The position numbers and the translations under genes are program-made. A stretch of 64,000 nt of DNA from Paragordius varius (taxonomy: Eukaryota; Animalia; Nematomorpha). Location of the stretch: positions 14,136,001 through 14,200,000 of the forward strand of contig OZ176051.1 of assembly GCA_964247055.1 (NCBI GenBank), written 5' to 3'. The notes beneath the pieces are model-generated. The model was not told where the DNA came from. It made no database searches and saw nothing but the letters and a program-made list of their open reading frames with translations. This document shows, piece after piece, positions 1-64,000 of the stretch. Each line of letters begins with the position of its first letter. Within the stretch, counting starts at the first letter, position 1.

Positions 1-398
1 AAGTACGCTTTAATAATATTTTTCAAAAAAATTGAATTTCGAAAAAAAGGCATTAAATATTTTTATATAATTTACCATGAATCTAAGATTTTTATTGCGT
101 CACCTTCATATTTTAGATTTATTGTAAGAGAACACTAGCCTAATTTAAATAAGCGAATTTTTTTGGAGCTTACATCGAAAATATAAAAAGTTAATCATAT
201 TCTTTTGCTTTTTAAGAGTGTTTAATGATACATTTTTCTCATATTTTATGAAATGAATCATTTAGCCTAAAAATCTATTTAACAAGCATTTTACTATATT
301 CTGATATGGAGAAGTTACTACAAAAATGATATCTTTTCATTACACTCGTGTGGGCCGAAATCGAAAGCACTACAATAATCCTGATACATTTTCATATC

Positions 399-402
<4 letters not shown>
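1..402. mobile_element. Partial copy (right end) of foldback/long-TIR family FB-TA
   Basis: Ends cactcgtgtgggccgaaatcgaaagcactacaataatcctgatacattttcatatc followed by (TA)n. This matches the right TIR of the complete copy at 28055-29180. Confidence 0.7.

Positions 403-430
<28 letters not shown>
403..430. repeat. (TA)n microsatellite
   Basis: Direct TA run, one A interruption. Confidence 0.95.
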
Positions 431-436
<6 letters not shown>

Positions 437-719
437 GCTAAAATCAGTGGCCGAACTATAAATTGTGCCCCCCTCCCCCCAAAAAAACGTTCACAGTTAT
501 TTTTCACTTGGTGCATGACTTAGATTCGTAAAGAATTATTATATTTAAAAATGATTATATTTACATGACTTGGCATCCTGAGTCTAAAATTTTTGCGTTC
601 CTGGTATTTTTATATATATGGTTAGTACCCACCCGCCCACTTTAACCATCGCCAATTCCTTAATCTTAACGTTAACTTAAAATAACTAAATAACCTATTA
701 AGAGCATGTATTAATCAGA

Positions 720-2340
720 AAATCAGTTAGATTTCGTTTTCTCGATTTTGCATGAGCATATTTTCCAATTATATCTTTTTTATCCATTTGATCCGCCATC
801 TCCGCTTCAATCGCTAGTAACAATAAATTGCTCCACCTTTTTTCAGCCATCGTGCTTCTAATATAATTTTTAATTATTTTAAACTTTAAGGATGAACGTT
901 TCGCTGTAGCAACCGTAACTGGTAAAGTCAGAAAAATAATAATGCTATAACTTCATCACAACTGGCTGAAACTGTTGGGTGCTTATAATTAATAGCTCTG
1001 CAAATTGCCTGGCATTGTTAATTTGAGCGATCTCATCCTTAAGCGAATTAGAAACTGACACTATTTGAATCGGAAAATATTCATTTAAATCGTTGGAGAA
1101 TTAATTATTAAATATTTAGCTGAGTTGATAATTTCTACTTCATTCATTTTAGTTAACTTTGATGGAAGCAGAAATAAAACATTTCCGCTACGCTATAAAA
1201 ACTGTCGAATCTATTTTTTAACTCAAAAATTACAATATCTAAAATATTGAAAACATTCACTCTAAACTTATCATCTAAATTAGAAAATCTATGGTCATCG
1301 GCATGTTCATATATGTTTTTAATAATTTTATTCTTATCATTAAAAACAGGTTTAATGCCCTATTTTATTGCCATTTCAATGGCATCTTTTTATGCGGTTA
1401 TATAGTCACTTCTATATTTTTAGAAGTTTATAAAATTTCCAACTCTGTTATTGCTTTTATAAGGTCCATATTATTCGATTGTAATGTTGTAATATATGTA
1501 AAAAAACATAAAAATATAAATTCAAATTTAAATATTATTTAAAACATAAAAGCTTCTTCTGCTCATTTTTCTTAGTGCTAGTTAATGTTATATTGGTTAA
1601 AACCTTGATAACAAAGTAACCATATTTTATTGATACCTTCTAGCTCAACGAGGGGGATTTAATTTTTAATTTATTTTAGATACCTGAGTAGAACTCCTCA
1701 AAAGGTCCCATCTTTTTTACCGTGTCAGAAAATATATATTGCCTCCAGAGTTGCATAAAAATCGGTTGCTCTAGATTTAATAAATCATTTATAACTAAAT
1801 TTAAATTATGAGCGGCTCAATGTAAACTGCCTGGTCCTTTCTCAAAAGAGATTGTGCTCCATTGTAAGTTCCGCTTATAACACTGGCTTCATCATAACCT
1901 TGGCTTCTACACTTATCTAATGATAAATTATAGTTTAAAGATTTTTTATTAATCTATATAACTCATATGCTGAATAATTATTAATTTCTCTAAATCCCTA
2001 AAATTGTTTAATTTCATTTTTTTTGCGATACCATTTTACTTAATAATTATAACAAATCGATTATTTGACCTAATTGATTTGCAACTGCTGAAAAATATTT
2101 CTTCATATCGATAAAAAGTGTTGAGATTTTCAGATTTTTTTAACCTTAATTTAGTTTTTTAGCTGAGAAAGACATTGATACAAAATATGGAAGGTTGAGA
2201 TAATTTTGTATAGAGATTATGCTTTTATCCAAAATTACTCGTTGTTAAGATTAGCAAAGTTATTTTTAATTATCATATTTTATATTTTCAATGCTTCTTC
2301 ATGTTTTTACCTCTACTTATTTTTTGACCATGGTCATTTA
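720..2340 (-). mobile_element. Degraded hAT transposase (ZMYM1-like)
   Basis: Minus-strand peptides CRSQGYDEASVISGTYNGAQ..AHNLNLVIND, KFRVNVFNILDIVIFELKNRFD and the dimerisation domain LTLPVTVATAKRSSLKFKIIKNYIRSTMAEKRWSNLLLLAIEAE. Multiple stops and frameshifts. Confidence 0.88.
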
Positions 2341-3447
2341 AATAACAGCTGTTTTTAGAAAAATTGTTAGTAGATTTTTTTGAAAGAAAGATAGTAAGAT
2401 TTTATTGTTTTAAATATATTTATAAAAAATTAAATATTAAATATATTAAATAATCGATATTTTATTCTTATTTAAGAATATTTTTATAAATTGTTACATG
2501 CATCCTTAAAACATTAGCATTTAAGCATAATATATATGTCGAATAACAAAACAATCAAGCCTTGTGCAAAATATTATATGTGAACCAATAAAATGAAAAA
2601 ACATCTTATATTTGGATATTAATTCATTGATGAAAGAAAGTACAAAACAAACTAGGTAATATATCGAGTATTAAAAGCTATATATATGAAAATTTAGAAG
2701 GCCACAAAATTATTAAATTTGATTAATATTTGTAAATAATAAATATAAAAAAATGTAGAATAAACTTAAAAAGGACATTATTAGTGAAACGCAAGTATCG
2801 TTCGAACTATTTTCACAATCCAATATTGCATGATATTTACTTATGTAAAAAGTGGTCATGACCTTGGTCATGACCATAGTCGACTGGGTCTGACCAGACT
2901 TTTTTGAAAAAGCAGTCAAATGTACAACCATATTTACAACAACTGTATAGATATTTGTTAAATCTGACCACTCAGATAAAGCGAAAAACATTTAGCAAAT
3001 TTTTTTACAATCCAAATGATCAACTATAGATTTAATAGTGTATGTAACATTAGACACACTGAACGTGTAGGTTGAATTAAAGGTTAAAAACTGAAAGAAT
3101 TCAGTATTTTTCATTCTTAAAATTCATTAACCTAGTTTTTCAATAAGTGCGTTTATATCCAGGAGATAAATATTGATTACCTTGCAATTTTATGATAAAT
3201 TTTTAGATTTTAAAAAAATAATATAAGGCCGTTTCTCCAAATTTTACATGCCAGGGCGTTACCCCCCTTTTGGGAGCCACTGCACTAAACACATATTATT
3301 TTTGTTTATAATGTACCCTTTGTAATTTTCTTATTATACCTTATAAATTATTACGTATATATTTTAAAAACCAATTTTTTCAGAAAACATGAGTTTATTT
3401 AAATTCAATAACACAGTGTCCATAAATATAACCAGATGGAATATATA

Positions 3448-4330
3448 TTCTGACGGAAAATGTATCAGGATTATCATGGTACTTTTGGTTTTGGTCCTTA
3501 TGATTGTTTTAAGAAAGTTACTTACAATTTTGTGGTAAGTGTTCCAAATAAAATGGCGAAATTTCCGCACATTTATTTAAATAATTTTTGTTGAGGAAAG
3601 CTAGAGGCTTTATTCCTAAAAATACCACTAATATATCACAAACTACCTATAAAAAGCATTTGAGATGGGGGCTTTAAAAGTATCAAGTTTTTGGCTCTTC
3701 TAAAATGGGCAAGTATAATAAACGCAAAAATGCTGGGATTACGCGATAAAAATTTTATATATATGCTTAAATTTAACTTAAAATATTTTTTGAAAAATAT
3801 TATTTTAAATTTTTTTTACAAATTTTGAAGCGTGGAAACGGTTTAAGTTTTAACATATTATAAAAATACTTTTTCTGTATAATTCAATAATGCTGAACAT
3901 TTTTATCACGTCAGAATTTTGATTAAAATATTCGGTCGTCTTCTATTTATGTTAAATTAATATTGTGTTTTTACAATTCACTAAATTTTTAAGCAAACGA
4001 TGACTTAATCTAAATCTTGAGGATAGAAATGTTCAGCCTCAACTTATTATAAAACTGGATTTACATAATTCATTTGATACTCTGCAAAAAATGGTGTTTA
4101 AAAATATTTATATTTTAGATCTCACATCTTATGACTTCAGAGATAAAACTTAGTTAAAGTATTTTAGTTCTTATAAAATGTTATTGATCAAATTATTTGA
4201 CCCTAAAGAATTTTATTTAGTTATCAAATTGTGTTTAATAATCTACTAAAACAGGATAAGAGCTCACCACGTGCAAATACCATAGTCATTTGTTCAAGGC
4301 TTTTTTAAATATTAAGGCCGATGCCCCATC
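3448..4330. mobile_element. FB-TA foldback family copy (left end present, right end truncated)
   Basis: Starts tatata|ttctgacggaaaatgtatcaggattatcatgg; shares the internal ttctaaaatgggc motif with 28055-29180. Confidence 0.7.
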
Positions 4331-4370
4331 CTATAAAATATATATGTCTCTAGCCTTGTTAGCATAAAAT

Positions 4371-5055
4371 ATACCATTTGCACCTCAAGAGTGTCCTTGA
4401 ACACTTCAAGGTGGTCCTTGAACATTTCAAGTTGGTCCTTGAACACTTCAAGTTGGTCCTTAAATTTATAAATTTTGATTTGACCATAATTTTTGCATTT
4501 ATTTTTTAATTTTATTATTTATTAACCTAATTTTCTTTATTTATTATATATTTGTTCATTTTAAAATAAAAAACTTTATTGAAAAACCACTTTTTTGTTT
4601 CAAACTATTTTTTTTAATTGAACAAAATTATTGACTTTTAAATATTTTTAATGAAAAATTTTTAATTAATAACTCAGAAAAATATATTTCATTTCGTGTT
4701 AAAACTTATAAAAATCCCAAAATAATTTAAGAAATTAATAAAGATATACGGTTTCTCAAATATTAAATCTTGATATCGATTTAAAATTTGTGTTAAATAA
4801 TAGAAAATAGCTTGAAACAATAAAATAGATGAATTATTTACGATTTGATTGCTAAAAATTAAAAACAAAACAAAAAAGTAAAGGACCAACTTGAAGTGTT
4901 CAAGGACCAAATTGAAATGTTCAAAGACCAACTTGAACTGTTCAAGGACCAACTTATATTGTTCAAGGACCAACTTGAATTGTTCAAGGACCAACTTGAA
5001 ATGTTCAAGGACCAACTTGAAGTGTTCAAGGACACTCTTGAAGTGCAATTGGTAT
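4371..5055. mobile_element. Foldback element with subterminal 21-bp tandem repeats (FB-21), copy 1
   Basis: TIR atacca(t/a)ttgcac(c/t)tcaagagtgtccttgaac. About 4 units of the 21-mer ttcaaggaccaacttgaaatg (inverted) at left and about 8 at right. Flanks ataaaat/ataaatt may be a 7-bp TSD. Confidence 0.85.
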
Positions 5056-5569
5056 ATAAATTTGAGATTGCTCATATATGTATATACCATGACTTCTTAT
5101 AGGTATTACGGATTTAACTACGAGAACACATCAGCGAATTGTAAAATCCTGTACCACAAAAGGTAATTAGTATTGTAGCGTATTGTCACGGGTGATAACA
5201 AATGGGCAAATTTTGTAAATCAACAGAAAAATATATTTTAAGCACGTTCAAACTTCGGCAAAAAGACCATGCTCTATATCTGATAGGGCCAGAGCCATAG
5301 TCTGCATTATAAACTAGATAGATATAGCTTATTAACCATACTAATTTACAATAATATACCTAACAAGGCATTTGTTTATGCATATAAATACTAATATCAA
5401 ACCAACCTCCGATGTGCGTCTTCAAGCTCTACTCTTCGTTAAGGGTGGGTAGGATATGCTTTGACAGTAGGTGGTCGACGATCTTCCAATGTCACACCCT
5501 TTACTTGTTTAAGATTAATATTCCAATTGATAGATATCCGCTTACAAATAGATCATATATACTTATATA

Positions 5570-6330
5570 TTAAAAAGACTCTAAAGAAAGTCACAAATTT
5601 TTGTACCTCTAAAATGGGCTAGTCTTTTTTAAATAGCTAAACCTCTAATGCGTGATAACAATTTATAGCCAGATTATGACATTAAAAAAATTTTTTTATG
5701 AAAAATCCATACTTTCTTTAAAAAATTAGTTTTCAGTATTTTTTTGAATAGTATATTTTATGGTATATCGATTGGAACGTATATGAATACTTAGAAAAAT
5801 TTTCTTTTATAATTTGATATTGCATACCATTTCTATCAAATTTTGAAATTTGTTTCGCTAATATTGGGTATATAATTTCGAAAAGATTTGATCCAACCTA
5901 AATTTGTAGACGAATAATTCAAAATGATAAGGTGAAAAAAAAAGTTCATCATTGAATAATATAGAAAAGTTTTTATCCTAAAGCGTTTTTATATCGTTCC
6001 AACTCATTAAAATACCATTAGTTATAAAATTTTGCCAAAATTTAAATTTTAGCACACAAGATGGTATTATCATCTACCATATATTAGCTTTTTTTATCTT
6101 ACAATCTCCATTTTTACTTTTATAGCCCATTTCAAAGGGATCAGCTGGGAATTCGGACCTAATTTTGATTCATAAAAAATATTTTGTTTTATTAAAATAA
6201 AATTTAATGAAACATTTACTTTTACCTCCCTTTTATTTGTTTTAAGGTGACCTAGTTTAGTACAAAACATGGATATAGTTTTAAATCACTCGTAAGGCCC
6301 AAAACAAAACTCCCATAATGATTTGATATT
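5570..6330. mobile_element. FB-TA foldback family copy (degraded)
   Basis: Contains ctctaaaatgggctagtc and the right end atcactcgtaaggcccaaaacaaaac, as in the other copies. Confidence 0.65.
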
Positions 6331-6785
6331 TTTTACAGAATATTCATATTAAGATATTGGGACCCGATTTGTTCACTATATATAAATTTAACAATAAAAC
6401 CCAAAATTTCATTGGAAGATAATTTATTTTAATTTAAAATTACTACATGTGCATCCAACATGTGTCAGTGTGTGTTGTGATATTAGAATATTTTATGAAA
6501 GTTTTGTATTTATTTCACATATTTTAAGATATTATAGGATTTTTTTAGCTGATCAGGTATTTAACAACATCATATCTGTTTTATCAAATATTCGTTTTTT
6601 GAAGCTAGTCAACTTTTCCCTCTTTCATGCTATATGGTTAAAATTTATACACTATGTCTTTATTAAATATGTTTATAGCCATATGATTACAGCTATATAT
6701 TTTTTCGTAATTATCACAAATTTTTCCAAATTCTAAAAGCCCATATTCATCTATATCTCAAGGTGAGTCTTATAAAACATACTTA

Positions 6786-7346
6786 CACTTGGATACAACA
6801 TATTCATTTCAGTCCTTCGATTCAAATTGGGGTAGTTTAATACCCCAAGTCTGTTTAAAATTAAATACTCCAAAAAATATGTAAAGAATTAAAACCATGC
6901 CAAAAGTTTGCACTTAGATAACATTATTGAACCAAATATAAAAGAAATTTTAATATAATTGATATTATTTATTTTAAGGTGAAACCCAAAAAACTTAGTA
7001 AACCTGACATATGTTCATTAGCTAAACAAAAAATAATACAAAATAAACCACTTTTGTTTCCATCAATGTTAATACGCAATATAAATAAAAAATGAGCCAT
7101 AATTTTCGCTTTAAAATTAAATAAACAGGATATTTTGCAAAAATGTAAAATAAAAACGGCGCCTAAGTAGTTTGATATGGAATATTTTTTAAAACATAAT
7201 TTTATTGAGATATTTCGGATATTTATATAATGTTTATGAAGATAGAATCATAATCTTAAGTTGGGGCCGTTTCTTCAAAAGTTTTTTAAAAAGATCAAAT
7301 TAAATATGGCCTGGGGTATTTAGATACCCCAATTTGAATCGAAGTG
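6786..7346 (+). mobile_element. piggyBac-like MITE, copy 1
   Basis: Termini CACTT..cgattcaaattggggta / taccccaatttgaatcgAAGTG; homologous to 43804-44353 and 55402-55946, which have TTAA flanks. TSD here is degraded. Confidence 0.8.
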
Positions 7347-7959
7347 TAATATATAATATTTACCAAAAGCGTCAAAACTATCGTTTTAATTATCGTATTT
7401 TTGAAAAAAATATATAACAAATTTTCACAATCTGATAATCAAGGTCACCTTGCATATTAGGAGGATAAACTTAAAAAATGATTTAAAGCAGTTAGGGTGT
7501 TAAAGAATTTTTATTATATATTTTGAATGAATCAAAACGGCCAAAACTTTTAAATTAAAGGGTTTTAGCAAAGTACATACTTTACACTGTTTTAATAAAT
7601 TTTGACATTTATCAAGACATCAATCCACCAAAACTACTAATTCAAATTATGCAGAAGATAAATTGGCACATAATCATTTAAATTAAATTATACTTTTTAA
7701 ATTGTTGATAATTATTGTAAAATAATTCAATTTATTAATATAATATATTTATGATCTCAATGATCCGTGATTAATCCTATAAAATATACCATTTTTCAGT
7801 TCGAGGTCATGAGATTGGCTTTCCATATGTAATTTTTCCAGAAGGCGTTGTAAGTCGTATTGTGAGTCAGCAACTAGGACGTATCGACCCCGTATTTAAG
7901 GTTATTAATTATTTCTCTGCCTAGTCTTACACCATACTATTCTGACTATCTAACTTGAA

Positions 7960-9090
7960 CCAGATATGTTCGGGTAGATGTTGAATAATAGTGGTGAAAA
8001 GATGCACCCTTAACGGGCGCCCCTATTTTTAGGAAACCAATCAGAGGTACCGTGTGCTGTTTGAATACATGCTTGTATTGCTGTATAAAGATTTAATTAT
8101 TTGAATGGACCAGGTGTGTGTTGGGCCAATTTTTTCCAAGGCTTCCCATAGTGTGTTATGAGTAAGCTGTTCAAAGGCTTATTAATCAATAAAACAGAAA
8201 TAAAATGGTTTGTTGTGTTCAATATATTTTTTCATGATAAATCTTGCAGATATAGTCACTGCAGCATCTTCCCTTCCGAAACCAGCTTGATTTTGTGAGA
8301 TGTTATTCTCTTGGGTTAATAATCTATAATATAATATTTTTAATAATATTTTTGAGGCTTGCGATATAAGCGCTATTGTTTGGTAGTGGCCGCATATTTT
8401 AGGTTTGCCTTTTTTGTGAATCGGTATAAGTAGAGATTTAGACCAATTGTTTTGCCAGATGGCGGATTGAAAAAAATTTGATAAGCGATTGTAAGTGTTT
8501 TTATTGGAATGTAGTTTTTCTACAGGGATGTCGTCATATCCCAAAACTTTATTGCGAAGGGATTAGATTGTATTGCGGACCTTACTTTCTAGGATGAATG
8601 GTTTATCTATAGGGATGTTTCGGGGAGAATGAAAACGTTTGAGTCACTGTGGAGATCTGTGGAATATTGTTTCCATCTGTTAATTATATTATGTTTTTCA
8701 GTAATATCTATACTATTGGAATCAAGTATAGGGCCTTTATAAATATATTTATTTGTTGCAATAGTTTGTTTGACTGAGGTGAAAATGTTTATACCCTTTT
8801 ATTTTTATTTTCAATTCGTTTATATCAATTTTTTTTGGCTAGCAAAATCTTTATTTAATTTGTTATAAAGCTCCTTTTGATTGAGATTGTTTTTTGGGTA
8901 TACGTCTTTTTTTGGCAATATGGGCAGCTGATGAAAGATAAGTCATCTTTTTATTTGGTTTCTCAATTAGACGCTTTTGTATAATAGTGTCAATTTTAAT
9001 TTTTATATTCCAGCAGTCATTGTTCAATTCGTTTATAGATTCCAGTGATGCAAATCTGTTAGTTAGCTCAATTATAAAGGGTTCAGGCAT
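7960..9090 (-). mobile_element. RTE-type non-LTR retrotransposon fragment (linker + RT N-half)
   Basis: IELTNRFASL; WSKSLLIPIHKKG..YQTIALISQASKILLKI..QAGF..FCFID; KAFE..LWEAL; GCIFSPLLFNIY across frameshifts. Confidence 0.9.
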
Positions 9091-9828
9091 TTTAAATAAT
9101 CATAGTTATTGTTGTTATGTATATTTTTGTTTTTATTGTTAATTTTTAGTGTAATTTTGGCATTTAGGAATTTGTGATCCGAGCCTCAATCAACACCTAA
9201 AAATGATTTGAAATTTGCGAACGAATTCATTTTCTTTTGATTAATAATATAATCGATTAGGCTTCTTCTCTATTTGGGCTAATCCAGATACAGAGTTTAG
9301 AAAAATTTATATGTATTTTTTAATTTTATAATATTTATAATATTGATAATAATAAAACCTATATTGTATGTTAAATAATGAAAGTTAAATTTAAATATTT
9401 GGACAATGCAAGAGACTTGTTACTTGAGGAATAGGGAGAACAACCGAAGGAGTGGCAGCTCATAAAGACCAAATTTTACCCACCCCAAAATAATATGCCA
9501 AATAAAATATTTTTTTGTCTTAATAGCTGTGCACCTACCGAATATTGCATAGGTAATACGTATGCAAATATTTATAATCTTATCCTTCAAAAAATAAATT
9601 TAAGAAATAAGTTAAGGTTTTTGAAAGTACTTTAAGGGTCTCGATTTTAGAACCATTGAGTTAGCTAATATAACATACAATATATGAATAAATATCTAGT
9701 AACCTATGAGATCATAACAGTATGTTTTGTTTACAACCCCAAACAGATCTCTTAAATCAGTAAAAGTAGAAATTTCACGAGCCCCATTAATAGTTTCTTT
9801 CTTAGCACAGAAAGATTTTCATTAGAGG

Positions 9829-11537
9829 ATAGATGGCCTTGTCACGCTTCGCTGTGACGTAGTCTCACCGATAATTAATCATAATAATTTGCAATAAATA
9901 GACGTAATGGGGATAAAAATAATAAAAACATATTTAATAAAAAGAAGGGTTTTTGCATAGGCTCAAATATTGTTTACTCAAAATTGACCATATCTAAACT
10001 GTCCTTTATTTAAGTTAATATTCAACAATCATTGGATTTATATTGAGAATTTCGTTTTACGAAAGTTAAAAGTTTTAGTTTGAAATTGTGTTCACACAGC
10101 TGGGAGGGATATAAAAAGTAAATCATTTGTGGTTCCTTTTTAAAGGAAATAATGATATTATACAAATTCAGAAATGTGTTTCGGAACTCGTATGGTTTCG
10201 TAAGTTTGTTGAAAATTAGCTCCACAACCACGCCATGTAGTATGGCGTCTCTGATTTAAACCGGTAGGCCCATACCCATAGACCTATATGGGAAAAGCGC
10301 CGGGGTAAATTCTTTGCCTTTAGAGGGCGAATATTTGGAATCATCTTTGATACCATCGTCTTATGCATTATTTTAAAAAATACCTTAACATTTAATAATC
10401 GTTATATGATGGCGTATTTTTAGGAAATTAAGGCCCCAAATTAACGGCTAATAAAAAAACGCTGGACCTTTTTTATCTAGTTACGGGTAATATAAGCGTT
10501 TAATGAGCTCATATTCCTTCATATATTTTCTGTAAATTAGCTCCAAATGCAATTTCGATATAGTGGTGCAGTAGGCAGGTATAAAAAAGCGTTGGGCAAA
10601 ATTTTCCCTTTATATGGGGAATATCTGGAATTATCATGGATTCCATATGTTCCTATTAGATTCATAGGTTTTCTGAAATATGGCTCCAAAGGCATGCTGT
10701 ATCGATATGGTGACGCGGTTTTACGCGGGTAGACCCCTCACCAGGGATGAAACAAAAAAACGCTCGATTAAATTTGCCATAACTCGGGTTATACCTGGAA
10801 TCATGATTGATTCCATATGCTCTCATTAGTTTTTGGAGAATTTGCCTCAAAACTAAAAAATCATTCTATGGCGTCGCATTTTTTAGGGCGTGAAGGGCCT
10901 GCTATTTTGAAAAACCGTTTACCTAAAGTTTTACCTTGTTACGGGTAATATTTTAAGCATTTATTGAACTCATGTCATAGGTTTTCTGGAATTTAGCCCC
11001 AAAGGCACTCTATTTCGATATGACGGGGCAGTTTTTAGCGGGTATCACCTTACCCAGTAGCCAATATAAAAAAACGCTAGACTAAAATTTTGTCTAACCG
11101 GGAATACCTGAAATCCTTATTAAATTTTTGCGGTCTCATACTTTGGGCGAAAAATAGATTCAAAAAATTATTTTTGTGGACTTAATTTTTTTGAAAAAAT
11201 GGTGGGGAGCGGGTAAAAAGAGGGCCTAAATTAAAAAAGCGAGCCGACTATGTTCGGCACAATCGAAAATAAGTTAAAAAATCATAATTAAAATTAAATG
11301 GTCCAACATGTTTTCCGGAAAATTGTCTTAAAGACACGATTTTTATGGACTTCTGTTTTCTAAAAAACCCGTTTTTTACACGGGGTGGGCCCGAACTGGG
11401 GACCTAATTCAAAAAAGGGCGAAGCTATTTGGGCATTCATTAATGGTTATTTTTTGACATTTGGATTTAAATGGGTCTACCGGTTTTCCGGAAACAGATC
11501 ACAAAGCCAGCATTTTCCATTTTTATAAATATATAGG
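9829..11537 (-). mobile_element. Non-autonomous Helitron, copy 1
   Basis: On the minus strand: 5' (C)CTATATATTTATAAAAATG, 3' hairpin gtcacagcgaagcgtgac then CTAT (CTAG variant). No TSD. Colinear with 38781-40026. Confidence 0.85.
10450..11100. repeat. Imperfect ~130-170-bp tandem array inside Helitron copy 1
   Basis: Recurrent aaaaaacgct..acgggt.atac..ttttctg.aa.t.gc.ccaaa units starting near 10455, 10585, 10755, 10910 and 11068. Confidence 0.7.
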
Positions 11538-11706
11538 TATATATTACTTTTCACTAATGCTTTGGCGTACTTTCAAAACAATTTTATTGTAAATAATAGT
11601 CTTAGTTTAGTAAAAATATCATTATCAAATATTCAATAGTTTGTAATTGTGTGAATGCTAAAATTCATTACCTCTAAAAGAGTTTACATATCTTTTTTCT
11701 TAATAA

Positions 11707-12825
11707 CACTAGACAACAAATTTTAACTTTTTAAACTGCCATTCTTGTAAATTTAAAATTTATTTCATTAAAGTACATAATTAATATATCTGAAAAGAAA
11801 ATTGGTCTAGCATTCAAGAATTTTTTTATATTAGAGTTTATCGATATTTTTTGGCCCCGATTTAACATTAAACTCGAAATTTCGAAAATTAAAAGTTTTA
11901 GATATGAAGCCATGTATTTTATATCATTCGAGAGCGCAAAAAACTGCATCATTTAAATGGTAGTAAGTCATTTAAATCAATCGGATGTGAAAGTTATTTG
12001 GATTTAAATGGTCGAAATTTTCAATCCTTAAATAAGTGAAGAATTTTCACAGACAAACTAATTTGAAAATCATATAAATTATTTTAATATAATTATTAGG
12101 GTTATATTAGTATTTAATTGAAAAAAAATGTTTAAAAACGCTTGGTTTGCTTTTTTAATAAAAATTATTATTATCATAAATATTTTACCTATGGATACTA
12201 AAATGCATAGTTGTAACTGTAAATTTATTACATAATGGCTATAAAAGATCAAAAATACCTTAAACTTTGTTTTTGTCCTTAAAATTTCGAAATTATCAGC
12301 CTCGTAAAGAAAAGAAATTAATATTGATGAGATGGTAATTTTAAAAAAACAAAAAACTTAAAAATGCCTGTTTTGAGTGACATAAAATCAATAAAAAAAT
12401 GTTTTAATCAAAAAAACTTTCTTGTATTATCTTTTTTGGACATTCATCACCATCTAAACAAAGTTTGAGCTATTTTCATCCATTAGTTTTAAAAATATAA
12501 TAATTAAAAAAAATGCTCTTGCTTCGCGCGTTTGTCGCTCTTTGTGTCCAATATTGACTGTCGATGTAATACATATTAGTATGCATTTTATAGAGTTTTT
12601 ATTACTTTTTCGATTGATATATTACAAATGGGCATTACTTGGATATTTTCAAAGAAAAACATTTTTTAGTAAAATTTTGATAAAGAGGGCGCATAATCAA
12701 AAGAATCAAATTATACAAAATTCTTCCATCGGGTTATAATTTTTATTTCAGATTTACTGTTAGAATGATACTAAATATTAGAAAATTCATAAAACTCGAG
12801 TGGCAGAAAAATTTGTTGTCCAGTT
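11707..12825 (+). mobile_element. CACTA/EnSpm-like non-autonomous element, copy 1
   Basis: TIR CACTAGACAACAAATTTT..AAAATTTGTTGTCCAGT(T); 3-bp TSD TAA at 11704-11706 and 12826-12828; colinear with 40239-41341. Confidence 0.85.
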
Positions 12826-14265
12826 TAATGGTTGGATAATTAGCATAATTTGCAGATACATTGAAAACGTTCTGGGCGGCGTGTGTGAAATTATAAAAGT
12901 GCTAATATGTATAAATAAGAATATGTTTAAAAGTTATATCACATTATTACCATATATTTTACTAAAAGAATAAGCGTGCCAGATTAATTAACTATTTTGG
13001 ATGGGTATTAAAATCATAGTTGTTAAAGTCCTAAAAAATGGGGTTATCTAGCATCTATAGGTATATTAACTCCAAAAACTGATTTTTTGGCTATCCCGAG
13101 AAAATTTTTGGTATCAACCTTTTTAAAAATTAAAACACTCTTCATAAAATTTTGCAAATTGTTTATGGTGGTTTAAAATTGTAAAATTTGGGTAAAATTT
13201 TTGAACAGCTTCTTGACATTATACCTGAAAGCATATGGATTAACATCGGTATAGATTTTTAAACAAAACGATACTGTTAAATGATTTCCTTTCAATGGCA
13301 AACTTTGAATTTAATTAAAAAATGTGATTGTTGCATTTTGGATGTTTTACATTATATAAATGTAAGCTAATTAAACTGATAATATTTTTTTATATATTGT
13401 ATATCGATTGGTATAGTTTGAGCCGCCATTGGAAAAAAAATAAAAAGTTTCTTAAACTTCTTCAAAAACAGCGTGAACTGATAAATGATTTTTTTGCATT
13501 CACTTTTATTATATTATATAAAATTCTGAAAACTTATGAGCATCAATATTGAAAACACGATTAGTGAATATAATTAATTTTTTAAATTTACGGAATAATC
13601 ATCATTTTAAATTAATTTTTTCTAATATAATATAAGAAATTAAAGGTGAATATTAAGGAATTTTTATTACAAAATTAATTAACTTTTACAGTATGAGTAA
13701 GTATACATCTAGAAAGTTATTATTTATTGCCAAATACCACATGCAACAAAGTGCAATATTATTGGAGGCTTATAGTTATTTTTTCACTTTTTACTATTAT
13801 TAGCCAATAATAATTTTCTTTGTAATATTAATAACTTTCTAGCAATATATACTCCATACTGTATATTTAGTAAAAAAAATGGTCATGATGTTCGACGTTT
13901 TATGCAAAGTTTTTTTATGTTGAACGAAAAATATAATTTTTATACAAATTTTTCAGATTTTTTATATAATTGATTGGTTTTTGTTAATCTTATTATCATC
14001 AAATTTAATTAAAAATGAAATTAAAATATTGTTAAAAATATTAAAAATAAATCTAAAATATTTAATATACTTTTTTGTTTAGCCCCTATGAGAATTCTCC
14101 AATATCCATAAGGGAATTAGGTTTGTATAACTTTAAAATAAGCTTGAGCAATTATTAGATAAAACTATTCATCAGAATTAACTAATTATAATAACATCAC
14201 TGGGGAAAAGATTATAACATTTAAAATAAAGATTTTCGCATTGTATATATGTTATTTTTTTAAAA

Positions 14266-14562
14266 CAGATTGTGTACAACATATATGAATTCGCCGGCCG
14301 CAATGAATCATACGTGGGTCTCACTTAATATATATATGGACATTCATAAATATTTGTAGATATTCCAAACAAAAGAGTGTAAAATACAAACCCAATATAA
14401 CAATTTTTTCTAGTTCTGCCTATTGAAATTATTTAGAAAGATTGATTCAGAAATATCAATTTTGTTAAAATTAGTTGGCATTTTTTGCAAATTAAGAATT
14501 TTAAACTTTTTCGCGGGCCGCCCATAAATTTGTAGGAGGGCCGCGTGTGGACATCCCCCCTG
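14266..14562. mobile_element. hAT (Buster/Charlie-like) MITE
   Basis: Degenerate CAG..TGT.CAAC / GTGGACATCCCCCTG termini, gcgggccgc subterminal motifs, 8-bp flanks ttttaaaa/ttttagaa. Confidence 0.7.
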
Positions 14563-14939
14563 TTTTAGAAGAATCGTTCAAATCAGAACTTATTGAAAAT
14601 TTTCTTCCTTAACGTTTGAAAAAGTAATTTATACCAAAGCAGTCAAGTGCAAGGCTTGTGTCACTATATTATATCGAAATATTTCATTGGCAAATGAACC
14701 ACATGGTGATGGATAGGCCGCCATATAATATTATGTTATAAAACAAGCAAATTATTGCATTTCAAAATTATATTTTAGTTGCTTTAAGTACATACACATA
14801 CCTCCATCGAAATCAGATTAAGCGCACTTTCGAAATAGTTTCTATAAAATGGTTAATATAGATATATACAGCATTTAAACTTAAAAAGAAACCCCCAAAA
14901 GCCTTATAATTAATTATATAATATGCATTAGCACTAATA

Positions 14940-15465
14940 CTCTCATCATACCAAAGTTAAAACACACCAGGGAGTGACAGATGCTATTGAAATAAACCAA
15001 GGCGTCTATCAGGGGTCAGCAATCAGTCCGTTAGTATTTATAACATGCATGGACGAAATTTTAAAAAAAGTGAGGCAACATGGTGGCTGGTATTTTCTTT
15101 ATGCAGACGACCGAATAGTGCTGTCAGACGAGTAGCGTGAATTGAAAGAATTGGTGGTTAAATGGATTGATAAGTTACGACGATGCGTTTAAAATTTATA
15201 AACAGAAAACGGAACTTATAAATTTCTGTGGGAAAAAACGAGAAATGGAATTAGGAGAAGTGTGGGTATTAAAAGGTCAGGAATGCAAATATTTAGGATC
15301 TATTTTAGCAGCAGATGGTTCTTTAGCGCATGATATAAATTTAAGACTTCGTAATAGTAGGGCAAATTATAAAAAGATCTCAAATGTTTTGTGCGAAAAT
15401 ATTGAACTTAAAGTCAAGGGTAAGATTTTCAGTGCTGTTGTACAGCTTACAATGATTTACAACTA
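14940..15465 (+). mobile_element. RTE LINE fragment (same family as 36096-38647)
   Basis: Nucleotide-level match to the RT region 37700-38230 (GVYQGS..SPL, LYADD, CKYLGSILAADGSL); stops and frameshifts. Confidence 0.92.
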
Positions 15466-15867
15466 ATATATTATTCTAGTCATTTAAGCGCATTTATTTT
15501 CGATCATAATTCTGAAGCTTTTAGCTATCGAATTATATATGAATTATAAAGAAGGCTTTTTTACGTACTATATATTACTTGGCTCATTAAGGTAATATTG
15601 ATATTTACGTGAAAAAATGTAAAATTTCGGTAGCCAGACGCGCGTTATACAATTTTTGTATTATTATTTCACTCACATTACACCCAATGCAAATAAATAT
15701 TATAGAAAATATTAACAATACATTTTATCTTTATTGTTTAAGGCTATCCTCGTTAAATTTTTTCCCAGAATTATATATTGCGTAGTATATGACTTCATTA
15801 ATATTCAAAAAATTACTTATATAAAAAATATCAGCCATTTATATAATTTATTTTTCTAAGAGCATCT

Positions 15868-18800
15868 ATGTTATCACGCTACTTTATCCTCATATTCTTA
15901 GGATTAGAAATCCATGCAATAAGTATAATCATTACATTATAATTTTAAATTTCATCTTTTATAATTTAATCAGATTGTCAATCTTCTGCGAATGAAACCT
16001 GTTATGAAGCTATAAAAAATACGTTTGGATTAAACAATCCATATGCTGAAAAAAATCGAATTGCATTTTCCACAACGTTGCCGATCCCCAGGAAATATAT
16101 TAAAGTCTCCGAACTTTTGGGTATATAATACTTCTTTATTATATTTAATATGTTTCGTAAAGTACCAAAATTTTGGAATCCATGCATAATATTTAAGCCG
16201 ATCTATTTTAGTGTTAAGAATATGAGAAAAGTTTTAAACTTTGTTAAATTTGTGGTTAGTTTAAATTATTGTACTAATTCTATTGACATGCCATATGTAG
16301 AAATTTTTTACATCTTTTTTCATTTAGATGTGGTAATTTTAAAATATAATCCTATAAAAACTCTTGAACTTTAACACACAGTAGCGAGAGCTATTATACA
16401 TTTTGGTATCTAAATTCGATAAAAATTTACCGTTTTTATCATTACATTTTTGAATATTGTTGTTTGACATAAATATGTAATTATTAATAAAATATTCATA
16501 CCAAAAAATACCGAAATGGACAATAATATGTCCAATTAGTGTGTTAGCGGTCTTGCTAACAAAAAGAATTAAAGTTGTTATAATGGGAAATTTTTTTAAT
16601 AGCCTTATTTTTATATATATATAAATATATTTATTTAAAAATATACTGACAATGATAAATGAGTTATTTTTTTCGAATAGATAAACGTCCATTAACCAAA
16701 AAAAGCCATAGGTTGGACAAATATCATGACAAATGTTTTAATATAACTAACGATGATATGAGCAAGGATGCTTTTGCCGATTGTACTAAAAATCAAACCG
16801 GTAGAGATGAAAAAGATATGTTGATCGCCATAAATAATACTGATAATAATACTTTATTGACGAAAAGGGAAAATGTATACATAGACCAACTTCGTAATTT
16901 TTATGAATCATGTACTCAATACCACAACGCTTTTGACAATGGTACATATACATATGACAAATCTGGTCATCTTTCGCGGTCCAATGTATCAAAGTGGCTT
17001 AGGAACTATATTGTATCGTTATATGGTCCCCTCATAGCAGAGAAAAGTCTAAAAAAAATTATTTCAAACTCAAGCTACCCAATTACGATGGATAATATAA
17101 CAAAAGGTTTTTACCTCTATGGTTTGAATTCGAAATTAATAATAATACTGTTTGTGTTATGATTTATTACAGGAGGATGGGCCTCAACAAAAATTGCCAA
17201 AAATTAAATTTTGAATAAAGTGCGTTTTTAAATAAATTTTTTTTGATGTCAAGATCTTGCAAAAATTTAAATTATGGTGCTATGGGCTATGAAGATATTT
17301 TAATAAAATCCTATGCTGAGTATAGCGGCTTCTAAAAATTCGTAAAAGTGACCTAATTTTTAATTCCTCCCCTTTTGTGGCACAGTTTTATAATTCATTA
17401 CAAAATTATTTAGTTAAAGAGTTTTAAAGAAAATATTTAATAATTGTGTTTTTTCAATATCGATTTTACTAACTTTGTCAGATAAATGGGTGTGTATAAC
17501 AGAACTGTTTAAAACAATGTTTATTATAAAAAACATATTTTTGAATGTCTTTAGAAAGATATGCTAGCAATTATGAATTACAGAGCCAAGATTATGCTAA
17601 CTTCAACAACCTTATCGTGAAAAATCCCTTTTTCCATGATATCCGAATCGATTACTCTGGTGCCCTAGATTTTGCTAGTTCTCTCAATATCTCACTCAAT
17701 CAACTCAATGTAACAAAAAAATGTTTAAAAATTGAAACGAATTCCCAAGACTTAGTCGCACGTAAGCTGTATATACAATATCGCAGCCTACTGTCAAACA
17801 CGGAAGAAGCCATTAAAATGGATATAAAAGAGTTAAAGGAATCCTATTTACTTCTCTGGGGTGATGATTTGCGGAAAACACAGATGGATATAATTGAAGG
17901 ATATTTTTGGCAAATAGAGAATATACATCGCAAACTAATTCAACTTATTTCTCAGTATAACGCCAAAGATGTGAAGGTTATATCAACATAAATAATATAA
18001 TAATTAGTGATACAGCACACTTAGATGTATTAGCTAAAACTATTTATGTGCAAATATTAATCTTTTGTATATTTATAAAATTTTAAAGTGTATTTAACTT
18101 GACATCAATATAATAATTTATTGCAAATACAACCGCCAAATAACTTGAAAATTGAGAATCTTATTATAATTTTTAAAGGTGATACCATTATCTCAATTTT
18201 TAATTAGAGTAAAATCAATCAAGATTGAATTACCGATCAATTTTATTATCCATATATATAGAGCTTGCATTTCTGGCGCCGGGTGACATCATGAGGGCCC
18301 CCCTCCATTTAACCCCTTGCATTTAAAAAAAATTATTACCGTGAGCGGGAAATGTGACCCGTCATAAATAGAAATACGTGAAAAAAATGAACATTCATCC
18401 CTCCCCTTTGAAAACGACGGCCTGCTTAGTAAATGTATCAGTAATAAAAATGTAATATTAGTTCGCGAAAAGTTTGATTTAGTTAAATATAGATGTTGTG
18501 TAATAGCAGTAGTCAAACTGCATTCGAAAGCGTGGCCCGACTAAAAAATTCTTTGAAAAATGGCTTGCCTCCGAAAAATAGTGGCAATCTTTGGGTATTA
18601 ACAACATCAAAAAATATCACAAAAATTAAATATAAATTTTCATGAAACTGCCTCCCTTGACATAAATATAGCATATTATATATTTAATCCACATTTATTT
18701 CTTTATCGTATTATTATATTTTATTATTATATGGTCCTCTATTGTATGGATATTGTCCAAAATATCGAAGTGCCGTCGTTACATAGAGGTGTTGTTAAAT

Positions 18801-20934
18801 TTTAATTATCTAAAAAGATTGCTGCCCCGTTGTTGGGCAGAGATGTTGTTTAATTATTAGTATCTAAAGGTGTGTTATTGGATTACAATTATCTGAAAAT
18901 ATTGGGCCGTCGTTTTTGGGTAGTAAAGTGGAATCGGTATTATGTGATTTTTAGTTTGTGCAAATATGATTACCTTTCTCTCAATTGCGGTATAATAAAT
19001 TTCAATTTTTCCTTTTTTAATTTTGAGAACCAATAATAGGTTTTCCTGATAATACTAATTTGATGCTTATTTTTCTTGTTTGAATTATCATCCTATCTTA
19101 CCCTTCGAAATTATAGCAAAAACGATTAATTGGAATAAAACTCAAAAATATTTGATGTCATAATAAAAAAACTGAAATTTAACCGAAACCGTTTTAGGGT
19201 CCGGATCAATTTTTTTCTGATTTAGGTCCCTGTTCGATTTTTTTAATCAAAAATCCTGATCTTTTTTTTTGAAGCAGCAGATAAGTAGACGTTTTAATGG
19301 CCATGAAAACATACAATATAATTGTTCCAGTTCAAACGTAGGTCTATTTCACCTAGCAATATTGATTAATAAAATATTTTCGATGGTCCTATGTTAAAAA
19401 ACTTTAAGTGGCATTAAAAATACTTGAAATAGGTATCATAATAAAAATATAATCATAATTTGATACCTCTTTAATGAATAACAATAATGAAATAAAAATA
19501 TTTTAAATTCAAGAGCAGGGTATAATGTGTGTGGATATCCCATGTCCGAAATTAGGAAAGAAAATTAAATATTTTTGAAATTCGATCTTATAATATAAAT
19601 TTAATAAATTTTAACATAATGGGTGGCACATTGATCAAGCAATATATATAATTTTGAAAGAAAATTAACATAAAATTAATTGTTATTCTTATATCTGACA
19701 CTTTTAATTTAAAGCAAATATTATAAGGTAGGGTACATGATGATATGAACAGGTTGATGTTAAGAAAGGTAGGCGCTTGAACAATTATATAAAAGGATAT
19801 GACACAATATTTTTTTTCAAATTAAATTAAAATTTTTAAAATCCCCCTCCCCCAACTATGGCTACACTGCGTGTACAATTTAAATGTTGTTGTAATTATT
19901 TAATAAGGCGAACTCGCCAGAGATTATTACTTTGAGAGTGTTAAAATATATTAATAAAATAAAAATTTGGTAATTTAAAAATATATTTCTAAATTTGATA
20001 TATGTCACCTTTTATTCGCTCCTCTATGATGAATATAACATTTGCACGTCAATCTAGAGTGTTCTTGAACACTTCAAGCTGATCCTTGAACATTTCAAGT
20101 TGGTCCTTGAATATTTCAAGTTGGTACTTGAAAACTTCAAGTTCTTTGACTTTTTTTAAATTTCATAAATCAAATCGTAATTCATTAATCTATTTTATCG
20201 TTTTAGACCTATTATTATTTAACATAATATTAAATAATTATCTTTAATCATTCAGAAACCGTATATCATTATTAATTAAAAATTTTTTGTATTAATAAGT
20301 TTTTAACACATAATTAAGAAATATATAAGTTTTCTGGGTTATTATTTACAATTTTTTATTGAAATCATTTAAAAGTTAATAGTTTTGTTAAATTGGAAAC
20401 AAGTGGGAATAAAAAATTTTATTTTTAAATTAATAGATAGATAATAAATATAGAAAATTAGGTTAAAAAATAATAAACTAAAAAAATACATGCAAAAATT
20501 ATGGTTAACCCATAATTTAAAAATTTTAAGGACCAACTTGAAGTGTTCACGGACCAACTTGATGTGTTCAAGGACCAACTCGAAGTATATGTATATATAT
20601 ATAAAAGAACTGTTAACATTCATTCATTATATTGATTTACGTTCCCAAAAAATATAAACTTTGATGAATTCATACATATTTAAAATCCTGTTTAGCACAT
20701 ATTTAAATTATTTTTTATCTTTTACAGACTGTTAATACCACATTGGAGGAGTTGAAGACCCGTTATAAAAGCGTATGCATTAGAAATTTATTATTTTAGT
20801 TTTACATATATATGTAATCTTATAATGTAATTTTTATATATCTGTATGAATGATATCCATTTTACCATAAATTTTAGCTTCTGATTCATTAAACATAAAA
20901 CCCATAAACTGGATCCAATATTTTATTAGTTTCA

Positions 20935-20975
<41 letters not shown>

Positions 20976-23900
20976 GAAAAGGTTTTTGCTGCATCGATTT
21001 GTTAGCAAGAATAGATAGATTAATATATATTGTAAAATTTCGACTTCATGTTAACCCTTTTTGTATGAACTATAGAGTTTAAATTAAAATTGAAATACAT
21101 ACTGGAACATCTTTCTTGGTTATTTGCATAGTGCGACACTTAGATTATTAATTTACAAATACATAAGAACACAACAATTGATTAAAAGAAATATTATCTA
21201 ATTTCGTAAGACATGTGTTGTAATATGTAGCAAATGGCACAAAAAATGGTTAAATGATAAAATTATAGTGGTAATGTCAAAAATATTATAAATATATAGA
21301 TTTATGATCCGAGATATTGTATTCCGCGGCCGCACTAAAGATATAATTTAATACTTTAACACCTCAGCACTTTTAATATTGAAAAGCTTAGATTTTAAAA
21401 AACCAGATAATAATAAATGTTTTTTATTCTTTTTTCACCTCAAGACCGAAAAAATATTAACTTATTATCGATATTTGGATTGTTTTTTTACATAATAACT
21501 AGATGCATCCTCTATTGTATTTAATAGAATTCGTGCTTGTGTTATCAAAATGCGATTTTTTCATACTGGTTATAGTTAAAAAAAAATAAAAAAAATATCT
21601 TTAAACTTTTACATATCAAAAAATATACGATTAATCACATTTTTGGCGCGTATTGTTTTATATATTGAATAGATTTTAGGCATCAATTTTTTGTTAGTCG
21701 TAGTTTTAAATAGTTATCTTTGCTGTATATCCTTCATTTCTCTCAAACTTAAAGATGTTTTTATTACATATAATCTAGGTAAACCTGTATGATATTTTAA
21801 TTGAACGCCTTGACATTTTAAATATAAGTCTAACTGCATATACCACAGTAGTAATATACCTTCCTGACTTTCACCGAAATTATGATGAGTTTCTCTACAG
21901 ATTTATCAAACCATCCAATAATGAAACACACTACACCAAGTAATTTTGTTATTAAGTATTAAACATTATTCGTTTATAGAAGTCCTGGATATAAACCCCA
22001 TAAGCCTAAATTTTTATTAATTTAATACTGTGAAATAATATCATATGTATTTTTATTTAAATGACTCCACGATACCAGAGAAATTCATAAAATTGACTTA
22101 CGACATGAATGTAATGCGATAATGATGCATAAAGTATCCTACGTTTCCATTTTATTACTTTCTCAGATACCAGGGGAAAAAATTGGCCAATTATTAATAT
22201 AACATAATATTATAGGACTCAATTATCATTCTCACACAATAGTCAAACATATATGTTCACCCATTTAGGTGAGATGACCAACAGGCTCTTAAAAAATAAT
22301 CAAGATCACTTATTTTTATGAGGTCATTAGAAAACTTTACTATTTGATCAAAATACAAAGATATAATTTTGATTTAAAAGGCCTGGGTTGTTAACTGCCT
22401 TCTGTAAAATTTATCAATCATTTCAATAATTAATTATATTATTATCCCATATTGCCCGTAAAAGTATTGATAAACATGTACCGATAATTAGAAAAGATAC
22501 TTAAATAAGTTTTAGTTCAGAATGTTTCAAATTTGGTTTATATAAAGGCAATTTTCAATATCAGTTAATCGTTATCTTTGTATAGATTTAATGACATTCA
22601 TATAAGAAAGAGCCGATCACACAAATGTGTGAATTCAAAAGGAGCATTAAAGCGCAGACTTAAATATATGGCTATATAATTTTTATCCATTTCTTTATCT
22701 CACATTATTTTTACATTTCATATAAATTATCCGCTTAGAAAGCTTTCCTTTTTAGGATAAAACTGTATGATTTTTTAAAGGATTTCGATTTGAAATACCA
22801 TAATTTATATTGCTCCTAGTAAGGCTTAATAAATAAATGATTTTTAAGGCAGATTCATTATATATAATTACTAATATTTAGCTATTATTTTATACATTGT
22901 ATATAAACCGCATTGTAAAATTTATTTTTTAAATTGAATGCTCTAGAGCGTATTATGATTATGTAAAAACAATATTGGTGGCCACCAATTTGGCTTACCT
23001 ATATCCTGAATGGGCCGACATTCAAGTCACGCTTAACAAAAATTATCCATTTTTGAACGTAACCGACTCTCGTTTAAAATGTATGGATATTATGAGCCTA
23101 TTTAAAACAAATTTAAATCTTGTCATCAACAGTGATTTAGATGTACATACATTTTTGCAGGTAATATTTAAAAATTTGGAGCCCAAACTTATTAATTTTA
23201 ATATATATAGATAGACATTAACGGTATATTTCTTTAATTGCTAACTGATAAGAGAAAGTTTCATTAATGCAGAAGATCGGATAATTGTGACGAATAATAT
23301 TAATATTTTGGTGGATATGTATATTTTTTGAGCATAAATATCTGCAACTGTGTTAAACAGGCATAAGATTATCGGTATAACATGAACGACAAGATAAATA
23401 AACTTAGTTGCTTCTATTATATTTAGGTGATAACCACTAATCTAGACGCTTGCAATAAAATATAGATAGAGGCATATCCACTCCACTTACATATATATCT
23501 GATAAAGTTTTAGCCATTTTGACCTCTATATAATAGAAAAAATTTAAAAAATTGACTCAGTGAAATTTGTTTGGGACTTTTTTGTCTTATGAGGAATGAA
23601 TCACTCAATTTTTTAACTAGTGGAAGTTGAGATACTTTATATAAATATATAATAAATTCTTATTACTGATTATATTTAGGTACAAAAAATCAAACATGAT
23701 TTATCAAACACATTAACGCAAAACTTACAAATTTTTAATCCGGGAAGATTTTCTGATGTTGTAAGAACGATAATCCAACATAATATTTTAATGATTATAT
23801 TGAAATTATATTCTTGATATAACTTAGGTCGTTAAAACAACGGAATGGACCTCTATGAACCCCATACAAGTTTTTTGCTATTTATTAACACATTAAAATT

Positions 23901-26900
23901 TAGATCAGGGGTGTCCAGCACAAATGGCTTCGCGGGCCGTATTTTTTGGACCCAAAAAAGATGGCGGGCCGCATTCGAGATAAATATGGCAGACTAAGAC
24001 TGTTAAATGTAAACACAATATAATATTTATTTGCCAATTAGGTAGAATTAATCAGAAAAATTGTTTAAAAATCAACAATTTTACCAAGATTTTGTAAGCA
24101 TACTTTTGCAGATTATGGATTCCCAAGTTTTTCGCGGGCCAAACATAAGATTGGGTGGACCGCATGCAGCCCGCGCTTCGCATGTTGACACCCCTAATTT
24201 AGACTAATATACTTTTTAAATCTAACCTTAAAAAAGATTGGGTATGGTAATTTTTTAGTTAAAAATAATTATGTTTTGGCCTTTTTCTTTATTTAAAATA
24301 GTGGTCCCAACAGACTTTTATTCACGCCACACCAAAATAAAAACTTGCGCACCCCCTTTTACCTCGTCATAAAAACGATAAAAATGAAAAATCTATTATA
24401 TAAATTCATAATTATAAGATCTTCAAATATATTTTCCATACGGGGACAAATTTAGATAATTTGTTTCCAGTTTTGTTTTGTTAATGAACTAGTAACCTTA
24501 TAATTTAAATTAAAGCTCCTCATATTTCTACGCCTTCCCTTTGCGAACCACTTATTTAAAGGATTTGTTGGTCATACCCCCAAAGAACCTATTATTAAAA
24601 TATGGAACATTATACGATATTAGTTATAACTATGGTATGAAACTACGAATTATACCATTTCGATCAAAAGATGGTTTAAACATCCATAATATAATATTTT
24701 TTAATGATTTATATTTTTTTTTCAAGTTTTTTAGCGATTTTAGAAAAACAAAAATCGATTATTTTCTGATAACAATTTACCGCAATTTTAAATGTATATT
24801 TATTAATTTAAAATAATGCCCTGCTTAAACCATATGTACAATTTTAATGAATCCTAATATCATAAACACTATTTGAATTATATGATTAAAATTCTTAAGT
24901 TTAATACGTAGGTAAAATCAGTACAAATGCAATTAAATAAATTTGGCGCTTTAAAATGAGTTATTAGTTTTTCGCTATAATTTTCATTTTTTTGTTTAGG
25001 TTTCATATGGCTCCGAAATTATTGATTTTATACCTAATCTGTTTAAAATGCAATTTTTTGAACGCTTCCTTGATTACATCGGGTATGAGTATATATTTTT
25101 ATAAAAAAATATTTCACATGTTTGTAATTCAATGAAAATTAAAATTTAACAAAATGGAAAACCAAAAAACATACATTTTAAAAAAGTTTAAAGACAATTA
25201 GCGAAAACAACCATACTTCAAACCTTGATTTATCGCATATAAACTATTTTATCCATTGAATAATATAATTGTTTTTTAAAATTTATGATATCTATTCTTT
25301 ATTTTGCAACAAAAATGATGGTAGATTAATATAATCAAGGTTAAAAAAGTATGGCTATTTTTAAAAAATATTTGTATTTTGGTTTTCACAAGTTAATTTT
25401 TACTCTAATACTATCTATACTCTTGATTAATATATTTACGTATAATTTCTAAATATTATTTTACAGTTATGACCAACCTAACGGAATCACTGGTTTACGA
25501 ATTACTAATAGCACATTCATGTAAGTACAACCTAAAATATTACTATTATTTACACCAATGATACACGCCGGGCTCCAAGTATATATTATGCCACGCGAAT
25601 TCGAAAAAAAATCACCGCACAAATTCACATGATTTAAAAAATATCCTAAAATTTAACCTTTATATCATCTATTTAAATATTATTTTTAAACTAATAAAAA
25701 CTATATCTTTGTCATAGACAAAATTAATTATCAGGTAAAAGGTTATTTTAAGGCCGAACTACAGGGTACCCTTAAATTGGATTTTGTACAGTACTATGAG
25801 TTCTTTAAGGTTATAATTATCATTAATTTATATGGGAAAACAATGTCAAGGTTTTCTGTTAAAAAAGTGTGTCTGTCAATTTTAGGTTTTGTATTTATAT
25901 AAGGGATTCCAAAACACGCTCGCAGGCACATACGGCCTTGGGTAATACTTAAAAATCCTCCATATGAAAAAAATGTATGATAATATCTTATTTTGAAGCA
26001 AACAATAAAAATATCACCAGTTTTCCCTTTAGGGCATTATATTTTATGTTATAAAATTTTAAAATGTGTGTCTTTTTAAATTTGATAAGCACCGTTAATT
26101 GTTAGTTATGGATTTCGATTTTTATCCGTAAAAATATTATGTTTGTTGTCCGATTAGAGTGGATTTTTTTTAAAAAAATCAATCATTACTTTATTTGGAT
26201 ATAAAATATGTGGCCTTTCATTGATAAACTTTTAAGTGGATAGATTGTTTTTGATTCACACTTGAATTTTTGTTCGAGATGACATTTTAGGGTAGTTTTC
26301 TACCATAAAAAGTATTGAAAAAATCCTTTTGTTTAAAATTTAATGATAAAACTCCCTTCTCCGACTGCTTGAATTTTAACAATTTTGGAACTTCTATAGT
26401 CCCGAATTCGGATAGCCTCAACACAGTGGCAGACAGCTGATATTAAGTAAAAATAAAAATTTACTCAAAATTATTTATTTGTTTTTCAACAATAATATAC
26501 ATTTATGTCGGTTGTGTTCACGATTTATAAAAAATTAAGAAATGGAGGTAAAAAAGTTTGAAATGAAGATTCTTTAGAATTTTAAATTTTTTTAAAAAAC
26601 AAATAATATCATGAGATTAAACTTAATAAAGTATATATTTTAATTGCGCCAAATGCTAAAAATGTTTTTTAAATTTTTAAATTTTAATGGTGAGGGCGTT
26701 TAAAAGCCCAGAAAATCATGTAAAAATTACATGACTTTATAAAGTATATCATATATGCCCAAGGCAACCGAATAATTGGAAATATTTGATCGAATAAATA
26801 TTCATGATTATTGTTACTTTATTTCTAAGTTCATTTGAAATTTAATAACAGTTAATGCCCTGGTAATATAATATTATGCGGCTCCCATATATTTTTGAGT

Positions 26901-28964
26901 GTAAAATTTGGCCTGAAAAGTCATTGTAGCCCTGATTTATATTTTTAGTGTATGTATGTCTATTTTAATTTATAGAAACTATTTCGAAAGTGCCCTTAAT
27001 ATGATCTTTGATGGAGGTATGCTCGCTATTAACAACTAATTTATTATATGTTGTTTAATTTTATGTATGTAGCCCCTTATCCGCTACGATGTGGTTCATT
27101 TGCTGATGAAATATTTGGATATAATATTGTGAAACAAGCCTTACATCTGACCGCATTGGTAATTTATTATACAAATGTCAAAAAATAAACTATCCATAAG
27201 TTGCTGTATTTAAATTTATTACCATTGTTTTATATATTGAATAAAACAAATTATTTTCACCTTAAAACCCCTCTAATCTTTTACGAAATAATTATAACAT
27301 AACTAGATTATATAATAATCATGCGATTTTACTCGTTTAAGGATATTTTAAAATTCTATAATGAATCAAATGAAAATTTAAATTCAAATAAGCTTTTTTG
27401 TCAATATAAATAATATAGCTTATGTTTTATCATATGTCCAAAAGCCACAGGCTAATCAGAGTAATAATAGAAATTACGGACAAAAAGTAAAATATAAAAC
27501 AAATATTTATTAAAAGACAACCAAACTTTTTAAAATTTTAATGTTTCCTTATAAGCTACTTAGTAATCAAACTTTGTAATTTTAAATGATTTATATTGAT
27601 ATAAATCTAGATTTAAAAAGTATAGGAAGTCTTTTAAAAAGATTATTTGTCTTTATATTTTTACATTTTGTCCGTATGATTTCAGTTTTTACTGTATCAA
27701 ATTTTGTAAAGATTATTTTTTGCATAAAAAAATTCTATTAGTAGTAAAATACCCAATACCAAAAAAAGTTGCCAATTAATAGATAAGTTATAAAACTTAA
27801 TTAGAATTTTAGAAATAATTTCGCACTGTATTATTTATTTTTTTTAACAATAACATAATAATATAAACTAATTTTATAAAAGAATTGAAATCCTATTTAA
27901 TATAAAACTATTTTATAATAGTATATCTTAAACAAATGATTTTTAATCCTATATTGTTTAAACCTAATATAATTAGAGACATATATATTTATTGGTTAGC
28001 GAATTTCTTATATTATAATGTGTTTACATAATATAACCTTCTGAAATATATATATTATGATGGGAAAATGTATCATAATTATCATAAGGCTTATGGTTTT
28101 GGGCCTTACTAGTGATATAACAGAGTTATATAAACTTATGTGGTAAGTGCTTCATATCAAAAAATGGTAAAATTTGGGTACATTTTTTGAAATAAAATAT
28201 TTTGATGAAAGTTAAATGCTTTATTCCAAAATATATCACTAAATTTAAACTCTCTATAAAAAGCATAACAATATTTTTAGAATATTTAATTTTTAGATGT
28301 GGACCCCAAATTTTTTCGCTCTTTAAAATGGGCTTGCTTTTTTAATAAACACAAAATGTCGGGATTGCAAATGTATGAGTTTGACATCAAATTTTTTTTA
28401 AAAAATTGCATACTCTATAAAAAAATTTAATTTTTAGCAAAATTTTATTGAAGTGTATCATCCAATTTTTAGTGATGGAAACGGTAAAAATTTAAGATAT
28501 TAAAAAACACTTAATATAATTTGATGATAACATTTCTATCACCTCTAATATTCGTTCCTCTTTAATATTTATGTCAAATATTTGTTGTTTTTATAAATCA
28601 CAAAATTTAAATGTAAATGAACCTTTAAATTAAAATTCTAAAGCGATAGAAATGTTCAGCATATCAAATATGGAAAATGTTTTTATAATATCTAAAAGCG
28701 TTTTTATACCATTTCAATCATTCCTAAAAATAGTATGAAGTATGTACTTCGACAAAATTTGCTATTAATAAAATTTTGTAAAGTATGCATTTTTTAAAAA
28801 TAATTTTATGTCAAATTTGGCATATTTTATCGTGCGATACGGCATTTTTTAGTTTATTTTAAAAGTAGCACATTTTGGAAGAGCGAAAAATTTGGGACTT
28901 TCGTAGCCCACATCTAAAAATTGAAATTTTTAAAAATATTTGTTTGCTTTTTATAGGTAGGTTA

Positions 28965-29007
<43 letters not shown>

Positions 29008-29177
29008 TGATATATTTTCGAATGAAGCATTTAGCTTTCACAAAATAAATTAATACAAAAAATGTACTCAAATTTTGTCATTTCCATGGAACACTTACCA
29101 CAAAAGTTAATTTGTTTTATCACTCGTAAGGGCCAAAACCAAAAGCACCATGATAATCCTAATACATTTTTATATCA

Positions 29178-29220
<43 letters not shown>

Positions 29221-30727
29221 GTTATTTTTTATACCCTCCGATTTTGGACACAGTTTTATACAAGGGTTTCAACCCTCGCTAAAAATTTGAAAAACCTATT
29301 AAAAAATTTTTAATACTATTTTTCACAGTGTAAATTAAAACCCAATTTTCTCGAATTTTAAATGATCTTTTAATTATATAAAAATTAAGTACGTTTCATA
29401 TCGGAAACTAATGCAAAAATTTATTTTGCAGATGACGTTTTAGAACATTATTTTAGTAAAGTTTTAATTATAGTATTATGGCTAAAACTACGCAAAATTA
29501 TTTATAATAACAAAATATATTGACATGCTGTATTTAAGCGTAAACAATTATAAAATAAAGCGTGTTAAATGCAAAAATATACAACAGGGGTGTCCACACA
29601 AATAGCTTCGCGGATCACATAAGCAAAATATATGGGCCATATAATTGAATGTACTGAAACTTTATTTTAACAATTTTGACTACATTAAAATTTGTTTAAG
29701 AAGATTAATTTTACAACTTCGAAAAATTTTATAAAAAATTTCTGGACTGTAGAAATATTTCGAAGGCCGCATTCGGCCTATGGTTACCGGCGTGTTTGAC
29801 ACCCCTAGCCTGCAATTTTGTTGAAAATAGTAATTTTTTGGAACTAGCTATTTACTTTAATTTATTGTCAATAACTTCGGTACTTAAATAAATATTGAAC
29901 TTCTTTGAATCCAACATTTTTAGTTATAACGGTTAGATTTAAATTCAAATATTGTAAATAGTAAGGAGGCGGTGTGTATAATTAGTCATTTTACATCATT
30001 ACTTGTATTTTTTAGCATTTGTATGATGTCCCTCACGAAGCCCTCAACTCCTCTAATGTTTCTAAAAATTATGTTAATTATCCAACCATTATTATGAAAA
30101 AGGATATGTTAAATGTTTTTAAGGTAAGTATACTTGGATATATAAGTAATTTTAACTAATCTTATTTTTCAATATTATTTATTATTTTATGTAAAATAGA
30201 AAATAGGGATATTATTAGCTCATTCAATAAGATAGTAAAAATGTCATAGTTAAAAATCGAGGTTTGAAAAGATCATTATCTAACAAATATTTGTCTAATT
30301 TTTTTCTGCCTAATTTATATTTTACCAGAATTACCGCATATAATACAAATCATCATTAGGCCTAAAATATACTATATTTTGTGTATTATTCTAAAAAATG
30401 TGAAATTTTTGACAATATTTTACTTATTAGTAATTTTATTTATATCACTAATTCCATATTTGTCGGACATTTATATAATTTTTAGACGTACTCATCTGGG
30501 TCGAACATAGAAAAGGAATTTCAGGACAGGTATGTTTTATGGGATATTCCATCATATATTTTAATTTTATTTATGTAAATATTTAAAATTTAAATGCAGT
30601 TATATTGATATATATATAAAAAAATAGAATATTTGAATTGTTATCAACAACCAAGGAAGCGGCTGAAGAATTTAATTGCAAACAGGGATATGAAAATCTT
30701 GCAAATTGCACACTTATTTACCAATAA
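15868..30727 (+). CDS. Divergent, probably secreted neprilysin (peptidase M13)-like protein lacking HExxH; multi-exon, possibly pseudogenised
   Basis: Hand-built exons: 15868-15922 (signal peptide MLSRYFILIFLGLEIHA), 16681-17106 (QLRNFYESC), 17555-17976 (PFFHDIRID..ISLNQ), 20728-20772 (TLEELKTRY), ~22756-22818, ~22947-23160, 23680-23760, 23828-23869, 25000-25082 (VSYG..FFERFL), 25467-25520, 25718/25753-25809, 25886-25941, ~26090-26235, 26400-26446, 26976-27016, 27073-27158 (GSFAD..G), 30016-30123, 30486-30529, 30628-30727 (RIFELLSTTKEAAEEFNCKQGYENLANCTLIYQ*, cf. M13 RVxGxLxNxxEFxxAFxCxxGSxMNPxxKCxVW). GT-AG boundaries; AATAAA near 30755. Exons around 22.8 kb and 25.5-26.3 kb are ambiguous. 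Confidence 0.72.
20035..20595. mobile_element. FB-21 foldback element, copy 2 (inverted relative to copy 1), intronic
   Basis: Same 21-bp subrepeats at both ends; the AT-rich core is the reverse complement of 4470-4870. Confidence 0.8.
20938..20972. repeat. (TA)n microsatellite
   Basis: Direct TA run. Confidence 0.95.
23906..24196. mobile_element. hAT MITE, intronic
   Basis: TIR CAGGGGTGTCCA..TTGACACCCCT(A); 8-bp TSD atttagat/atttagac. Confidence 0.88.
27470..27680. repeat. Small inverted-repeat element (putative MITE)
   Basis: tacggacaaaaagtaaaatataaaacaaata vs tatttgtctttatatttttacattttgtccgta; a related half copy lies near 58320. Confidence 0.5.
28055..29180. mobile_element. FB-TA foldback element, complete copy, intronic
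   Basis: Long imperfect inverted arms (aaaatgtatcataattatcat..tggttttgggccttactagtgat vs atcactcgtaagggccaaaacc..atgataatcctaatacattttt); flanked by TA runs and containing (TA)n at 28968-29004. Confidence 0.8.
29181..29217. repeat. (TA)n microsatellite
   Basis: Direct TA run abutting the FB-TA right TIR. Confidence 0.95.
29585..29807. mobile_element. hAT MITE, intronic
   Basis: CAGGGGTGTCCA..TTTGACACCCCT(A) termini; TSD not matching. Confidence 0.78.
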
Positions 30728-33700
30728 TGTTTTATATTATTCATTATGACACTAATAAAAATTTAATAATTTATCCTGTTAAACCCATGCTATTTTTTCA
30801 ATATATGAAAATATGATATATAACATATCTTTTTAAGATAAAAATGATGGTGTTAAAGCAAAGACTTTATTAATTATACTCTGAGTCAAGCTTATTTTAG
30901 CGTTAAATTAATATTATAAAAATTTGGATAACAACCCTTGATAGTATAAATATAAATGCGATTTTTTGTTTAAGATAAAAGATTTAATAAAATCGATATA
31001 ATAATATTGAACATTTATTAATATTTTAATATATATGTCTATATGATGTAAACATCAAAATTATGGGAGGGTCTTACAAGTTATGACTCTCTTTTGTGGC
31101 GCTATGAGCGGCGGAGCGATTAGCACTTGACTAATCTTTTTATCTTAAGGCAACTTAGAAACAGTTAGCAATTTGTGATATCCTTTTGAAGTGTAAATAA
31201 CACGTTCATCCACCCCATTTGTTTCGTGGATGATAGAATCACACTGATGTTTCACCATATTTTGACCCCCCATATGAAGCAGAATCGATAACTGTGAAGC
31301 GCGGAACCCTTAAACAAATTTCTAATCGATAAAATATGTTTTTAAAATGAACATTTCCAAACAACTCACTTCAACAGCTGCTATCGATAGCCACCAACCA
31401 TCCGAACCGGTAGCCACATACATCCGTTAAAATACCCGTATAAAGTGCTGTACGTGGGGTTGCTTTTAATGTTACTTCGGTTTAACTGACATGACATGCA
31501 AGATCTCAAATTTTCCGCCTAGCCAAAACCCCAGCCGCACCTTTCATTAAATTTCATAATATCCAACATAAAAAAATTAACGTTTGATTTTCTTGTGTTT
31601 CGTTTCTTATAATCAATATCGGATATAAATTCTAGCTGACCAATCCTTTTGATGTAGAGGCGCTATATGCTAAACGCACCTATATAATTGTAAACACTTA
31701 CTTTGTGATACACCTAGTTAATGTTAATTGTAGCTTCAAGCAAAATAGTTAATATATAATTCTTGTATTGTGATATCACACACACATGTTTGATTTTAGT
31801 ATTTAATAAATGTTTTCTTTGTAAGATAACTCTATTTCTATTATTGGCGCGTCGATGAACCTGGCAAAACTTTCTCTGGAAAGCTTTGATGAAAAGGAAA
31901 ATTTGACCGATACGTTTTATACATTCAGCGAATGCTAGCTGCAAAAAACATGACGGCAAGAGACAGCAATTGCAAGACTTTATTTCTCGCTTACGCAGGA
32001 ATGTTGGTCACAAAGAAATTCGCCGCACATCATTGAAGCCGGCAAGAAAATTTACGAATCGAATAGGACAAATATATTCCAGGCCAGATTTAATTTCGTA
32101 AAACTTCGTCGGAAAGAAAATGAAACATTTACGGGATTCCTTTTACGAGTCAAAACCGACGCCGCAAATTGCAACCTCAAGCTTGACTTCGATGAAAAAA
32201 TGCGCGACGCGTTCCTTGCAGGCCTGTGAGTGGAAAAATTAGAATTAGATCTGTTTAATAGATTCCCCGACGCCATGTGGGAAAGCGAAACCGTAACCCT
32301 AAAACAAGTGAGAGACATTGCTCTCAACTATGAAAAAGCACATCAACTAACAACAATAAATGGGCAGATATTGCAGACTACAGCTCGGAAATACCAAAAC
32401 AAGTGTCGATTCTGCGGTTAAGGTCATGCACTCGGCAGATGCCCAGCTTAGGACAAGCAATGTTATAAGTGTCAAGGCTGGATCACTTCCAACCTTACTG
32501 TAAGAAGAAAGGGATTAGCAACGTTCAGCATGTCGAATGTGGAACCTTCCCCAAGATAATAATAATTAATGGTAAGCCAATGCGCATGATTTTGGACACA
32601 GGTTCAAGTGTATCTATAATTGATTGTCAAGCGTGGAAAAAAAATTAAGGAGCCCGAGTTGCAACAAACATGCCCAGATTTGTATAGCTATGGTGAAAGA
32701 ATCAATTCCGAGGGTAGATGTATGGATAGGGTACAAAACCGATGTGAAACGACATCTTTAGCATGTATGGTTGTAAGCGGCAAGAAGGACCCAGCAATTC
32801 CTGGTTGGGATTGGCTACAAGAATTCTCGAGTGCCATAAAGCAGTTGATAAATTGTCCTAAATGTTTTAATAATTATATATTTGAGGAAAATTCACTTGT
32901 TAATAAATTTAATTACTTTTTTGTGAAAAGTTAGGGTGTTTCACTGGAACCCCTATCAAACTTTTTTAAAAAACAATACAAAACCAAAATTTTTAAGTGT
33001 TTCGCATCCCGATACCGTTAAAAGAAAAAGTTGACTCTGAAACATAGAGACTTTTCGAAGCGGACATAATCAAACCATTAGACCCTACGATTGAGCTAAC
33101 CTGGGCCACTCCTATTGTTTGTATAACAAAAGCGAATGGTGCCTTAAGGTTATATGCAGATTACTGTGTTACAATAAATCCACATCTAGTGGATGACAGT
33201 CATATTATACCGAAATTTGACGAATCAGTTTCCAAAATAGGATTAGGAGTCATTTTCGGTAATCGATTTGAAAGACGCATATCTGCAATTTCCAATAGAT
33301 CAAGAAAATCAAAAGTTACTAACAATTACCACACCCCTAGGGTATTTCACATATAAAAGGCTTCCCTTTGGGCTAACAAGCGCCCCCTACATTTTTCAAA
33401 GATTAATGGATAAGATTTTAGGTGACTGACCAGGAACAGCTGTATATTTAGACGATATTTTAATAACAGGAAAAAACCGAAACGAGCATGAAATAAACAT
33501 AGAAAGGTTATTAAAGCATCTAGACGAATCTGGTTAAAAATTAAGTAAAAGCAAACCTAAAACTTTTTCAACCGTCTGTAAGCTATTTAGGATATGTTAT
33601 ATCAAAAAACGGCATACCAGCCGCCGATAATGTTAAAGCCATACAAGACTTCCCAAGACCCACAGACAAAACAACATTCAAGTCCTTCTTAGGCTTAATA

Positions 33701-36095
33701 AATTTCCTTACACGATTCCTCCCGAAATCGCATGGAGGTTTGGCTATACTTCACCTAAGCAGTTATAAAAAACCCTGGATATGGACCAAAAACCACGAGG
33801 ACTGTTTTAACAGAGCCAAAAATTTAATATGTCATACCGTTAAACTAACTCCGTTCAACCCTGATTTACCTATAATAATCGAAACAGACGCCTCGAATAA
33901 AGGGTACGGAGCAGTGTCACTATAGACCACGGAGGAGGGCATAAATAAACCCATCGCCTACCGATCTAGAAATTGGTCTAAACCCGAAGAAAATTATTCA
34001 GTGATAGAAAAGGAATCAAAAGCCATACTTTTCGCTTTTTATAAATTTAAAACGTTTATTACAGCGAAGAAGTTTGAACTGCGTACTTATCACAAACCAC
34101 TAATAAAGCTGTTTGGAAATAATCGTGAATTAGAACAAATAAATAATTCCAAGCTACTACGTTGGAGATATAAAGCTAGCGAATTTAATTTTAATCTACG
34201 GTACATTAAAAGCCACGAAAGCATTGCATATCCATTGTCCAGCATGCCGACAGAACCAGAAAAACAAGACACAGAAGGCCTTCAAACAGCAGAACATGTC
34301 AGGTTTGTCAAAAGTAATCTATTCAATATAATCGTGACCATATTAGAAGCCAGACCGAAACCGACCCTGTAGAAAAAGATAATAAGTGCATTAAGAACAA
34401 ACAACTGGTCAAATAAAATATAACATCCATTCCACAGTTTTAGAATTGAAATTGAAAATACATACGGGTTATTATATTGGCATGATAGATTAATAATTCC
34501 CGAATCTCAAAAAATAAATATCTTACAATTATTACACGTCGGACACCCCGGATTCAAAGCAATGTACGAACGAGACAAATAGTCTTTTACATGGAAAGCG
34601 ACATAAAAAAGTGCGTAGATACTTGTAAAAAGTGTCAAGAAAACCGTCCGATGCGAAAACTGAATCCCACATGGAACACTAATACAGCAATATGCAAGAG
34701 ATTACACATAGATATAGCTTACCCGATAGACAATTATTATTGGATAGTTCTTATTGACAGTTATTCTCGATGGGTCAAAGTTAAACTACCGAAAATGATA
34801 TCGACCAAAAATATATTAAATTTCCTAGACGAATGTTTCAGTCGATATGGATCTCCAAGAATGATAGTAACCGACAACGCGTCTTACTTTACATCTGAGG
34901 AGCTTATTCATCGAAACGGGAAACATTAAACACGTAACATCAGTTCCCTATCATCCAAAAACGAACGGAATGGTGAAACGAGTGATATATACCCTCAAAA
35001 CACATTATCGGTCATAAAAGACAATGACCCACAATCAAAAATAAATAACACGCTTTTATACCACACTGACATACACAGTGCTACAACTACAAGTCCCGTT
35101 CAATTTTCCTAAAACGTACCCCACCTAATCCAATCATGGCTAAAATATAAACAAACAAACTTCCTACGATGTACAACCGAATGGCGAATACGATGAAAAC
35201 GAACAAATATATTAAAAAAATAAACTAGCGAATGGTTGGCGAGAAGGAATCGTAAATAAACGACTAGGATTACGCGATGATAAAATTATCCAAAAACATT
35301 GAGACCAAGGGAAGGAGGTGAACGAATAATGGGAAAGACAACTTCGCTCGTAGAAACTCCACCATCGCATGACCTATTTGTTAGATACCCTACTGACACG
35401 ACCGAAGCCCCGACATTACATCTTCCCCAACTCTCGGAACCCATCATTGAGTTCCCATCCCAATAAACACCCACTATAGCACCTACCACTGACACTAATA
35501 CAGAACGGCGATATCCTAAACGAATCCGACACTTACCAGATAGATATCAAGGACAGGGAAAGAGTGATGTTAAGGTAGATCCTAGGACACAAACGCACCT
35601 ATATAATTGCACTAGACCAGGGCTTCTTAAACTTTTGTAGTTCCCGACCCCATTCATGATTGCGAGTTTCTTAACGACCCCAACAAATATAAAAGAAAAA
35701 TAATAGTTTCTTCTTAAAAAAATTCGTTTGCACGCGCGCGCGTTCAACCCATCAGACGCAACTTCAAAAACGAAAAATTCTTAATTAATTTTATATTATA
35801 ATTATTATTTATACCAATTATTATAATTATCTATTGTTATCTATTTATTTTCAAAGTTTATATCTTTTATCTGTTTTTCTCATTCACCAAAAAATGCGCG
35901 AAATTACCTTTATAATATTTTTCATATATTTTATCTATTTATCGTTTTATTTAAAGTGTATTACATATTCCGAATCAAAATTCTTATTCTGCGTATTTTA
36001 TTTTATTTCATTTTTATTTATTGATATATATTTATATATGTTTTTTTATTATTATTTTTTGGTTAAAATTTTTGATTCTTTTTTAGTTGCATTTT

Positions 36096-38647
36096 GAGGT
36101 TAGACGTGCTGACAATAGAATTATAAGTGTCGACCTATTGTTAAATAAGAGGGTTTTTACTATTTTTAGCGTCTATGCCCCCCAGATAGGAAATTAAACC
36201 GGAGAAAGATAAATTTTATGATTTGTTAGAAGCAGAAATGACTTCATTAACGAAAGACAGAGAAATTACATATTGTGGTGATTTCAATGGGCACGTGGGA
36301 CAAAATAGGAGAGGTTTTGAGCCTTGGCACGGCGGAAAAGGTTACGGGATTATAAATGAGGGGCTAGTTTAAGATTTGCCCAATCTTATAAATTTGCTAT
36401 AACAAATACTTTTTTTACTAAAAGGGATAGCCACTTAATTACCTACGAAAGAAATAAGAAGTCACAAATCGATTATATTCTAGTACCACGAAAGCCTTTA
36501 AAGTTTGTTTTGGACTGCAAAGTTACCTAACCTGCAGATTAGCACACAACACAATTTAATTATGTTAAAAATATATGACAGATATACCAATAAATGCCAA
36601 AAAGCCTAAGCTTATAGCGCCGAAGGTAATTAAATGGGATTCCCTAGGAAACAGTAAGAAAGATTTGTAGGAACGGTAGACATACTAGACAGGAACAGTG
36701 ATCCAGATATTTGGTCTCAGGTGGCAAAAAAATAAGAGAGGCGGGAGTTAAGATGTGCGGAACGAAAGGTGGCAGAAATCAGTTTATAGAGAAGCATGGC
36801 TGAAAGACGAAAAAATAATTCTGAAATCGCGAGAAAAAATAAAAGCTTTTTAAATGTGGAGGTTTACCCACCAAGCAGAAGACAAGGAAAAATATAAAAG
36901 GATTAATAAGGAACTTAAAAGGCTTGTAAGATTGGCCAAAAAAAAGACGGCATCATTATATGAAGAGTTAAGTAAGCAAAAACAAAGTTTTTAAAATTGC
37001 TCGACAAAGACACAGAAGAAAGCTGGACCCCCCTTACGCGACAGCTATTAAAGATAAAAACGGCAAATTACTCGTTGAGGAAGCGAAAATATTGAAAAGG
37101 TGGAAAGAATATTTCCAGGACCTTGAATTGGGCGTCAGTGAAACAAGTTTACCCGAAATACCAGATTATATATCTGCGCATATTGAAAGTATAACAAAAG
37201 AAGAAGTCCAGGTTAGAGGAGATGACAATAAATAAGGCTGCAGTTGGAAAATAATGTCAGAGAAAGGTATTGAATTTTTGACGGATATTTTTAATAATGT
37301 AGTTACTACAGGTATGATACCAACCGAATGGAAGGAGAGTTTCACTGTTCCCATTTTCAAGGGTAAGGGAGATATTAATGATTGTAATAATTACAGAGGG
37401 ATAAGATTGATGTCGCAAACAATGAAGTTATTTGAGAAAGTACTAGAGAAAAGAATAAGAAAAATGGTTAGTATAGAGGGTAATCAATTTGGTTTTATTC
37501 CAGGAAAATCCACCATTGATTCGATTCACGCAGTGAGAAGGCTAATCGAGAAACATATAGAAATGAAAAAGGAGTTGCATGGTTTTTGTATTGATATTGA
37601 AAAGGCATTTGACAGAATACCTCGGAGCACAATATGGTGGAGCTTAAGACTGAAAAAGGTCCCTGAAAGTTACATAAAGATTTTAAAAAGCATGGACGAA
37701 TCACACCAAACCAAAATTAAAACACACCAGGGAATATCAGGTCCTATTAAAATAAATGAAGGGGTCTATCAGGGGTCTACAATCAGCCCGTTACTATTTA
37801 TAATATGCATGGACGAAATTTCAAAAGAAGTAGGGCAACATGATGGCTGGTATTGTCTTTATGCAGACGACCTAATAGTGCTGTCCGACGAGTTGCATGA
37901 ATTAAAAGAATTGTTTGGTAAATGGATTGATGTGTTACGACGATGCGGATTAAAAATTAATAAAAAGAAAACGGAACTGATAAATTTTGGCGGGAAAAAA
38001 CAAGGAATGGAATTAGTAGAAGGGTGGGTATTAAAAGGTCAGGAGGAATGCAAATATTTAGGAGCGATATTAGCAGCAGATGGTTCTTTAACACTTGATA
38101 TTAATTTAAGAATTCCAAATAGTTGGGCAAATTATAAAAAGATCTCAAGTGTTTTGTGCCACAAAAACATTGACCTAAAAGTAAAGGGTAAGATTTACAG
38201 TGCTGTTGTACAACCAACAATGATGTACAACTCACAGACATGGGCAAGAAAGAAATCAGAAGAGAGGCACTTTGAGGTTACTGAAATGAGAATGCTTAGA
38301 TTGATGTCCGGTCTAACGAGGAATGACAAGTTGAAGAATGTCTACATAAGAGGAAGTGCGGAAATCAAACCGGTAACGCAAAAGATGATGGTAAATCGTT
38401 TAAGATGGTTCGGACATGTTGAAAGAAGAGATATTAATTATATTGGTAAAAAGATTGATGATTATATTGTGAAAGGCAAGAGGGGAAAAGGGCGCTCTAA
38501 AACGCAATGGATAGATACAGTTAAGAGGGACATGGCAAAACTGAACCTAAAACGCGAAGACGCCTTAGACAGGTTTCTATGGCGAAATAGTTTACGGATA
38601 TAACCGCTCGAAAGAGTGATATCATACAATGTAATTATTATTATAAT
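36096..38647 (+). mobile_element. RTE-clade LINE (APE endonuclease degraded, RT open)
   Basis: SVYAPQ and GDFNGHVG (APE; IDYILV further on) in broken frames, followed by the RT ORF and a short ATT-repeat tail. Confidence 0.95.
37254..38603 (+). CDS. RTE reverse transcriptase (449-aa open portion)
   Basis: WKESFTVPIFKGKGD..NYRGIRLMS, QFGF, DIEKAFD, GVYQGSTISPLLF, LYADD, KYLG. Confidence 0.95.
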   Translation: MSEKGIEFLTDIFNNVVTTGMIPTEWKESFTVPIFKGKGDINDCNNYRGIRLMSQTMKLFEKVLEKRIRKMVSIEGNQFGFIPGKSTIDSIHAVRRLIEKHIEMKKELHGFCIDIEKAFDRIPRSTIWWSLRLKKVPESYIKILKSMDESHQTKIKTHQGISGPIKINEGVYQGSTISPLLFIICMDEISKEVGQHDGWYCLYADDLIVLSDELHELKELFGKWIDVLRRCGLKINKKKTELINFGGKKQGMELVEGWVLKGQEECKYLGAILAADGSLTLDINLRIPNSWANYKKISSVLCHKNIDLKVKGKIYSAVVQPTMMYNSQTWARKKSEERHFEVTEMRMLRLMSGLTRNDKLKNVYIRGSAEIKPVTQKMMVNRLRWFGHVERRDINYIGKKIDDYIVKGKRGKGRSKTQWIDTVKRDMAKLNLKREDALDRFLWRNSLRI

Positions 38648-38780
38648 AGATTCTTCTTAATAACACTTAATTTTGTTGATAATATTTATCGGATTTCGGT
38701 TTTGAGAGATTGAGAAAAATAAATCTACATTTTTAATAAACTTCTATAATTTGTGATTCATAGTTAATTTATACAAGATA

Positions 38781-40026
38781 CTAGCTGGCTCTGTCACGCT
38801 TCGGTGTGGCCTAGTCTCACCGATAATTATTCTTAATAATTTAGGGTTAATGGAGATAAAAAAATAATAATAAACATATTTAATAAAAAGAATGCCTTTA
38901 ATTATTCTTTTACGGGTTTTGCATAGGCTGAAATATTGTGTACTCGAAATTGACCATATTTAATCTGTCCCTTATTAAAGTTAATATTCAACTATCATTG
39001 GATTTATTTTAAGATTTTCGTTTTAAGTCATGGTTAAAAGTTCTAATTTGAAATTGTTTTCATACAGCTGGGATCAAGGGATATAAAAAATAAATCATTT
39101 GTGGTCCCTTTTTAAGGGAAAGAATGATATTATACATATTCCCCAGAAATGTGTTTAACTGAACTCGTATGGCTTCTTAAGTTTTTTGAAAATTAGCTCC
39201 AAAACTACGCCTTTTTGTATGGCATCTCAGTAAACCGATACACCCTTACCCATAGACCTATAGGGAAAAGGCGCTGAGTTGAATTCTCTGCCTTTATAGG
39301 GCATATATTCGGAATCATTTTTGATACCATCGTCTCATGGGTTATTCGAAAAAATACTTCTAAATAATATATGATGGCGTTTTAGGGCATAAAGACCCCA
39401 AATTAATGGCTAATAAATGAACCCGACCTTAATTTTTACCTAGTTACGGGTATTATTAGCTTTTAATGAGCTAATATAGCTCATAAATTTTCTGTAAATT
39501 AGCTCCAAAACAACGCAATTTCTATATAATGCGCAGTTTTAGCGGTTATCTGTTTACCCAGCAGCCAATATAAAAAAACGACTATTTTATTTTCCTTTTA
39601 ACAGAGAATAAGTCGAATCCTCAGTAATTAACGGTATCATACCCTGGGCAATAAATTATTAAGTTTTGTTGAAAAAAATGGCATTTTACGGGGGGTACAT
39701 GTAAAAAAGAGCCTAAGTTAAAAAAGTAAGCCGAGTAGGTTCGGAGCAATCAAAAAAAAGTAAAAATAATCATATTCAAATCGAATGGTCCAACACGTTT
39801 TTCGGAAAATTGTCTCAAATACACGATTTTTCTGGACTTTTATTTCAAAAAACCCGTTTTTTACACGGGGTGGCCCCGAACTGGGAGTCTAATTCAAAAA
39901 AGGGAAGCTATTGTCGGGGCATTCATTAATAATTACATTTTTTCGACAATTGGATTTGAATGGGTCTACCGGTTTTCCAGAAATAGAACACAAAGCCAGC
40001 ATTTTCCATTTTTATAAATATGTAGA
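38781..40026 (-). mobile_element. Non-autonomous Helitron, copy 2
   Basis: Canonical A|TCTACATATTTATAAAAATG..hairpin (cacaccgaagcgtg)..CTAG|T on the minus strand. Confidence 0.9.
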
Positions 40027-41559
40027 TTATAATGATCGGAATAGAAATGCTAAAATAAACAGTCTTTCCCAACCAGAGGATTTTATGATATATTTATTTA
40101 GATGAATGTAATCTTTCTTTATAACAATAATTTTAAAAGTTAAAACACATTTTTTGTTAAATTTTTTTATAACTCGCAACCCCATAATTTTGCTACGCAC
40201 CCCAAATGAGGTCGCGACCCATAGTTTAAGAAGCCCTGCACTAGACAACAAATTTTGACTTTTTTTAACTGCCATTCTTGTAAATTTAAAATTTATTTCA
40301 TTAAAGTACATAAATACTATATCTGAAAAGAAAATTGGTCTAGCACCCAAGAATTTTTTTATATCAGAGTTAATCGATAATTTTTGGCCCTAACATTAAG
40401 TCGAAATTTTGAAAATTAAAAATTTTCGAAGAAGCCATGTATTTGATATCATTCGAAAAAGCGCAAATAACTGTATCTTTTAAATGGTAGTAAGTCATTT
40501 AAATCAATCGGATGGAAAAGTTATTTGGATTTATATGGGCAAAATTTTCAATCATTAAATAAGTCAAAAATTTTCAGAGACAAACTAATTTAAAAATCAT
40601 ATAAATTTAATAATATTATTAGGGTTATATTAGTATTTAATTTTAAAATGTCTGAAAAAGCTTTTGTGTTTTTTTAATAAAAATTATTCTTATCATAAAT
40701 ATTTTACTTAGTGAATGCTAAAATACAGAGTTATAACTGTAAATTTATTACATAATGGCTTTAAAAAATCAAAAATACCTAGAACCTTGTTTTTATCTTT
40801 AAAATCTCGAAATTATCAGCCTCGTAAAGAAAATAAATTAATATTGATGAGATGGTAATTTTTAAAAAACCAAAAACTTTTAAATGGCTATTTTGAGTGA
40901 CATAAAAACAAGAAAAAATGTTTTAATTAAAAAAACTTACTTGTGTTATCTTTAATTAATGTATTTTTAAAAACTAATGGATGAAAATCAAACTTTCTCT
41001 AGACTAGATGGTGATGAATGTCCAAAAAAATGCTCTCGCTTCGCGCGTTTGTCGCTCTTTGTGTCCAATATTAACTGTCGATGTATTACACATTAGTATG
41101 CATTTTATAGAGTTTTTATTACTCTTTCGAATGATATATTACAAATGGGCATTACTTGTATATTTTCAAAGAAAAACATTTTTTAGTAAAATTTTATAAA
41201 GAGGGCACATAATCAAAAAAATCAGACTATACAAAATTCTTATGTGGAGTTATAATTTTTATTTCAGATTTACTGTTAAAATGATACTAAATATCAGAAA
41301 ATGCTAAAAACTCGAATGGCAGAAAAATTTGTTGTCCAGTGTTGTAAAAACTTATAACGCTTTGTGATACACCTAGTTAATGATAATTGTAACTTCAAGC
41401 AAAATAGTTAGTATATGATTCTTGTATTGTGATGTCACCACATGTTTGATTATTATTCAATAAATGTTTTCTATGTAATATAACTCTAGTTCTATTAGCT
41501 GCCAAAAACTCATGTAACGGATTTATTTTCTACCTTTATATCAGTTGTTAGAAAGAGGA

Positions 41560-42420
41560 TCTGCATACTGATTGCTTGATCTTCAACTCTCACCGGATTC
41601 ATCATACAGTATAATTGATATCCAATCCATTAAATTTTCCGAACCATTATTTTATTGATAATAAATTAATACTTGGCTATTCAAAGTATTCATCTAAATA
41701 ATTGTTGGATTACTTAGATATCTAAACATTTTGATTGTTGCCTTATGATAGGCTAATACAAACTTTCTTATATACTAAACTTTTATAGGGCATAGGAATT
41801 GCCCTTGCCTCTTTTCAATAACTAAAAATGGTGTTTTGCCTTTGCACATTTTGGAGACACGAAAATTGTCGACAGTTTTCCATCACTTGTAATAATATGT
41901 GATAAAACTGTTCCGATTCGTCCTTCAGTGCATCTGTTGCCAACATTGATGGCAGATTCGGGTTAAACGGTAATAATTGCTTAGTGGTTTAGCTATATCA
42001 AAAACCATTCTTTTGACGACCAACACCATTTCTTGGAACCTGTTAGCGCGTGTAAATCGGAATGAGCTTGTTGGAATAATATGAACGTGAAAATTCAACA
42101 TTCATAAGATATGCCTAAGTGATGTTTTATTGGTAAATGTAGAAAATTTGAAATTGTTTTTACCTTTTCGTTATCCAATATGGTCCCTTCATCCGAAATT
42201 TATAACTTAAATATGACACCGAAGAACGAGCTAATTGGATTTTATTTTGAATTCACTCCAAAGCCAATATGTTCCACTTTTAACAAATTATATTATACTT
42301 TACAGTAGCCTTAGTAACTAATACATAATCTAAGTAGCCGCTACCTGGACAATCTTTTGATATCTCATCCATAATTTGTTGTATCAATGGGGCACTAAAA
42401 ATTCCTAACATAAGTCTTTT
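41560..42420 (-). mobile_element. Gypsy RT/RNase H fragment
   Basis: KRLMLGI.SAP..QQIMDEISKDCPG..YLD; LLPFNPNLPSMLATDA; IEK..RAIPYAL on the minus strand, heavily frameshifted. Confidence 0.8.
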
Positions 42421-42429
42421 AAATCAAAA

Positions 42430-45400
42430 AATCTTATCTAAAAACTAAACATGTGAATTCTGATGTTAGTGGATGGGCGAGGCCTTATTTAGATCCAAGG
42501 TTAAAACTAACGAATAAAACGGAATCAATTAATCGGAAACCCAACATTAAAAATAACCAACTTAAATATTTGTTTTGTGAAGGTGTTGGTTGTTACACGG
42601 AACCACCATCAAGCTGTTTGTAAAAAAAGGATGCCTCCCTAAATGATTTGCATCTAGGCTAAGGTTGAAAATGAATTAAAAAGGCTTGAGAACCTGGGTA
42701 TTAATTAAGCCTAAACCCCTCGCAAATGCGAAAATACTGGATAATTCCGTTGTATATATTAAGAAAATAAAGATATTCGCATATGTGGTAAATTAAGAAT
42801 TACAGTACCCTTGTTTGGTTCCAGTCATTTGATTCTAAAGTTTTATCAGTTAGTTATGGGGGAAATCTTTTTACGTCATTTTAAAAGAGACCTCCTGGAA
42901 ATGCCCATCCACCAAGATTATTTTAATTCCTAGGGATTTTTACCTTTAAAAGATATCTGTTCAAAATTTCTAGTGTCGCAATAATATTTTAACAAATAAA
43001 GGATGAGTTATTAAAAGATTGTCCAGGTGCGGCAGTTTACTTAGATGATGAAATTGTCAGTGGAACTAGGGTAATGAACATCATTATAAATTGGAAAAAG
43101 GTTTGGACAGATTCGCCGCGGGTTTGAAATTAAAAAAAGCAAAAGGCAATTAGCTCTTCTTCTTTGTCATATTTAAAATTTATAATTCGGGTAAAGGAAT
43201 CAAACGTGACAACGAATAGGTAAAAGCAATTTTAAATTTGCTACACCTACCAATACGACATCAATTCGGTCTTTTTAGGAATTTTTAAAGCTCGTTTCTA
43301 TTTTTGCATCCTACAATCGCATTTACATGCGCTAACATCCAAGATGGTGTTGGTCGATAAAAGAATGCAAGGTTTTTGATAAAGCTAAACCACTAATTAG
43401 TAAAGGCGATCATTGCCTTTCAATCTAAATCTGCCATTAATGTTGGGAACAGATGCATCGAGTGACGGATTTGCAGCAGTCTCATCGCATATGTCAAGTA
43501 TTGGAAAACGGCCAACATCTTTTGCGTTTCGAAAATTTGCAAAGGCGGAACAACATCTCCTTTATTGAAAAAGAAGCAAGGGTAATTCCTTATGCGTTAG
43601 GAAAGTTTAAAATGCATATGTATGGAAGAAAGTTCGTATTAGTAACCGATCCTAAGCCACTAATCAAATTTGGCTATAAGAGACATTTGAGTAATAATAA
43701 AAATAGTATATTAAACAAGGAAGAACCGGCCATAGATTTAAAATACAATTTAATGGTTAAAAAAATTTAATGGATTGGTGTACCATATGAAGTACCAACT
43801 TAACACTTGGATACAACACATTCATTTCCGTCCTTCGATTCAAAATGGGGTAATTGAATACCCCAGGCCTGTTTAAAATTAAATTCTTTAAAAAATATGG
43901 CAGGAATCGAAAAAAAAGTTTTGCACTTATATAACTTTAATAAACCGAAATATATAAAATTTTTACAAAAATACTTGATATTACTTATTTTAAGCTAAAT
44001 CCTAAAGATAGAAATTTAGTCAAAGTGACATGTGTGCAATAGTAAAATTGAAAAATAGTATAAAATAAACCACTTTTTCTATTTCTCTTAATGTTAGATG
44101 TAATTTAAATAAAAAATTAGCTTTAATTTTACACCTTAAATTTAAATGAAGACGAATTTAGCAAAAAATTTGAAAAATAAAACTCGCTTCGAAATAGTTT
44201 GACATGGAATTTTTTTTTCAAAACGAAATTTTATTTAGATATTATATGTATATATTTATTATTAGGATAGAAGCATAAATTTAAATTTGGACATTTTCCT
44301 TTTTTTAAAATCCTAACTTAAATCTGGTAGATACCCCAATTCGAATCGAAGTGTTAAACACAGCGAAAATAAAAGAAAATGATGCGTTTTTTTTAGCATT
44401 AAGAGCGACTTTACATCATAAAGATTGGTCTGCTTCAATTTTAAATCCGATATTGAATGTGTAATCATATATAAGAATCGCATGGGTTCCAATATTGGGG
44501 CGTTCCTCTTCTAATTTCCTGAGCTTTGCGAAATGAAACATTAAAAGTTGTTATTGTAGAACATTCTGCAATCGTAATGAAAGAGTTTGCCAGCTAAAGT
44601 TTTTTGGCCAGGTATAAACCAAAATATTTAATGGGAAATTTTATATGGAGGGCCAGTTAAACCGAAGTAACATTAAAATCTATCCCACGCATACATGAAA
44701 TTCCATTGCGGATATATAGGAGAGGATACATCTGAATATTGCCGGTCCTATAGATGTTTTTTATTGGGTTGCTATCGATAGCAACTCAAGATTTGAGAAA
44801 GTTGTTAAAAAATCCTAATACTTCAAACATATTGCATTGGTAAGAAACATGGTGTCTAAGGTGCGGGTTTCCGCTGAGGATATTTAACAATACTGCTTTA
44901 TATTTTGCAACAAAAGAATTTAAAGATTCAACGGGCAAAAAATAAAGATGTCACAAGTGTCCCCTATCACCCACGAACAAATGAGCTATGTACCCCGTAA
45001 AAGCCCATCATAAATCGCTAGCTAATTCCATACCTTTAAACAAAAAAAATTGTGGTTATTGCTCCGCCGTTTTTAGCGCTAAAAAAAGATCCGTATAATA
45101 TATTTTATAAAAATATTACGACCCCATTTTGATATGTAAGAAACACCCTCGCAAAATGGGATGACGACTTCATGCCCAATATTTTGGCGAAGAATGTGCA
45201 TAAAGAATGAAATCAATATGGGATGGAGAAAAGGTTTAATCTGGGAAAAAACTGGATCTTTTATGGACTGCAAAAGATAGTAATCGAACCCTACGCAAAA
45301 ATGCGGATTAATTAGGGCCTACTGGCGTCGTGAAGAGTGAAGATTGGGATCAGACGGTAAACCTAACTGATGAATTTAGTAGTTCAACCAATAATCTGGA

Positions 45401-45530
45401 AGTGGTGGAGAGAAAAAGCAATGGAAATGAAAGCAAACAGGCTGAAATGGGAAAAACACCGGAGGAGGAACCAGAAAAGAATTAACGCTTAGCGAAAGAA
45501 AACGACCGGATTGATAAGGATATGTTAAAA
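42430..45530 (+). mobile_element. Gypsy pol relic 2 (RT-RNase H-integrase), interrupted by a piggyBac MITE
   Basis: KVENELKRLENLG; DCPGAAVYLDDEIVSG; TDASSDG; IEKEARVIPYALGKFKMHMYGRKFVLVTDPKPL; integrase remnants 44400-45000. Possible 3' LTR at 45523-45690 (TGTT..TTCA). Confidence 0.85.
43804..44353 (+). mobile_element. piggyBac-like MITE, copy 2
   Basis: TTAA|CACTT..AAGTG|TTAA. Confidence 0.88.
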
Positions 45531-45869
45531 TATTACATACTTGTAATACAAAATTTATACTAACCTTAGTTTAAAAGCAAATCTAGTATGAAATTAAACT
45601 ATGGTAAAACTTTATTGTATCACTTTGTGTAAAAGATGCATATGGTATTTTGGCTGAGACTAAAATGTTATATGCAACGCAAATATTTCAGGTCAGTTTT
45701 TAGATTTAACGTAATGAATATTCCTGTGATGTTTTTTGTTTAACCACAAGCTTATAAAGAATTTTACAAGATTGTTGTGTAAAATTATACAATATAGCTT
45801 ATTTTAAGAACTTACACCCCTTTTTAAAGTTGAAGTCTTGTTTCGCTTCTTATTAGTTCATGATATTTT

Positions 45870-47050
45870 AATTATATTTTATGACATAAAACATTTAGCT
45901 TTATCCTAAAAATATTTAACTAAATGTGGGTAAATTTTGCCATTTTCTGATATGGATCAATTATAACAAAAGTGTAAAAAAACTTTCTTAATGACCTCCA
46001 TGGCCAAAACCAAAATACTTAGTATATATTTATTTCCTCACGATTTTTTGGGGGCGCTGTGTATATAATAAATTAAAAAAAAATATTTTAAAAAAATGCA
46101 TACTTTATAGTTTAAATAAATTTTTTATTAACATTTTTATTGTATTTTAGAAACTGGTTAAAACACTTTTAAACACTATATCATGAATACTTACTAATTC
46201 TAATGCGCTGAACATCTTACGCGTCAATGCGATTAAATTTGTTCAGTCTTATAACTTAACATTTGGAAACTTACATAAGTAAATCAAATATTTCATCATG
46301 AATATATTTTTTGCAAAATTTAACAATTTTTTGGTGAAAGCTAATTGCTTAATTCCAAAAATATCACTAAAATATATTATAAACTACATATAAAGATATA
46401 TATTTTTCAAAATTTTAATTTTTGGATGTGGGCCCTGAAAGTGCCAAATTTTTCGTCTTTCTAAAATGGGCTAGCCCATAAAATAAACGCAAAAAAGCCG
46501 AGATTTCTCGATAAAATCTTTATATGCCAAATTTTGATATCAACAAAAATATTTCAAAAATGGTAATTGTTGAAGGGTACTAAATACTATTTTGAAGCAT
46601 GATGAAAGCGGTAAATACGCTTTAAGATATTATAAAAATAATATTTCTATATGTAGAACATTTCTATCACCTCAGATTTAGATTATAATATTTGTAGGTC
46701 CTAAATTTATGTTAAATAATGGTGCTTTTGTACAAATAACCCAAAGAAAGCTAAAAATCTTTAAAATTCTGATATATTATTACCATCGTCAAATTATATA
46801 GAAAAGATTGTTTTTATGATATCTTAAGCGTTACCCATTTCCAACATGCCTCAAAATAGTTTGAATTACGCTTCAACAATATTACTTAAATTAAATTTTT
46901 GAAAAAAGTATGCATTTTTTAAAAAAAATTTAAGTGAAAGTTTAGCATATACTTATAATATAAAGCAATCTCCTCCTTTGGGTTTATAAGGAAACTAGCC
47001 CATTTTAGGAAAGAAAAAAAATGGAATTTTTGGAGCCCATATCTAAAAAT
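45870..47050. mobile_element. FB-TA foldback family copy (degraded)
   Basis: Inverted ttctaaaatgggctagcc (46460) and gctagcccattttaggaaag (46995) motifs and shared internal blocks. Confidence 0.65.
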
Positions 47051-47129
47051 TATAATTATTTAAATTATTTCCCTTTCATACTCACAAACCTTATATATCA
47101 TCCCAAAAGATTAAAAAGGAGAATGGCAC

Positions 47130-48110
47130 TATATTTTGCAAAACAGAAGTACGAGAAAGATGGAAGGAATACACCCAAAAACTCTATCAGGCTCCTCAAT
47201 CAAAAGTTTTGCAATTAAAAGAGGAAGAACGTGATACAGAAATAAAGAGAGGAGGTTGAATTAGCCTGAAAACAAATTCCTAACAACAAAGCGGAATTAG
47301 ACAATATCCCAATAGAGTTTATAATAGCTATTACTGTAGATACGTTACACAAGTTATGTCAAAAGGTGTGGGAAACATGTGAGTGGCCAAACGACTGGAT
47401 ATCATCTGTATATCTCCCAATATACAAAAAAAGTGATGTACTCTAGTGCGAAAACTATCAAAACATAGCTCTTATTAGCCACGCTAGTAAGGTCTTGCTA
47501 AAAATAATATAAAACAGGATGCACAGTATTATACAGTCAGAATTACCAAATCAAGTCAGATTTATGAAGGGAAAAAGCACAAGAGACCATATATCAAACA
47601 TGAGAAGAATAATGGAAACATCTAGAGAGTTTCAGAAAGAGCTATACATGTGTTTTATTGATTACAGACAAGCCTTCCATTCGATTAATTATGACTCCTT
47701 GTGGGGGCCATTAAAGTTATTTGGGGTATCGTTCCACTTAATAAGATTGATTAACTCTCTCTATGTAAAACAAAGAGCGATCATAAGAACATCAGCAGGT
47801 TAGCTGAAAATGTAAATGATTTAAAATTGATCGAAGAGATTCGAAAGGAAAGTTTAAGTTATGGTCTTATGCTTAACCCTAACAAAAATAAAATATTATG
47901 TGCTGGAGAAAAGCCTACAATTATTATACTAGGAGTGGAAATAGAAATAGTTAAACACTTAAGTTTTTGGGTGCAGTAATTTCATGGTCTTCAACTCCTG
48001 ACATCAGAAAGAGAATAGGATTGGGTAAAGCGATGACCAAACTAATAAAGATTTGGAAAAACAAAAGCGTAGGAGTTTAAACAAAAGAAAATTACTCTAC
48101 TGTTTCGTTC
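47130..48110 (+). mobile_element. RTE-type LINE fragment (second subfamily, internally deleted)
   Basis: WPNDWISSVYLPIYKK..NYQNIALISHASKVLLKI..FMKGKSTRDHI..YMCFIDYRQAF; then jumps to GLMLN.NK.K and IRKRIGLGK. Confidence 0.9.
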
Positions 48111-48706
48111 TCGTCATTTTTTGGATAAGTGTTTAAAATCCACCAAAAGTATTTCATTTAACAAAATATTCCCAAACCATTTTCTACATGGAGAACTACT
48201 ACAAAAGTGCAATTATCATATTTATATCACTCGCAATAGTTAAAAACAAAAGCATGACGATCATCCTACAATTTTCTATCACAATATAAATATACATTGT
48301 GTGCAAAAATAGGTGAATTTTTTTTAACAAAAGAATGTTTTTTTCATGAAATAGCTTATGACCATTGATTTCTTATTCCCGTAAAAATTTAATTTGTTGA
48401 CGACTTAGTTTTTAAAATATGAGAAAATAGAAATCGTGGAAAAGTGAAAATTAAGGAAAATTCAATAATGATAAGTTGAAATATTATGGTATGTTATCAT
48501 TTTAGGAGATATTTTCAATATATAAATAGCCTAAAATCATATAGATAGGGTTTCTATAAAATCTCAGAAAGATGGCGTTTTTCTACGACTCTTATAAGTC
48601 AAATTTATGAAACTATATTAAAATAATTTTTTTAATTATTTATTAACTAAACTCACTAATAAAATCTATAAATTCATATATTATTCATTTCAATATCAAA
48701 ATAAAA

Positions 48707-50110
48707 CTAAATATTGTTTTTTATTTTTTCATTTGGGGTGCCATATCGTGCAAACCAACCTTCTAAAACTTTCAAAATACTGATCGAGTTCACTGTTTTA
48801 AGCTGTGCTACTTCCACCCAACGGGTGGGGTGATCTATAAGTATGACCCAGTATCTACGGGCCCCGCTATATCGAGATGCAATCGCTCCCAAACGGTGGT
48901 GTTCGGGTTCCATTTATAAGTCGGGCTATATCATAGCCACCCCATTGCAGGGTCCTCCTATTGATGACAATATTAATAATGATGATACCAATCCTTCCCC
49001 GGATATTTGTCAAGATTTCCACAATAATCAGCAAAGTCCCAACGGCGATAAGATTGCAGAACCCTCAAGCCTGGAAGTACCAGTCGAGAGACTCTATCCT
49101 ACCAGAAGCCGAAAAGCCCCTGACAGATACACAAATCACTTTTAAATTAGATAGTAGATATGTTATGTATAATAACTTAATTGTTTTTGTTAACTTAACT
49201 CAATTGATCTTATTTTAGTTACCTTATGAAAATATAATATTATCCTTCCCTTTTATCTTTGTGCATAATACACCTTTGTACTTGTTACGCTAAAAATATA
49301 TTATCTTGGTTGTGAATGCTTTTACTTAAATACTGTAAAATTGAACCTTATGCAAATATATAACTTGTAAATGCTTTCATCTAAATATTGAAATATTTAA
49401 CCTTATGCAAAAATGCAACCTCGCTCTAAAACTATATATAATGGAACATAGTTTTTTATGATATATAAATAAATTCCCTTTTTTTCGCTTATTACATTTT
49501 ATATAATAATGAAAATATTATTAATATTACCATCATTAAAAATTTCATTATTATTACCATTAGTAATACCATTATTATTACCATTAATACTTTCTATGTT
49601 ATCATTATTATATATTGCTAAGAATGATGGCTTTCATTATTATCCTGTATTCCTTTAATTACTAAATTTATTCGTAATTATTTAATATATTCCGTAAAAT
49701 TATTATTGATTTTATAAACTTATTTTTTCCATAATAATGAATACCGCGTAATACAAAAAATCGACCGCGCCAAATGTAATAAGCGAAAAAAGGGAATTTA
49801 TTATATATCATAAAAAACTATGTTCCATTATATATAGTTTTAGAGCGAGGTTGCATTTTTGCATAAGGTTAAATATTTCAATATTTAGATGAAAGCATTC
49901 ACAAGTTATATATTTGCATAAGGTTCAATATTACAGTGTTTAGGTAAAAGCATTCACAACCAAGATAATATACATTTTTAGCGTAACAAGTACAAAGGTG
50001 TATTATGCACAAAGGTAAAAGAGAAGGATAATATTATATTTTCTAAAGGTAACTAAAATAAGATCAATTGAGTTAAGTTAACAAAAACAATTAAGTTATT
50101 ATACATAACA
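48707..50110. mobile_element. Rearranged Gypsy relic 3 with two inverted LTRs
   Basis: Integrase core on - (WERLHLDIAGP..WFARYGTP); pol tail on + (RLYPTRSRKAPDRY); LTR(+) 49161-49496; LTR(-) 49775-50110 with PBS TGGCGCGGTCGA at 49761-49772. LTRs TGTTAT..ATTACA are near-identical. Confidence 0.88.
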
Positions 50111-50324
50111 ACACTTAAGTCAAGTCTTTTGCTTATCAATGTAACATTTCGCCACCAAATTCGAATTTTAGGGAAATTTTTTTAAAGCCAATATTTATGA
50201 AATAGGGCACAAAAAGATAAACAATTAATACAAATATGCAATTATTAAAGTTTTTAACTCAGTTGCACGTATTCTATTTAATATGATAGATTTTTCTAAA
50301 TATGAGCCCGGTGACTAATTTTAG

Positions 50325-51705
50325 GTTGATGAAAAATAATTCTTTACATGAATGGTAACGTAACCTTTAGCGTTTATTATTTTATATAAAATGAAGATTT
50401 GACAATTTAAAAGATTAATATTTAATGATTAATTTTTAGATATTTTCGAGGATCGAATTTTCTGCGGGTTCACGGGATCAATAAATTTAGCATATTTTAT
50501 ATGCATTGTTCGTAAATATTAGCAGAGTTTTTAAAAATTTATCCTCTTCTGTTACATCCAATTTGAATAGGTTAATTAGCCAAAAATTATCAAATAAACA
50601 ATTTATAAGATTAACAAATTTTATTCCATATAAAACCTAAATTATATACATATTTAATTTCTAAAATAATTTTATCCATAATTTTATGTGCCCTAGCCAC
50701 ACTTGCAAAATCTTTATTACTTGAACATATGATTTTTTACACCCCCAAATCATTTGCTTGACTTAAATCGTCTAATGTCAAATTTTTTTATCACATGAAA
50801 GCCAGCCATGACATGAAAAACTTGCAATTCGATTGAAAAAAAAATTTTATCACCCCACCCAATATTTCAAAAACGAGGTCGTAATCAAATAAAATATTTT
50901 ATATCACATGAATAAGCTGATCATAAGTTATCTCCTAAAAAAATTATTTTGTAAAAATTTTTCATAGTGTATATATTTTCAGCATGTTATTTTTTGTGCC
51001 CCCCGATTTTAGACACAATATAGCTAAAGAGGCTAATATAAAGGTGAGAAAATGCAAATAATAACTTTAAAATGCCCGGTTGTATTTTAGTGTAAACTTG
51101 AATATTTATTTTTAAATCAGCTTTTAAGTTGTTTTAAAGCTGTTCCAATTTTAGACTCTAAATGTTACATAGCTATAAAAATATAATATCTACATGGGTT
51201 GGGGTTAAAAAATTGTTTTGACTTGACTTGCAAGTTTTTCAAATCATGACTTGCTTACATAAAATTAACATTAGAGGACATAAGTCAAGCAAGAAAACTA
51301 GATTCGGAGGTGATAAAAAATCATATGATCAAGAAAATTGTTTTTGCAAGTGTGGTATAACGCACACTTAAATCTAAATATGGATAAAATTATTTTGGAA
51401 ACTATTTATGTATATAATTTGGGTTTTATGTGTATTTTAAACCTTTGTTAATGCTATAAACTGTTTATTTGATAATTTTTGGCTAATTAACCTGTTCAAA
51501 TTGGGTGGATACAAAAGGGGATAATTTTTTAGAAACTGCTAATATATAAGAACATAGAACATGCTAAATTTATCAATTCCGTGAACCCACAAAAAAATTT
51601 AATTCTTGAAAACATCTTAATATAAATAATTAAATATTAATCTTGTTTAAAATTTTCAAATCTTTTTAAAACAATAACTAAGGTTAATAAAGAGTTTATT
51701 TCCTC
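50325..51705. repeat. Long imperfect inverted repeat (putative foldback MITE)
   Basis: Arm ~50390-50830 is the reverse complement of ~51215-51670 (e.g. aaaaattatcaaataaaca / tgtttatttgataattttt; gggttcacggga / ttccgtgaaccc). Confidence 0.75.
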
Positions 51706-52100
51706 ATACATTTATTTTAAATGTAATGTTGATAATCAATTATAAATATATGTTCTATTGCAAACAATCATCTTCCCATTAAAACTGCAAATGGACTTCT
51801 AACAAAACGACGCGTTTGTGAGAGTGTTTTAAGGGCGTATGGTTTCATCAATTTAAAAATTTCAGTTAGCCTCAATATCTCTATAACAGTGGTATTCACC
51901 AAAAAAATTTGACGGGCCAAATAAAATATAATTTTTTTTCGAGGGCCATAAACCTTAAAATGGCAAAATTGCATAGCTATTTGACACATAGGCACATATT
52001 TATACTAATCAGCACAATAAATTTTTTGCGGATCGCTTGTAAATCCAGCTAAAAACTCGTTTGACTCCATTTAGTTTTAAAAATAAAATAATTTGATAAC

Positions 52101-53562
52101 TGTTAATTTGAAGAGAAGAAAATATAAGAAACGTGAAATGATATTTATTCTCTTTTTTGTGCTTTATATACACTATTTTAGGTGTACATAATTTGCATTA
52201 TAACAGTAAAATTTCGTGTAATAATGGATATAATATTTACATAGTACCAAAAAAATATAAAGTTAATATTCAAATCTCACAGAAAATTATGATAAACAAC
52301 CAAAGTATATATTTCAAATTTGCATGTAACATCACTTCACCCTTAGGCGAAATAAAACTAGTTTGAATGATAATACATGTTTTGGGTGTGTCGACGAATA
52401 TTTGCATAAGGTACATCATAGTTTGAAAGATAACATCACGTGTTGTGTGTCGACGAATCATTTGATTTATGCCTCTGTTACATGAAAATTTGAATATATA
52501 CTTTGGTTGTATATCATAATTTACTGTGAGATTTGAATTGTATTTTTTTATATTTTTTTGGTACTATGTAAATATTATATCCTTTGTTACACGAAATATA
52601 TTGTTATGCAAATTATGTACACCTAAAAATAGTGTATATAAAGCACAAAAAAACGAATAAAGATCATTTCACGTTTCTTATATTTTCTTCTTTTCAAATT
52701 TACAGCCTCACGCCATCCTGGACCATTTCTTGTTAAACTGGTCCAGCACTGAAATATTATCGGCGCGGTGAGGAATCTGAACGGTATCCTTTTGAAACGG
52801 AAACATCCTCTTTTTTGCATTAAAATTGTAGAGGGGGTGTAGCGACTCTTTATATCGGCCTGGGGAGGTAGGCGTCTTACAGATCAATCTTACTTGTCCG
52901 CACCAATCTAACTTACTCAACCATCAAATGTTGAATGATGTGGGAGTCTTCCCCAGCCATTTGTTGATAATGATTCCAGAGTCGCTATAGATACTTAGCC
53001 CGTTCACTTTCAGTGCCCTGGCGGTTGTACATATTTTTGGTTGGGTTTTCCGCATTTGCAATTACGGTTCCAGGCGGGATATTTGCTTGGCCCATGAACA
53101 CTCCCATAACCTTTGCGCGAATGTGTCTTAGGTTTTGATTGTTGTGATCGATTAAAATTATTACCATTGCTATAATTGGTATTATCATTATATATTTAGC
53201 TGGACATGTTGGTGATATTGGCAATTGACATTGTCATGGTTGTTGCACTTTCTCTATATCCACCATCCGAGTTTGGACTCCGATGGGCTCCACTGTTATG
53301 TTAGATTAATTGTTAGATTAGTTCGGATTCGCTTAGCTACCAGATGTTAATTCGAAGAGAAGATAGTATAAAAAACGTGAAATGATATTTATTCGTTTTT
53401 TGTGCTTTATATACACTATTTTTAGGTGTACATACTTTGCATTATAACAATAAAATTTCGTGTAACAAAGGATATAATACTTACATAGTACCAATACAAT
53501 TCAAATATCACAGAAAATTATGATATACAACCAAAGTATATATTTCAAATTTGCATGTAACA
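52101..53562 (-). mobile_element. Internally deleted mini LTR retroelement (Gypsy-derived)
   Basis: 5' LTR 53345-53562, PBS TGGTAGCTAAGCG, gag/RT remnants (IDL.DAYL; KRIPFRFLTAPIIFQ), purine tract aagggtgaagtga, 3' LTR 52101-52331; exact 5-bp TSD ATAAC. Confidence 0.92.
52476..52704 (+). mobile_element. Solo LTR of the same family, inserted antisense inside the mini element
   Basis: TGTTACATG..AAATTTACA; exact 5-bp TSD GCCTC at 52471-52475 and 52705-52709. Confidence 0.92.
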
Positions 53563-55401
53563 ATAACAACATTTATTTTGATATTAACAATAATTTTTGG
53601 CAAATTTGGTTTTGCCTCATGACAGGCCAATCTCAATACGACGTCCATATGATCATCGGTTTAGCGATTTCTATAATTCTTGATATACTTCATTTCTGAA
53701 TATGCCGTCTTACACGCGTAAGTTGAGGGAAAAACAGTTAGGATAACTTGAGCATATTTTTTTTCATATTTGTTTGGCACATCTTGCCAAAACTTTACAC
53801 ATCTTTCTTCTGTACGATTCTCTTTGAATATAGACATGATATGCGCCTGATCAAAACCCAAATGTTCGACTAGTTTGATATTGGTTATATCCATATGCCA
53901 TGGATTTTAAACGAGTTTTAATCAATTTATAAAATTTATTAATTCTTGAAATCTAAATTCATCTCATTAGATAAAAATGTTAAATGATTGTCATCCTCGC
54001 AGTAAATCCACACTTTCTACATGAATCGTTTTAAGTTTTAAAAAATATAGGAATGTTTAAATCATAAAATCGTTTATATATTATTTTCTCTTCAAAAGCA
54101 AATATTTTAATAGCAAATTGGGTTATTATTTTCTCCCTTGATGACTTATATCAAAAATTCTAAGTTTATAAGTAATGTCGCAAAGGTAGACTAATAACAC
54201 CCACTCTTTGTCACAATTAATTTCCTCGTCAATTTCTTAAATTTTAAAAATAATAGAATTTGTCTAAAAACAAAATATCTATTTAATACTTTGCTAAGGT
54301 TTAACCATCTCACGGGAGTACAAAAGAATATCATCAAATTCACTGTGGATATCTTTCAGAAGGTTTTTGAATTCATGATGATTGAATTCTCTGCCATGGA
54401 TGTGGTAACTATATCCACCACCTTTTTAATGTGGTTCATCTTTTACTCGCGGAACCAAGCTTTACTGATAATAGCAGTGAAAGGTTAAAATACATATTTT
54501 GTTTGTTTTTAAAAGAAGAATAAATCATTTGTTTATTCCAATAGGGAGCCGTCTGTGGAGATTGAAACCAATTCATAGATATACCGTTATTATTGAAAAA
54601 AGAACTAATTATATCAAGAAAATCATTTCCTTTCGTGGTATTATTCATTGGTAAAAATTTTTAATATTCCTCAATGATTATGTTGTCGTTGCAAAATCTC
54701 ACAGCATACATTGAGGTATTGAACTAACATCAATGCTAGAATCAATGGCAATACTATTTGCAGTTTTTCATAGCCAATAACGTCTTGTTAAATATATATT
54801 TAGACATGTCTTGAATAGTCGAGCACATGTTGAATCACAAAGTTGAAGTTTTTTAATTTGTTATGATTTGATCTTAATTATAAAATTTCTCAAATAAAAA
54901 AGAGCAACCCTTTAATAGACATTCTTTTATTAGTTGGGAATCAGTAAACGGTTTATATTTTTCCAAAAATATAGCAAATTCCGAGGCTAAGGTTACAGCT
55001 TTTTCCTGGGAGAAAGCCATGGACATAATAGATTTTTCTTTCTGGTATAATACTTTATTCTTTTTGTATTTTTTGTTTTCCGCATTCTGTTAATTTATGA
55101 GAAATTTGGATTGTAAATGTCTTTCAATATTGTATTTTTTTTATAATTATGTTGTCCTTAAAGGCAGGTAACAACATTTTTATTTAAAACAACAAAGAAT
55201 ATCTCTTCCCATTCTTTTGTAAAGTAGCGATTTTTCATCGGATAATTTACGTTTTTAGCAGAATATAATTTGATTTATGCTATAAAAAACCGGTCAAAAT
55301 TTAATGATGTTAATTTGAAAAATATTTGATGGAAATAAAAAATGATGCAGGATAGCAATAAAGAATATGTATATGAAAGTTTGGGTGAAAGGCTGGTTTA
55401 A

Positions 55402-55946
55402 CACTTCGATTCAATTTGGGGTATCTAATTCAGACTAAAGAGTTAGGATTTTTTAAAACTAAAGGAAACTGTCCCAATTTAATATGTTTCTATCCTAGTA
55501 AAAATTATATTATAAAGCGAAAATATCTTGATAAAATTTCGTTTTGAATTAAAAGTCTCATGCCAAACTACTTCCCCACCATTTTTATTTTACAAATTTT
55601 TCGCAAAATATCGTCTTCAGGGTAAAACTAAAGCTAATTTTTAATATAAATTACATCTAAAATTGATAGAAATAGAAAAAGCGGTTTATTTTGTATTATT
55701 TTTTAATTTTACCATTTCAAACATGTCACGTTGACGAAATTTTTACCTTTCGGTTTTAGCTTAAAATAAGTTATATCAAGTATTTTTGAATAAATTTTTT
55801 TATATATTTCGGTTTTTTAATGTTATATAAGTGCAAAATGCCATGTTTTCGATTCCTATAATTTTAATAAATTTAATAAACAGGCCTGGGGTTTAATTAC
55901 CCCAATTTGAATCGAAGGACTAAAATGAATGTGTTGTATCCAAGTT
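55402..55946 (-). mobile_element. piggyBac-like MITE, copy 3 (inverted)
   Basis: TTAA at 55398-55401 and 55947-55950; reverse complement of copies 1 and 2. Confidence 0.88.
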
Positions 55947-56259
55947 TTAAATACAAAAAAGGAATGCAATAAAAATTATAGAAAAGAAAATAATACAGAA
56001 ACAAAACAACGTGTGCCAAAATTTTTAATGTAGGGAAATTTTTAATTGCGTAAAAAATTAAAATTCAAAATTAAATATAAAGAAAATAACTATTAAAATA
56101 AGCGAAAATTCGTTTATGTGTAAAAATTCAGCAATAAAGATAATAAATTAAGTATCATTATGATAATAGGGCAATTTTAAAGATTAGGGCCGCATGCGGT
56201 CCGCGGGCCTGGTTTGAGACTGATTTAGACTGTTTCTATTGCGCTTCAAAATATATTGT

Positions 56260-56620
56260 AACTGGACTCACCAAAATTTTGCTATAAGTTCAATTTTCAA
56301 GCAAAAAATCCCATTTTACGGAACATTTTTTATGCCAAAATTTAGCAAATAAAAATATATCAGCATTTTTGCGTTTAGAAAAAAATTTTCATTTAGACGG
56401 GTCCAAAAATTTGAGATTATCGTGCCCACATCTAAATTTTTAATTTTTATAAAATATTATATATATAATTTATAATATATTTTAGTGAAATTTTGTAATG
56501 AAACATTTATCTCAAAAATATTTTTTGTAAAATGTGCGCAAATTTTGCCATTTTAATAGTGTTAATACTTTTTATAATTACTCTTAAGGCCCAAACAATA
56601 GTTCTAAGTATATAAAATAA
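56260..56620. mobile_element. FB-TA foldback family fragment
   Basis: Right-arm blocks (cattttagacgggtccaaaaattt..cccacatctaaa..ttaaggcccaaac). Confidence 0.55.
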
Positions 56621-56629
56621 ATATCTAGA

Positions 56630-57655
56630 AGGCTAATGATTTATGAAGCAAGAAGACCAATTCAAAAGCATATAGGAATGAACAGGGAGTTGCATGGTAA
56701 TTTCAATATTGAAAAGACGTTTGAAAATATACAACTGAGTACAATATGGTGGAGTTTAGAACGGAAAAACGTTCCTAAAAATTACATAAAAATTAAAAAA
56801 TTCTGTATGGCTTTCACCATCTTAAAGTTAAAACACACCAGTAGTGTCAGATCCATTAAAATAAACCAAGGCATCTATCAGCGGTCAGCAATCAGTTCGT
56901 TGCTATTTATATGAACGAAATTTCAAAAGAAGTAAGGCAACATGGTGGCTGGTATTCTCTTTATGCAGACGACATAATAGTGCTGTCAGACGAGTAGCAT
57001 GAATTGAAATAATTGATAAGCAAATGGATTGTTAAAAGAACTCGGAACTCATAAATTTTGGTGGAAAAAAACGAGAAAAGGAATTAAAAAGGTTACGTTT
57101 TAAAAGGTCCGGAGGAATGCAAATATATAGCCGCAAGTAAATGGTTCTTTAACGCATGATACAAATCTTAGAATTCGAAATAGTTGGGCAAATTATAAAA
57201 AGATTTAAATGTTTAGTACGATAAAAAAAATTGACCTAAAGGTCAAGGGTAAGATTTATAGTGCTATTTTACAGCCAGCAATGATGTACAACTTACACAA
57301 ATGGGCATTAAAGAAATCAGAAGAGAGGCACTTTGAAAAGAGAATGCTTAGATTAATGTGCCGTGTAACGAGGAAAGACTGGGTGAGGAATGAATACATG
57401 ATTTAGTACGGAAATCAAACCAATAACCAAAAATTGATGTAAATCGTCTTAGTGGTTTGGATCTAAGAAGAGATAACTACATTGGTAAAAAGATTGATGA
57501 TACGAGGGCGCCCTAAAAATCGATGGATAGATACGGTTAAGAGGACATGGCAAAACTGAACCTAAAAAGCGAGGACGCCATAGACAGGGTTCTACGGCGA
57601 AAGAGTTTAGGGATATGACCGCTCGAAGGACTGATGTCGTATAATGTAATTAATT
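56630..57655 (+). mobile_element. RTE LINE, 5'-truncated degraded copy (family of 36096-38647)
   Basis: STIWWSL, LYADD, KVKGKIYSA..QP.MMYN; 3' end accgctcgaag..gatgtcgtataatgtaatt matches 38600-38640. Confidence 0.92.
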
Positions 57656-57789
57656 GGATTAGATTGAAACCATTAATTATTAAAACAGCCTTAACCATTA
57701 AATTGAAATCCAACTTAATATAAGAAGTTATATTTCAAAAAATGTGCTTTGATAAAAGCTAATTTAGCATACATCCCAATCAATTTTTT

Positions 57790-59079
57790 AGCTGCATTTG
57801 TTTCATGTAATCGATATGCCTAAATTAGAAATAATATAGTTTTCCAAAACCATGCTATATACTGTAATGTGCAGGTATTGATTAAGAATTAGTTCCTTAA
57901 ACATGCAGTTACCAATATTTAAACAGCTGTTGACGCGCTTTATTAAAATATCACATGTTCTTTTTAAACTTGTCTAAAAAGGAGCCATGTATCGGATAAT
58001 GAGCGTTGAACTGATTTAACAATTGTTTGAGCATTGTAGGAAGTGTGCAATTTCCACTTTTACAAATGGATATTTTTTACTGCAATTAATAATTAAATTG
58101 ATGTAAATACCGTAAAAATTGAAAGGATACAGACAAAATGCAAAAACATAAAGATAAATGAATTTAAAAATTCCATGTTATAACCTTGATTTTTTCTATG
58201 TAAATTATTGCAAAGTATGAAATTGAGATGCATATCGGTAGCACAATCAATTACATTGCTATTTAAAACAATAATATATATGGGTTAAAGTTTAAAAAAT
58301 TTACATTGGTGGTTTAAAAAATGTTGTCTTTATATTTTTTACATTTTGTGCGTATAATTTTATTTATTACTGTTTAAATTTTTAATTTAAATACTCATCA
58401 CGTATTCATAATCTCCGTACTCCCCTTCGTCATAAATTTCATCTTATTTTTCGGGTTCTGGTGGACTAGGGGTTGGGTTTAAAAAACCACATTTTTGAAG
58501 ATTGTGTCCATTTACTGGGATGACATTTAAACATTTAATGTTAGATTCTGCACTGCTGCTGAGCATATCATCGCTATCACAATATACCCTATCCGTGTTG
58601 TGTGTGGAAAGGGAAATGGAATTATTTTTACCATAACTTTTGGGTTTTCGGATAACTTGGAAATATGGTACATATATATATATATGATTATGGTTAATTA
58701 TATTACTTATGTTTGACTTTCAATATTCGGATATAGATCGACACAGCATTCAAAAGTAATGGCTAGTTTTGCATTTTTTTTTAATTTAAATATATGTTTT
58801 ATACATTAAAATTTAAATATTAAAACAATTAAAATATAAAATTTTACTTTCTATATTCCAACACCAAATTTAAATGGGAGGCTTAATTTTCATTGGTTTT
58901 ACAAGTAATAAATTTTACAATAAAAAAATAAAAAATCTTATCTCCAAAATAATTGGATTCTCGGTAATAACATCCATGCCCAGTATGATTTGACAATTAA
59001 AGGTATTGTGTCGTGCTTCAGTATAATATAAGCCAATACTGCTCAAACAAATTGAAATTAATGTTAAAGTTTGATTCAT
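57790..59079 (-). pseudogene. Candidate multi-exon gene for a secreted Cys-containing protein, apparently disrupted
   Basis: ATG at 59079: MNQTLTLISICLSSIGLYYTEA (signal-like). Downstream AG-bounded segments ITFECCVDLY.., IRKPKSYG..VYCDSDD..IKC..QKCGFLNPTPSPPEPEK*DEIYDEG, NVIDCATDMHLNFILC, ICKSGNCTLPTMLKQLLNQF and SCLNIGNCMFKELILNQY. Needs one read-through stop and small frameshifts. Confidence 0.4.
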
Positions 59080-59569
59080 ATATTTTATTTAACATTGTAT
59101 TATAACAAAATTCGGTAATTATATTTTTTTAAATAACTTTTAAGTCCATATATCACCAATAAATGGAATATGATGTTAATATAACGCTAATTAATGTCGG
59201 CCCATCTACAAAAATATAAAACAAATTTAAATCTTTCCAGTAATAATTCTATTTTTTGTAAGCTTCTGAGAATTATTACTAAAAGGAATATTATAAGAAA
59301 TAAATGCAAGATTAAATGCACAAAAAAGAGGGTTAATTTTTTTAACAAAATTTTTTTTCATGAGGCTTATGACCAGCGAAATATGCCGCAAAAATTTTTA
59401 TTTGTTCCTAGTTTTTGAAATATTGAGAAAAATCAAAATCGAAAAAGTGAATTCTAAAGTTGATTTTAAAAATAATAAAAGTAAATATATTATGGTTTAT
59501 TATCATTTTAAGAAATTATATATAAACATTCTAAAATTATATAAATAGGATTTCTATTAAATATCAGTT

Positions 59570-60225
59570 CAAAACATGGTGTTTTTCTCACTAAGAGACA
59601 AATAATTTTTTTACTATATTTATATTAAAATATTTTTTTCAATTATTTACTCGGTAAACTCACTATTAAAATCTTAACATTCATATTTTATTCAGTAAAA
59701 AAAACTTCTATATCTAAATAAAAATAAAAAAATATTGTTTTCTATTTTTTCATTTTTTGTAATTTGGCTTATACCTGTTTAAAAATTTACTGTCTTATTT
59801 TGGAATTTCACATGAGCGAGAATTATAAAGTATATAATCAAGTAGTGAAAAATTAATCAAATATCCGTACATATTTCAGAAATATACTAATTTTTATTAA
59901 AACAAACTTTTACAGGGATTTATAAGGATTGTTGGTTGATATTCCACTGCTTTTAAATCCTTTTAAACAAAAATTATATATTTTAATCCCACTCATGTAA
60001 GATTCCAAAATAAAACAGTATAAATTTTTTAAACACCCATAAACCAGATGACAAAAAATGAAAAAGTACAAAACAATATTTTATAGTTTTATTTTGATAA
60101 GTTTTTTGTTCTAAATAAAATGTGAATATTAAGATTTTAATAGTGAGTTTACCTAAATAATAGAAAAAAATTTTCATATATTTTCATAAAATAACTCATC
60201 TGTGTGTTAAAAATGGCCATCTTTT
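59570..60225. repeat. Inverted-repeat element (putative MITE)
   Basis: ggtaaactcactattaaaatcttaacattcatattttatt (~59655) vs aataaaatgtgaatattaagattttaatagtgagtttacc (~60115). Confidence 0.65.
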
Positions 60226-60570
60226 AAACTGAGATATTTTGAAACCCCATTTATACGATTTTAGGCTGTATATATTGAAAATATCTTCTAAAATGATAAT
60301 TAACCATAATATCCCAACTATCCTTAATTTTCACTTTTTGCCCGATTTTGATTTTCTCTCAATATTTCAACTAGGTCGTATACAAATAAAAAATTTTACG
60401 GCAAATGAATACGCTGGTCATAAGCTATCTCAATTATTTTGTTAAAAAAAATTTTGCACACAGTGTAAATAATTCTTCTACAGTCTGAGAGAAGGAGCAA
60501 ATTTTTTTGCATAAACTTTATCTTACCTTTTAAACCGAGCAATTAAGGGCCTAACTCTTACAGTCAACAT

Positions 60571-60738
60571 TAGGGGTGTCCAACACAAATTTCGTGAGCT
60601 GCTTTAATATTTTTTGGTTTTTTAATTTATTTTAAATTTCGGTTTATATATTTCTAAATAATCGGGAAATTTCGATTATCCACAATTATTTTTTTAGAGC
60701 ACTTTTTTGCACTGAACAAAGCGTGCTGGACATGCCTG
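60571..60738. mobile_element. Short hAT MITE
   Basis: (T)AGGGGTGTCCAAC..GCTGGACATGCCTG; flanks gtcaacat/gttaacac. Confidence 0.65.
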
Positions 60739-61900
60739 GTTAACACTATTAGCGACAAGTTCATTCTTACTCAATTTTGTATTTTATCCATATTATATGA
60801 AACTTCTCAAGCAATTTATGTAAAAACGTCTTTGAATTATAAATATAATTAAGCTTTAGGGGCCCTGTGTGTTTTAAAAATCATAGAGGATCGACCACAG
60901 TATATAAAATGATGAGCAATTTTTGGAACTAAAATTATATGACTAAATACCCAATAAAAAACCTAGGCTTCATTGTTTTTACATGCTTTAATAAACAGTG
61001 GGGTACATATAATCTTTCCCAAAAAGTGGAAAATTGTAAATGCGAGTGTTCATATATCATCTTTGTTAGGTATAATATTTGTTGTCAAGTTTAATTGTAA
61101 TTATCCTAAACGAAATACCAAAGATACTTAAATAATTTTTTTATAAAATAAAAGTATGAGTACCTTTCGGTCTCATAACTTACATAATGACCAATCAAAA
61201 ATGTTTTTTAAAAAAAGTGTGATAAATAACAAAGCAGCTTTAACCACAACAACCTATAGAGGATTTTTGGTAAAAACGGTTGTTTAAACCATTTACTCGA
61301 ATATTTGAACTAAAAAAACTCATCTATTTCGCTTTTTCCAACTAGTGTTACTACGGCTGAGAGAGTGATAAATCAAATGTATAAATTAATTATCTAATCT
61401 CATGCACTTTTAAAGGTGTCCTAGTTTACTTAAATTAAACTCCTTTGTACCAGTTGGATGGTGTTTTAAAGAAAGAGTCAAAAACAATTTCTTTTGTAAA
61501 AATTTAATATTTATTGTGTATTCACAAATTTTTATCTTTTTTGAAAAGCTTGATGATGCAAATTAGAGATGCCTTTTTTATTATCGCGCTTGGCTATTAA
61601 AAGGATCGAAAATCAAGAGTTAAAGATACTTTTTCAACCATTTTATACGTAAATTTCAAGCAGTTAGGCAAATTTCCTACGGTTAAACGCTATAAAAACA
61701 TCAAGATTAATTTTAAGGTCGTATATATTAAATTAGACAACCAATTAATTATTTAAATTAAAAGGTCAATTAATAAATAATATTTGACTGATATCCATCC
61801 ATGAAATATAAAATATATATTAAGTATGTCAAGGTACTCAAAAAAAAACTATAAAAGAGATTTTGTAATTGGAGATTTGTACTTCATATAATTATACTAA

Positions 61901-62682
61901 ATGAAAATAAAAAATTTTTCTTCAAGTTTTTATGTTTTGTTAATTTTTTTCTTAATTTTTTGTGTTCATGAAACCAATCAATATCGACATCCGAATCGTG
62001 GCAGGAGGCCAAGCAGACGAAGTAATATACATATTTATAGGGTGAATTTTTAGCAAATTATATGCAATTTAAAATGATTTTAAACTTATAAGGGTAAAGA
62101 TTATTTTAATTTTTTTTTAATTATTTTAAAATAAATTTAGATATAAATTTTTTTATCTTTATATATGGCTTAACTCAGAATGATTTTGCAATTTAACACA
62201 AAGAGCCCAATATAAACCGTTAATTCGTTGACATTTATTTGAGAAATTAACATGAGGTTTAAGAAATTGAACCTAGCGACTAAAGTATAACTATTTAAAT
62301 TTGCATGGAAGCCCATCATATTGAATTATAACTAAAAAGCCATATTGTACACTTATGACTATTCTGTACTGAGACATACTCAAAAGAATGTTTCAATTTA
62401 CCATTTCGTTTATATAACTTGCTTTGTAGTCAATCTTAAACTAAACGGTCTGACATACCGATAGTAAAGAATTTTAATTATATATATATGGATTGATTGA
62501 CAATTTGTATAAAATAATTAAATTTAATTTACATAATTGAAAAAGTATTATAATGATCCAAAATATCGCTTTGTTTTAATTAATTTTTTTGTATTTTATA
62601 CGCGTTAGTCCTCAACATCTTATTTTATATAACTTTAGCAACTGCAACGACAACAGCCACAACACCTGTAGCTCCACCCTGA
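61901..62682 (+). CDS. Candidate two-exon small secreted peptide (55 aa)
   Basis: Exon 1 61901-62021 and exon 2 62639-62682 join in phase 1 via GT..AG: MKIKNFSSSFYVLLIFFLIFCVHETNQYRHPNRGRRPSRRTTATTTATTPVAPP*. Both coding parts are GC-richer than their flanks; AATAAA near 62735. Confidence 0.5.
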
Positions 62683-63404
62683 CCCAAAACTCTTCAAAGA
62701 AAACCCATTTCAAACTTTTGATTATTTTTTCGTTAATAAATGTTAAATAAATTTAAATTTACGATTCGCAATATTAGCTATGTACCTAAATCATTTTGTA
62801 GAGAATTTATATTAATGTATATCTGATGAAATAAGGGGTACCTTTCGAAGACAATCAAATATGAGAGGTTTATATAAATTAATAAATAAACTGGTCCCTA
62901 TAATCGATAAATATCTTCAGTTTATCCAAACTTACTTAATTATGTTGTGTCCATTCTGATTTATAATCAGAATCTTAAAATTTTGTGAGTATCAATATTT
63001 TATCTTTTGGTTAAATATTAATTTAATTAACGAGATTACTGGTGTCAATAATAGGAATCGGCTGTTTAAATGACAAAAACATTTAATTATTTATTATTTA
63101 TTTTTGACAATATTTTTCTGCCAGTGTTTTGAGTGTAAAATTCTGTTGAGGACAAAAAGTTTGCTATGAAGACTATACACTTATGAATTTTTAAATGCTA
63201 AAGGCCTTGTTTTTTAGTCCTATATCATATATATTTTTTTAGTTTAAAATGGCTCTGGATATTACCCTAAAACATATTAAAGTGGTTAACATTCTTCACT
63301 GAACTAAATATTAATTAAATTTGTTCATGATGCGTTATTTAGACCATATCTTACAACCAATGTCTTTATGTAAACTGACAGTATAAAAAATAAACAGTTT
63401 AGAG

Positions 63405-64000
63405 CAGTGGTACTCACTAAATAGCGGATGATCGCATGTAAATCAAGCTTAAAAGTCGTTTTGCACCATTTAGTTAAAAAATTAAAATACTTTGATAATT
63501 ATTTTGATGTTAACGAATTTTTGAATTTCGTTTCGTCTCATCACAGGCCAATCTTAATCGGTTAAGCGATTAATGTATGTATTCTTGGCATACTTCATTT
63601 TTAAATATGCCGTCTCACACGTGTAAGTTGATGGAAAAACAGTTAGGAAAACTTGAGCACATATTTAATATTTTCATATTTATTTGGCACATCTTGGCAA
63701 AAACATATCTTTCTTCTCCACCATTCTCCTTGAATATAGCCTCCCAACTGGAATCATTTTTAAAATCTATGAATTCTTCAATGATGCGCCTGATCAAAAC
63801 CGAAATGCTCGAGTTGTTGGATATATCCATATGTCATGAATTTTCAACGAGTTTTAAGCATTTTTAATATTTCTTAATTCTTGAAATCTTAATTTTCTCA
63901 TCGGATAATAATGTTAAATCTTTTTTTATTAAATATATCTCCGCGTTAATATTTTCTTCATAAATCGTTTTAAATGTTGGGATATATAGGAGTGTTATTT
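63405..64000 (-). mobile_element. hAT (GTF2IRD2-like) transposon 3' end, second copy, runs off the window
   Basis: TIR CAGTGGTACTCA preceded by gtttagag; FPSTYTCETAYLKMKYAKNTYINRLTD; nucleotide similarity to 53600-54000. Confidence 0.88.

Follow-up and report, generated by a model that had tools for sequence, protein, structure and literature searches.

Positions 15868 to 30727 of the window (the whole stretch of 64,000 nucleotides that was analysed) probably carry, on the forward strand, a single intact gene with 11 or more exons, whose predicted product would be a diverged, secreted descendant of the neprilysin (M13) peptidases without the catalytic motifs of that group. A secreted neprilysin-like gene lacking the zinc site had been proposed here in a first-pass annotation of the DNA; that main claim stands on the relationship of the gene to a paralogous family, on its intron positions and on the exon chain, whereas the reasons originally given for it do not hold. 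The link between the window and M13 is transitive, through the family and the intron positions, because direct searches with the window exons came out blank.

Exon structure of the gene

The supported exons, at least 11 in number, all lie on the forward strand, with canonical GT-AG borders, matching phases and raised G+C content. Together they comprise 552 codons, all of them open, and about a quarter of the gene lies outside them. The phase-consistent chain confirms the hidden multi-exon gene that had been proposed, and the proposed end, 30727, is the last position of the stop codon of the terminal exon. The landmarks F-Y-E-S-C (16899), T-L-E-E-L (20740), V-S-Y-G (25000) and F-x-C...C (30620-30724) are also found in the order first reported. 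Of the roughly 19 exons proposed, 11 can be supported. The exons and the repeats located among them are collected in Table 1.

Table 1. Exons of the predicted gene and repeats within its span
Feature	Position	Strand	Length (nt)	Phase	Description
Putative first exon	15868-15922	+		donor leaves 1 nt (phase 1)	Start codon and 18-residue signal-peptide-like stretch; basis: splice signals and phase only
Exon 1	16681-17106	+	426		141 codons; 8 NxS/T sites; Y-E-S-C motif
Exon 2	17555-17976	+	422		140 codons; predicted mostly helical
Dispersed repeat	18262-19809				In intron after exon 2; 69-76% identical copies on C5, C2, C6 and C10
Very abundant repeat with inverted ends	20030-20608		~550		Intronic
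Micro-exon 3	20728-20772	+	45	0 to 0	T-L-E-E-L...Y motif
Exon 4	21779-21939	+	161	0 to 2	Basis: splice signals and phase only
Exon 5	22947-23160	+	214	2 to 0	Corresponds to positions ~263-338 of M13_N
Exon 6	23680-23760	+	81	0 to 0	Basis: splice signals and phase only
Exon 7	25000-25082	+	83	0 to 2	V-S-Y-G where the M13 N-domain ends in I-G-Y-P
Rest of gene apart from 27073-27158	25083-30485	+			Further short exons likely
Candidate exon with G-S-F-A-D	27073-27158	+	86	1 to 0	
Repeats	27458-27721; 28042-29225				Within 25083-30485
Penultimate exon	30486-30529	+	44	0 to 2	Good splice scores
Terminal exon	30628-30727	+			F-N-C-x9-C; stop TAA at 30725-30727

Exon 1 lies within an open frame of 167 codons and exon 2 within one of 148 codons, in DNA of 27% G+C where stop codons are expected about every 12 codons. 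The codon log-odds of both exons rank near the top of all window segments, with a value of 19.9 for exon 2. The splice from 17106 to 17555 preserves the frame (split codon GAA). The putative first exon is the weakest element of the model, and translation could instead start at the in-frame ATG at 16659. The peptide of the first exon is basic, then hydrophobic, and ends in I-H-A, and the exon's donor TAA/GTATAA (the slash marks the splice site) leads into exon 1 in frame with the split codon AAT. When three open frames were looked up as exact sequences, they were absent from the collection.

Read-through of the exon 2 donor at 17976, a weak GTTATA, meets a stop codon at 17989-17991, five codons on. 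A gene that ended there would have a secreted product some 300 residues long, and all exons called farther downstream would be pareidolia. We consider this very improbable, since exons 3-7 chain in phase and exon 5 and the terminal exon independently resemble exons of the paralogous family described below, in the right order and on the right strand.

In the longer model preferred here, micro-exon 3 is bounded by a strong acceptor (a T-rich tract followed by CAG) and the donor GTATGC, and its G+C content is 40% against 22% in the flanks. The acceptors of exons 4 (CTAG/) and 6 (TTTAG/) coincide with the exact start of an open frame. Exon 4, with the donor CAA/GTAATT, connects exons 3 and 5 by phase (split codon AAA), and exon 6, with the donor GTT/GTAAGA, fits exons 5 and 7. 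BLASTP comparison of exon 4 with the real M13 exon of the corresponding region detected no similarity. Exon 7 follows a T-rich tract and TAG/ and ends at CGG/GTATGA, while the candidate exon at 27073-27158 has the acceptor TGTAG/, the donor TTG/GTAATT and 40% G+C against 24% in its flanks. Farther along the 3' part, a dynamic-programming exon chain yielded many phase-compatible candidates, for example at 25904-25941, 26400-26446, 26976-27016, 30016-30145 and 30200-30234; this procedure over-predicts tiny exons, and its candidates between 25.1 and 30.5 kb are without independent support.

As to the intronic repeats, the one at 18262-19809 is also present in the matching intron of copy 1 of the paralogous family. 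The repeat at 20030-20608, whose ends match on both strands, is 77-81% identical to dozens of scored copies and has 7173 first-look candidates. With 27% G+C and repeats of invertebrate type, the contig is not human.

Direct searches with single exons

Searches and structure predictions were run on single exons or pieces. No window exon matched PF05649 (Peptidase_M13_N) at E ≤ 10, and no window exon or piece matched PF01431 (Peptidase_M13, the catalytic domain), so the HMMER-type check against these two profiles that had been suggested for the gene gave no match for any exon. A six-frame scan of the genome with PF05649 returned 41 matches, all of them outside the window. Pfam searches with the long open frames and with the pieces delimited in the first-pass annotation revealed no M13 domain. 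Unfiltered HMMs and BLASTP of the genome's real M13 exons against 3549 window segments produced noise only; the terminal exon scored 7.9 bits (E 0.85) against the real-M13 exon HMMs.

Searches beyond the genome gave the same picture. A phmmer search of PDB with four pieces and one profile found no M13 protein; the only matches, to de novo TIM-barrel repeats, were judged to be an artefact. Exon 1 found no M13 protein in a search of 1.84 billion proteins, and its similarity to a bacterial repeat protein, P0001 (E 8e-6 across three repeats), was judged to be compositional. Looking up exon 1 in the ESM Atlas gave noise at 0.84, and a word search with exon 2 gave nothing. A paralogue search of the own genome with exons 1 and 2 yielded a weak match to an unrelated low-complexity ORF on C1 only. 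In the comparison with the real M13 exons, an L-N-Y-G-A-M-G match at 17219-17332, within an intron, was rejected as being at noise level and out of order.

On an HMM of the M13 zinc site, an unrelated piece of the window, 52991-53128, outscores everything in 15868-30727, and short motifs are therefore to be read with caution.

Relationship to a secreted multi-copy family

The genome contains about 13 copies of a secreted family, including copies on C2, C3, C6 and C11, of which the window gene is the most divergent found so far. When the 3549 window segments were searched with an HMM of family exon A built from eight copies, exon 1 ranked first (E 0.012) and exon 2 second, in colinear order. 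The top window match of family exon B was exon 5 (E 0.018), and a genome-wide search with exon 5 retrieved, besides itself, only two family exon-B loci, both on C6. In family copy 1 a single last exon stands for both the penultimate and the terminal exon, and the alignment of the two to it is gapless: the penultimate exon and the copy-1 last exon both begin in phase 0 and have 15 residues up to [IL]-F, and BLASTP of the terminal exon against the terminal exon of copy 1 gave E 0.044 with identical cysteine spacing. These E-values are only 0.01-0.05 each, and the weight of the comparison comes from rank, colinearity and the genome-wide match. Similarity is thus found, colinearly, to family exons A and B and to the family terminal exon, which places the window gene in the family.

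The window gene and the family have in common a signal-peptide first exon (putative in the window gene), the exon-A motif Y-[DE]-S-C-x-x-Y, the exon B acceptor and the terminal cysteine spacing followed by A-N-C-T, at roughly 30-37% identity in the aligned stretches. They differ in that exon A is interrupted in the window gene by the intron 17107-17554, and in that the last M13 intron, and with it a separate terminal exon, is kept in the window gene and lost in copy 1. The T-L-x-E-L micro-exon present in the window gene was not found in the family loci examined; like the separate terminal exon, it is an ancestral M13 trait. An initial reading of the locus as an orphan two-exon gene unconnected with M13 was dropped given the family matches, the M13 links and the intron positions.

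In-frame stops occur in several other copies of the family, so the window gene might itself be a dying or dead member, unexpressed or with a decayed 3' half, in which just the 5' exons retain a coding appearance. A clear coding score is confined to exons 1 and 2, and the 3' part is repeat-rich, with exons that are hard to fix. Decay is nevertheless quite unlikely: all 552 supported codons are open despite less than about 35% identity to any paralogue, the splice sites are intact over the full length, and the terminal exon retains both cysteines and the stop. The low identity to the paralogues (31-37% in the exon-5 and terminal stretches) implies that the gene has evolved separately for a long time, in AT-rich DNA where stops arise easily.

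Evidence for descent from M13 peptidases

Three splice sites of the window gene match sites in the genome's real M13 genes to the nucleotide and in phase. The donor of micro-exon 3 lies two codons past the Y, at the same place and in the same phase as in two real M13 genes, L032 and L033. The acceptor of exon 5 falls inside an R codon, and so does its counterpart in six real M13 genes and in family copy L050. For the terminal exon, the acceptor precedes the [VI]-x-x-x-L-S codons by 1 nt, an arrangement shared with eight of nine real M13 genes. A fourth site is near-conserved: the donor of exon 7 is in the same Gly codon as that of the real M13 exon K-I-G-Y-P...Y-x-G/, one base earlier.

Profile comparison supplies the other part of the evidence. 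The K-A-x-Y-x-S-C motif of the real M13 genes was aligned by hhalign to exon 1, and family exon B aligned to real M13 exons with a local P of 5e-4. In hhalign, family exons A and B each selected the correct M13_N exon group (P 0.0015 and 0.006, respectively), with P ≥ 0.23 for the nine other exon groups and P ≥ 0.08 for reversed controls. Conversely, the real-M13 exon HMMs gave first rank to family exon A (E 0.0018) and to family exon B (E 0.0057). BLASTP of the terminal exon against a real M13 terminal exon gave E 0.1. As for overall layout, the first ~490 residues follow the M13 N-domain in order and length and, in part, in intron positions, and the last 47 residues correspond to the C-terminal tail of M13, two cysteines included.

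AlphaFold models of exon 2 alone and of family exon A (eight sequences) had pLDDT values of 44 and 49.5, too poor to test the fold, and Foldseek with the low-confidence exon-A model (pLDDT 49.5) retrieved nothing. The order of elements in family exon A, helix-helix-helix-strand-strand-helix-helix, presumably agrees with that of the M13 N-domain of NEP.

The gene could instead be a real secreted member of a lineage-specific family that does not come from M13, the coincidences of motif and intron position being due to chance or to a convergent preference for splice sites. Neither the window exons nor family exons A and B have a Pfam, PDB or HMM match to M13, the hhalign probabilities are low (3-31%), and the chance piece at 52991-53128 demonstrates how easily M13 motifs arise in such DNA. 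An origin outside M13 is unlikely all the same: at aligned motifs, three independent splice sites have exactly the same position and phase, each family exon picks out the correct one of ten M13_N regions, colinearly and with failing reversed controls, and the length up to the I-G-Y-P-like motif is that of M13. The first-pass proposal of M13 descent is thus upheld by the three shared intron positions and by transitive profile evidence through the paralogous family, and the view that the window gene is a very diverged descendant of M13 peptidases is, as far as sequence comparison goes, supported.

Catalytic motifs and predicted properties of the product

The first-pass annotation had found no HExxH at 25.9-27.0 kb. 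This holds for the whole of 15.5-31 kb, where no forward frame contains H[ED]xxH. Nor does any forward frame of the span match an ENIAD-like motif, NA[YF][YF] or a C-terminal CxxW, and the C-terminus reads C-T-L-I, with no W. Since HExxH, the ENIAD glutamate, the NAY/FY substrate motif and CxxW are all absent, the product cannot be a metallopeptidase.

The particular remnants of these motifs that had been proposed are not supported. The register in which HExxH becomes KSIIT falls in a homopolymer-rich piece, 26158-26232, and is without HMM support. The exon in which ENIAD was thought to have become GSFAD, 27073-27158, is well signalled, but it has no HMM match and differs from the ENIAD exon in phases and length. 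A retained peptide-binding cavity is not borne out either, as the catalytic domain is undetectable and the stretch before the C-terminus has 15 residues, against 26 in real M13 genes.

Judging from its predicted sequence, the product most likely has a cleavable signal peptide at its start and heavy N-glycosylation. There are 15 NxS/T sites in the 552 residues (2.7 per 100, against 1.2 per 100 in real M13 exons), a density that fits secretion. A signal peptide rather than a type II anchor, as had been suggested, is plausible: the signal-like stretch at 15868-15922 does join exon 1 in phase, and the assignment is made from sequence alone. Such a product would act extracellularly, through binding and not through cleavage. 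Its task may be to hold a ligand or peptide, or it may be a glycoprotein with a structural or protective part, in line with what has been proposed for fly Nepl.

Discussion

In flies, 21 of the 28 M13 genes are of the catalytically dead, secreted type. Drosophila Nepl proteins such as Nepl15 are M13 descendants without catalytic motifs that arose by lineage-specific expansion, and 18 of 21 have a signal peptide in place of the membrane anchor (PMC8223033, PMC7822871, PMC2259306). A scavenger or decoy role, in which peptides are sequestered, is a published proposal for them (PMC8223033). An inactive Nepl is recognised by M13 descent together with the loss of at least one of four motifs (PMC8223033); in the window gene all four are absent. 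The class of dead, secreted neprilysin relatives is thus already known, though poorly understood, and the window gene is a further, ordinary paralogue.

It nevertheless differs from the fly proteins in degree. Fly Nepl are still recognised as Peptidase_M13 and Peptidase_M13_N, whereas profiles find neither domain in the window gene; they have a full-length C-domain with substituted residues, whereas the window gene lacks the four motifs and has a shortened stretch ahead of the C-terminus. With active M13 enzymes (neprilysin, ECE-1) and the roughly ten real M13 genes of the genome, the window gene shares the order of landmarks (K-A-x-Y-x-S-C, T-L-x-E-L, R-x-L-x-D-Y, an I-G-Y-P-like motif and the C-terminal F-x-C...C), and with the real M13 genes of the genome also three intron positions and the length of the N-terminal two thirds. 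Active M13 enzymes have HExxH, ENIAD, NAYY and CxxW, none of which is seen in the window gene, and a type II anchor, whose place a signal peptide would take in the window gene. The N-terminal C-x7-C and D-F-Y are absent from it as well, and identity is too low for any HMM.

Rather tentatively, and at odds that we would not put high, the gene may survive as an intermediate step on the way from working M13 peptidases to a new, lineage-specific class of secreted glycoproteins, in which the catalytic core was discarded and the helical N-domain was reused for binding. If so, the family would be a peptidase scaffold rebuilt beyond recognition as a peptidase, with a new binding role, such as one in reproduction or in encounters with a host or with prey.

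Genome annotation that relied on nothing but domain searches would fail to call such genes: the window gene is missed by every standard profile, yet it is tied to M13 through conserved intron positions. This makes it useful as a bridge for tracing the origin of a fast-evolving secreted family.

Gene Model of the Diverged Neprilysin-Like Gene

Exons 1 and 2 lie in reading frames that run for 167 and 148 codons without a stop, in a sequence where one stop per roughly 12 codons would be expected. Both rank near the top of the window in codon log-odds, and they are joined in frame over a GT-AG intron. Further exons were placed by tracing phases onward from exon 2. As can be seen from the table, the resulting model begins with a putative signal peptide exon. 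Acceptors and donors are canonical throughout the listed exons, G+C content is above that of the flanks in every exon except exon 6, and the exons sum to 552 codons with zero stops. About 490 residues are encoded through exon 7; in M13 proteins, the I-G-Y-P motif lies at about residue 490. Since phases otherwise fail to close, more short exons must be present in 25083-30485, an interval in which a dynamic-programming exon search returned many equally possible chains. The candidate exon in this interval, which encodes G-S-F-A-D, is probably real. Structure predictions for single exons were of poor quality.

Exons of the gene model and retroelement frames of the window
Feature	Window position	Strand	Phase or remark
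First exon, putative signal peptide	15868-15922	+	0 to 1
Exon 1	16681-17106	+	1 to 1
Exon 2	17555-17976	+	1 to 0
Exon 3	20728-20772	+	0 to 0
Exon 4	21779-21939	+	0 to 2
Exon 5	22947-23160	+	2 to 0
Exon 6	23680-23760	+	0 to 0
Exon 7	25000-25082	+	0 to 2
Candidate exon	27073-27158	+	1 to 0
Penultimate exon	30486-30529	+	0 to 2
Terminal exon	30628-30727	+	2 to stop
LINE-type reverse-transcriptase frame	37254-38603	+	intact open frame, 449 codons
Decayed LINE reverse-transcriptase pieces	14974-15466; 8182-8544 (-); 47519-47803; 56636-56914		relatives of the intact frame
Integrase-type frames	34-35 kb

The window spans C2:14136001-14200000 of an assembly 110.6 Mb in size with a G+C content of about 27%. 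Retroelement debris is abundant in the window, and dispersed repeats fill large parts of the introns of the gene. An element of about 550 bp (20030-20608, also at 4375-5166) has ends that are inverted and encloses a short tandem repeat (K-D-Q-L-E-V-F in one frame); it is highly abundant across the genome (7173 first-look candidates; scored copies are 77-81% identical). The intronic region 23800-24250 (+), with 36-41% G+C, contains pieces like a repeated element (G-P-x-x-R-L-G-G-P-H) and is absent from the scored repeats.

Direct Searches with Window Exons

A genome-wide Pfam scan located about ten genes that are undoubtedly M13 (neprilysin), distributed over C1, C3, C4, C5, C7 and C9; they were detected exon by exon, down to exons of 25-40 residues, and the same scan gave no M13 match inside the window. 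Weak matches clustered at C4:6823813-6892453, together with C2:14776339-14776461, cover only positions 10-50 of Peptidase_M13, and no other M13 parts are found near them in the hit list; they may represent another diverged M13-derived family.

The spliced model was searched one exon at a time. The profile search for M13 proposed in the first-pass annotation produced zero Pfam matches, both for the long open frames and for the short pieces singled out there, and neither set matched neprilysin or ECE in PDB. No paralogues of exons 1 and 2 were found in the genome, a word search with exon 2 gave no match, and an ESM Atlas look-up with exon 1 yielded nothing useful. A single match to exon 1 among 1.84 billion protein representatives, a bacterial repeat protein, was taken as compositional and set aside.

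Ten exon-group HMMs were built from real M13 exons of the same genome and run unfiltered against 3549 stop-free window segments in six frames. The C-terminal piece of the first-pass annotation ranked 6 (7.9 bits, E 0.85), and the top zinc-site match, at 52991-53128 (+), lay outside the gene. Thus, the short landmarks that had been read as evidence of M13 are, taken singly, no better than chance. The 52991-53128 segment is a chance open piece reading N-Y-G-S...L-A-H-E-H-S-H that outscores all of the window gene on the zinc-site HMM, which makes it a helpful negative control when motifs are sought in AT-rich DNA such as this.

Membership of a Secreted Family

The genome also contains a multi-copy family of secreted neprilysin-like genes, sampled here as copy 1 (L043 and the start of L041), about 85 kb upstream, and, at 13 other loci, the exon-A region, so that most copies were examined around exon A only. 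When an HMM of exon A (eight copies) was run against all window segments, exon 1 (E 0.012) and exon 2 took the first and second ranks, in colinear order. Exon B of copy 1 retrieved 22933-23211 as its best segment (E 0.018), and this exon, searched against the whole 110-Mb genome, matched itself and exactly two further places, each of which is the exon-B locus of a family copy on C6. The alignment of 30620-30724 with the terminal exon of copy 1 (E 0.044) preserves the F-x-C-x9-C spacing, and in both a T and a stop come next; this bears out the gene end originally proposed. We therefore consider the window gene a distant member of this family. Where the window gene has a penultimate and a terminal exon, copy 1 has a single exon that aligns without gaps with the two combined; the last M13 intron was evidently lost from copy 1.

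Several family copies carry in-frame stops and identity between copies is low; together with the copy number, this fits a fast-evolving secreted family. The same dispersed repeat, identically oriented, is present in the intron after exon 2 (18368-19827) and in that after exon A of copy 1 (L043:3611-4658), although the exons flanking it are barely alignable between the two genes. Either it was inserted independently into the same intron or it is a much slower-changing intron element. A further LINE reverse-transcriptase copy lies in the last intron region of copy 1 (L043:8309-9685).

Probable Common Descent with M13

Searches of family exons A and B by Pfam and PDB profiles detected no M13. Local hhalign of exon B with six real M13 exons (M13_N 263-338) gave P 5e-4 in the expected register. 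In an all-against-all profile run, the best partner of exon A was the real exon group covering M13_N about 50-200 (P 0.0015) and that of exon B the 263-338 group (P 0.006), versus P >= 0.23 for the nine other groups per family exon and P >= 0.08 for reversed sequences. Conversely, HMMs of real M13 exons ranked exons A (E 0.0018) and B (E 0.0057) first among plus-strand segments of copy 1, in which the catalytic-domain HMMs had no match.

These profile tests concern family exons, and gene structure bears on the window gene directly. Because real M13 paralogues (L026-L040) share intron positions strictly (last intron, 8/9; intron before R-I-L-x-D-Y, 6/6), intron position can serve in this genome as a marker of homology where similarity has faded. 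The window gene shares with eight of nine real M13 genes a terminal-exon acceptor 1 base before the [VI]-x-x-x-L-S codons, and with six real M13 genes and family copy L050 an exon 5 acceptor that interrupts the R codon of R-x-[LY]-x-[DN]-[YF]. Its 45-nt micro-exon (exon 3) has the donor two codons past the Y of T-L-x-E-L-x3-Y, as is the case in two real M13 genes, and the donor after the I-G-Y-P-like motif is in the same Gly codon as in real M13 genes, one base earlier in the window gene. No single number is strong alone; taken together, the profile-profile, reverse-HMM and gene-structure tests make common descent of the window gene and its family with M13 much the best reading of the sequences.

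Loss of Catalytic Motifs and Possible Role

Active Nep and inactive Nepl proteins of Drosophila are divided by four motifs, HExxH, ENIAD, NAYY and a C-terminal CxxW (PMC8223033), all of which are missing from the window gene: no H[ED]xxH, ENIAD-like motif or NA[YF][YF] is found in any plus-strand frame of 15.8-30.7 kb, and the C-terminus is C-T-L-I, not C-x-x-W. The proposed loss of the zinc-binding motif thus holds, but the residue correspondences offered for it are not supported: the KSIIT piece, aligned with HExxH, sits in a T and A homopolymer run and received no HMM score, and the exon with GSFAD is unlike the real ENIAD exon in its phase, its length and its position. Between the [WY]-C position and the last intron there are 15 residues in both the window gene and copy 1, compared with 26 in one real M13 gene; the C-domain has thus been shortened, at least in part. 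Overall, a hidden secreted-type neprilysin-like gene without a zinc site stands as the core of the first-pass annotation, which as a whole is only partly confirmed.

The reading frame is intact along a long, highly diverged gene from which the catalytic motifs are absent. The product would be secreted, judging from its signal-like first exon and the signal-peptide exons of the family, and its 552 residues hold 15 N-glycosylation sequons, a density roughly double that of real M13 exons. The window gene adds an unusually diverged member to an already known kind, the inactive neprilysin-like genes. It may have a non-enzymatic binding role, to judge by fly Nepl proteins, which have been proposed to sequester peptides and of which Nepl15 has a known metabolic phenotype (PMC8223033, PMC7822871).
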